From Candidatus Limnocylindria bacterium (GTDB lineage Bacteria > Chloroflexota > Limnocylindria > QHBO01): a stretch of DNA of 41,794 nt. Each line of letters opens with the position of its first letter. Positions within the stretch are counted from its first letter, which is position 1. The notes below the pieces were generated by a model. The model saw only the letters and a program-made list of their open reading frames with translations. It ran no database searches and was not told where the DNA came from. Positions 1-41,794 of the stretch are shown piece after piece. The translations under genes were made by a program, and so were the position numbers. Location of the stretch: assembly GCA_051000335.1 (NCBI GenBank), contig JBPCOK010000090.1:1-41794 (forward strand), written 5' to 3'.

Positions 1-1019
1 AGCATCCCGAAGCGGTCCGGATCGGCGGCGGCGGCGCATTGGATGGCGTTGAGCGCCGCGCCCTTGCGCAGGTTGTCACTGCTCACCCACAGGGCGAAGC
101 CCCGCTCGCGGCCCGGGATGGCGCGAAGGCGTCCGACGAGCACCGGGTCTCGCCCCTCGACATCGAGCGGCATCGGGTGGCGCTCGGAACCGTCCGATGC
201 GCGGTACTCCATGCCGGGCGCGGCTCGCAGCACTCGCTCGAGCTCCTCGACGGTCGTGTCGCGCTCGGTTCGGACGTGGAGAGCGGCCGAGTGGCCCGTG
301 TGCACCGGGACGCGGACGGTGGTGGCCGCCACGTCGAGGTCGGGCATCTCGAGGATCTTGCGGATCTCGGCATGGATCTTCTTCTCCTCGCCGGTCCAGC
401 CGGTCTCGTCAAGGACGTCGATCTGCGGCACGACCGAATCGGCGATGCGCCCATGGAACGGCGAGTCGGGAGCTGGATCGCGGTGATCGCTGCCGCGCTC
501 CGCCTCGAACGCGTCGAGGCCCTTGCGCCCGGCCCCGCTGACCGCCTGGTAGGACGCGAGGTCCACCGACGCCAGCCCGACGGCGTCCCGGAGGGCGGCG
601 AGCGGCACGACGACCGCGGCCGTCGTGCAGTTCGGGTTCGCGATCAGGTTGCCGGCCCGTTGGCGCGCGGCGTGGGCGTTGGCCTCGGGAACGACGAGCG
701 GAATGTCATCGGCGAGGCGGAAGGCGCTCGAGTTGTCGACGACCAGCGGAACCGATGCGCCAGGCCCGGCCATGATCTCGCGGCTCTGCGGACCGTCGAC
801 GGCCAGGAACAGCACGTCGAGCGCAGCCGCATTCGCATCGCTCAGCAGCTCGACGGGGATCGACGTGCCGCGATAGTCCAGCGAATTGCCCTCGAGATGC
901 CCGAACGGTCGGAGGCATTCGGCGGGAAGTCCCGCATCGGCAAGGATCGAGCAGAACATGCCGCCCACCACGCCGCGCGCGCCGGCCACGCCGACGGTCG
1001 GCCACGTTCGGTCGCTCAT
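1..1019 (-). CDS. asd: Aspartate-semialdehyde dehydrogenase, 3' end runs off the window
   Basis: Absent from the ORF track (no stop in window) and translated by hand: MSDRTWPTVGVAGARGVVG..., VVDNSSAFR, IANPNCTT (catalytic Cys), YQAVSGAG, VRVPVHTGHS, DNLRKGAALNAIQ. The ATG overlaps the hom stop (ATGA). Confidence 0.95.
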   Translation of the reverse strand, partial: MSDRTWPTVGVAGARGVVGGMFCSILADAGLPAECLRPFGHLEGNSLDYRGTSIPVELLSDANAAALDVLFLAVDGPQSREIMAGPGASVPLVVDNSSAFRLADDIPLVVPEANAHAARQRAGNLIANPNCTTAAVVVPLAALRDAVGLASVDLASYQAVSGAGRKGLDAFEAERGSDHRDPAPDSPFHGRIADSVVPQIDVLDETGWTGEEKKIHAEIRKILEMPDLDVAATTVRVPVHTGHSAALHVRTERDTTVEELERVLRAAPGMEYRASDGSERHPMPLDVEGRDPVLVGRLRAIPGRERGFALWVSSDNLRKGAALNAIQCAAAADPDRFGM

Positions 1020-1936
1020 GATGGCGCACCGAACAGCACCGGGCGTTCCCCTGCGACGAGCCTGGCGAGATCGGCGTACACGGCCCCGGCCGTCACGCGG
1101 CCGCCTGCGCCAGGCCCGGAGACCCGGTAGACGCCGGCGTCGGCGACCGAGATCTCGAGCACGTTCTCGATGCCGGCGGCTCGGGCCAGCGGATCGGCGG
1201 GGTCGATCGGGATCGGCTTGACGGTCATGGAGCCCTTCGTCGCTTCCGCCACGAGCCGAATGGTCTCGCCCGCGGCAATCTCGTGATCGACGATACCGGT
1301 CGTGTCCACGTCCTGCTCGGAACGCCACCTGCCCCACGCGACCGAGGCGAGGATGGCGAGCTTCTGGGCGGCGTCGCGGCCATCGACGTCGAAGCTCGGG
1401 TCGGCCTCGGCGAATCCGGCCTCCTGCGCCTCGCGAAGCGCGTCGTCGTAGCTGCGACCGTCGCCCATGGCGGTGAGGATGTAGGTCGTCGTGGCGTTGA
1501 TGACGCCCCTCATGCCCTCGATGGCCCGTGTCGCCGCGAGATGCTGAACGGTTTCGATCATCGGGGTTCCGCCGCCCACGCTGGCGCTGCCCAGCAGAGC
1601 GGCGACCCGCCGATCGGCGAGCTGGGCCAGCTCCTTCCCGTGGGTGGCAAGCAGCGCCTTGTTCGCCGTCACGTATGGCTTGCCGCGATCGAGCGCGGTC
1701 CTGGCCCAGCCGAGTGGCCCCTCGACACCGCCGGCGAGCTCGACCACGACATCGGCGTCCATGACACCCTCCGGTCCTACGATCTCCACCCCCTTCGGAA
1801 GATCGAGGCGCTCGCGGTCGCGGACCGCCACGCGGGCCAGCGTCAGGGGCAGCGGCCCGGCTTGCACGAGCTTCCCGAGCGCCGATCCCACGGTGCCCCA
1901 TCCAATGAGGCCGATTCGAAGCCGATCACCAGCCAT
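1016..1936 (-). CDS. hom: Homoserine dehydrogenase, short form without ACT domain
   Basis: IGLIGWGTVG, VTANKALLA, SVGGGTP, GFAEADPSFDVDGRDAAQKLAIL, GPGAGGRVTA. Start placed at ATG 1936, preceded by TAGACT. Confidence 0.93.
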   Translation of the reverse strand: MAGDRLRIGLIGWGTVGSALGKLVQAGPLPLTLARVAVRDRERLDLPKGVEIVGPEGVMDADVVVELAGGVEGPLGWARTALDRGKPYVTANKALLATHGKELAQLADRRVAALLGSASVGGGTPMIETVQHLAATRAIEGMRGVINATTTYILTAMGDGRSYDDALREAQEAGFAEADPSFDVDGRDAAQKLAILASVAWGRWRSEQDVDTTGIVDHEIAAGETIRLVAEATKGSMTVKPIPIDPADPLARAAGIENVLEISVADAGVYRVSGPGAGGRVTAGAVYADLARLVAGERPVLFGAPS

Positions 1937-2005
1937 ATGGCGGAAGTCTATCGGGTCGCGCGGCGCGTCGAGGACTGCCGAGGCCCGTCCGGCACCGCGA
2001 CGCAC

Positions 2006-2028
2006 AGTGTGCAAGACACTTGCACACT
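2006..2028. promoter_or_regulatory. Perfect 10-bp inverted repeat, candidate operator
   Basis: AGTGTGCAAG-aca-CTTGCACACT in the divergent hom / NTF2 intergenic region. Confidence 0.5.
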
Positions 2029-2105
2029 CCTCGCAAGCTGCGGCAATCGGCCAATCGGCGCCACTGACCAGCCACGGACCGGATCGGCGCTAAACTGGAC
2101 AGGAC

Positions 2106-2441
2106 ATGGGAGCCACCGAAACCGTCGATCTGTTCTTCGAGCTGATCAACGACGACCACCGCGACAAGGCCGTCGAACTCTTCAGCGAGAACGCCGTCCT
2201 GGGCGTCAGCGTGCCGGGTTCGGACGAGCGGACGAACCTTCGCGGGCGCGACAAGGTCGGCGGCTGGTTCCTGCGCGCCGGCGATGGCTTCCGCATGTTC
2301 ACGAACGACAGCCGAAATATGGGCGCCAGCTATATCGCCGATGTCACGGTCATGCGCCCCGGAGCCGACCCCCTCCACGTCGAGGCGAACTTCCGCGTGG
2401 AAGGCGGCGAGATCGTGGCGCTCTTCCTTCAGCCGAACTAA
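2106..2441 (+). CDS. NTF2/SnoaL-like domain protein
   Basis: 111 aa. TVDLFFELIN...AVELFSENAV...LRGRDKV...FRVEGGEIV matches the SnoaL-like pattern. Confidence 0.7.
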   Translation: MGATETVDLFFELINDDHRDKAVELFSENAVLGVSVPGSDERTNLRGRDKVGGWFLRAGDGFRMFTNDSRNMGASYIADVTVMRPGADPLHVEANFRVEGGEIVALFLQPN

Positions 2442-2541
2442 GGCTGATCGGCCCCTCGGCATCCCCTCAGTCGTCGTTGCCGTTGCCGCGATCGTGTCCG
2501 CTCGGCGGGCGAGGTGATGGTTGCACGATCCGGTCCGATGG

Positions 2542-3300
2542 CTAGGGAAAGAGGTCCCGGTCGGGCTCCATGACGATCGTCGCCGCTCCGGCATCGGACG
2601 GCGACCACGCGTATCCCCGGATCAGTACCACGGGCCGCTGATCGGCCTTGCCGCCGGCGAGGTCTGCCGCCGATGCGAGCTCATCGGCGACGGCGAGGAT
2701 GGTCGCCTGCATCGGGCGTCCCGATGCGTCCGGCGCACCGCGCAGATCGACCATGCCCTCGATCCCCGCGGAACCGATCGCGACGTTCACGATCCCGTTG
2801 CGCCACGGACGTCCGAACGAGTCGCTGATGATGACGGCTGGCGCCGCACCGGTGCGTGCGCGCACCGCGTCACGGATGCCGGTCGCCGACCCATCGGGGT
2901 CCAGCGGCAGCAGCGCCGCAACCTCGCCCCCGCCCACGTTGCTCACGTCGACACCGGCATTGGCACACACGAGGCCGTGGCGGGTGCGGCTGATGATGAG
3001 GCCGCCCGGAGCCATGCGGACGATCGAGGTCGACTCGCGCAGCACGAGCTCCACCTGCCGCGGGTCACGGTCCCAGCGCGCGGCCCATGAGCGGGCGAGC
3101 TCGGACGGCTCGACCGAGGACAGCTCCACGAGGCGACCCTCAGCCTTGGAGACGACCTTCTGGGTCACCACCAGGACGTCGTCATCGGCGAGCGTGAAGC
3201 CCCCCTCGGTGGCCGCGCCAAGAATCAGCGCCCCGAGGTCATCCCCGGGCTGGATTTCGCCGATGCCGTCCAGGCCGATGAGCTCGATGTGCGAGCTCAC
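2542..3300 (-). CDS. cofE: Coenzyme F420-0:L-glutamate ligase, stand-alone (no nitroreductase domain)
   Basis: EIQPGDDL, VVTQKVVSKAEGR, ANAGVDVSN, ISDSFGRPWRNG, ADELASAADL. GTG start overlaps the cofC stop (GTGA). Confidence 0.95.
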   Translation of the reverse strand: MSSHIELIGLDGIGEIQPGDDLGALILGAATEGGFTLADDDVLVVTQKVVSKAEGRLVELSSVEPSELARSWAARWDRDPRQVELVLRESTSIVRMAPGGLIISRTRHGLVCANAGVDVSNVGGGEVAALLPLDPDGSATGIRDAVRARTGAAPAVIISDSFGRPWRNGIVNVAIGSAGIEGMVDLRGAPDASGRPMQATILAVADELASAADLAGGKADQRPVVLIRGYAWSPSDAGAATIVMEPDRDLFP

Positions 3301-3902
3301 GCGGCGTCGCCGAGCTCGAGCCAGCGTCGAAGGTCGTCCGGCGTATCGAGGTCGAAGGAGAGACCCGCCCGGTTGACCGCGACGAGGGGAACGCCGGCCT
3401 GCTCGACCTCGACGAGGTGCGCCGCGAAGCTGCCGGTCCCGAAGCGGAAGCGGATGACGCCCGGCGGCCGCAGGACGAGGCCGTTGGTTCCCGTGCCGGC
3501 ACGGTCCGGTGCGATCGCCACCGCGGGAGTGCCGTCGCCCGGCAGGGCGGCGCACAGGACCTCGACGTCGCCGGCCTGGAGGTTGGGAAGATCGCCGTGC
3601 AGCACGATCAGCGTGCCGACATCGTCCACCAGGGCCTCGAAGCGGGCCTGCTCGAGGCCCTGGTTCAGGCCCATCCCGCGCTGAACGACGAGGCGCGCGC
3701 CCGACGGCTCGATGATCTCGGCCAGGGCCCGCGACGGGGAGATGACGACGACCTCATCGCAGACCTCACGGGTCACCTTCAGGACGCGTTGGAGCAACTG
3801 GCTGGCGAGCATCACCCGCTCCTCCGGCGAGAGGCTGGGCGCGAGGCGCGTCTTGGCGGCCTCGAGCCCGCGATGCGGGACGATGATGCGCGTCGATGTC
3901 AC
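3297..3902 (-). CDS. cofC: 2-phospho-L-lactate/PEP guanylyltransferase (CofC/FbiD)
   Basis: AKTRLAPSLSPEER, GLNQGL, HGDLP, APDRAGTGTN, FRFGTGSFAAH, DLDTPDDL. Confidence 0.93.
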   Translation of the reverse strand: MTSTRIIVPHRGLEAAKTRLAPSLSPEERVMLASQLLQRVLKVTREVCDEVVVISPSRALAEIIEPSGARLVVQRGMGLNQGLEQARFEALVDDVGTLIVLHGDLPNLQAGDVEVLCAALPGDGTPAVAIAPDRAGTGTNGLVLRPPGVIRFRFGTGSFAAHLVEVEQAGVPLVAVNRAGLSFDLDTPDDLRRWLELGDAA

Positions 3903-3938
3903 TCATGGAGCATATCGCGAACCCGGCTCCGCGCCGAA

Positions 3939-4871
3939 TCAGTCGCTGCCGACGAGGTGCTCGAGAGCCTCGGCGAGCGTCCGACGATCCGAATCCGCGC
4001 GCATCACCGTGGGAAGCACGCTCACCTCCATGCCGAGCGCCTCGATCTCGGCGGCGAGCGCGGAATCGGCCGCGTCGATCACGAACCGATCGACGATGCC
4101 GGCATACAGTCGCGCCACGCCGAGCGCCGACGACTCGTGGCCCATCGACGCCAGCATGTGGGCCGCGGGGCCCTTCAGCGCTCGTCCGCCGATGATCGGG
4201 CTGACCGCGACGCACGCGGCATCCGATGCGGCCATCGCGGCCCGCACGCCGGGAAGCTCGAGGATCGGCCCGATGCTCACGAGCGGATTCGACGGACCGA
4301 TGACGATGAGCTCCGCGCCGGCGATCGCATCCAGGACCTCGGGCGTCGGCCGCGCGCTCGAGGCGCCATCGAGCTCAACGGAGCGCACATCGGGCTCCTG
4401 GCGTCGGCGGACGAAGTACTCCTGGAACTCGAGCACTCCCTCGTCGGTGTGGAGGAGGGTGCGGTAGCGATCGTCAGTCGCGGGGAGGATCCGGGGCGTG
4501 ACCTCGAGCGCCGCGGCCATGCCGGCGACCACATCCGTGAGTCGCTCGCCACTGCCCAGGCGACGCGTGCGCTCGACGCTGGTCGCGATATCGGCGTCCC
4601 CCAGCGTGAACCAGGTCGCCATCCCCAATCGCTCGAACATTGCATGGGCGGTGCGGGTGTCATCGGCGACTCCCCATCCACGCTCGCGATCCACGAGGCC
4701 GGCCAGGGTGTAGAGGATCGCGTCGATGTCCGGGCTGACGTGGAGGCCATGGACGTCGGCATCGTCACCGACATTCGCCACGACCGAAAGATCGACCCGA
4801 TCACCGAGCAGGGCGAACCCGTGGGCGAGCTTCGCGCCGCCGGTCCCGCCGGCGAGCAGCGTGACCCTCAT
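3939..4871 (-). CDS. cofD: 2-phospho-L-lactate transferase (CofD/FbiA)
   Basis: LAGGTGGAKL, NVGDD..HGLHVSPDID, WFTLGDAD, FQEYFV, GPSNPLVSIGPIL, KGPA. Confidence 0.95.
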   Translation of the reverse strand: MRVTLLAGGTGGAKLAHGFALLGDRVDLSVVANVGDDADVHGLHVSPDIDAILYTLAGLVDRERGWGVADDTRTAHAMFERLGMATWFTLGDADIATSVERTRRLGSGERLTDVVAGMAAALEVTPRILPATDDRYRTLLHTDEGVLEFQEYFVRRRQEPDVRSVELDGASSARPTPEVLDAIAGAELIVIGPSNPLVSIGPILELPGVRAAMAASDAACVAVSPIIGGRALKGPAAHMLASMGHESSALGVARLYAGIVDRFVIDAADSALAAEIEALGMEVSVLPTVMRADSDRRTLAEALEHLVGSD

Positions 4872-4890
4872 GACCTCGGCCGGCGGACGG

Positions 4891-5823
4891 TCAGCCGGCC
4901 AGGGCCGGCTTGACCTCGGTCATCAGGCGCTCCATCGATTCCGCGTCGTACGGGGAGGGAAATCCCACGATGAAATGCCGGAACCCGATGCCGAGGAACG
5001 GACGCATCTGCTCGGCGACCTGCTCGGGGGTCCCAACCATCTGGCTCTTCCAAAGCTCGGCGTTGCCGTTCCGCTCGAACATCGACTCGAAGACGCGCTT
5101 GGCCTCCGCCGGATCGTCGCGGATGATGCAGGTGCCCATGCCGACCGTGCGCTCGATCTCGGACTCGTCGCGCCCGACCTCCTCGCAATGCCGCCGCAGG
5201 ATCTCGTCCTTGCGCTTCACGGTCTCGAGGCTGCCGCCCACGTTGCAGGCGTCGGCGTAGCGGGCCACGATGCGCAGCGTCTTCTTTTCGCCACCGCCGC
5301 CGATGAGAATCGGCAGCCGGTCCTGGATCGGCGCGGGATCGTTGCGCACCTCGTGCGCGTGGTAGACGTCGCTTCCAGACGGCTTCTCGGCGTGGAGCAT
5401 GCCGCGCATGATCTGGACCGCCTCCTCGAGCCACCCGAGCCGCTCGCCCGGCGAGGCGCCGAACTCCAGCCCGAAGGCGCGGTGCTCGGTTTCGAACCAC
5501 GCGCCACCGATGCCGAGGACGGCGCGCCCGTTGCTGATGTGGTCGAGCGTGGTGGCCATCTTCGCCACGAGCGCGGGGTTGCGGAACGTGTTCGCGCCGA
5601 CCATGAGACCGACGGTTGCGCGTTCGGTGGCCTCGGCCCAGGCCGCGAGCGTGAGCCAGCCCTCGAAGATCGGTCCCTCGTCGGAGCCGACGATGGGATA
5701 GAGGTGGTCCCAGGTCCACAGACTATTGTATCCAAGTCGGTCGGCCCGGATGCCCGCTTCGCGCAGGGAGGGCCAGTCGGTGTACTGGCCCCAGCAGTTG
5801 GCGCCCAGCTTCATATCTATCAT
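4891..5823 (-). CDS. LLM-class, probably F420-dependent, oxidoreductase (TIGR03560-like)
   Basis: SLWTWDHL, EGWLTLAA, FRNPALVAKMATTLDHISNGR, GIGGAWFETEH, ILIGGGGEKKTLRIVARYAD. Lies directly upstream of cofD. Confidence 0.88.
   Translation of the reverse strand: MIDMKLGANCWGQYTDWPSLREAGIRADRLGYNSLWTWDHLYPIVGSDEGPIFEGWLTLAAWAEATERATVGLMVGANTFRNPALVAKMATTLDHISNGRAVLGIGGAWFETEHRAFGLEFGASPGERLGWLEEAVQIMRGMLHAEKPSGSDVYHAHEVRNDPAPIQDRLPILIGGGGEKKTLRIVARYADACNVGGSLETVKRKDEILRRHCEEVGRDESEIERTVGMGTCIIRDDPAEAKRVFESMFERNGNAELWKSQMVGTPEQVAEQMRPFLGIGFRHFIVGFPSPYDAESMERLMTEVKPALAG
5707..5813 (-). repeat. Direct repeat copy A: 5' segment of the intact LLM gene
   Basis: 107 bp aligning without gaps to 6331-6437; 17 mismatches by manual count, mostly synonymous. 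Confidence 0.9.
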
Positions 5824-5872
5824 GACGCAAGCATACTGACGTAGAATCGTCGCATGGATCTAAAGGAGCATC

Positions 5873-6325
5873 GTGTCTGAACGGCATCTCAGCGTGCGAC
5901 GGCAAGTCGCCGCGTCCTGTGACTCGGTCTGGGACGTGTTCGCGGACTTCCCGAATCTGGCAGACCACTGGGATGGCCTCAAAGCCTCTCGCGCCCTCGG
6001 AGACCAAACCCACGGTGTGGGTGCGCGCCGCCAGGTGGACTTAGCGCCGGTCGGCACGTTGATTGAAACGGTCAGCGCCTGGGAACAGGGGCGCACAATC
6101 GCCACCACGAATCAGCCCTCTGCTCTCGTCCCGTTTAACCACGCCGAGTCCAGGCTTACCCTTGAGCCCGACGGGGAGGGGACAGCGATCACATTCGACT
6201 ACCGGTATGTGCCGAGGGGCGGCCCCGTGGGCCGACTGACCGGTCCCATGATCGACACGATGCTGAGGAGAAACTTCGAGAGCATGCTGGCCTCGATCGA
6301 GGAGGCCGCTCTCAACGCGGACTGA
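5873..6325 (+). CDS. SRPBCC / polyketide cyclase-like (START-fold) protein
   Basis: VWDVFADFPNLADHW, GVGARRQ, ETVSAWEQGR, C-terminal helix FESMLASIEEAA. SD AAGGAG before the GTG. Confidence 0.85.
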   Translation: MSERHLSVRRQVAASCDSVWDVFADFPNLADHWDGLKASRALGDQTHGVGARRQVDLAPVGTLIETVSAWEQGRTIATTNQPSALVPFNHAESRLTLEPDGEGTAITFDYRYVPRGGPVGRLTGPMIDTMLRRNFESMLASIEEAALNAD

Positions 6326-6330
6326 CAGAA

Positions 6331-6450
6331 GTCCCACGTCCAGAGCGAGTCGAACCCGAGCCGGTCGGCGCGGATGCCCGCCTCGCGGAGCGAGGGCCAA
6401 TCGGTGTACTGGCCCCAGCAGTTGGCGCCGAGCTTCAATGTATTCGTCAT
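6331..6450 (-). pseudogene. Orphaned 5' fragment of the LLM oxidoreductase (repeat copy B)
   Basis: MTNTLKLGANCWGQYTDWPSLREAGIRADRLGFDSLWTWD versus MIDMKLGANCWGQYTDWPSLREAGIRADRLGYNSLWTWD of the intact gene. Homology stops at the SRPBCC 3' end. Confidence 0.88.
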
Positions 6451-6502
6451 ACCGCCCGAGCGTAGCAGGACGCGGGCCGGAACCGCCGAACCCGCCGAAC
6501 CG

Positions 6503-7885
6503 CTAGGAAGTCGGTGCCTCGGCCGGGCCGATGCGGACGGTCTGGATGTTCGTGAACTCCCAGATTCCGTGCCGTCCGAGCTCGCGGCCGTAGCCGCTGC
6601 GCTTCACGCCGCCCATCGGCATGCGGGGATCCGACGCCACCAGGCCGTTGACGAACACCGATCCCGCCTCGATGCGTCGGGCGATCTGCTTCGCGGCATC
6701 CAAATCGCGGGTCCAGACCGCAGCGCCCAGCCCGTACTCGGTGTCGTTGGCGAGGGTAACCGCGTGCTCGACGTCCCGCGCCCGAATGAGGGCGGCCACC
6801 GGGCCGAAGGTCTCCTCGCGAAAGGTGGGCATCGCGTCGGTCACACCGTCGAGGACCGTGGGCGCGTAGAAGTAGCCGCGGCCGGCAACGCGATCGCCGC
6901 CCACGAGCGGCTCGGCGCCCATGCCGCGCGAATCGTCGACCTGGCGCTCAAGCGTGTCGCGCAGATCGGCGCGGGCCAGCGGGCCGACGTTCGTGTCACG
7001 CGACGCCGGGTCGCCGACCCGCAGGGCGCGCACCGCATCGGCGAACCGCTGTCCGAACTCATCGGCGACGGCCTCCTCCACGATGAACCGCTTGGCGGCG
7101 ATGCAGCTCTGCCCGCTGTTCTGGTTCCGCGCCCGCGCCGCGGTCCGGGCGGCGTAGTCGAGGTCCGCATCGGCAAGGACGATGAAGGGGTCCGATCCGC
7201 CGAGCTCGAGCACCTGCTTCTTCAGCCGCGCCGCGGCGAGGGAGGCGATCCGCGCTCCGACCTCCGACGACCCGGTGAGGGTCACGGCGTCGATCCGGGG
7301 GTCATCGACCAGCCGCTCGGTGCCCGATCCTGCCACGAGCACGGTGCGCAGCAGGCCGGTCGGGAATCCCGCGTCGCGCAGGACCTCCTCGCAGGCGAGT
7401 GCGGACTGCGGGACGTTCGAGGCGTGCTTGAGGACCATGCCGTTGCCGGCCATGAGGGTCGGCGCGCCCGCCCGGAACACCTGCCAGAACGGGAAGTTCC
7501 ACGGCATGATCGCCAGGATCGTGCCGAGCGGCTCGTAGGCGACGTAGCTCTCGAGCGATTCGGTCTCGACCGGGGCGTCCGCCAGGTACTCGGCGGCGTG
7601 TTCGGCGTAGTGGTCGCAGGCGAGGGCGCACTTGTTGACCTCGGCTTCGGCCTCGAGGATGGGCTTGCCCATCTCCGCGGTGATGACGGCGCCGTAGCGC
7701 TCGGCGCGCTCCCGCAGGATCTCGGCTGCGCGGCGCATGGGAACCGCCCGCTCCTCGACGCTCATTGTCCGCCAGACACGCTGCGCGGCCAAGACCTCGT
7801 CCACGGCGTCGTCGACCCGCGCGTCCGACCACGGGTCGAACTGGGCAAGCAGCTCCTCGGTGGCGGGGTTGATCGAGCTGATCAT
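6503..7885 (-). CDS. NAD(P)-dependent aldehyde dehydrogenase, succinate-semialdehyde dehydrogenase (Sad/GabD1) type
   Basis: IMPWNFP, LKHAS, LTGS, ELGGSDP (Glu), SGQSCIA (Cys), EETFGP, GGVKRSGYGRELG. Confidence 0.9.
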   Translation of the reverse strand: MISSINPATEELLAQFDPWSDARVDDAVDEVLAAQRVWRTMSVEERAVPMRRAAEILRERAERYGAVITAEMGKPILEAEAEVNKCALACDHYAEHAAEYLADAPVETESLESYVAYEPLGTILAIMPWNFPFWQVFRAGAPTLMAGNGMVLKHASNVPQSALACEEVLRDAGFPTGLLRTVLVAGSGTERLVDDPRIDAVTLTGSSEVGARIASLAAARLKKQVLELGGSDPFIVLADADLDYAARTAARARNQNSGQSCIAAKRFIVEEAVADEFGQRFADAVRALRVGDPASRDTNVGPLARADLRDTLERQVDDSRGMGAEPLVGGDRVAGRGYFYAPTVLDGVTDAMPTFREETFGPVAALIRARDVEHAVTLANDTEYGLGAAVWTRDLDAAKQIARRIEAGSVFVNGLVASDPRMPMGGVKRSGYGRELGRHGIWEFTNIQTVRIGPAEAPTS

Positions 7886-8394
7886 TCGTCGGCGTTGATG
7901 GCCGATGCCGGCAGGTCGTGCCGGATCACCTTCTCGACTCGCATGCGGATGATCACCCGCTCCTGGCCCTCGTAGCGCTCAGGCTTCGCGTGATAGCGGC
8001 GAGCCAGGTCCATGATGTGGTCGAGCGCGGGCTGGAACTCCGCATCGAGCTCGACCGTGCCGCGCATCGAGACCCAGTACAGGCCGTCCTCGAACATGAG
8101 GGACACGCGCGGATCGGCCTGGAGCTGACGGTACTTCAGGCGTCGGACCATGGTGTTCATGAGGATGACGTCGGGCTCGTCGGGCTCGAGGTCGAACCAC
8201 AGCACCGACTGGCTCGGCGGGCCGTCGCCGGTGTTGACGGCGAGGACGGGGTAGCGTAGCTCGCTCAGCATCCAGGCGCGGAGGTCGTCGGTCAGCATGT
8301 TGCCGACCGTCAGATCGGGATCGCTCAAGGGGCCTCCTGTCAGGGTCTCCCGCCGCGGGGGCAGCGGACGCGGATTGGGCTCGTGGAATGCCAT
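7882..8394 (-). CDS. PPOX-class (split beta-barrel), probably F420-dependent, oxidoreductase
   Basis: PSQSVLWF, NTMVRRLKYRQLQADPRVSL, WVSMRGTVE, LARRY, ERVIIR. The start may be ATG 8298. The stop overlaps the ALDH start. Confidence 0.8.
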   Translation of the reverse strand: MAFHEPNPRPLPPRRETLTGGPLSDPDLTVGNMLTDDLRAWMLSELRYPVLAVNTGDGPPSQSVLWFDLEPDEPDVILMNTMVRRLKYRQLQADPRVSLMFEDGLYWVSMRGTVELDAEFQPALDHIMDLARRYHAKPERYEGQERVIIRMRVEKVIRHDLPASAINADE

Positions 8395-8421
8395 TCCAGT
8401 CTAGCCCTACACTCGGGGCAC

Positions 8422-9552
8422 ATGACGAACGTTGAGCTGCTCTCGATCGGCGCCGAGCTCCTGCTCGGGGAGACGGTCGACACGAACGCCGCCTACCTGG
8501 GCTCGGAGCTCGCGACGGTGGGCCTGCCGCTCACCTCGGTGCGGATGGTGCCGGATGATCGAACCGTGATCCGTGACGCGTTCGCCGAGGCGCGGCAGCG
8601 ATCCACCGTCATCCTGGCCACCGGTGGCCTGGGTCCCACGCACGACGATCTCTCACGCGAAGGACTGGCCGATGCGCTGGGCGAGGCACTCGGCCAGGAT
8701 CCTGCCCTCACGGCCGTGCTCCAGGAGCGCTTCCGCAGCACTGGGCCGATGCCATCGAGCAACCTGCGGCAGGCGATGCTCGTGCCATCCGCCGAGCCGC
8801 TGACGAACCCGATCGGATCGGCGCCCGGCTGGTGGGTGGAGCGCGACGGGGTGATCGTGGCCCTCATGCCGGGCGTGCCGTCGGAGATGCGTCGCATGTG
8901 GACTGAACACGTCCGTCCACGTCTCGAGGAACGGTTCGCGCTTCCTGCGCTCGCGATCCGCACCGTGAAGGCGTTCGGCATCGGCGAGTCCGCCATGGCC
9001 GAGCGGCTCGGACCGCTGCTGACGGATCCACCCCTTGGGGTCGATGCCGGGATCTACGCGCGTGACGATGGAGTCCATGCCCGCTTCTCGACGCGCGGCG
9101 ACGCCACGGCGCTCGACCGCTGCGTCGACGAGTCATTGGCACTGCTGGGCGAGAGCGCGTATGGCACCGATGAGGATGACCTGGCAACGGCCGCACTCCG
9201 TCGGCTGGGACAGCTGGGCGCCACGACGCTCGCCAGCTGGGAATCCGATACCGGGGCGGCGCTGCTGGCCATCCTCAGCACGACGGTGCCGCGCGACGGT
9301 GACGCCCGGTATGTCGGCGGCGTCCTCGACATGGGGACGCCATCCGGCCCGCCCATCGCCGATGTCACACTGCAGCTCTCCCTCCTCGAGCAGGACACCG
9401 GCGGCCGAAGCCCGGTTCGCGTGTCATTGAGCGGCCAGCTCTCGATGCCGCCGGTCGAGCTGCGCGTCCATGGGTCCGGGCCGCAGCGCCCCCGGCGGGC
9501 GGCCTTCGCCGCCCTCAACGCGATTCGAGGATTCAGCTCCAGCGGCCGATGA
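8422..9552 (+). CDS. CinA-like protein (MoCF-like N-domain, eroded C-terminal PncC domain)
   Basis: LSIGAELLLGETVDTNA, TGGLGPTHDDLSRE, NLRQA, GSAPG, MPGVPSEM, GIGES. Confidence 0.85.
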   Translation: MTNVELLSIGAELLLGETVDTNAAYLGSELATVGLPLTSVRMVPDDRTVIRDAFAEARQRSTVILATGGLGPTHDDLSREGLADALGEALGQDPALTAVLQERFRSTGPMPSSNLRQAMLVPSAEPLTNPIGSAPGWWVERDGVIVALMPGVPSEMRRMWTEHVRPRLEERFALPALAIRTVKAFGIGESAMAERLGPLLTDPPLGVDAGIYARDDGVHARFSTRGDATALDRCVDESLALLGESAYGTDEDDLATAALRRLGQLGATTLASWESDTGAALLAILSTTVPRDGDARYVGGVLDMGTPSGPPIADVTLQLSLLEQDTGGRSPVRVSLSGQLSMPPVELRVHGSGPQRPRRAAFAALNAIRGFSSSGR

Positions 9553-10411
9553 GGCGCACGGCCCGCGGGAGGACCTCGAAGGTCCACGACGCTCTCGACC
9601 CGAGCGCGTCCCCGTCCGCCTGCACCGGAATCCGGGAGCCGTCGAGCGTCCTAAGCTCGACGCGTTGCGCATCGATCCGCTCGGCATCGGGTCGCGCGCC
9701 GATCGCCCAGCGCATGGCCTCGACGGCGAGCCGATGGATGGGCCCGGAGTAGACCCGCATCGCAATTCGGCCCGCATCGACGCGCGCCCCGGGATTCACC
9801 CTGAGCCCGCGGCCATAGAACGGGGTCGTGCCGACAACGAGCAGCTCCATCGGACCGCGGTGCACGACCCAGCCGTCAGCGCGGACCTCGACCGCGACGC
9901 GGCGCCAGAGGTCGGGCACGGACTTCGTCACCGCCGCGGCCCACCCGCGGAGGCGTTTCGCGCCGGCATCGGCGTAACGGGCAGCGACCAGGGCATCCCA
10001 TCCGGCGCCGGCGAAGAGCGCCAGCCGACCGTCCACCGACACGAGGTCGACGGGTCGCACGTCACGCCGCTCGAGGACGTCGACCAGCTCCTCGGGGCGG
10101 CTGGGAAGGTGGAGAAGGTGGCGCGTGGCGTTGCCGAAGCCCGCGGGCAGGTAGCCCAGCACGAGGTCGGAACGCCCGGCCGCGACGTTGTAGGCGACGC
10201 TGAGCGAGCCATCTCCCCCGGCGATCACCGCGGTCTCGTAGTCGCCGATGCGCTCGCCGAGCCACGCGGTCAGCTCGGCGACGTCACGCGTGGCGACCAC
10301 GTGCAGGTCGGCGTCGAGCGCGTGACGCGCCAGGTCGACGGCCTGCCGGACGTGGGCGCTCCGAGCGCTGCCGGCTCCCTCGTTGAGGAAGACGGCAGCG
10401 CGTTCGGCCAC
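9533..10411 (-). CDS. Diacylglycerol kinase family lipid kinase
   Basis: FLNEGAG, AGGDGS, LPAGFGNA, FAGAGWDA, YGRG, QADGD. Confidence 0.85.
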   Translation of the reverse strand: MAERAAVFLNEGAGSARSAHVRQAVDLARHALDADLHVVATRDVAELTAWLGERIGDYETAVIAGGDGSLSVAYNVAAGRSDLVLGYLPAGFGNATRHLLHLPSRPEELVDVLERRDVRPVDLVSVDGRLALFAGAGWDALVAARYADAGAKRLRGWAAAVTKSVPDLWRRVAVEVRADGWVVHRGPMELLVVGTTPFYGRGLRVNPGARVDAGRIAMRVYSGPIHRLAVEAMRWAIGARPDAERIDAQRVELRTLDGSRIPVQADGDALGSRASWTFEVLPRAVRLIGRWS

Positions 10412-11049
10412 TACGGAAGGGCAGACAGGATCTCGGCCGCCTGCGCCTCCGTGCCGGTCATGAAGTAGACCGTGTCGTCCTTCACATAGAGGTACACCGA
10501 AGCACCCGTCGAGCCGGTAGCGTCAGCGGCCGTCCACACGTCCTTGCCCCCGATGGTGGCGCGCTCCGCACCCTCGATGTCACCGGAGTCCTGGCTCGCC
10601 GCCAGGAACTCCTGCTCGAGCTGGTCCTCGGACACTCCGAGCACCCGGAACGCGGCAACGCTGATCGAGCCGTCCACGGTCCCGCCGAAGGCGACCGAGA
10701 CGTCGTCCAGCTCGGCTCCCGTGGCATCCAGGAAGTCCTGGAACGTTTCGTCAACGCCTCCGCCCGCGACGAGGGTGTCGCCACGGAAGCTGATGACCTG
10801 GAGCTGCGCTCCGCCCACCGTGGTCGGAAGGCGCGCGGCGAGCTCGGGGTCACCGTTGATGTCGAACGACGGGATCGCCACATCCGATGACCCGGGATCG
10901 GTCGGCGAGGCCGTCTCGGCTTCCGTCGGCTCGGGGGTCGGGCTGCTCGTTGCCTCCGGCTCGGTCGGCGAGGGGCTGGCCGTATCGCTCGAGCACGCGC
11001 TGATCACGAGGGCCAGCACCGCGACGAGCAGGAAGGAAGTGCGCTTCAA
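10411..11049 (-). CDS. Lipoprotein of unknown function with Pro/Thr/Ser-rich linker
   Basis: TTG start after SD GAGGAG; lipobox VISAC; PTEPEATSSPTPEP linker. Confidence 0.7.
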   Translation of the reverse strand: MKRTSFLLVAVLALVISACSSDTASPSPTEPEATSSPTPEPTEAETASPTDPGSSDVAIPSFDINGDPELAARLPTTVGGAQLQVISFRGDTLVAGGGVDETFQDFLDATGAELDDVSVAFGGTVDGSISVAAFRVLGVSEDQLEQEFLAASQDSGDIEGAERATIGGKDVWTAADATGSTGASVYLYVKDDTVYFMTGTEAQAAEILSALP

Positions 11050-11109
11050 GTTGATCTCCTCAGGGTGTGCAGCCGATGCAGGATAGACGCCCACGGCCGA
11101 ATCGCCTAC

Positions 11110-12501
11110 TCACGTGCGGCCCAGCAGCTCACCGGTCGGCGCGCGCTTCATGAACTTACCGTCGCCCGCGGCGCCCAGCCATTCGTCGCCGTCCACGATC
11201 ACCTTGCCGCGCGAGAGGACGATCTCGGGCCTGCCCGTCACCTCGCGACCCTCGTAGCACGAATAGTCCACGTCCATGTGATGGGTCTTGGCGCTGATCG
11301 TGTGCCTGGCTTCCGGGTCGTACACCACCAGGTCCGCATCGGCGCCGATCCCGACCACGCCCTTGCGTCCCTCGAGGCCGAACATGCGCGCGGGTGCGGC
11401 GCTGATCACCTCGACCCAGCGGTTCGGGGTCATGTATCCGTCGACGACGCCTCCCGAGTGGAGCAGGTTCACGCGGTCCTCGACGCCGGGAAGGCCGTTC
11501 GGCACCTTGCGGAAGTCGCCCTTGCCCAGATCCTTCTGGCCGTGGAAGTCGAACGGGCAATGGTCGGTGGACACGACCTGCAGGTCATCCTTGGCCAGGC
11601 CCTTCCACAGCTCGGCGGCATGCTCGGCCGGACGAAGCGGGGGCGAGCACACGAACTTCGCTCCCTCGAAGCCGTTGCCCATGTCCTCGAGCGTCAGGAA
11701 CAGGTACTGCGGGCAGGTCTCGGCGTAGGCCGGCAGGCCCTCGTCGCGAGCCCGGCGCACCTCGTTGAGGGCGTCGATGGCCGACAGGTGGACGATGTAG
11801 ACCGGCACGCCGGCGACCTGCGCCAGGCGGATGACGCGGTTCGTGGCCTCGCCCTCCATGACGGGAGAGCGGCTGGTCCCGTGGTAGTACGGGTCGGTGT
11901 TGCCAGCATCCACGCTCTGGGCGGCCACGACATCGATCGCCATCCCGTTCTCGGCATGCATGAGGATCAGCCCGCCGTTCTTCGCGGTCTGCTGCATGGC
12001 CCGGAAGATGGCGCCGTCGTCGCTGTAGAAGACGCCCGGATAGGCGGTGAAGAGCTTGAAGTCGGTCACACCCTCGTCGACGAGGGTGTCCATCTCGGCC
12101 AGCGTCTCGTCGGTGACGTCGCTCATGATCATGTGGAAGCCGTAGTCGACGCACGCGTTGCCCTCGGCCTTCGCGTGCCATGCGTCGAGGCCCTCGCGCA
12201 GCGACTGCCCCTTGCCCTGCACGGCGAAGTCGATGATCGTCGTCGTTCCGCCGAACGCCGCCGCGCGCGTGCCCGTCTCGAACGTGTCCTTGGCCGCGGT
12301 CCCGCCGAAGGGCAGCTCCATGTGGGTATGCACGTCGATCGCGCCGGGAATCACCCACTTGCCCGATGCGTCCACCGTCCGATCGGCCTCGACCCCGAGA
12401 TCTCTGCCGATGAGCGCGATGCGCTCCCCGTCCACGAGCACGTCCGCGGACGTCGTCGCATCCGCGTTGACGATCGTTCCACCCTTGATCAGCGTGCGCA
12501 T
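11110..12501 (-). CDS. hydA: Dihydropyrimidinase / D-hydantoinase
   Basis: PGAIDVHTH, GGTTTIIDF, FKLFTAYPG (carboxylated Lys), HAENG, VHLS, ETCPQYL, STDHCPF. SD GGAGG before MRTLIKGG. Confidence 0.95.
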   Translation of the reverse strand: MRTLIKGGTIVNADATTSADVLVDGERIALIGRDLGVEADRTVDASGKWVIPGAIDVHTHMELPFGGTAAKDTFETGTRAAAFGGTTTIIDFAVQGKGQSLREGLDAWHAKAEGNACVDYGFHMIMSDVTDETLAEMDTLVDEGVTDFKLFTAYPGVFYSDDGAIFRAMQQTAKNGGLILMHAENGMAIDVVAAQSVDAGNTDPYYHGTSRSPVMEGEATNRVIRLAQVAGVPVYIVHLSAIDALNEVRRARDEGLPAYAETCPQYLFLTLEDMGNGFEGAKFVCSPPLRPAEHAAELWKGLAKDDLQVVSTDHCPFDFHGQKDLGKGDFRKVPNGLPGVEDRVNLLHSGGVVDGYMTPNRWVEVISAAPARMFGLEGRKGVVGIGADADLVVYDPEARHTISAKTHHMDVDYSCYEGREVTGRPEIVLSRGKVIVDGDEWLGAAGDGKFMKRAPTGELLGRT

Positions 12502-12604
12502 CGATGCCTCCGTCGTTTCCTTCCGGGAGGCCGCCATCCTAGCGCCGCCGCTGGGTCGCCGGAGGCTGACGGCGCCATGCGTCGACTCTGGGGCGATCAC
12601 TGTT

Positions 12605-12644
12605 CTGTCAGGCGTTATATCGGTAGTGATATATCGGCTGACAG
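12605..12644. promoter_or_regulatory. AT-rich 17-bp imperfect inverted repeat, candidate operator
   Basis: CTGTCAGGCGTTATATC-ggtagt-GATATATCGGCTGACAG (2 mismatches) between the divergent hydA and HhH-GPD genes. Confidence 0.5.
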
Positions 12645-12745
12645 CGTGGAGGACGCGTCGCGCGGGCGAGCGAAGCAGTCCTCCGAAAACCGTCGGCTGC
12701 CACGCGCCGGTCGGTGCTCAGGACGGTGCGGAGTAGGATGTGTGC

Positions 12746-13306
12746 GTGACCGATCGACTCCATTTCACCGGTGACGACGACGCCGACCGGCTGCTCGTCT
12801 CCGACCCGATGGCGCTGCTCATCGGCTTCGCGCTCGACCAGCAGGTCCCGGTCCAGAAGGCGTTCTCCGGTCCGAAGGTCCTCCTCGAGCGACTGGGTAC
12901 GCTCGACGCCCGGGAGCTCGCGGCCGTCGACGAGGCGAAACTCGAGGCGGCGGCCAAGGGGCCGCCGGCGATTCATCGATTTCCGTCCGCGATGGCGAAG
13001 CGGGTACGGGAGCTCGCCGCCTTCGTCAGCGGCACCTACGACGGGGATGCCGCCCGGATCTGGACCGGTGCCGCCGACGCCCGAGATCTCAAGCGCCGGC
13101 TCGGCGCGCTCCCCGGCTTCGGCGATATGAAGGTCGCGTCGATGTTCGCCGTGCTCGTGCGGCGCCTGGGGGTGGAGCTACCGGGGGCGCAGGACGAGCT
13201 GCCGGACCACCCGACGCTGGGCGACGTCGACTCCCCAGCGGCCCTCGCCGAGTACCAGGCCACGAAGCGGGCTCACAAGGCGGAACTCCGCGCCGCGAGG
13301 GGCTGA
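12746..13306 (+). CDS. HhH-GPD-type base-excision repair family protein (TIGR03252-like)
   Basis: LHFTGDDDADRLL, LLIGFALDQQVPVQKAFSGP, PPAIHRFPSAMA, LPGFG, DVDSPAAL. Confidence 0.85.
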   Translation: MTDRLHFTGDDDADRLLVSDPMALLIGFALDQQVPVQKAFSGPKVLLERLGTLDARELAAVDEAKLEAAAKGPPAIHRFPSAMAKRVRELAAFVSGTYDGDAARIWTGAADARDLKRRLGALPGFGDMKVASMFAVLVRRLGVELPGAQDELPDHPTLGDVDSPAALAEYQATKRAHKAELRAARG

Positions 13307-13327
13307 CGCGCACCGACCTCTGCCCCA

Positions 13328-14425
13328 TCAGGCACGGTAGCGGAGGGTGGCACCGATCCCCTCGTGCCGACGCAGACCGTCGTGGTCGCGGACGACCTCC
13401 ACACGCGCGTCGGTCAGGGCGGCCTGGCGGACCAGCTCCGCCCGAAGATCCTCGTCGATCTCGACCGTCTCGTCGATGACGAGCTCGTCCACCTGCCCAG
13501 CCTCGAGCGCCGCCATGGTGCGGTCCATGCCGACCGTGCCGAGGTCATCGGCGCGCCAGCCGGCGAGAGCCCGATCGGCGACGTCCGTGCCATCTGCTTC
13601 CTCGAGCGCCGAGAGGATCGGTGCGATCTCCTCGCGGACGTCCTGCACCCGGGCGCGCATGTCGATGCGTGCCAGGTGTTCCACGAGCGGCCGGACGGTA
13701 CCCGACAGCTCCGGATCGAGGACGGAGATCACCCGCTCGTCGCCGGCGAGGATGACGTGCTGCGGCTTCTCGCGCCGCACGAGCCGGTCGATCGCCCCGG
13801 CCGCTTCCTTGGCGAAGCGCCGGTCCTGCATGTCGATGTGGCGCTGGAAGCGCGCTTGCGACCAGCCACCGGTGTCACGGCGTTCGTGCTCTGCGTTCGG
13901 CTCGTCGGGGCCCGACCGCTCCCGCAGGCCACCGCGACGGGTGACGAACAGTCGGCAGGTGTTCGTGTCGACCACCGCGACGACCGCGCTCACCTGGTCG
14001 TCGAGGAGCCGCGCCAGCCCGAACAGGTCGGCGGTCGGTCCGGCGGAGATGTGCGTCTCGAGCGCCACTTCCGCCCCGATCCCCTCCCACAGACCGATGC
14101 GGTCGCAGGCGAAGATCGCCATCCCATCGACTGCGTTCAGCTCCTCGGACGCCAACAGCTCCTCGATCCTCCGCCGATCCGCCTCGAACGACTCCCGCGC
14201 CGGACCGCGCACATCGAGCCCATCGGCGATGGCGTCGAGCCGGTCGCGCGCGATGACGAGCTGATTCCGCTCGCCGGGCCGCTCGCCGTGCACCTCAGGG
14301 CGCACGTCGATGATGCAGCTCAGGATCGGCGCGTCGGTGGAAATGACCCCGGCCAGCCGATTCAGGAGGTCTCGGAGGAACGCCTGGTCGGGGCCGAGCT
14401 TCGTGGTCGCGGGAGTGGTGCTCAT
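13328..14425 (-). CDS. Bacterial eRF1-like (baeRF / Vms1-type) peptidyl-tRNA hydrolase family protein
   Basis: GGWSQARFQRH loop, ALEAGQVDELVI, EGIGATLRY C-terminus. Confidence 0.8.
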   Translation of the reverse strand: MSTTPATTKLGPDQAFLRDLLNRLAGVISTDAPILSCIIDVRPEVHGERPGERNQLVIARDRLDAIADGLDVRGPARESFEADRRRIEELLASEELNAVDGMAIFACDRIGLWEGIGAEVALETHISAGPTADLFGLARLLDDQVSAVVAVVDTNTCRLFVTRRGGLRERSGPDEPNAEHERRDTGGWSQARFQRHIDMQDRRFAKEAAGAIDRLVRREKPQHVILAGDERVISVLDPELSGTVRPLVEHLARIDMRARVQDVREEIAPILSALEEADGTDVADRALAGWRADDLGTVGMDRTMAALEAGQVDELVIDETVEIDEDLRAELVRQAALTDARVEVVRDHDGLRRHEGIGATLRYRA

Positions 14426-14482
14426 GCGGTTCTAGGGAGCAAGGCGTGTGCCGCGTGGAGATCCCCTGCTACTGTCCACCCC

Positions 14483-15109
14483 ATGAACGAGCGCCTCCTC
14501 GCTTTGGTCCGCATCGGCTTCGCGATGCTCGTCGTGGCCGCGACCGTGGCGCAGATCGCGAACCTGGTCGACGACGGGGTCTTCAACCCCACTCGCTTCT
14601 TCCTCTTCTTCACCGTCCTTTCGAACCTTTTCGCCGCCGGGGTCTTCGCCGAGGGAGCTCGACGCCAGCTCGTGGGCGCCGAGCCCGTCGGTGACCTGTG
14701 GCGCGGCGCCGCGGTCGTGTTCATGGCCGTCACGTTCATCGTGTTCGCGGTGCTGCTGCGCGGGCTCCAGGAAGAGCTCCAGACGAACATCGTGTGGGTC
14801 GACACCGTCCTGCATCGGATCATGCCGGTGGCGATCATGGCCGATTGGCTGATCGAGCCGCCGCACGGCCCGCTCCCCTACCGACGCGTCCTCGTCCCGT
14901 GGCTGGGTCCGCCCCTGGCCTGGACGACGCTCACGCTCATCCGCGGCGCCGTCGACGGCTGGTACCCGTACCCGTTCCTGGACCCCGCGAATGGCGGCTA
15001 CGGCGTGGTCGCGCTGTATGCCGTGGCGATTTTCGTGCTGCTCCTCGGGGTCATCTGGATCGCGGCAACCAGCGGAACCGCCCTGCGAGACCGCCGCCGC
15101 GAGGCCTGA
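14483..15109 (+). CDS. Pr6Pr / FAR-17a-like membrane protein
   Basis: FFLFFTVLSN, LHRIMPVAIMADWL, RGAVDGWYPYPFLDP; multiple TM segments. Confidence 0.8.
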   Translation: MNERLLALVRIGFAMLVVAATVAQIANLVDDGVFNPTRFFLFFTVLSNLFAAGVFAEGARRQLVGAEPVGDLWRGAAVVFMAVTFIVFAVLLRGLQEELQTNIVWVDTVLHRIMPVAIMADWLIEPPHGPLPYRRVLVPWLGPPLAWTTLTLIRGAVDGWYPYPFLDPANGGYGVVALYAVAIFVLLLGVIWIAATSGTALRDRRREA

Positions 15110-15115
15110 CCGCTC

Positions 15116-16120
15116 CTACCCCAGCGCACCCTGGCCGATGATGCGCTCGCCGTACGCGGCCAGCTGCTCCTCTTCCTCGCCGTTCATCAGGTAGTTGTTG
15201 AACTGCGTGACGCCGGCCTCGCGCAGCTCGGCGAGGCGCTCGAGATGCGCCGATGCGGGGCCGATGATCGCGAACCGGTCGGTGATCTCGTCGGAGACGA
15301 ACCGCGCGTTGTCGCTGCCCACCTCCGCGTGGTGGTGGTAGTCGTATCCCTCGCGGTCCTCCGTGTACTTCCAGAGTGCCTCGGGCAGCTCGTCCTTCGG
15401 ATAGCGATTGATCAGGTCCACCACGTGATTGCTGACGAGGGCCGGGAACCAACGGACCTTATCGCGCGCGGCGCCGATATCGTCCGCCACGTACGCCGGC
15501 GCGGCCGCCATGACCTCGAACCCGTTCGGATCCCTGCCGGCCTCCTCGGCGCCCGCTCGGACGAAGCCCATGCACCAGCGGATGATGTCGGGATCGGCGA
15601 GCTGGAGAATGATGCCATCGGCGACGCGGCCGGCCGCGGCCAGCGCCTTCGGACCGTAGCCCGCCACCCAGACCTTGACCGGGCCGCCGTTGTCCTTCGC
15701 CCAGCCCATCTGGATCTCGGTCCCATCCAGGGTGACCGGGTCTCCGGCGGTGAGCGATCGGATGGCGGTGCAGGCCTGCTCCATGTACGCGACCGTCATC
15801 GGCTTCTTGCCCGCGACACGGACGGCGGAGTCGCCGCGGCCGATGCCGAGATCCATCCGGCCACCGCTGATCTCGTTGAGCGTGGCGAGCACGGATGCCG
15901 TGACCGTGATATCGCGCGTGCCGGGGTTCGTGACGCAGGTCCCGAAGCGCATCCGCTCCGTCGCCTGGGCCATGAGCGTGAGGAGCGGATAGGGCTCGCG
16001 CCACAGGATGTGGCTGTCGAACAGCCAGCCGTGCGCGTGGCCGGTGGCTTCCGCGCGCTTCGCCAGGTCGACCGAGCGCTCCCACCGATGCTCGGGCTTG
16101 AGCGTGAAGCCGAAGTTCAT
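15116..16120 (-). CDS. LLM-class F420-dependent oxidoreductase, TIGR03842 (Mer-related) family
   Basis: WLFDSHILWREPY, GTCVTNPGTRD..VTAS, GIGRGDSAVR, AGYGPKAL, ILQLADP, WFPALVSNH, GYDYHHH, DEITDRF. SD GGAG. Confidence 0.85.
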   Translation of the reverse strand: MNFGFTLKPEHRWERSVDLAKRAEATGHAHGWLFDSHILWREPYPLLTLMAQATERMRFGTCVTNPGTRDITVTASVLATLNEISGGRMDLGIGRGDSAVRVAGKKPMTVAYMEQACTAIRSLTAGDPVTLDGTEIQMGWAKDNGGPVKVWVAGYGPKALAAAGRVADGIILQLADPDIIRWCMGFVRAGAEEAGRDPNGFEVMAAAPAYVADDIGAARDKVRWFPALVSNHVVDLINRYPKDELPEALWKYTEDREGYDYHHHAEVGSDNARFVSDEITDRFAIIGPASAHLERLAELREAGVTQFNNYLMNGEEEEQLAAYGERIIGQGALG

Positions 16121-16157
16121 GTCTCCTGCGTCGCCTCCGTTGCATGGTGTGCCGCTG

Positions 16158-16285
16158 CGCGCCAACCAGGTTGGCGTTGTGCCCGTCGAAAATCTGCTCG
16201 TGGGATGTCCGGCCAACCCCGATGGCGCCGCGACCGGTGAACCGACCTCTTCACGCTACCGCCGGTCACAATGCCATCTCGGTGG
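16158..16285 (-). repeat. 128-bp double-hairpin intergenic element, copy 1
   Basis: Shares colinear blocks with 40238-40366: CCACCGRGAT, GGCATTGYGACC, GGTCGC..CGCC, TTGGC, CACAACGCCAACCWGGYTGGCGCG. Confidence 0.75.
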
Positions 16286-16300
16286 GCGTCCAACGCGAAT

Positions 16301-17149
16301 TCAGGGCCGAACGAGGTCGTCGTACGCATCAGGCCGGCGGTCGCGATAGAACTGCCAGAGCTGCCGGACTTCGGTGACCTTGTCGAGGTCGAGATCGCGG
16401 ACGATGAGCTCCTCGTCGTGCGCATCGCCGACGTCCCCCACGAACTGGCCGCGCGGATCGGCGAAGTAGGACTGCCCGTAGAAATCGTTGTCGCCCAGCG
16501 GCTCGATGCCGACCCGGTTGATGGTGCCCACGTAGTAGCCGTTCGCCACCGCGTGTGACACCTGCTCGATGCGCCACAGGTACTCGGACAGGCCGCGTGA
16601 CGTGGCCGAGGGGATGAACACCAACTCGGCGCCGTTGAGGCCCAACGCCCGGGCGCCCTCCGGGAAGTGCCGGTCATAGCAGATGTAAACGCCGACCTTG
16701 CCCACCGCCGTTTCGAAGACCGGATAGCCGGTGTTGCCGGGACGGAAGTAGAACTTCTCCCAGAAGCCCTTGACCTGGGGGATGTGCGTCTTGCGGTACT
16801 TGCCCAGGTATGTGCCATCGGCGTCGATCACGGCGGCGGTGTTGTAGTAGATGCCCTGGGCGTGCTCGTCCTCCTCGTACATCGGCACGATGAGGACCAT
16901 CCCGGTCTCCTTGGCCAGCTCCTGCATCCGCTTCGTGGTCGGACCGTCGGGGATGTGCTCGGTGTAGCTGAAGTACTGCGGGTCCTGGACCTGGCAGAAG
17001 TAGGGGCCGTAGAACAGCTCCTGGAAGCACATCACCTTCGCGCCCTGGGCAGCGGCCTCGCGCGCGTACTTCTCGTGCTTCTCGATCATCGACTCTTTGT
17101 CGCCGGTCCACTCCGCCTGGAGCAGCGCCGCTCGGACAGTTCGCGCCAT
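16301..17149 (-). CDS. Nitrilase-superfamily hydrolase, beta-ureidopropionase-like
   Basis: Triad FQELFYGPYFC (E), YRKTHIP (K), ICYDRHFPEG (C); FWEKFYFRPG; NRVG. Confidence 0.88.
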   Translation of the reverse strand: MARTVRAALLQAEWTGDKESMIEKHEKYAREAAAQGAKVMCFQELFYGPYFCQVQDPQYFSYTEHIPDGPTTKRMQELAKETGMVLIVPMYEEDEHAQGIYYNTAAVIDADGTYLGKYRKTHIPQVKGFWEKFYFRPGNTGYPVFETAVGKVGVYICYDRHFPEGARALGLNGAELVFIPSATSRGLSEYLWRIEQVSHAVANGYYVGTINRVGIEPLGDNDFYGQSYFADPRGQFVGDVGDAHDEELIVRDLDLDKVTEVRQLWQFYRDRRPDAYDDLVRP

Positions 17150-17303
17150 CTGGTCTCGACCTCCGCAGAGCCGATTCGGCCCTCAGTGACAACTGAATGG
17201 AAGCCGATACTCTACACCGGGGGGAGCGCAGGCCAGGCCGATGCCGATGGCGCCGGAGGTGTAGGGACGGGGTGATGGCCGTTCGACGGTGTGCCCGCGG
17301 TCG

Positions 17304-17753
17304 TCAGCCGCCGGGCCAGCCGATCGCGTCGCAGATCGGGTCCGCGGCCTGGCGGAACTCAACATGATCATCCGCGCTCTCGGGGAAGTCGAGCTCGTCC
17401 CATGCGTCCTCGAGGGCGCTGACACCAGTCTCGCCGACGAGAACCCGATTGATGAGAAGGGCGGGATCGCCGGGCCAGTACTCGGCATCGTCTGCCCAGC
17501 GGCAGACTGTATCCATGAGGTCCTGCTGATCAACTGTGAGGTCGGCCAAGGCAAGGGTCGATGCGCTCGGTGACGGAGGTGCCGTCGGCTGCGGAGGGGC
17601 CGTTGGGGTGGGCGAGCTCACAACGGTCGCGGTGGCTGTCGGATCAGTCGTCGGCTCGGAGGTGGTCGTCGTTTGCGCAGCACAGGCGGATACGAGCAGC
17701 AGGACCGCGACGAGCAGGAGCGGGAGACGGCAGGACATCGGAGGGCGCCTCAT
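17304..17753 (-). CDS. Small lipoprotein of unknown function
   Basis: Lipobox LVSAC, Thr/Pro linker, small C-terminal domain with two Cys. Start is 17753 or 17738. Confidence 0.6.
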   Translation of the reverse strand: MRRPPMSCRLPLLLVAVLLLVSACAAQTTTTSEPTTDPTATATVVSSPTPTAPPQPTAPPSPSASTLALADLTVDQQDLMDTVCRWADDAEYWPGDPALLINRVLVGETGVSALEDAWDELDFPESADDHVEFRQAADPICDAIGWPGG

Positions 17754-17827
17754 TGCATCAGAGCGAATGGACCGCCGTGACTTTCGGCGCGGCAAGCGAG
17801 TTATGGCGACGGGGTCCAGCTCAGGGG

Positions 17828-18526
17828 TCACGAGCCCGTCCCCGATGCACGCTCCTCGAGCAGCTTCGCCAGGTCGGTGATCAACTTGAACGTGGCCTCC
17901 CGATCGTCGACGCCGCTCCACAGCATGTTCACGACCACATCGCCCTCGACGAACATGACCAAGTCTGCCTCTCCCCGTGGACCGGCGCAGACGAACGCTG
18001 CGCTCGCCTGCCCGATGGGCGTATCCATCGTCTCGTCGGAACAGACCTCGTACTCCTGCGTCTCTGCCTCGAGGAAGTCGCGGGCACCGTCAGCCGTTTC
18101 GAACACGCGTGCCTGACTCCCGAGCAACTCGCCCGAGCCGTCAGCAGCCTCGAAGGTGCGCGAGTGACCGCCCATGAAGCCGAACGACTCGAGAGCGGCG
18201 CGGCGCGGCGGCCCCTCCTCCGGACCGTAGAGCTCCTCCTCCGACTCCAGTGTGATCTCCGATTCATCCGTCTGCTGGAACTGCCCGGGAACGTCCTCCA
18301 CCATCAGCACCAGGTCGATCGGCTCGAGGGCCGCCTCGGTTGGTGACGCCGAAGGCGACGGCTCCGGCGTCGGCGACGTGGTGGGATCAGCCGTCGGCGA
18401 AGCGCTGTCGGCAGGCGTGGCGGGAGCGCTCGGGCTCGCGGATGGGGTCGTGCTGCAGGCGGCCAGGCCAAGTGCCGCGGTCGCGCACATCGCGATGAGT
18501 CTGGATCGAATCATGAGCAGTCGCAT
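17828..18526 (-). CDS. Lipoprotein of unknown function
   Basis: Lipobox LAAC, SPT/PEP linker, acidic globular domain. The upstream extension of the track ORF is the shadow of the protease gene. Confidence 0.65.
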   Translation of the reverse strand: MRLLMIRSRLIAMCATAALGLAACSTTPSASPSAPATPADSASPTADPTTSPTPEPSPSASPTEAALEPIDLVLMVEDVPGQFQQTDESEITLESEEELYGPEEGPPRRAALESFGFMGGHSRTFEAADGSGELLGSQARVFETADGARDFLEAETQEYEVCSDETMDTPIGQASAAFVCAGPRGEADLVMFVEGDVVVNMLWSGVDDREATFKLITDLAKLLEERASGTGS

Positions 18527-18623
18527 CCTGACGGGGATCATAGCGGGCCAATCCTGCAGGTGCCGCACAAGCACCAACCGCCCGAGCCGGGTAGGCTGGC
18601 TAACGTTTCCGCAACGGTCCATC

Positions 18624-19799
18624 ATGAATCTGCTCGATCTCGCAGTCCTCCTGTTGCTCGTGGTGGGCATCGTGTCGGGTGCGCGCGCCGGCTTCCTCGG
18701 TCCGGTGCTCGGGCTGGCCGGCGCCGCCATCGGCTTCGGGATTGGGCTCGTGATGGCCACGCTCTTCCGCGAGCAGCTCGCCCAGATCGAGCAGCCAATG
18801 CCGGCCATCGTCACGCTCGTCGGCCTCGCAACCTTCGTGCTGGTCGGTGAGGCAGCCGGGGCGGCGGCCGGTGCCACCATGAGCCTGGGGCTCCACCGCA
18901 GCGGCCTGCGTCCGATCGACGCCGTCGGCGGCGGCGTGGTCGGGGCCGCGCACGTCGCCCTCCTCGTCTGGATCGTGAGCGGGATGCTGGCGGTGGGGAT
19001 GGCGCCGAGCATCGGTGCCGCTGCTCGAGAGTCGATCACGGTGCGCCTGGTGACCGATCGACTCCCGCCGCCGACGATCATCGCCGGACGTCTGCTCACT
19101 CTCCTCGACAGCACGGACGTGCCGCAGCTGTTCGGCGGCCTCGAACCACCGCCGGCCGCGCCCGTCGACCTTCCGGCGGACGCCGAGGCGGCCGCGCTCG
19201 CGCAGTCGGCGCTTGCCAGCACCGCCCGGATCTCGAGCAGCGGCTGCGGCAACGGACTCGCGGTCGGGAGCGGATTCTTCGTCTCGCCGACCGCGATCAT
19301 GACCAACGCCCACGTCGTGGCCGGTGCAACGGAGACCACGATCACCGTGGGCGGCTCGGTTCACGCCGCCACCGTCGTGGCGTTCGATCCGGAGGCCGAC
19401 CTGGCCCTCCTGAACGCGCCGAGCGCCAGCGGTCCGCCCCTCCGGCTGCTCGCGACCGCTCCGCTGCGCGGGTCGACCGGCGTCGCGCTCGGCTATCCGG
19501 GCGGTGGCGATCTCACGGTGACCCCGGCGGCGGTGACCGCCAGCTATCGCATCGCGGGGCCGAGCATCTACGGCGAGGGCGCCGGGGAGCGCAGCGTCGT
19601 CGAGATGACGACCCAGATCCGGCGCGGCAACAGCGGCGGTCCCCTCGTGGTCGAGCCGGGCGTCGTCGGCGGCGTGGTGTTCGGCGCATCGCGCGTGTCA
19701 GCCGACGTTGGCTACGCGATCGGGTCGGATCAGGCCCTCGAGCGCATCGGCCCGTCGATTGGATCGACCGCGCCGGTCGGCACCGGCGCCTGCCTGTAG
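18624..19799 (+). CDS. MarP-like membrane serine protease (CvpA-like TM domain + trypsin domain)
   Basis: MNLLDLAVLL TM start; GSGF, TNAHVVAG (His), DLALL (Asp), GNSGGPL (Ser); Cys pair SSGCG / GACL. Confidence 0.9.
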   Translation: MNLLDLAVLLLLVVGIVSGARAGFLGPVLGLAGAAIGFGIGLVMATLFREQLAQIEQPMPAIVTLVGLATFVLVGEAAGAAAGATMSLGLHRSGLRPIDAVGGGVVGAAHVALLVWIVSGMLAVGMAPSIGAAARESITVRLVTDRLPPPTIIAGRLLTLLDSTDVPQLFGGLEPPPAAPVDLPADAEAAALAQSALASTARISSSGCGNGLAVGSGFFVSPTAIMTNAHVVAGATETTITVGGSVHAATVVAFDPEADLALLNAPSASGPPLRLLATAPLRGSTGVALGYPGGGDLTVTPAAVTASYRIAGPSIYGEGAGERSVVEMTTQIRRGNSGGPLVVEPGVVGGVVFGASRVSADVGYAIGSDQALERIGPSIGSTAPVGTGACL

Positions 19800-19808
19800 G
19801 CTGGCCGC

Positions 19809-20414
19809 ATGCCCTGGGATCGGCACGCCAAGATCGCTTTCATCGGCTCACACTCGGTTCGAAAGTCGAACGCGGTGCATGCGTTCGCTTCCACCGTGGG
19901 CCGCGCCGGACGATCCGTCGAGGTCGGTCGCGAGGTCATCCGGTTCAACCCGCTCGGCCTGAACGAGGGAGCCACCGCCGAGGCTCAGCTCTGGGTGCTC
20001 ATGGCCCAGGTCCAGCAGGAGCTCGAGCTGGCGAGACGCGCCGAGATCCTCGTCACCGACCGCTCGGTGGTCGACAACTTCGCCTACTACCTGCGCGTCA
20101 CCGGGGGCGAGGATCCATACGGCGTCGAAACGCTGATCCGGCGCTGGTCGGCAACGTACGACCTCTCGGTACGCCTTCTGCCGGACGTCGGACTGCTCGC
20201 CGATGGTGTGCGTTCGACGAGTGATGCGTTCCGTGACGAGATCGAGGCGATCCTCGACCGCATCCTGCCCGAGTACCTCGCCCCCGAGCGCTCGATGAGC
20301 ATCGCCGCCAGCCAGGTGACCGCCGACTTCGACTGGTGGGCCGTCGGCGAACGCCTGGCGGGCGTGGTGGGCGAGCCGCTGGTGGAGGGGCAGCTCAGCG
20401 CGCCGCTCAGCTAG
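19809..20414 (+). CDS. AAA_28 / NadR-Ttd14-like P-loop protein
   Basis: KIAFIGSHSVRKS, REVIR, VTDRSVVDNFAY, ADGVRSTS..FRDEIE. Confidence 0.7.
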   Translation: MPWDRHAKIAFIGSHSVRKSNAVHAFASTVGRAGRSVEVGREVIRFNPLGLNEGATAEAQLWVLMAQVQQELELARRAEILVTDRSVVDNFAYYLRVTGGEDPYGVETLIRRWSATYDLSVRLLPDVGLLADGVRSTSDAFRDEIEAILDRILPEYLAPERSMSIAASQVTADFDWWAVGERLAGVVGEPLVEGQLSAPLS

Positions 20415-20422
20415 GCCGCGAC

Positions 20423-21175
20423 TCAGGTCGGCGCGAGCGTCCCCGCGAAGATCTGCCAGGCCAGGGCCGACTTCGCCGTCAGGCTCAGGAGCACGTAGGC
20501 GCGCTCCCCGAAGAGGTAGTCGCGCCACGGGCCGACCTGCCGGTACTGCAGGACCATGTTCAGTGCGAAGGAGTTGAAGAACAGGAAGAGCGACACGAAG
20601 ATCGCGTAGACGAAGGCCGGCGGCTCGGCGGCCGTGGTGGGGCTCCACAGGTAGATGCCGATGAGGACCCACGGCACGGCCCCCGCGATCGAGCCGAAGA
20701 TGAACGGCAGCCACCCCGGTCGCCCCGGTCGCTCATACTTCTCCTGGAGGAGACCGAAGAGGATCATCGAGGCGTTGACGCCGAAGATCGCGCCCAGCGC
20801 CGCCACGTCGGCAATGCCGGTCAGCATGGCGATGAGGACAATCATCAGCGACGAGCTGAATGCGTACTCGATCCAGCGCGCGTAGTTGCGGCCCTCGCCG
20901 AGCTGACGCGCGTAGAAGCCGTACGCCGGCCCACCGACGACGAAATGCGCGATCGCCGAGAGGAACAGGAATGCGGCGATCGCCGGGCCGATCGGCAGCG
21001 TGAAGAGCTCGGTCGTCGTCGCGGGCGACCCCGGCGGACCCTCCATGAATGCCGCGGTCACCGGCAGGGCGAAGTCGTTCGAGAGCACGAGAACCGCGAC
21101 TCCCTGCACTGCGTGTAGCACCCCCATCGCGAGGTTGTACAGACGAAGCCTGCCGACGCGGGCGGTGTCGGTCAT
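20423..21175 (-). CDS. Heliorhodopsin
   Basis: Basic N-terminus, LHAVQG, AHF, NYARWIEYAFSSSLM, FGLLQE, FNSFALN, GERAYVLLSLTAKSALAWQ (retinal-binding Lys in SxxxK); 7 TM. SD GAGGAG. Confidence 0.95.
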   Translation of the reverse strand: MTDTARVGRLRLYNLAMGVLHAVQGVAVLVLSNDFALPVTAAFMEGPPGSPATTTELFTLPIGPAIAAFLFLSAIAHFVVGGPAYGFYARQLGEGRNYARWIEYAFSSSLMIVLIAMLTGIADVAALGAIFGVNASMILFGLLQEKYERPGRPGWLPFIFGSIAGAVPWVLIGIYLWSPTTAAEPPAFVYAIFVSLFLFFNSFALNMVLQYRQVGPWRDYLFGERAYVLLSLTAKSALAWQIFAGTLAPT

Positions 21176-21365
21176 GTCGATCTCCTCTCGGGCAGGAATA
21201 TGGATGGTCCGTCGGATCACCCACCGGTACGGACGGACGAGTCCGCCGCATGATCCGACATCGGCCTCGACGCGACCGGTAGACTGGGTCACACCTATTC
21301 GGCCCGAGTGAATCACTCGCGGCGGCGACCGGAGGGAGCCGTCGCCACGAACCGAGGAGGATCCG

Positions 21366-22373
21366 ATGTCCATGTCATTCGGTCGCCACCGAGCGGCCGC
21401 TGCCCTGCTGCTGGGCGCGCTCTTCGCGCTGTCAGCCTGCACCGCGATCGATGGCGGTGACTCATCGAATGCCCCGGATGCCACTGCCGGTGGCGGCGGC
21501 GGAGGCCAGCTCGTCATCGCCACCGGCGGCACCGGCGGCGTGTACTACCCGCTGGGCGGCGGGCTCGCCAACGTCATCGGCGATAACGTCGAGGGAACCA
21601 CCGCGACGATCTCCGAGACGAACGCATCGGTCGACAACATGCTCCTCATCCAGGACGGCGGGGCAGACATCGCGTTCGTGCTGGGCGATACCGCGTCGGA
21701 CGCCGTCGCCGGGGCAGGTGCCGACTTCGACGGCAACCCGGTCGACGCCTGCGCCCTGGGGGCGCTGTACAACAACTTCACCCAGCTCGTCGCGAGCGCC
21801 GATGCCGGCGTCGCCAGCGTCAACGACCTGGCGGGCAAACGCGTCAGCCTGGGATCCCCGGGCAGCGGGACCGAGGTCATCGGACTGCGCATTCTCGAGG
21901 CGGCCGGGATCGATCCCGACGCTGACATCGAGCGGGCGCAGCTGGGCGTGGCCGAGACAGTCGAGGCCCTCCGCGACGGGACGATCGATGCCGGATTCTG
22001 GTCCGGCGGTCTGCCGACCGGCGCCCTGGTCGACTACGCGTCCACCGGGAACATGGTCCTCGTGCCGACGGGCGAGTACGCGTCCGCCATGGCCGATGCC
22101 TACGGCGAGTACTACCTCGAGGACGCGATCCCCACGGACACGTACGAGGGCATGGACGGAGACGTCTCCACCGTGGTCGTCCCCAACGTCCTCGTCGTGA
22201 ACACCTCCATGGACGAGCAGCTGCAGCGGGACATTACCGCCGTGCTCTTCGAGCAGAAGGATGCACTGGTCGACGTGCATCCCGCCGCGAATGCGTTCGA
22301 CCCTGCGGTCGCCCAGGACGTCACGTTCATCGACCTGTGCCCGGGGGCGCAGGCGTACTACGACGAGGGCTGA
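21366..22373 (+). CDS. TAXI-family TRAP transporter solute-binding lipoprotein
   Basis: Lipobox LSAC, IATGGTGGVYYPLG, ASVDN, LAGKRVSLGSPGSGTE, LCPGAQAYY. Confidence 0.92.
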   Translation: MSMSFGRHRAAAALLLGALFALSACTAIDGGDSSNAPDATAGGGGGGQLVIATGGTGGVYYPLGGGLANVIGDNVEGTTATISETNASVDNMLLIQDGGADIAFVLGDTASDAVAGAGADFDGNPVDACALGALYNNFTQLVASADAGVASVNDLAGKRVSLGSPGSGTEVIGLRILEAAGIDPDADIERAQLGVAETVEALRDGTIDAGFWSGGLPTGALVDYASTGNMVLVPTGEYASAMADAYGEYYLEDAIPTDTYEGMDGDVSTVVVPNVLVVNTSMDEQLQRDITAVLFEQKDALVDVHPAANAFDPAVAQDVTFIDLCPGAQAYYDEG

Positions 22374-22377
22374 CCTC

Positions 22378-22878
22378 GTGCAGGCTCAATGGCGGGGACG
22401 GATCGCCGTCCTCGCCATTGGCCTCGCAATCATCGCCATCCTCGGGATGGCGGGGGCGACGGGCCTCGGGCGATCAGGACCTGCGTTGCTGATCTCCCGA
22501 CCGGACGGCGCCCTGCTCGCGCGTGTGCCGCTCCCGCCCGACGGTTCGTTCAGCCTGCGCTATCGGAACTCGCTGTATGGCTCACTGGCCGAGGAGCGCT
22601 TCGTCATCGGGGACGCGGGTCGCCTGGACCTTGTCGAGCTCCAGGCCGATGAGCTTGCGGTGCTGGAGGAGTACTACGCCATCGACGAGGCGGCGGTGCC
22701 GTCCGATGGCCGCTCGTGGGCTGCGCCGCCGGCGCATCGGCCGACGATCCACCGGCTGCGTGTCGCCGCCACCGACCTCGGGGAGCGAACGCTGCTCGTC
22801 GCGGGGCGGGAGCCACTCGAGCTGTGGCGCCTCGTGGACGATGCCGAGCCGTCCGTCATCCTCGAGCTCGACGGATGA
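22378..22878 (+). CDS. DUF1850-like protein
   Basis: FSLRYRNSLYGSLAEERF; typical position between TAXI SBP and permease. Confidence 0.7.
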   Translation: MQAQWRGRIAVLAIGLAIIAILGMAGATGLGRSGPALLISRPDGALLARVPLPPDGSFSLRYRNSLYGSLAEERFVIGDAGRLDLVELQADELAVLEEYYAIDEAAVPSDGRSWAAPPAHRPTIHRLRVAATDLGERTLLVAGREPLELWRLVDDAEPSVILELDG

Positions 22879-24842
22879 CTGCACCGGGAAACGAGGAGCC
22901 GGTCCTCGACGAGCAGGCCCTCATCGCCGAATACGAGGCGGAACGCCCGGCGCGGTCGCTCTCGGGGCGGTCACTCATGGCCGTCCAGGTCATCGGTGTC
23001 GCCCTCTCGCTGCTCGCGCTGTGGTGGGTCTTCCAGCCGATCGCGAAGCAACTCTACCTGCCCCTCTTTCTTGCCCTGGCGCTTCCGCTCACCTTCTTGG
23101 TCTACCGAGGGTGGGGACGCTCGGACGCCAACCGGGACGAAGAGCATCCCGACAACCCGGGGATCGTCGATTGGGCCCTGGCCATCGCCAGTGTGATTCC
23201 ACTCGCCTATATCGCGCTCGAGTGGCAGAGCTTCTTCCGTCGCTCCGCCCGACCAACCGATCTCGACATCCTGATGGCAACCATCCTGGCGGTCGTCATT
23301 TTCGAGGCGGCACGCCGGACGGTGGGCTGGATCGTTCCGGTGATCGTGGCCGGATTCCTGGCGTATGCCTACCTTGGCCCCCTCTTCCCGGAGCCGTTCA
23401 CCACGGCGAGCAGGACGTGGCCGCGGCTGATGGGCCACAACGTCATGAGCACGTCGGGTGTGTTCGGCATCCCGCTCGATGTCGCCGCCACGTACATCGT
23501 CCTCTTCACGATCTACGGGGCGGTGCTCGAATTCTCCGGCGCCAGCAAGTTCTTCCTCGACCTCTCGTTCGCCGCGTTCGGGCAGTCGCGGGCCGGACCG
23601 GGACGCACCGTGACGCTCGCCGGGTTCCTGCTCGGCACCGTCTCGGGCTCCGGCGTGGCCACGACCGTGACGCTCGGCGGCGTCTCGTGGCCCATCCTGA
23701 AGCGCGCGGGATACCCGAAGGAGGAGGCGGGTGGCGTGCTTGCCGCGGCCGGCATCGGCGCAATCCTGTCGCCGCCGACCCTCGGTGCCGCAGCCTTCCT
23801 CATCGCTGAGCTGCTCAACGTCTCCTACCTGACGGTCCTCGTCTGGGCCACGGTGCCGACCCTGCTCTACTACCTGGGAGTCGTCCTGGCGATCGAGATG
23901 GACGCCCGCCGGTATCGAACTCAGGCGGTGCAGATCGAAACGCCACCGGCCAGCCGGCTTCTGCTCCGATATGGGTACCACTTCAGCTCGCTGATCGCGA
24001 TCGTGGTGTTTCTGGCGCTCGGCATGACAGCCTTCCGTGCCGTCGTCCTCGCCACGGCACTCCAGTTCGCGTTCGCGTTCCTCGAACGATCGACGTGGTG
24101 GACCCCGCGGCGGGTGTGGGAGGCGCTGGCCATGGGCGCGACCGGCGTGCTGTCGGTGACCGCCGTCATGGCCATCGCCGGGTTCATCGTCGGCGTCATG
24201 ACGCTCACCGGGCTCGGCTTCAACCTGGCGAACATCATCGTGGACATCGCCGGGGGGAATCTGCTCCTGACCGCGTTCTTCTCGGCGGTCGCCGTGCTGC
24301 TGCTCGGCTTGGCGGTCCCGGTCACCGCAAGCTTCATCATCGCCTACGCGATCATCAAGCCGGCGCTCGAGCAGCTCGGCGTGCCGGACTATGCTGCGGC
24401 GATGTTCATCTTCTACTACGCGGTGCTGTCCGAAGTCTCGCCGCCAACCGCGCTCAGCCCGTTCGCTGCCAGCGCGATCACGGGCGGCAAGCCGGTGAAG
24501 ACGATGTGGCTGACCTGGAAGTACACCCTGCCCGCCTTCCTCGTTCCCTTCGTGTTCGTCCTGGCGCGCGAGGGCGAGGGGCTGCTCCTGCAGGGCGACC
24601 CGGCCCGCATCGCCATCGCCATCGCAACCGCATCCGTCGGCATCGCCGGGCTGGCCGTCGCCACCGGGGCGTGGGTCTTCGGGCCGGCGTCGTGGTTCGA
24701 GCGCATCCTGTTCGGCTTCGGTGGGCTGGCACTGATGGTCACCCTGCCGCTGTTCATCGGGGCGGGACTTGCGCTCATGGGCATCGGCATGGTCATCCAC
24801 CTCGTCGGTCGTCGCAACCGACCCGACGTGAGGCCCGCCTGA
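22875..24842 (+). CDS. TRAP transporter fused 4TM/12TM permease
   Basis: GVFGIPLDVAATYIVLF, GTVSGSGVA, PPTLGAAAFL, LGLAVPVTASFI, FYYAVLSEVSPP. ATGA overlap with the upstream gene. Confidence 0.92.
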   Translation: MTAPGNEEPVLDEQALIAEYEAERPARSLSGRSLMAVQVIGVALSLLALWWVFQPIAKQLYLPLFLALALPLTFLVYRGWGRSDANRDEEHPDNPGIVDWALAIASVIPLAYIALEWQSFFRRSARPTDLDILMATILAVVIFEAARRTVGWIVPVIVAGFLAYAYLGPLFPEPFTTASRTWPRLMGHNVMSTSGVFGIPLDVAATYIVLFTIYGAVLEFSGASKFFLDLSFAAFGQSRAGPGRTVTLAGFLLGTVSGSGVATTVTLGGVSWPILKRAGYPKEEAGGVLAAAGIGAILSPPTLGAAAFLIAELLNVSYLTVLVWATVPTLLYYLGVVLAIEMDARRYRTQAVQIETPPASRLLLRYGYHFSSLIAIVVFLALGMTAFRAVVLATALQFAFAFLERSTWWTPRRVWEALAMGATGVLSVTAVMAIAGFIVGVMTLTGLGFNLANIIVDIAGGNLLLTAFFSAVAVLLLGLAVPVTASFIIAYAIIKPALEQLGVPDYAAAMFIFYYAVLSEVSPPTALSPFAASAITGGKPVKTMWLTWKYTLPAFLVPFVFVLAREGEGLLLQGDPARIAIAIATASVGIAGLAVATGAWVFGPASWFERILFGFGGLALMVTLPLFIGAGLALMGIGMVIHLVGRRNRPDVRPA

Positions 24843-25627
24843 TGGACCTCGGGATTGCGGGACGCGCGGCGGTCGTGGGCGGGGCGACGTCTGGGCTGGG
24901 TCGCGCATCGGCCGAGGCGCTGGCGGCCGAAGGGTGCCACCTCCTGATCTGGTCGCGCGACACCGACGCGCTCGCCTCCACCGCCGATGAGCTGCGGTCA
25001 GCCCACGGGATCGAGGTCGGCACCGTGGCCGCCGATGCGACCGATCCGGCATCGGCTCGCGTGGTCGGCGAGGCCGCAACGGCGTTTCGCCCGATCGACA
25101 TCCTGGTCTCGAACGCCGGGGGCCCGCCGACGGTCGACCCGACCGCGACCGATGCCGAGGGGTGGCAGCGCGCGTTCCAGCTCCTGGCGGGAACGCCGAT
25201 CGATCTCGCGACACGGCTGCTGCCCGGCATGCGGGAGCGCGGGTGGGGCCGGATCGTCGCCATCCTGTCGAGCGGCATCAGGCAGCCGATCCCCGAGCTC
25301 GTGTATTCGAACGCGGGCCGATCGGCCCTCGCGGCGTGGCTCAAGACGACGTCGCGCGCGGTCGCGGTGGACGGTGTCACGGTCAATGGCGTCCTGCCGG
25401 GACGGATCGCGACGCCCCGCGTCCACGAGCTCGACTCGGGCCGCGCTGAGCGCGAGGGAAGCACCGAGGACGCCGTGCGCACGGCGCATCTCGCGACGAT
25501 TCCCGCGGCGCGCTACGGCGAGCCGGCGGAGCTCGGGGTGCTCGTGACGTTCCTGGCATCGACGCGCGCGTCGTACGTGACCGGCCAGTTCATCGCCGTG
25601 GACGGGGGTCTCCTCTCGGCACTGTAG
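24842..25627 (+). CDS. SDR family oxidoreductase (atypical BKR-like)
   Basis: GATSGLG, NAGGPP, GWGRIV, SNAGR in place of YxxxK, VNGVLPG, YVTGQFIAVDGG. Confidence 0.88.
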   Translation: MDLGIAGRAAVVGGATSGLGRASAEALAAEGCHLLIWSRDTDALASTADELRSAHGIEVGTVAADATDPASARVVGEAATAFRPIDILVSNAGGPPTVDPTATDAEGWQRAFQLLAGTPIDLATRLLPGMRERGWGRIVAILSSGIRQPIPELVYSNAGRSALAAWLKTTSRAVAVDGVTVNGVLPGRIATPRVHELDSGRAEREGSTEDAVRTAHLATIPAARYGEPAELGVLVTFLASTRASYVTGQFIAVDGGLLSAL

Positions 25628-25636
25628 GATCGGCGC

Positions 25637-27025
25637 ATGGATGATTCTCTGCGTCGAGCCGCCGAGCTCGCGATCGCATTCCGCGAAGGCCTGGGCGAGC
25701 GCCGCGTCGGCGCGACTGCCACCCGGGACACCCTGATGGAGGGACTCGGCGGGGAGCTGCCACGGGACGGACAGGACCCGGTGAAGGTCATCGAGCAGCT
25801 TGCGGCCGCCTCGGAACCCGGGCTGATCGCGATGGCGGGACCACGCTATTTCGGCTTCGTGATCGGCGGGTCATTGCCGTCGACGGTGGCCGCCGATTGG
25901 CTGACCAGCGCGTGGGACCAGAACGCCGGCATCTACCAGGCCGGACCGGCCGCGTCGGTGGTGGAGGAGGTGGCGGCGGGCTGGTTGCTCGAGCTGCTGG
26001 ACCTTCCGGCGACCGCCAGCGTCGGCTTCGTGACCGGAGCCCAGATGGCGAACTTCACCTGCCTGGCTGCGGCCCGTCATGCCGTGCTGGCCCGAGCCGG
26101 GTGGGACGTCGAGGCCGATGGGTTGCGTGACGCTCCCGCGATCAACGTCGTGATCGGCAATGAGGCGCATGCCACGGTGCTGACCGCGCTCGGATACCTG
26201 GGCCTCGGTCGCGAGCGCGTGATCCGGATCCCGACCGACGACCAGGGACGCATGCGCGCCGACGACCTGGAACAGCGGCTGGCACGGACGTCGGGACCGA
26301 CGATCGTGTGCCTCCAGGCCGGCAACGTGAACACCGGTGCCTTCGACCCGGCGACGCGCGCGATCGAGATCGTGCGCGGGCACGAGGGTGCCTGGATCCA
26401 CGTCGATGCGGCCTTCGGCCTGTGGGCTCGCGCCAGCCGGCAGCTGGCGGCCGCCGCCGCAGGCTTCGAGGGAGCCGACTCGTGGGCGGTCGATGGGCAC
26501 AAGTGGCTCAACGTCCCGTACGACAGCGGGTTCGCGATCGTGGCCGATCCGGCGGCCCACGCGGCCGCGATGGCGCCTGCGTCCGGTGCCTACATCCAGT
26601 ACGCCACCGCCGAACGCGATCCCTTCAACTTCGTGCCCGAGTACTCCCGCCGCGCGCGCGGCTTCGCGACGTGGACGGCCATCCGGACGCTCGGCGCGGA
26701 CGGAATCGAGGCCATGGTCGAACGATGCTGCGAGGTGGCCCGTCACATTGCGGCGCGGCTGGCCGCCGCGGACGGCGTCGAGATCCTCAACGAGGTCGTC
26801 CTGAACCAGGTCCTCGTGCGCTTCCATCACGGCCACGGTGGAGACGCCGACGCGCACACCCGTGACATCGTGGCCCGCATCCAGGCCGACGGAACCGCGT
26901 GGCTCGGCGCCACGACATGGCATGGGATGGCGGCCATGCGCATCAGCGTCAGCAACTGGTCAACCAGCCTGGCGGATGCGAATCGGGCCGTCGACATGAT
27001 CCTGCAATGTGCTGCCGACGCGTGA
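25637..27025 (+). CDS. Group II PLP-dependent amino acid decarboxylase
   Basis: PRYFGFVIGG, AWDQNAG, HVDAAFG, VDGHKWLNVPYDSG (PLP Lys), SRRARG. Confidence 0.9.
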   Translation: MDDSLRRAAELAIAFREGLGERRVGATATRDTLMEGLGGELPRDGQDPVKVIEQLAAASEPGLIAMAGPRYFGFVIGGSLPSTVAADWLTSAWDQNAGIYQAGPAASVVEEVAAGWLLELLDLPATASVGFVTGAQMANFTCLAAARHAVLARAGWDVEADGLRDAPAINVVIGNEAHATVLTALGYLGLGRERVIRIPTDDQGRMRADDLEQRLARTSGPTIVCLQAGNVNTGAFDPATRAIEIVRGHEGAWIHVDAAFGLWARASRQLAAAAAGFEGADSWAVDGHKWLNVPYDSGFAIVADPAAHAAAMAPASGAYIQYATAERDPFNFVPEYSRRARGFATWTAIRTLGADGIEAMVERCCEVARHIAARLAAADGVEILNEVVLNQVLVRFHHGHGGDADAHTRDIVARIQADGTAWLGATTWHGMAAMRISVSNWSTSLADANRAVDMILQCAADA

Positions 27026-27032
27026 GCTGAGC

Positions 27033-27449
27033 TCAGCGCCGCTCGCGCCCCTCCTCGATCCAGCCGCGGTCGCGAGCCACGGGCGGGGCCTCGCCACCGG
27101 TGGCGTCTCGGGCGAACCACGCCCCGAGTCGACCGGGGCCGATGGCGATCACGGCGCACAGGGCGATCATGGCGAGCGGCGCGATCAACGCTTCGCCGCG
27201 TGCAGCCGGCAGGACCATGACCCAGATCGCCAGTCCGATCCAGGCCGCGATACGAACCGAGCCCCGGACCATCGCGATCACCATCAGCCCCGCCGGGACG
27301 GCAAGCAGCACGGTCGGCTCGTCCGACGCGAGTCCGATGATGGCAAGCATGCCGCCCGCCGCGGCCGTCAGGAAGAGGACCAGCCGCACACCGCCGCGCG
27401 CCTCCTCGGAATCCGGCCACTCCGACGGACGCGTTCGAGCCGATGCCAT
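27033..27449 (-). CDS. Hypothetical membrane protein
   Basis: About 4 hydrophobic segments; TACACT upstream of the start. Confidence 0.6.
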   Translation of the reverse strand: MASARTRPSEWPDSEEARGGVRLVLFLTAAAGGMLAIIGLASDEPTVLLAVPAGLMVIAMVRGSVRIAAWIGLAIWVMVLPAARGEALIAPLAMIALCAVIAIGPGRLGAWFARDATGGEAPPVARDRGWIEEGRERR

Positions 27450-27543
27450 GACGGGACAAGTGTACGCCCTGATGTCCCGGTTGCCGCGTGTGGTGTAATC
27501 GGCGTTCCCGGGACAGCATCAGCGGAGGATCAGCACGAGCCTG

Positions 27544-28878
27544 ATGGCGATCGAGACCGAGCGCAGCACGATGACCGGCGACGAGATGGTCGCCCTGACG
27601 AAGCGCCACACCCTGTTCGAATGGTCCGCACAGTCCAAGGTGGACCCGATTCCGGTGGCGGGTGCGAAGGGCGTGTACTTCTGGACCCCCGAGGGCAAGC
27701 GGTTCCTCGACTTCAACAGCCAGCTGATGTGCACGAACATCGGCCATGGCCATCCGCACGTGGTCGCGGCCATCAAGCGCCAGGCGGAGACGCTGGCCTA
27801 TGCGAACCCGTTCATGGCCACCGAACCCCGCGCCCGCCTGGGCCAGAAGCTGGCCGAGCTGACGCCCGGTGACATCGACACGTTCTTCTTCACGAACGGC
27901 GGTGCCGAGGCCAACGAGAACGCGATCAAGGTCGCGCGCCTCGTGACCGGGCGACACAAGATCCTTGCCCGATACCGCAGCTACCACGGCGGCACCGCGG
28001 GAGCGATGACCCTGACCGGCGATCCGCGCCGCTGGGCGAACGAGCCGGGCATTCCCGGCGTGGTTCGCGTCATGGACCCGTACCACGGCATCCAGCGCGG
28101 CTGGGACACGGCCGATGAGGCGCTCACCCATCTCGAGGAGACGATCCAGCTCGAGGGTCCGAACACGATCGCGGCGTTCATCCTCGAGACGGTGACCGGC
28201 ACGAACGGGATCCTCGTGCCGCCGGACGGCTACATCGCGGGCGTGCGCGAGATCTGCGACCGCTACGGGATCCTCATGATCGCCGACGAGGTGATGGCCG
28301 GCTTCGGACGGACCGGGAAGTGGTTTGCGATCGACCACTGGAACGTGGTGCCCGACCTGATCACCATGGCCAAGGGTCTGACCAGCGCGTACGTGCAGCT
28401 CGGCGCGCTCGGCATGCGCCGCAAGTACGCCGAGCACTTCGACGCCAACGTCTTCTACGGCGGGCTGACCTACAACTCGCATCCGCTGGCCTGCGCCACG
28501 GCGCTCGCCACGATCGAGGTCTACGAGAACGAGAACCTCATCGAGCGGGCGGCGCAGATGGGCGAGACCCTCAAGCGCCACCATGCCGATCTAGCGGCGA
28601 AGCACCCGAGCGTGGGAGCGACCCGCAGCATCGGCCTGTTCGGCATCGTGGAGCTCGTCCGCAACCGGGAGACGATGGAGCCGATGGCCCCGTTCAACGG
28701 CACGAGCGATGAGATGGCGGCACTGGGAAAGCGCTTCCGCGAGGAGGGGCTCTACACCTTCGTGCGCTGGAACTCGTTCTTCACGAACCCGCCGCTGATC
28801 ATCAGCGAGGAGGAGCTGGCCGAAGGGTTCGCGATCATCGATCGCGCACTCGAGATCACCGATGCCGCAGCCGCCTGA
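27544..28878 (+). CDS. Class-III omega-aminotransferase (beta-alanine/taurine:pyruvate type)
   Basis: LDFNSQLMCTNIGHGHP, GGAEANENA, SYHG, ADEVMAGFGRTG, MAKGLT (PLP Lys), GLTYNSHP. Confidence 0.9.
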   Translation: MAIETERSTMTGDEMVALTKRHTLFEWSAQSKVDPIPVAGAKGVYFWTPEGKRFLDFNSQLMCTNIGHGHPHVVAAIKRQAETLAYANPFMATEPRARLGQKLAELTPGDIDTFFFTNGGAEANENAIKVARLVTGRHKILARYRSYHGGTAGAMTLTGDPRRWANEPGIPGVVRVMDPYHGIQRGWDTADEALTHLEETIQLEGPNTIAAFILETVTGTNGILVPPDGYIAGVREICDRYGILMIADEVMAGFGRTGKWFAIDHWNVVPDLITMAKGLTSAYVQLGALGMRRKYAEHFDANVFYGGLTYNSHPLACATALATIEVYENENLIERAAQMGETLKRHHADLAAKHPSVGATRSIGLFGIVELVRNRETMEPMAPFNGTSDEMAALGKRFREEGLYTFVRWNSFFTNPPLIISEEELAEGFAIIDRALEITDAAAA

Positions 28879-29734
28879 GCGCGGCTGGCTCCGGCGCGTC
28901 GCGATCTTCGTCGCCTTCGCGGCGCTGATCCTCGCCGCGTGGGAGGGCGTGAAGTTCATCGGCGGCGACCCGTGGCGGACCGAGACCTGGACTTGGGTCC
29001 CACCGCTCGACATCTGGTTCGCCTCGGACCTGCTGCTCCCCCACACGTGGGACATCTTCGGCGCGCTCGCCGCCCCGGTGCAGCGCGGCTCTGATGCGTC
29101 GCTCGCCCAGTTCCTGCTCGGCGCGGCGGCATACACCTGGCGTGAGGCCGCGATCGGCTTCGTGGTCGGGGCCATCATCGGCATCAGCCTGGCGGCGGCC
29201 TTCGTGCACTCGACGCTGCTCGAGCGGGCATTCGTCCCATACGTCATCGCCAGCCAGACGATCCCGATCGTGGCGCTGGCGCCGATGATCGTGTTCGCCT
29301 TCGGTCCCGACGTGCTCAGCGTCGTCATCATCGCGACGTACCTGACGTTCTTCCCGGTGACCATCGCCATGATCCGGGGACTGCGCTCACCGGATCCGCG
29401 TGCGCTCGAGCTCATGCGCTCGTACGCTGCCAGCCGGCGCAGCATCTTCTGGAAGCTGCGCATGCCGGCGTCGCTCCCCTACCTGTTCACGGCGCTCAAG
29501 GTCAGCGCCACGGCCAGCATCGTCGGCGCCATCGTCGGTGAGGGACCCGGGCAGATCCGCGACGGCCTGGGCCGCGCCATCATCAACTTCAACAACCAGT
29601 ACATCAGCGGACCGGAGAAGCTGTGGGCCACGATCATCGCCTGTGCGCTGCTCGGCATCATCTTCTTCGGGCTGATCCGCATCGCGGAGCTGATCACGCT
29701 GCGCGGTCGCGGTGCCGTGCCGGACGCCGCGTGA
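28862..29734 (+). CDS. NitT/TauT-type ABC transporter permease
   Basis: SQTIPIVALAP, FFPVTI..RGLRS, KLRMPASLPYLFTALK, GAIVGE. Confidence 0.9.
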   Translation: MPQPPERGWLRRVAIFVAFAALILAAWEGVKFIGGDPWRTETWTWVPPLDIWFASDLLLPHTWDIFGALAAPVQRGSDASLAQFLLGAAAYTWREAAIGFVVGAIIGISLAAAFVHSTLLERAFVPYVIASQTIPIVALAPMIVFAFGPDVLSVVIIATYLTFFPVTIAMIRGLRSPDPRALELMRSYAASRRSIFWKLRMPASLPYLFTALKVSATASIVGAIVGEGPGQIRDGLGRAIINFNNQYISGPEKLWATIIACALLGIIFFGLIRIAELITLRGRGAVPDAA

Positions 29735-29744
29735 GGAGCGATCG

Positions 29745-30578
29745 ATGACCGACGCCCAGGCCCCCGTCGTCCGGATCACCGGGCTCGACAAGCAGTTCAA
29801 CACCGGTGACCAGGTGGTCACCACGGCCCTGTCCGGGATCGACCTCAGCATCGCGCAGGGCGAGTTCGTGAGTCTCATCGGGCCGTCGGGCTGCGGCAAG
29901 AGCACGCTGCTGCGGCTCATCGGCGACCTGACCGCACCGACGGCCGGAAGCGTCGAGGTCAACGGCAAGCCGTCGCACGCCGCGCGCATGGGGCGCGAGT
30001 ACGGGATGGTGTTCCAGGCCCCGGTGCTGTTCGAGTGGCGCAACGTCGAGGAGAATGTGAAGCTGCCGCTCGAGATCCTCGACATGAGCAGGGCGCAACG
30101 TGACGAGCGTGCGAAGGAGATGCTGGCCCTGGTGGAGCTGAGCGACTTCGCGGGGCACCACCCCTACCAGCTGTCGGGCGGCATGCAGCAGCGCGTCGCC
30201 ATTGCCCGCGCCCTGGCGCTCCAGCCGGCCATCCTGCTCATGGACGAGCCGTTCGGCGCGCTCGACGAGATGACCCGCGAACGGATGAACTCCGAGGTGC
30301 TGCGCATCTGGCAGCAGACCGGAACGACGGTCGTGTTCGTGACGCACTCGATCCCCGAGGCGGTCTTCCTGTCGACCCGGGTCGTGGTCATGAGCGCGCG
30401 ACCGGGGCGCATCACGCGCGTCGTGGACGTTCCGCTGCCGCAGCCACGCAACGACGAGACCCGCGAGGATTCGCGCTACTTCCAGGTCGTGACGGAGGTT
30501 CGCGAGGCGCTGCGTGCCGGGGAAGGGAGCGCATCAGCGTCGGAGGCGCGTCTGGCGGCGGAAGGCGGGATCGGGTGA
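29745..30578 (+). CDS. NitT/TauT-type ABC ATP-binding protein
   Basis: GPSGCGKS, LSGGMQQR, LLMDEPFGALD, VTHS. SD GAGGAG. Confidence 0.95.
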   Translation: MTDAQAPVVRITGLDKQFNTGDQVVTTALSGIDLSIAQGEFVSLIGPSGCGKSTLLRLIGDLTAPTAGSVEVNGKPSHAARMGREYGMVFQAPVLFEWRNVEENVKLPLEILDMSRAQRDERAKEMLALVELSDFAGHHPYQLSGGMQQRVAIARALALQPAILLMDEPFGALDEMTRERMNSEVLRIWQQTGTTVVFVTHSIPEAVFLSTRVVVMSARPGRITRVVDVPLPQPRNDETREDSRYFQVVTEVREALRAGEGSASASEARLAAEGGIG

Positions 30579-31405
30579 CGGCCGCCACCACATCCCTCGG
30601 CCGCCCGGCCCGCCTGGGGCGGTCCCTTGGTCGGAACCTGCCTGCTCTCGCCGTGGGCGTCGGGACCATCGGGATCTGGGAGCTCCTCATCCGGGTTCTC
30701 GACGTCCGCGCATTCATCCTGCCCGCGCCGTCCGCCATCGGCGCGGCCCTCGTCGACAACTGGGGCGCCGGTCGGTGGCCGCTGTTCGACTCGGCCATCG
30801 CGACGCTGACCGAGGCCGTCGGTGGACTCGTCATCGGCACCGTGGTCGGCATCGCGATCGCCTTCGCGGTCGCCCGCTGGGCGAATGCGCGGGATGCGGT
30901 CCTGCCCTTCGCGGTGGCGGCGAACGCCATCCCCATCATCGCCATCGCGCCCATCTTCAACGCCTGGTTCGGGGTCACGAACCCGGTCTCGAAGATGATG
31001 ATCGCCGCGCTGCTCGTCTTCTTCCCGGTGATGATCAACGTGACCCGCGGGCTGACCTCGGTCGAGCCGTCGGCCCTGGAGCTCATGCGATCGTATGCCG
31101 CGTCCGAATGGACGATCCTCCGCAAGCTGCGGCTGCCGAACGCGCTCCCCTTCTTCCTGACGGCGCTCAAGGTCGCCACGACGCTGAGCCTCATCGGCGC
31201 GATCGTGGGCGAGTACTTCGGCGGGTCGTCGACCGTCATCGGGCGCGTGGTCGTGCAGTCGGCCTCGGCGCTGCGCTTCGACGTGACGTGGGCCGCGATC
31301 CTGCTCGCCGCCGTGACCGGCATCACCTTCTACCTGGTGATCGTCGCGCTGGAGCGCGCCCTCATCCCCTGGCACGCCTCCGTGAGAAGCCAGGAACCGG
31401 GCTGA
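30575..31405 (+). CDS. NitT/TauT-type ABC transporter permease
   Basis: FILPAPS, AIPIIAIAP, FFPV, LRLPNALPFFLTALK, GAIVGEY. Confidence 0.9.
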   Translation: MTAATTSLGRPARLGRSLGRNLPALAVGVGTIGIWELLIRVLDVRAFILPAPSAIGAALVDNWGAGRWPLFDSAIATLTEAVGGLVIGTVVGIAIAFAVARWANARDAVLPFAVAANAIPIIAIAPIFNAWFGVTNPVSKMMIAALLVFFPVMINVTRGLTSVEPSALELMRSYAASEWTILRKLRLPNALPFFLTALKVATTLSLIGAIVGEYFGGSSTVIGRVVVQSASALRFDVTWAAILLAAVTGITFYLVIVALERALIPWHASVRSQEPG

Positions 31406-31434
31406 CAGGCGAACGCTCGTGCGACCATGGGCAG

Positions 31435-31466
31435 GTCACACGATCGTCACAAGGGTTTCCTAGGCT
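31435..31466 (+). promoter_or_regulatory. OmpR/PhoB-type tandem direct repeat plus -10 box
   Basis: GTCACA-cgatc-GTCACA (11-bp period) at 31435-31451, TAGGCT at 31461-31466, ATG 7 nt later. Confidence 0.55.
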
Positions 31467-31473
31467 CCAAAGC

Positions 31474-32118
31474 ATGAACCGACCCATGTCCATTCTCACC
31501 GTCCTCGCCCTCGCGATCCTGACCGCCTGCACGGGGACGGCCACCACGACGGACCCGGCGTCCTCGAGCCCCGCCCACTCCCCCACGGAGGTGGCCGCGA
31601 CCCCCAGTCCCGATCCGGTGACCCCCGGGGCCAGCGCCAGCCAGTCCGACCCCTCACCCACGGCCTCCGAAACGGCGCAGACCGATGCGCTGCTGGCAGT
31701 CACGCTGACCGACGTTCGCAGCGGCGAGTCGTTCACGCTCGGCGAGCTCGCGGCTGCCGAGGGCCGCGTCCTGCTCGAGCCCATGGCGGTCTGGTGCAGC
31801 AGCTGCCGAGCGCAGCAGCACGAGGTCATCGGCGCACACGACCTGGCCGATTTCGCGTCGGTGTCGCTGGACGTCGACCTCTCCGAGGCTCCGGCCGACC
31901 TCGCCGCCTATGCGGATCGCGAGGGCTTCGACTGGACCTTTGCCATGGCCGATGCCAGCCTCTATCGCCTCCTCCAGGACCGCTTCGGCGTCGCAGCGAC
32001 GAATCCACCGAGCACGCCGCTCATCGTGATCGAGGCTGACGGCACGCTGCGTCCGCTCGAGTTCGGGCGTGGCGTCCGCAGTGCCAGCGACGTCGTCGCC
32101 GAGCTCGAAGCCGGCTGA
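31474..32118 (+). CDS. Thioredoxin-fold (TlpA/ResA-like) lipoprotein
   Basis: Lipobox LTAC, Pro/Ser/Thr linker, MAVWCSSC (CxxC), PSTPLIVI. Confidence 0.8.
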   Translation: MNRPMSILTVLALAILTACTGTATTTDPASSSPAHSPTEVAATPSPDPVTPGASASQSDPSPTASETAQTDALLAVTLTDVRSGESFTLGELAAAEGRVLLEPMAVWCSSCRAQQHEVIGAHDLADFASVSLDVDLSEAPADLAAYADREGFDWTFAMADASLYRLLQDRFGVAATNPPSTPLIVIEADGTLRPLEFGRGVRSASDVVAELEAG

Positions 32119-32122
32119 GCCG

Positions 32123-32818
32123 ATGGGCGAGCTGCTGATCGCGGTCAGCGCGGGGATCGGTGCCACGATCACGCCCTGCGTCCTGCCGCTGTACCCCGGG
32201 TTCCTCGCGTACCTGACCGCCCCGGCGACCGTTGCGGTCGGCGCGGACGGATCGGCGGTCGCCCAGCGCCGCCCGCCGCCGGCCGTGGCCGCGGTCCTCG
32301 TGTGGCTCGGGGTGGTGGTGGGCATGGTCGCCATCGGCGGCCTCCTCGCCCTGCTGTCCGTCAGCCTCGGCGGCGTGCTGCGCATCGCGGTTCCGGTCAT
32401 CGACCTCGTCCTCATCGGCCTCGGGGTCCTGCTCCTGTTGGGCAGGAATCCGTTTGCGCGGCTGCCGCAGGCGTCGCCGCGTGGCCTTGGCAACGCCGGT
32501 CCGCTGGCGGGATCCTTTCTCTATGGCCTCCTCTTCGCACCGATTGCTCTTCCGTGCTCGGGCCCGTTCCTCATCGGCATCTTCGTCGCGTCACTGACGA
32601 TCGGAGATGCCGCGCGGCAGCTCGCCTTCTTCGGTGCATTCGGCGTCGGGTTCGGGCTCCCGCTCCTCGCCCTCGGCCTGGTCGGGCAGGCGCGGGCGCG
32701 CGGCCTGGCCAGCGCGGTGATCCGCTGGGAGCGGCCGCTGCAGCTGGTCATGGGGGTGCTGCTCATCGGCATCGGCGCTTGGGACCTGTGGGTGAACCTG
32801 CCGCAGGTGCTGGCGTGA
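32123..32818 (+). CDS. ccdA: CcdA / DsbD transmembrane-domain protein
   Basis: ITPCVLPLYP and ALPCSGP Cys motifs, 6 TM, FGVGFGLP. Confidence 0.85.
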   Translation: MGELLIAVSAGIGATITPCVLPLYPGFLAYLTAPATVAVGADGSAVAQRRPPPAVAAVLVWLGVVVGMVAIGGLLALLSVSLGGVLRIAVPVIDLVLIGLGVLLLLGRNPFARLPQASPRGLGNAGPLAGSFLYGLLFAPIALPCSGPFLIGIFVASLTIGDAARQLAFFGAFGVGFGLPLLALGLVGQARARGLASAVIRWERPLQLVMGVLLIGIGAWDLWVNLPQVLA

Positions 32819-32847
32819 TCCCAGGACCGCTGGGAGGACCCCGCACA

Positions 32848-33582
32848 GTGGCCGGCGTGCGCCGCCCGTCGTCGTCCTCCGTCCTGATCGTGGATGACGA
32901 TCCGAAGATCCGCGAGCTGCTGCGGCTGTACCTGACCCGCGATGGCTATCGCGTCCTCGAGGCGGAGGACGGGCCGAGCGCGCTCGAGATCGCGGGCGAG
33001 CGGGAATGCGACCTCGTCCTGCTCGACGTCATGCTGCCCGGCATCGACGGTCTCGAGGTCTGCCGGCGGCTGCGGGACGAGACGGACACGCCGATCATCC
33101 TGCTCACCGCGCGCAGCGGCGACTCGGACAAGGTCGTCGGCCTGGACCTCGGCGCCGATGACTACATCGTGAAGCCATTCAGCCCGCGCGAGCTCATGGC
33201 ACGCGTCCGCGCCCAACTGCGGCGCCACCGTTCGACGCCCGACTCGGAGCCCGTGCTGGCGGCGGACGAGCTGGTGATCGATCCGGGTGGAATGCGGGTC
33301 GACCACGCGGGACAGGAGGTCCCAGTGACCGCCTCCGAGTTCCGGCTCCTCTACGCGCTGATGTCGCACCCGCTGCGCGTCTTCACGCGCGACGAGCTCA
33401 TCGGGGCCATGCACGGGGACCACGATCCGGGGATCATCGACCGCACCATCGACGTCCACCTCGGACGGCTCCGCACGAAGCTCGGGGACCGGGCCGGCCG
33501 CCCGCAGTACATCGGCACCGTGCGGTCGGTCGGTTACCGGTTCCTCCAGCCCGTCACGAAGCGCGCGCCGGCGTCCCGATGA
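32848..33582 (+). CDS. OmpR-family response regulator
   Basis: VLIVDDD, LLDVMLP, LLTAR, GADDYIVKPFSPREL, DRTIDVHLGRLR, TVRSVGYRF. Start is 32848 or 32857. Confidence 0.93.
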   Translation: MAGVRRPSSSSVLIVDDDPKIRELLRLYLTRDGYRVLEAEDGPSALEIAGERECDLVLLDVMLPGIDGLEVCRRLRDETDTPIILLTARSGDSDKVVGLDLGADDYIVKPFSPRELMARVRAQLRRHRSTPDSEPVLAADELVIDPGGMRVDHAGQEVPVTASEFRLLYALMSHPLRVFTRDELIGAMHGDHDPGIIDRTIDVHLGRLRTKLGDRAGRPQYIGTVRSVGYRFLQPVTKRAPASR

Positions 33583-34646
33583 GCACGCTGCGCGTTCAGC
33601 TGATCCTGGCGATGGTCGCCACCTCGCTCATCGCGGCCGCGGTGGTCCTCGCGTCTGTCCGCTGGTTCAGCACCGAGCAGATCATGCACCTGCTGATGGA
33701 AGGTGCGACCTCGGAGGCCGAGGCGCGGGCCATGGTCGACGAGAACATTGCCCGCGTGGTGGCGATCGGCGCCGTGGCCGGCGTGGTGCTGGGCGGCGTG
33801 ACCGCGTGGTGGCTGGCGCGTCGCGTGCTTCGACCCCTTGCCCGCCTCACCGCGGCCACACGCATGGTGACCGCCGGCGACCTCGCCGCGCGCGTGCCCG
33901 AGCCGTCGGACCGCGAGCTGGGGGAGCTGGCCCATGCGTTCAACCAGATGACGGCGACGCTGGAGCGTGCCGAGGAGCTGCGCACCGCCCTCGTCGCCGA
34001 CGTGGCGCACGAGCTGCGCACGCCGCTCACCGTCCTGCGCGGCTACACGGAGGCCCTTGCCGATGGGGTCGTCGAGCCGTCCGAGGAGATGCTGCGCACC
34101 GTCCACGCCGAGATCGAACGGCTGACGCGGCTGGTCGAGGCACTCGACCAGCTGGCCCGCAACGAGGAGCAGACGCGTGAGCGGGCGCGCATCGAGATCG
34201 ATCTGGGTGACCTCGTGCGACGGGCACTGTCCCTCGCCACCCCCGAGCTCGCCCACCGCTCGATCAGCGTCCGCTTCGACGAGGGCCCGAACCTGCCGAC
34301 GCTCGTCGCCGATCCGGACGGGATCGGCCAGGTCATCGGCAACCTCGTCCAGAATGCCGCGCGCTACACCACGGACGGCGGGGATATCGAGGTTCGACTG
34401 CGCGCCGACGAGGACGGCGTTCGATGCGCCGTGACGAACACCGGAGCAGAGATCCCCGCCGACGAGCTCCCGCTCATCTGGGAGCGGTTCCATCGGGTGG
34501 ACCCGTCGCGAACGCGGGCGACCGGCGGAGCCGGCATCGGCCTGGCCATCGTCCGCCAGATCGTCGAGTCCCATGGCGGCAGCGTGGGAGCCGAGTCGGG
34601 CGGTGGGCGGACCGAGGTCTGGTTCCAGCTGCCCGCGGCCGTCTGA
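33579..34646 (+). CDS. HAMP sensor histidine kinase (BaeS-like)
   Basis: 2 TM, HAMP, VAHELRTPL, NLVQNAARY, ERFHR, GAGIGLAI. Confidence 0.93.
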   Translation: MSTLRVQLILAMVATSLIAAAVVLASVRWFSTEQIMHLLMEGATSEAEARAMVDENIARVVAIGAVAGVVLGGVTAWWLARRVLRPLARLTAATRMVTAGDLAARVPEPSDRELGELAHAFNQMTATLERAEELRTALVADVAHELRTPLTVLRGYTEALADGVVEPSEEMLRTVHAEIERLTRLVEALDQLARNEEQTRERARIEIDLGDLVRRALSLATPELAHRSISVRFDEGPNLPTLVADPDGIGQVIGNLVQNAARYTTDGGDIEVRLRADEDGVRCAVTNTGAEIPADELPLIWERFHRVDPSRTRATGGAGIGLAIVRQIVESHGGSVGAESGGGRTEVWFQLPAAV

Positions 34647-34777
34647 GCTGACCCGGCTCGCACACATTCAGGCACTTCGTGTGGATAAACCCCTAGCAGC
34701 GGGCGAAGCAGGTCCGTAGAATCCGCCAATCCACACCGGATGATTCCGACGCACCGACACACGAGGAGCCCGAGCGC

Positions 34778-35896
34778 ATGAAGCGATCCCGAACCTGGTT
34801 GAGCGTCGCGGTGAGCGCGACCCTTCTCCTCGCGGCCTGCGGCACGCAGACCGGCGAATCCACCGCCCCGAGCCAGGGCGGTGACGGCGAGGCCGCATCC
34901 GTCCAGCTCCAGCTGCAATGGGCGCCCCAGGCCCAGTTCGCCGGCTACTTCGCCGCCGTGGAACAGGGCTATTACGAAGACGAGAACCTGGACGTCGAGA
35001 TCCTCGACGGCGGACCGGACGTCGTTCCGCAGCAGGTCGGATCCGCGCCGGATGGCCCGGAGTTCACGATCAGCTGGGTGCCGAAGGTGCTCGAAGCCCG
35101 CGCCAGCGACTCCGACCTCGTGAACATCGCCCAGATCTTCCAGCGCTCCGGCACGCTGTCGGTGGCATGGGCCGATTCGGGCATTACCTCGCCGGCCGAC
35201 TTCGAGGACAAGCGCGTCGGGGTCTGGGACTTCGGCAACGAGTTCGAGGTCACGGCGGCCGCCGCGGCCGAGGGCCTCGAGGAGGGCGTCGACTACGAGA
35301 AGGTCATCCAGCCGTTCGACATGACGCTGCTGCTCACGGAGCAGATCGACGTCGCCGAGGCAATGATCTACAACGAGTACGCCCAGGTCCTCGAGGCCGA
35401 AAATCCCGACACCGGCGAGCTGTACCAGCCAGATGACCTGACCGTCATCGACTACAACGAGGTCGGGACGGCCATGCTTCAGGACGCGATCTTCGCGCGG
35501 TCCTCGTGGCTTGCCGAGGACGGCAACGAGGATATCGCCGAGCGATTCCTGCGCGCCAGCTTCCGCGGCTGGATCTACTGCCGGGACAACCCGGAGGACT
35601 GCATCGGCTACACGGTCAGCGCCGGCTCGACGCTCGGCGCTGGACACCAGGCTTGGATGATGAACGAGATCAACCCGCTGATCTGGCCATCACCCGACGG
35701 GATCGGGATCCTGGATTCCGACCAGTGGCAGCAGACGGTCGACATCAGCCTCGAGTCGGGCATCATCACCGATGCTCCGTCCGATGACGCGTTCCGGACC
35801 GACCTCGCGCAGGCGGCCCTCGACGGCATCGAGGAGGATGCGACCGGCGACGGGTTCACGAAGGGCTCGGTCGAGGTCACGCCCGGCGGGGAGTAG
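34778..35896 (+). CDS. NMT1/THI5-like ABC substrate-binding lipoprotein
   Basis: Lipobox LAAC, LQLQWAPQAQFAGYFAA, AQIFQRSG, AMIYNE. SD GAGGAG. Confidence 0.9.
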   Translation: MKRSRTWLSVAVSATLLLAACGTQTGESTAPSQGGDGEAASVQLQLQWAPQAQFAGYFAAVEQGYYEDENLDVEILDGGPDVVPQQVGSAPDGPEFTISWVPKVLEARASDSDLVNIAQIFQRSGTLSVAWADSGITSPADFEDKRVGVWDFGNEFEVTAAAAAEGLEEGVDYEKVIQPFDMTLLLTEQIDVAEAMIYNEYAQVLEAENPDTGELYQPDDLTVIDYNEVGTAMLQDAIFARSSWLAEDGNEDIAERFLRASFRGWIYCRDNPEDCIGYTVSAGSTLGAGHQAWMMNEINPLIWPSPDGIGILDSDQWQQTVDISLESGIITDAPSDDAFRTDLAQAALDGIEEDATGDGFTKGSVEVTPGGE

Positions 35897-35919
35897 CCTC
35901 GGTCTCGCTCTCGCGCCAC

Positions 35920-35956
35920 AGATCCCGCTCCGATCCGTCGGGGCGGGATCTTTCAT
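35920..35956 (+). terminator. Intrinsic terminator
   Basis: AGATCCCGCTCCGA-tccg-TCGGGGCGGGATCT followed by TTCAT, just after the SBP stop. Confidence 0.75.
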
Positions 35957-36167
35957 ACGCCCCGGGGTTTGGACGATAGATCGTGGAATTCGCGCGGATC
36001 CGTGCGTTGAGCGCCTGTCGGATCATTCATCGGCCAGATGATGGCCGGGAAGGGCTCGCCGCGCGCCACGTAGGCACAACTGGGCCGATGAGTCGGTGAA
36101 GGAGCGACCGGATGGCGCTCCAGACCGATTCAGCCGATCGATCGCAGAACCACCCGGATGCGTCGAA

Positions 36168-37427
36168 TCAGGTCGGGCCGCCGCGATCGTCCCTGGCGGC
36201 ATTCGGTATCCCGTCGGCGTCGTCCTCCACGCCGGGCGTCGGCCCCGACGCGGCGTGGCCATCACGCTCGGACCGCGTGGAGGCGCGGCGAACCAGCCAC
36301 GGGAGGAATGGCGGCACGATGAGGGTGGTGATGATCGCCATGCCGACGACGACGGAGTAGATCTCGCCCTCGATGGCGCCCGCTGACAGGCCGAGACCGG
36401 CGACGACGATCCCGACCTCTCCACGAGGAACCATGCCCCAGCCCACCATCGCGGCGCGCGCCCGACCCTGGCCCAGCGCCCCGATGAAGGCGCCGACGAA
36501 TTTCGTGACCACGGCGAGCGCCGTGAGCCCCAGCAGCAGCACCAGGACATCGACGCTCGCGAGGCCCGCGATGTCGACCTGCGCCCCGATGAATCCGAAG
36601 AAGAACGGGGTGAAGAACGCCGCCACCGGGGCGACCTCGGACTCGAGCGCGTGGCGCTCCGACGACTCGCCCGCGACCATGCCGGCCAGGAATGCGCCGA
36701 TGATCGCCGCCAGCCCGATGAGGGACGCCAGCGCGGCCAACCCGAGCATGATGATCATCCCGGGCAGGAACGGGGTCTCTGCGAACTGCGGGTCGGTAAG
36801 GATCGAGCGCCGGCGGCCAAGGATGCGGGTTCCGCCGATGACCACGACGCCGATGAATAGGATGGCAATGATGAGCAGGCCGAAGATGTCCGTGATCTCG
36901 AAGCTGCCGGCGGCCACGCCCGAGGCGACGGACAGGATCATGATGGCGAGTACGTCGTCGATGACCGCGGCACCGAGGATGATTCGCCCTCCGCGGCTCG
37001 TCAGGGCACCGAGGTCGCGCAGCACGTTCGATGTGATGCCCACGCTCGTGGCCGTCAGCGCGGCGGCGAGGAAGATGGCGAGCGTGAGATCCCCACCCGC
37101 CAGCTCCGCGGCGAGGAACCCACCGGCGAATGGGAAGATCACGCCCAGTATGCCGACCATCAACGCGGTGCGACCGACTCTTAGCAGCTCGTGGAGGCGG
37201 GTCTCGAGGCCGACTTGGAACAGCAGGAGAACGACGCCGATCTCGGCGAACAGCTCGGTCTCAGCATTGACCTCGTACACGCCGAGGATCGCCGGTCCGG
37301 CGACCACGCCACCGAGGATCTCCCCCACCACCGTGGGCTGTCCCAGGCGCCGGAAGATCTCGTTGCCGATCTTCGTCGCGACAAGGATCGCGAACAGCTG
37401 GATGAGGATCTGTGTCAGGTGGTCCAT
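36168..37427 (-). CDS. CPA2 cation:proton antiporter (NapA-like)
   Basis: QPTVVGEI, ATSVGIT, AAVIDD, GAFLAG, GMVPRGEV. Confidence 0.9.
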   Translation of the reverse strand: MDHLTQILIQLFAILVATKIGNEIFRRLGQPTVVGEILGGVVAGPAILGVYEVNAETELFAEIGVVLLLFQVGLETRLHELLRVGRTALMVGILGVIFPFAGGFLAAELAGGDLTLAIFLAAALTATSVGITSNVLRDLGALTSRGGRIILGAAVIDDVLAIMILSVASGVAAGSFEITDIFGLLIIAILFIGVVVIGGTRILGRRRSILTDPQFAETPFLPGMIIMLGLAALASLIGLAAIIGAFLAGMVAGESSERHALESEVAPVAAFFTPFFFGFIGAQVDIAGLASVDVLVLLLGLTALAVVTKFVGAFIGALGQGRARAAMVGWGMVPRGEVGIVVAGLGLSAGAIEGEIYSVVVGMAIITTLIVPPFLPWLVRRASTRSERDGHAASGPTPGVEDDADGIPNAARDDRGGPT

Positions 37428-37572
37428 CGTGTTCGAAGGAGGCTCCCGGTCGGTTGCAGCACGCGGTGGCGCCGACGGGCCACTCCCAGCAGTCTAGCCG
37501 ACCGACGCTGGAGGACCGGTATCATCGCCCGATGCCGACGACGCCCCGCGCCGCCGACTGCCGGTTCGTGCC

Positions 37573-39234
37573 ATGACCGGACTCGGGCTGACCCTGCTGC
37601 TGGCACTGGGTGCCGCGCTGGTGCTGGGGGCCATCGCGCATCGGCTGCGCCTTCCCCCGATGATCGGGTACATCGTGGCGGGCTTGGCCGTCGGTCCCGC
37701 GACGCCCGGCTTCGTGGCGGACCGGGAGGAGGTGCTGGCCCTCGCCGACATCGGCGTCGCGCTACTGATGTTCAGCATCGGGCTCCAGTTCAGCATCGGC
37801 GAGCTGCGATCGGTCGGGGCGCGAGTCTTGGCCGCGACGCCGCTCCAGGTCGCGATCACGCTGGGCATCGGGACCGGGACAGGGCTGCTGATGGGCTGGT
37901 CGCCGGTCGAGTCGCTGTTCATCGGTGGGGCCGTCTCGGTCTGCTCGACGGTGGTGCTCGTGAAAGTCGCCGGCGAGGGCACGCTCCACACGACCTCATA
38001 CGGGCGCACAGCGCTGGGCGTCTCCATCGTCCAGGACCTGGTGACCGTGGTGCTGGTGGTCGCACTCACCGCGCTGGGCGGCGCAGAGGATCGAACCCTG
38101 GCCGACCTGCTCGTCAGCGTGGGCATCGCACTCGGCTTCGTGGCCCTCGTCGTGATCCTCGGGTCGCGGGTTTTCCCCCGTCTGCTCGGGATGGTCGCCG
38201 GGCTGCGGTCACGGGAGCTCTTCGTCATCAGCGTGGCGGTGCTGTCGATCGGGACGGCATTCGCGGCAGCCGCCCTCGGCGTGAGCGTGGCCCTGGGGGC
38301 GTTCGTCGCCGGCCTGGCCCTCTCCGATTCGGACCTCACCGCCAGCGTCCTCGGCGAGATCGTTCCATTGCGCGAGCTGTTCAGCGTGTTCTTCTTCGTC
38401 TCGATCGGCATCCTGCTCCAGCCGGCCGCGATCATCGACGCGTGGCCGACGGTCGTCGCGCTGCTCCTGATCATCACCCTCGGCAAGGCGATCCCGGTGG
38501 CGGCGCTCGCTCGCTTCGACGGACAGCGCCCATCATCCGCGGTGCGTGCCGGCGCGCTGATCGGTCAGAGCGGGGAGTTCAGCTTCGTTCTTGCGTCCGC
38601 CGGACTGGCGGTCGGCGCCGTGGCGAGCGATACGTTCAGCCTGGCCATGGGCGCCACCGTCATCTCGATCGTGACCGCGGCACCGCTGGCATCGCTGGCC
38701 GGTCGGATCGGGCCGTGGCTTGACCGTCGCGCACCACAGCCCGTCCTGCCGGGTGACGAGCCGCCGGTCAACCTGCGTCGCCACGCGATCATCCTGGGGT
38801 ACGGGCGCGTGGGCAAGGCCGTTGCGCGCGTGCTCGGGTCACGCGGCTTTGCGTGGGTCGCCATCGATGGCGACTACGCCCTGGCCCGCAGGGCGCGGCT
38901 CGAGGGAGCGTCCATCATCTACGGCGAGGCCGGCGCGCCGACCGTCCTGGACCGGGCCGGCGTGGTCGATGCGCACGCCATGATCATCGCCATCCCAGAC
39001 GCACTGGCCACCCGACAGGCGGCGGCCTACGCGAAGGTACGCAACCACCGAATCGAGATCGTGGCTCGGGCGCATTCGGAGGCCGACGAGGAGGAGCTGC
39101 GGCGGATCGGCGTCGCGCGCGTCGTGGTCGCCGACCGCGAGCTGGGCAACGAGCTGATCCGCCATGCGCTGCGGCGGTTCGGGGTCAGTGATCGCGAGGT
39201 CGCCGCGTTCCTGGTCGACCGCCGCCAGCGGTAG
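37573..39234 (+). CDS. CPA2 antiporter with C-terminal TrkA-N/RCK domain (Kef/YbaL-like)
   Basis: GYIVAG, VQDL, LGAFVAG, FFVSIG, QSGEFSF, ILGYGRVG, IVARAH. Confidence 0.9.
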   Translation: MTGLGLTLLLALGAALVLGAIAHRLRLPPMIGYIVAGLAVGPATPGFVADREEVLALADIGVALLMFSIGLQFSIGELRSVGARVLAATPLQVAITLGIGTGTGLLMGWSPVESLFIGGAVSVCSTVVLVKVAGEGTLHTTSYGRTALGVSIVQDLVTVVLVVALTALGGAEDRTLADLLVSVGIALGFVALVVILGSRVFPRLLGMVAGLRSRELFVISVAVLSIGTAFAAAALGVSVALGAFVAGLALSDSDLTASVLGEIVPLRELFSVFFFVSIGILLQPAAIIDAWPTVVALLLIITLGKAIPVAALARFDGQRPSSAVRAGALIGQSGEFSFVLASAGLAVGAVASDTFSLAMGATVISIVTAAPLASLAGRIGPWLDRRAPQPVLPGDEPPVNLRRHAIILGYGRVGKAVARVLGSRGFAWVAIDGDYALARRARLEGASIIYGEAGAPTVLDRAGVVDAHAMIIAIPDALATRQAAAYAKVRNHRIEIVARAHSEADEEELRRIGVARVVVADRELGNELIRHALRRFGVSDREVAAFLVDRRQR

Positions 39235-39249
39235 CGCAGTGGTTGTCGG

Positions 39250-39541
39250 CTAGCGCCCGCCCGCGAACGGGACCAGCCCGACGACGGCCAGCATGACGAG
39301 GATCACGCCGACCCCGAGGATCGTCGCCTGCGTCCGCCCCATCCTGCCGGGCGGGGGCTGGGCCGCCACTTGGCCCCCCCCGGGGGGGGGACGCGACGAT
39401 GAGCAGGGTGGCCACCGGCCCGAGGAAGAGGGGCGCAAGCCACCAGTTCAGGCCGGAGCGCTGCTTGGACTGGGCGAGCCCGGCGTGGACGAGCGTGAGC
39501 GTGAACCACGCCGCAGACCCGGAGACGTAGGCGTCCTGCAT
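39250..39541 (-). pseudogene. Small membrane protein apparently frameshifted at a C8G9 tract
   Basis: N-part AGLAQSKQRSGLNWW..LFLGPVATLLIV lies in one frame; the hydrophobic C-part TILGVGVILVMLAVVGLVPF* lies in another. The junction is the homopolymer at 39374-39390. Confidence 0.55.
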
Positions 39542-39556
39542 GCGCGGATCCCACGC

Positions 39557-40207
39557 TCAGGGGGCAAGGACCTCGCCGATGCGATCCACCAGCTCCGACA
39601 GCGAGTCCACCACCAGCGACGGCGGGGCGCTCGGAGGACCCTGGATCACGCCCCACGGCCCGCGGCGGATCCAGACCGAGCGCATTCCGGCGGCCTGGGC
39701 CGGCACAACGTCGTTGTCCACGCGATCACCGACGTAGGCGACGCGCGCCGGCGGTGGCCCGCCCATCATGTCGAGCACCCGCGCGAAGAATCCGGACTGC
39801 GGCTTGGCGACGCCGATGTCCTCACTCATGGCCATGACCTCCGCCTCCACGCCGATGGCCCGCAGCTGCGTCCCGCGGATCTCCGGCTGGTTCGCGACGA
39901 TGGCCACCCGATACCCGGCCTCGCGCAGGGCGTGCAGGGCGGGGAGGGCATCGGGGTAGAGGTCGTGGGCCTGGAATCCGCCATAGGCCGCCTCGACCGC
40001 GGGGGCCCGCAGCTGCCAGTCATCGGCGCCGAAGAGGGCGAACACGTCACGGTAGTCGCCGCCGCGGGCGATCACCGCTCCGAGTCCGGCGAGGAACGTG
40101 AGACGCGGGACACGCAGCTCATCGGCCCACAGGGACCAGACCCGGGTCTCGTCGATGATCGTCTCTCCGACGTCCAGGCAGATCCAGCGATCACTGTGCT
40201 GCGGCAT
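39557..40207 (-). CDS. HAD family hydrolase
   Basis: LDVGETIIDE, VANQP, KP..GFF, YVGDRVDNDV. Confidence 0.88.
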   Translation of the reverse strand: MPQHSDRWICLDVGETIIDETRVWSLWADELRVPRLTFLAGLGAVIARGGDYRDVFALFGADDWQLRAPAVEAAYGGFQAHDLYPDALPALHALREAGYRVAIVANQPEIRGTQLRAIGVEAEVMAMSEDIGVAKPQSGFFARVLDMMGGPPPARVAYVGDRVDNDVVPAQAAGMRSVWIRRGPWGVIQGPPSAPPSLVVDSLSELVDRIGEVLAP

Positions 40208-40237
40208 CTGCCGAGTCTACCGTCGGGGTCGAGCGTG

Positions 40238-40366
40238 CCACCGGGATTGGCATTGCGACCGCCGGGCTGCCGTCGTCGCCGGCCCATGGGTCGCTACGCC
40301 CATGTGATTGGCGTTTCGACCGCCGGCCCGCCTCCCGTCGGTCACAACGCCAACCAGGCTGGCGCG
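40238..40366 (+). repeat. 129-bp double-hairpin intergenic element, copy 2
   Basis: TTGGCATTGCGACC-N28-GGTCGCTACGCC...TTGGCGTTTCGACC-N18-GGTCACAACGCCAA; colinear with 16158-16285. Confidence 0.75.
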
Positions 40367-40416
40367 GCGAGGGCAGGCCGGCGCATCACCGACCATCCTC
40401 GGGTAGGGTGATCGGC

Positions 40417-40812
40417 ATGGAACTCGGACGCATCGTGCTGCGGATCGTGCTCGCGGCGGGCATGGCCGTGGCCGGGGCGGCGCACCTCGTGAGCCCGCGG
40501 CCCTTCATTGCCCACCTGCCCGATGCGATTCCCCTGCGCGGTGAGCTGGTCGCCGTCACCGGGATCATCGAGATCGTGCTCGCGGCCGGGCTGATCGGCC
40601 CGCGACCCTGGCGGCGGCCCGCGGGCCTGGCGCTCGCCGCGTATCTCGTGCTCGTGTTTCCCGCGAACGTCTACGCGGCCGTCAGCCAGGTGCCGATCGA
40701 CGGCATTCCGACCGGTTGGATCCGGTGGGCTCGCCTGCCACTCCAGCTCCCCCTCATCGCTGCCGCGTGGTGGGTTGCACGCGAGCCGTCCCGGATTCGC
40801 GCCCGGGATTGA
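40417..40812 (+). CDS. DoxX-like membrane protein
   Basis: GAAHL, TGIIEI, VFPANVY, WARLPLQLPLI. Confidence 0.8.
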   Translation: MELGRIVLRIVLAAGMAVAGAAHLVSPRPFIAHLPDAIPLRGELVAVTGIIEIVLAAGLIGPRPWRRPAGLALAAYLVLVFPANVYAAVSQVPIDGIPTGWIRWARLPLQLPLIAAAWWVAREPSRIRARD

Positions 40813-40818
40813 CGTCGA

Positions 40819-40983
40819 TTAGGCGGGCGTCCACGGCTGGTGGGCGGTAAGGGCGAGCTGCCAGCGGCCGTCATGGCGGACGTACGTCGATGCGATGCTC
40901 CCGCGATAGGGCTCCTCGTCGCCATCCCGACGACCTGTTCCGTGGTAAGCCACGATCACGACGTCGGGCGTGACCTCTCGAAT
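40819..40983 (-). pseudogene. 3' remnant of a DUF4440/NTF2-like gene
   Basis: Hand translation IREVTPDVVIVAYHGTGRRDGDEEPYRGSIASTYVRHDGRWQLALTAHQPWTPA*, with an in-frame TGA immediately upstream and no N-terminal half. Confidence 0.6.
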
Positions 40984-41029
40984 TCATCAGTTCGTCGCCG
41001 CCATTGATCGATGCGGTCGACAAGCGTTG

Positions 41030-41707
41030 TTACGACCCGAACGCGATCGCGGAGACGCTGAGCGCATTGAAAAGGATGTGAAGCAGGATGCCGGGATAGA
41101 CGCTCCCGGTCCGGCTGCGCAGATACCCGAGGCCCAGGCCGAATGCGGTGGCAACGAGCGCCAACCCGAAGAGGCCATGGCTGACGCCGAACACTGCGGC
41201 CGTGACCAGGATCGCCGCCCCCTGCCCGAAGCGTGCGAGCAGGCTAAAGCCGAGACCTCGAAACATCAGCTCCTCAACGACCGGGGCGACGACGGTCATG
41301 ATCAGCGCGTTGACGACATACGGAATGGCCCGATCAGGATCCCAGGGCGAAGCGGCAGGTTGCGTTTCTCCCGTCGGCAAGAGCGAGTCGACGAGGACGA
41401 GCACCAAGAGCGTACCGATGAACACGACCGCTCCGATCGCCGCAGCGCGAATCCACGATGATGGGGCTGTGAGGGCGAGCGTCTCGCGCAGCCCGGCGCC
41501 GCGGGCAATGACCAACGTGCCGGCGAGCATGAGGCCAAACTGAAGCAGGGCGAGGCCGGTCGTCGACCACCGAATGACGTACATCCGATCTGCCGGCACG
41601 TCCAAGAAGAAGATGGACAAGACGTTGAGCAGCGCCAGCGCCGCAGCCAGGCCCAACCATGCGACGAGCCGTCCCCGACCTTGTGGACCTTCGTCCTTCA
41701 CGCTCAC
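41030..41707 (-). CDS. CPBP (CAAX protease/Abi) family intramembrane metalloprotease
   Basis: APVVEELMFRG, FGVSH, RTGSVYPGILLHILFN. Start uncertain (GTG 41707). Confidence 0.88.
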   Translation of the reverse strand: MSVKDEGPQGRGRLVAWLGLAAALALLNVLSIFFLDVPADRMYVIRWSTTGLALLQFGLMLAGTLVIARGAGLRETLALTAPSSWIRAAAIGAVVFIGTLLVLVLVDSLLPTGETQPAASPWDPDRAIPYVVNALIMTVVAPVVEELMFRGLGFSLLARFGQGAAILVTAAVFGVSHGLFGLALVATAFGLGLGYLRSRTGSVYPGILLHILFNALSVSAIAFGS

Positions 41708-41762
41708 ATCAACCTCATTGACGCGTTCGCCGCGGCGCAGCAGGCGGAGCAAGAACCGTAGC

Positions 41763-41794
41763 TCAAGGCGTGCGCCGGCCGAAGAGGTTCAGGC
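41763..41794 (-). CDS. Possible 3' end of an upstream gene (partial)
   Basis: Reads ...LNLFGRRTP* with GC-rich third positions; too short to assign. Confidence 0.3.
   Translation of the reverse strand, partial: LNLFGRRTP

Follow-up and report, generated by a model that had tools for sequence, protein, structure and literature searches.

A TIGR03842 oxidoreductase of the F420-dependent LLM class as a candidate uracil/thymine reductase of bacterial pyrimidine catabolism

The window analysed here is a stretch of 41,794 nucleotides from a Chloroflexota metagenome-assembled genome that is 76% complete. Its minus strand carries a CN hydrolase of the beta-ureidopropionase / N-carbamoylputrescine amidase clade (16301-17149; PF00795, 224 bits), an LLM-class oxidoreductase of family TIGR03842 (15116-16120; PF00296, 212 bits) and a dihydropyrimidinase / D-hydantoinase (11110-12501), all three in the positions and on the single strand given by the first-pass annotation. 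The open frame of the LLM gene reaches up to 16216 and that of the dihydropyrimidinase up to 12600. The likely starts are the ATG at 16120, with an SD-like GGAGG/AGGAG just upstream, and the ATG at 12501, with a GGAGG upstream; alignment of the LLM frame to the TIGR03842 model and to Mer (methylene-tetrahydromethanopterin reductase) begins at residue 33 or 34. The interval from the dihydropyrimidinase to the LLM contains two unrelated genes, an HhH-GPD one encoded on the plus strand (12740-13306) and a member of the baeRF family (13328-14425), so that LLM and dihydropyrimidinase are not co-transcribed and the trio is not one operon.

The surroundings that had been claimed for the trio are all there. 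On the minus strand lie cofE (ORF 2542-3555; PF01996, 238 bits), cofC (3297-3902; PF01983, 88 bits) and cofD (3939-4871; PF01933, 157 bits; TIGR01819, the CofD model, 303 bits). The plus strand encodes a class-III (omega) aminotransferase (27544-28878; PF00202, 308 bits), an ABC importer (28862-31405; PF00528 and PF00005) made of a permease (28862-29734), an ATPase (29712-30578) and a second permease (30575-31405), and an NMT1/THI5-like solute-binding protein (34778-35896; PF09084, 105 bits) that is the probable partner of this importer. A TAXI-TRAP binding protein is found at 21366-22373. The expected aldehyde dehydrogenase gene is also present (6503-7885), but it is succinate-semialdehyde-dehydrogenase-like and not the (methyl)malonate-semialdehyde dehydrogenase (MMSDH) of the pathway, which the genome encodes on another contig, C48 (724 bits).

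To our knowledge, TIGR03842 (F420_CPS_4043) is a family without an assigned reaction. An HMM search bears out the assignment of the window LLM to it, with 417.4 bits against a curated cut-off of 295.45 over model positions 1-327 of 329, and this is the sole match above the cut-off in the source genome. The protein, of about 334 residues, is a TIM barrel without flavin or Fe-S domains; it has no DHO_dh match in Pfam and is not a member of the PreA/PydA family. Its AlphaFold model (pLDDT 93.8) finds F420-dependent Mer structures as best fold matches, with a TM of about 0.8, and among the matches listed ranks 1 to 29 are taken exclusively by F420-dependent enzymes (Mer, FGD and Adf), with FMN enzymes from rank 30. 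The same F420-dependent groups give the best sequence matches among solved structures, Mer with 118 bits and the dehydrogenases with 47-60. Fold and nearest relatives thus place the protein in the F420-dependent LLM class, and it presumably uses F420, an obligate hydride carrier whose redox potential is close to the NAD(P)H value. A second LLM protein is encoded in the window, and a RutA match was seen for that one only.

With Mer (1z69, 1f07, 8qpl), its best match in both sequence and fold, the LLM has motifs of the N-terminal half of the barrel in common, and it would also resemble Mer in being an F420H2 reductase. We nevertheless reject the reading of the protein as a Mer: it scores under both Mer equivalog cut-offs (154.3 against 276 bits and 135.6 against 348.7 bits), and Glu6 of Mer, mutated in entry 8qq8 (E6Q), corresponds to a Thr in a column that is not conserved among 29 family members. 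Its hosts, moreover, are not known methanogens or methylotrophs. A point against a role in C=C reduction is that most characterised F420-dependent LLM enzymes, Mer excepted, have alcohols or carbonyls as substrates.

The enzymes that would follow such a reductase are identifiable with varying precision. The dihydropyrimidinase reaches 560.7 bits against TIGR02033, well above the cut-off of 393.25, and its nearest solved structure is the D-hydantoinase 1yny (495 bits). The CN hydrolase falls under every NCBIfam equivalog cut-off (the best match, N-carbamoylputrescine amidase, gives 276 bits against 410), so that its substrate is not fixed by these models. Its best solved relative is the N-carbamoylputrescine amidohydrolase 5h8i (219 bits), followed by Drosophila beta-alanine synthase 2vhh (190 bits) and human beta-ureidopropionase (171 bits), while D-carbamoylases score only about 85-90 bits. 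The triad Glu44-Lys120-Cys157 aligns with those of the solved relatives, its Cys with the residue altered in the 5h8k variant, and we propose from these alignments that the enzyme is an N-carbamoyl-beta-alanine amidohydrolase acting at the third step. The aminotransferase belongs to the PRK06062 subfamily (NF004718, 562 bits against a cut-off of 472), which recurs in LLM operons of relatives (759 bits in L112 and 530 in L181); it is a candidate beta-alanine / beta-aminoisobutyrate aminotransferase for the fourth step. The window ABC ATPase is 54-68% identical to the ATPase that immediately follows the LLM in operons of Acidimicrobiia, and NMT1/THI5-like binding proteins lie within three LLM operons (L112, L192 and L194; 115-132 bits).

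The classical Pyd pathway runs from dihydropyrimidine dehydrogenase (DPD) through dihydropyrimidinase, beta-ureidopropionase and beta-alanine aminotransferase to (methyl)malonate-semialdehyde dehydrogenase, and its first enzyme occurs as PreT/PreA, as mammalian-type PydA or as the ferredoxin-dependent clostridial PydAc. The window had been said to lack such a gene, and this extends beyond it: no PreT/PreA/PydA-type gene was found in the 76%-complete source genome, and PreA/PydA-type genes are absent from all 13 near-complete genomes of the source family. Six-frame searches of the whole source genome returned no match to PreA (NF006183), and for DHO_dh one strong match, a quinone-type PyrD, and one weak match, HisF. 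PreA was likewise not found in the five operon-bearing genomes checked. In samples of 201 Chloroflexota and 201 Actinomycetota genomes, PreA-type DPD exceeds the cut-off in three and in none, respectively. The anticorrelation between LLM and DPD is imperfect, since G071 carries the LLM cluster plus a PreA above the cut-off (614 bits) and G080, also LLM-positive, a PreA-like gene below it (288 bits).

The coupling of TIGR03842 to dihydropyrimidinase across genomes is tight. TIGR03842 occurs in 31 of the 201 Chloroflexota genomes (about one in six) and 39 of the 201 Actinomycetota genomes (about one in five), counts that include related genomes and are thus not independent. Dihydropyrimidinase is present in all 31 LLM-positive Chloroflexota versus 46 of the 170 LLM-negative ones, and in all 39 LLM-positive Actinomycetota versus 17 of 162; conversely, none of the 145 Actinomycetota without dihydropyrimidinase carries the LLM. 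Read from coordinates, the two genes lie on the same contig within 10 kb in 26/31 and 33/39 genomes, and in the remaining five Chloroflexota genomes they are on separate contigs.

Neighbourhoods tell the same story. Of 80 loci of the Chloroflexota type, 73 have the CN hydrolase immediately upstream of the LLM and on its strand, and one, L066, has 10 kb of upstream sequence but no such gene in it; dihydropyrimidinase is within 10 kb of the LLM in 57, and in seven there is none in a full 10 kb on either side. The 80 Acidimicrobiia loci follow the order hydrolase, dihydropyrimidinase, ALDH, LLM, ABC, with hydrolase in 53, dihydropyrimidinase in 55 and ALDH in 58; the missing cases are mostly at contig ends, and in three loci dihydropyrimidinase was not found within 8 kb. 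The hydrolase was not seen in five of 20 fetched regions, which were picked for closeness of LLM and dihydropyrimidinase. At least six gene orders hold the three genes together, the linkage is kept across three phyla, and in one LLM clade Chloroflexota and Actinomycetota are mixed and have a gene order in common. The clusters often include MMSDH, an omega-aminotransferase and an uptake system, either a permease for nucleobases or an ABC importer: operons of relatives contain MMSDH (TIGR01722; 703 and 626 bits), an NCS1 nucleobase permease (PF02133; 410 and 412 bits), the PRK06062-type aminotransferase, NMT1 binding proteins and a PucR regulator. No further unassigned oxidoreductase was seen in the annotated parts of L112 and L181, and no alternative reductase candidate recurs in LLM neighbourhoods. 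These operons encode all other steps of the reductive pathway, and the LLM is therefore the sole enzyme left without a step.

The supply of the cofactor fits this distribution in part. Every one of the 31 Chloroflexota genomes with TIGR03842 also has CofD, and the 73 genomes without CofD all lack the LLM. The FO synthase CofH was not found in the source genome nor in five near-complete relatives, so F420 supply in these would depend on imported FO.

Linkage, absence of DPD and operon content together support the earlier suggestion that the LLM supplies the missing first step, and each computational check suggested along with it gave a favourable result. We consider it likely that the TIGR03842 protein is an F420H2-dependent uracil/thymine reductase, the first enzyme of reductive pyrimidine catabolism. 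What the analysis establishes are the gene identities, their linkage, the lack of a DPD and the F420-class fold; substrate, hydride donor, reaction and direction are what we infer from genomic context and homology. It would transfer a hydride from F420H2 to the C5=C6 bond of uracil or thymine to give the 5,6-dihydropyrimidine, in replacement of the non-homologous FMN/Fe-S dihydropyrimidine dehydrogenase (PreT/PreA, PydA). Dihydropyrimidinase would then open the ring, the CN hydrolase would cleave the carbamoyl group to leave beta-alanine or beta-aminoisobutyrate, and the class-III aminotransferase and the CoA-acylating (methyl)malonate-semialdehyde dehydrogenase would complete the route, with uptake through an NCS1 permease or an NMT1-type ABC system. 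In the source genome the pathway would lie in separate pieces within 25 kb, with the dehydrogenase on another contig. The LLM clusters resemble the Pyd pathway in their dihydropyrimidinase above the cut-off, their beta-ureidopropionase-clade hydrolase, omega-aminotransferase, MMSDH and nucleobase transporters, and in the step-1 chemistry that we propose. They differ from it in having a TIM-barrel LLM in place of the DHO_dh/Fe-S DPD, and in that the LLM presumably uses F420H2 whereas DPD uses NAD(P)H or ferredoxin.

The cluster could instead degrade another cyclic amide, with the LLM as its reductase, acting on a 5-substituted or otherwise modified pyrimidine, a hydantoin, an unsaturated cyclic imide such as maleimide, or orotate (via dihydroorotate and carbamoyl-aspartate). 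TIGR02033 enzymes are broad D-hydantoinases/imidases whose nearest solved structures are named D-hydantoinase, allantoin permease models give the second-best score of the NCS1 permeases, and the hydrolase models leave its substrate free. We find this unlikely, for the operons contain an omega-aminotransferase and a CoA-acylating MMSDH, which are required for beta-alanine and beta-aminoisobutyrate, to which uracil and thymine are degraded, but not for aspartate, D-amino acids or succinate; and the CN hydrolase is far nearer to beta-ureidopropionases than to D-carbamoylases. Quite improbable, in our view, is a role of the LLM at the other end of the pathway, as an F420-dependent alcohol/carbonyl oxidoreductase converting malonate or methylmalonate semialdehyde to the 3-hydroxy acid, as RutE/YdfG do in the Rut pathway, with an unrecognised enzyme reducing the pyrimidine. 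The fold matches do include alcohol, sugar and hydroxymycolate dehydrogenases (Adf, FGD1, FGD2), and no semialdehyde dehydrogenase adjoins the window cluster. However, many operons and the source genome already have MMSDH for that intermediate, the nearest relatives of the LLM are the Mer reductases and not the dehydrogenases, its neighbourhoods offer no other recurring reductase, and the genes most tightly linked to it are those of the hydrolase and dihydropyrimidinase rather than that of the aminotransferase.

That the linkage is merely inherited synteny, the LLM having a role unrelated to its neighbours, seems very improbable to us: unrelated genes interrupt the window cluster and related genomes supply many of the loci, but the association outlasts at least six rearrangements in three phyla, and LLM and dihydropyrimidinase co-occur in 70 of 70 LLM-positive genomes of the two phylum samples. 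We give hardly any credence to an FMN-dependent enzyme that would oxidatively open or modify the ring like RutA, the Rut-pathway pyrimidine monooxygenase, which acts on uracil and is likewise luciferase-like, given that RutA (TIGR03612) is absent among the best 25 of 28 NCBIfam matches of the window LLM, the top ones all being F420-class, that FMN monooxygenases rank under all F420 enzymes in the fold search, that TIGR03842 is confined to CofD-positive genomes in the Chloroflexota sample, and that dihydropyrimidinase needs a reduced and not an oxidised ring. RutA, an FMN- and O2-dependent ring-opening oxygenase, also has other downstream genes.

A TIGR03842-type F420 uracil/thymine reductase was not found reported in our literature search, which yielded two systems comparable to the uracil/thymine reductase proposed here. 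For the reductive uric-acid clusters of Chloroflexota, a putative F420-dependent LLM 'yanthine reductase' has been proposed, from bioinformatics only, that would likewise replace a PydA-like enzyme and dearomatise a uracil-type ring (PMC12507026). It belongs to a different subfamily: in four of the five SsnA loci fetched the sole LLM-like match is 22-27% identical to the window LLM or to the second LLM and is located close to cofC/D/E, the fifth locus gave no match, and TIGR03842 is found in 0/14 genomes of SsnA-bearing families such as f9. SsnA (TIGR03314) is absent from the source genome, where the best match (50.7 bits) is a guanine-deaminase-like protein, and from the 13 genomes of its family. 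The second system, a precedent for the proposed reaction, is SSGG-03002/NpsU of mureidomycin and napsamycin biosynthesis, a putative F420/FMN oxidoreductase that is reported to be genetically needed for reducing the uracil ring of mureidomycins at C5-C6; the in-vitro assay failed, which counts against our reading (PMC10714638). It differs from the proposed role of our LLM in acting on a uridyl-peptide antibiotic, in biosynthesis and not catabolism (PMC10714638).

Should our proposal be correct, a reaction would be assigned to a family present in 39 of 201 Actinomycetota and 31 of 201 Chloroflexota genomes, and a pathway hole would be filled in Actinomycetota, where 56 of 201 genomes have dihydropyrimidinase and none a PreA-type DPD. 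The first reduction step of the LLM cluster is probably carried out by an F420-type enzyme in many soil and freshwater bacteria, and the functions already established for F420 in aerobic bacteria of these habitats would, on our proposal, come to include nucleobase catabolism; biocatalysis, too, would gain a simple pyrimidine reductase consisting of one protein. We regard as evenly balanced the broader reading, in which TIGR03842 proteins form a new class of dihydropyrimidine dehydrogenase with simple cofactor needs: one subunit of some 36 kDa that works with F420H2 alone and has neither flavin nor Fe-S clusters. Pyrimidine catabolism in Actinomycetota, and in much of Chloroflexota, would then start mainly from this class, the classical enzyme being almost absent there, and the source lineage would scavenge the deazaflavin of its neighbours. 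Were this true, the nucleobase catabolism of the window lineage, which lacks FO synthase, would depend on deazaflavin made by others around it.

Comparative genomics supports the reading that the window's luciferase-like oxidoreductase (LLM) would act as a pyrimidine reductase in place of dihydropyrimidine dehydrogenase (DPD). The trio on which this proposal was built is confirmed: on the minus strand lie a CN hydrolase (16301-17149; PF00795, 224 bits), the LLM (open reading frame 15116-16216; PF00296, 212 bits) and a dihydropyrimidinase (open reading frame 11110-12600; TIGR02033, 560.7 bits against a cut-off of 393.25). The placement of the LLM in TIGR03842, suggested by the first-pass annotation, holds by HMM (417.4 bits, cut-off 295.45). 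Start codons with a Shine-Dalgarno-like sequence are found at 16120 for the LLM and at 12501 for the dihydropyrimidinase. Hydrolase and LLM, separated by 180 bases, likely form a transcription unit from which the dihydropyrimidinase stands apart. Between LLM and dihydropyrimidinase sit a baeRF-family gene (13328-14425, minus strand; PF18854, with a weak match to the Rv2629-type hibernation factor) and an HhH-GPD base-excision gene (12740-13306, plus strand; TIGR03252, 167 bits), the latter also occupying this position, in opposite orientation, in most close relatives. Neither of the gaps at 14426-15115 and 17150-18630 holds a convincing coding frame or a Pfam match, an Rfam search of the whole window found no family, and scanning 10800-18300 for promoters and terminators yielded no signal exceeding the shuffled controls.

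The window forms contig C172 in a 2.2 Mb assembly (202 contigs, 76% complete), has a GC content of about 69%, and is closest to Chloroflexota MAGs labelled Limnocylindria. Profile matches identify cofE, cofC and cofD at 2542-4871; directly adjoining cofD is a second LLM (4891-5823, minus strand), TIGR03560-like with 226 bits, just below the cut-off of 231. Further along come an SSADH-like ALDH (6503-7885) with an adjoining F420-type PPOX-class protein (7882-8394, minus strand), a class-III aminotransferase of PRK06062 type (27544-28878) followed by ABC importer genes (28862-31405), and an NMT1/THI5-like binding protein (34778-35896). A PLP-dependent decarboxylase (25637-27025, plus strand; weak matches to diaminobutyrate decarboxylase and aspartate 1-decarboxylase PanP) adjoins the aminotransferase; many Limnocylindria loci also have it close to the cluster, and it could provide another route to beta-alanine or a related amine. 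A heliorhodopsin (20423-21532, minus strand; PF18761, 341 bits) is also kept near the cluster in many of these loci; its family match begins at residue 129 of the open reading frame, so that the real start codon may lie further inside it. No Pfam family matches the long open frames at 22971-25214 (minus), 9470-10468 (plus), 10411-11094 (minus) and 39293-40411 (plus), of which those at 9470 and 10411 have homologues in the same position at related loci.

The grouping of these genes is conserved well beyond the window. Its LLM has 146 relatives; among the 80 best-matching of them, mostly Chloroflexota, 73 have a CN hydrolase upstream in the same orientation, and in 47 it is no more than 300 bases away. 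For six of the seven misses the upstream sequence is 560 bases or shorter, and one locus (L066) has no hydrolase within 10 kb upstream. In 57/80 a dihydropyrimidinase shares the strand and lies no further than 10 kb away; of the 23 misses, seven have complete 10 kb flanks and truly lack it in that range, the others ending early on one side. A second set took the 80 best matches from the more than 585 relatives found for a representative (P0002; family-model score 574 bits), and all records in it are labelled Actinomycetota, mostly Acidimicrobiia. Here the order is hydrolase, dihydropyrimidinase, ALDH, LLM, ABC permease and ABC ATPase, with an aminotransferase further on, on the opposite strand. 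The hydrolase is present in 53/80, the dihydropyrimidinase in 55/80 and the ALDH in 58/80, with misses mostly at contig ends; at three loci (L132, L145 and L158) the hydrolase adjoins the LLM and no dihydropyrimidinase lies within 8 kb. Twenty more regions, fetched from the phylum samples, show further gene orders (dihydropyrimidinase in 19, hydrolase in 15), and are no measure of linkage because they were picked for the closeness of LLM and dihydropyrimidinase.

The accompanying genes fit into known steps. Scores of 703 and 626 bits on TIGR01722 (cut-off 448.5) identify the operon ALDH as a CoA-acylating methylmalonate-semialdehyde dehydrogenase, whose counterpart in the window's own genome is on contig C48. 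The operon aminotransferase, like that of the window, falls in the PRK06062 subfamily. One Chloroflexota and one Blastocatellia locus (L181 and L036) encode an NCS1 nucleobase permease (PF02133, 410 and 412 bits) beside the cluster, NMT1/THI5-like binding proteins occur in three loci (L112, L192 and L194), and a PucR-type regulator in another (L187). With the reductive pyrimidine route complete but for its first step, the LLM is left as the one recurring enzyme without an assigned step. In an unrooted tree of 29 family members, a clade with support 100/99 mixes Chloroflexota and Actinomycetota, and four of its five rows (L181, L189, L191 and L192) share the order LLM, hydrolase, dihydropyrimidinase, a pattern consistent with transfer of the cluster as a unit.

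The predicted co-occurrence of LLM and dihydropyrimidinase was borne out at the genome level; we give counts and no statistics, as related genomes are not independent. In a sample of 201 Chloroflexota, the window's own genome included, TIGR03842 exceeds its cut-off in 31 genomes from 10 family-level groups, and all 31 are among the 77 with a dihydropyrimidinase-type gene (E <= 1e-100). Reading the coordinates ourselves, we found both genes on the same contig and strand within 10 kb in 26/31; in the other five they lie on different contigs of fragmented assemblies. CofD is present in all 31, and the 73 genomes negative for CofD all lack the LLM. Most of the genomes with a TIGR02033-type gene and no TIGR03842 are explained by the presence (33/46) of SsnA, which marks the reductive uric-acid pathway, where HyuA of this type has another role according to the excerpts of PMC12507026. 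Across 201 Actinomycetota, sampled around one genome (G201), TIGR03842 occurs in 39 and dihydropyrimidinase in 56; all 39 fall within the 56, and the LLM is found in 0/145 genomes lacking dihydropyrimidinase. The pair shares one contig within 10 kb in 33/39; of the other six pairs, three are split between contigs and three are separated by 12-50 kb. Genomes flagged as unpublished (G293, LLM-positive; G223, G325 and G375, in the dihydropyrimidinase rows) are counted here, and the pattern is unchanged without them. A second hydantoinase-like gene is present in the window's genome (contig C63, 2117-3421, L094; 387.8 bits, just below the TIGR02033 cut-off), as it is in most same-family genomes.

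The absence of a PreT/PreA-type DPD, initially noticed in the window, extends to the whole assembly and to 13 genomes of its family. A six-frame search of the window's genome gave one strong DHO_dh match, the quinone-dependent PyrD, a weak second one, HisF, and a truncated GltD-like Fe-S protein with no PreA partner; the PreA model NF006183, which detects the E. coli enzyme as a positive control, had no match. This genome being incomplete, its relatives weigh more in the question: no PreA-like match at E <= 1e-50 was found in 13 same-family genomes (94-99% complete), nor one over cut-off in five further operon-bearing genomes (four Acidimicrobiia, one Blastocatellia). The expected anticorrelation of LLM and DPD holds with exceptions. 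PreA is rare, over cut-off in 3/201 Chloroflexota (G145, G032 and G071) and 0/201 Actinomycetota, and in G145 and G032 it adjoins or is near a dihydropyrimidinase-type gene. However, G071 carries the LLM cluster together with a PreA match of 614 bits (C8:33596-34792) within a 915-residue open frame that may be a fused DPD, making it the clearest exception, and G080 has both the cluster and a sub-cut-off PreA-like gene.

The LLM protein itself has 417 matches at E <= 1e-30 in a phmmer search of 1.84 billion representatives. In sequence, its nearest relatives of solved structure are Mer, the F420-dependent methylene-tetrahydromethanopterin reductase (118 bits), then F420-dependent hydroxymycolate dehydrogenase, Adf and FGD1; in a fold search with an AlphaFold model (29 sequences, pLDDT 93.8), Mer structures matched at TM of about 0.8, ahead of other F420 enzymes and, below these, FMN monooxygenases. 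Among the residues that are invariant or nearly so and specific to the family are Asp35, Val63-Thr-Asn-Pro66, Arg69, Arg95-Gly-Asp97, Arg223-Trp-Phe225, Asn231-His232 and Tyr259/Tyr261. The partner hydrolase is nearest to N-carbamoylputrescine amidohydrolase (219 bits) and the beta-ureidopropionases of insect (190 bits) and human (171 bits); its triad Glu44-Lys120-Cys157 lines up with all of them. D-carbamoylases are far from it (about 85-90 bits). Between the window and Acidimicrobiia loci (L097-L176), the hydrolase is 73-78% identical, the LLM 45-52% and the dihydropyrimidinase 49-56%, reflecting either unusually strong conservation of the hydrolase or a more recent transfer of its gene alone.

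Other identities for the LLM fare less well. The nearest published idea, in the excerpts of PMC12507026, concerns uric-acid clusters of Chloroflexota, where a putative F420-dependent LLM would stand in for a PydA-like enzyme. In four of five fetched SsnA loci, the sole LLM-like match, near cofC/D/E, shares 22-27% identity with the window's LLM or second LLM, and the fifth has no such match; we therefore take this 'yanthine reductase', as the excerpts present it, to be of a different subfamily. In L199, L200, L202 and L203, Chloroflexota SsnA loci with such a match, about 10 kb at most separates SsnA from cofC/D/E and the distantly related LLM-like gene, a candidate for uric-acid breakdown or F420 metabolism. 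Identity with Mer is rejected: the score is below both Mer cut-offs, and where Mer has Glu6 (mutated in 8qq8), the LLM has a Thr at a position variable across TIGR03842. A reductive uric-acid pathway in the window is dismissed for lack of SsnA.

Cofactor supply may involve salvage. The window carries cofC, cofD and cofE, and the FO synthase CofH (TIGR03551) has no match in its genome or in five relatives (G009, G022, G034, G053 and G131; 95-99% complete); F420 in this lineage may be made from scavenged FO.

F420 transfers electrons only in pairs, as hydride, and its potential is near that of NAD(P)H, which makes pyrimidine reduction by the LLM chemically reasonable. F420H2 bound in the barrel would deliver a hydride to C6 of uracil or thymine, an acid of the enzyme would protonate C5, and the reduced pyrimidine would pass to dihydropyrimidinase. 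In the open-access literature that we searched, we found no function for TIGR03842 and no F420-dependent pyrimidine reductase; a genetic precedent comes from antibiotic biosynthesis, where the excerpts of PMC10714638 describe SSGG-03002/NpsU as required for the reduction of a uracil C5=C6 bond. Judged from its gene content, the cluster would represent a known pathway whose first enzyme has been replaced by a non-homologous candidate.
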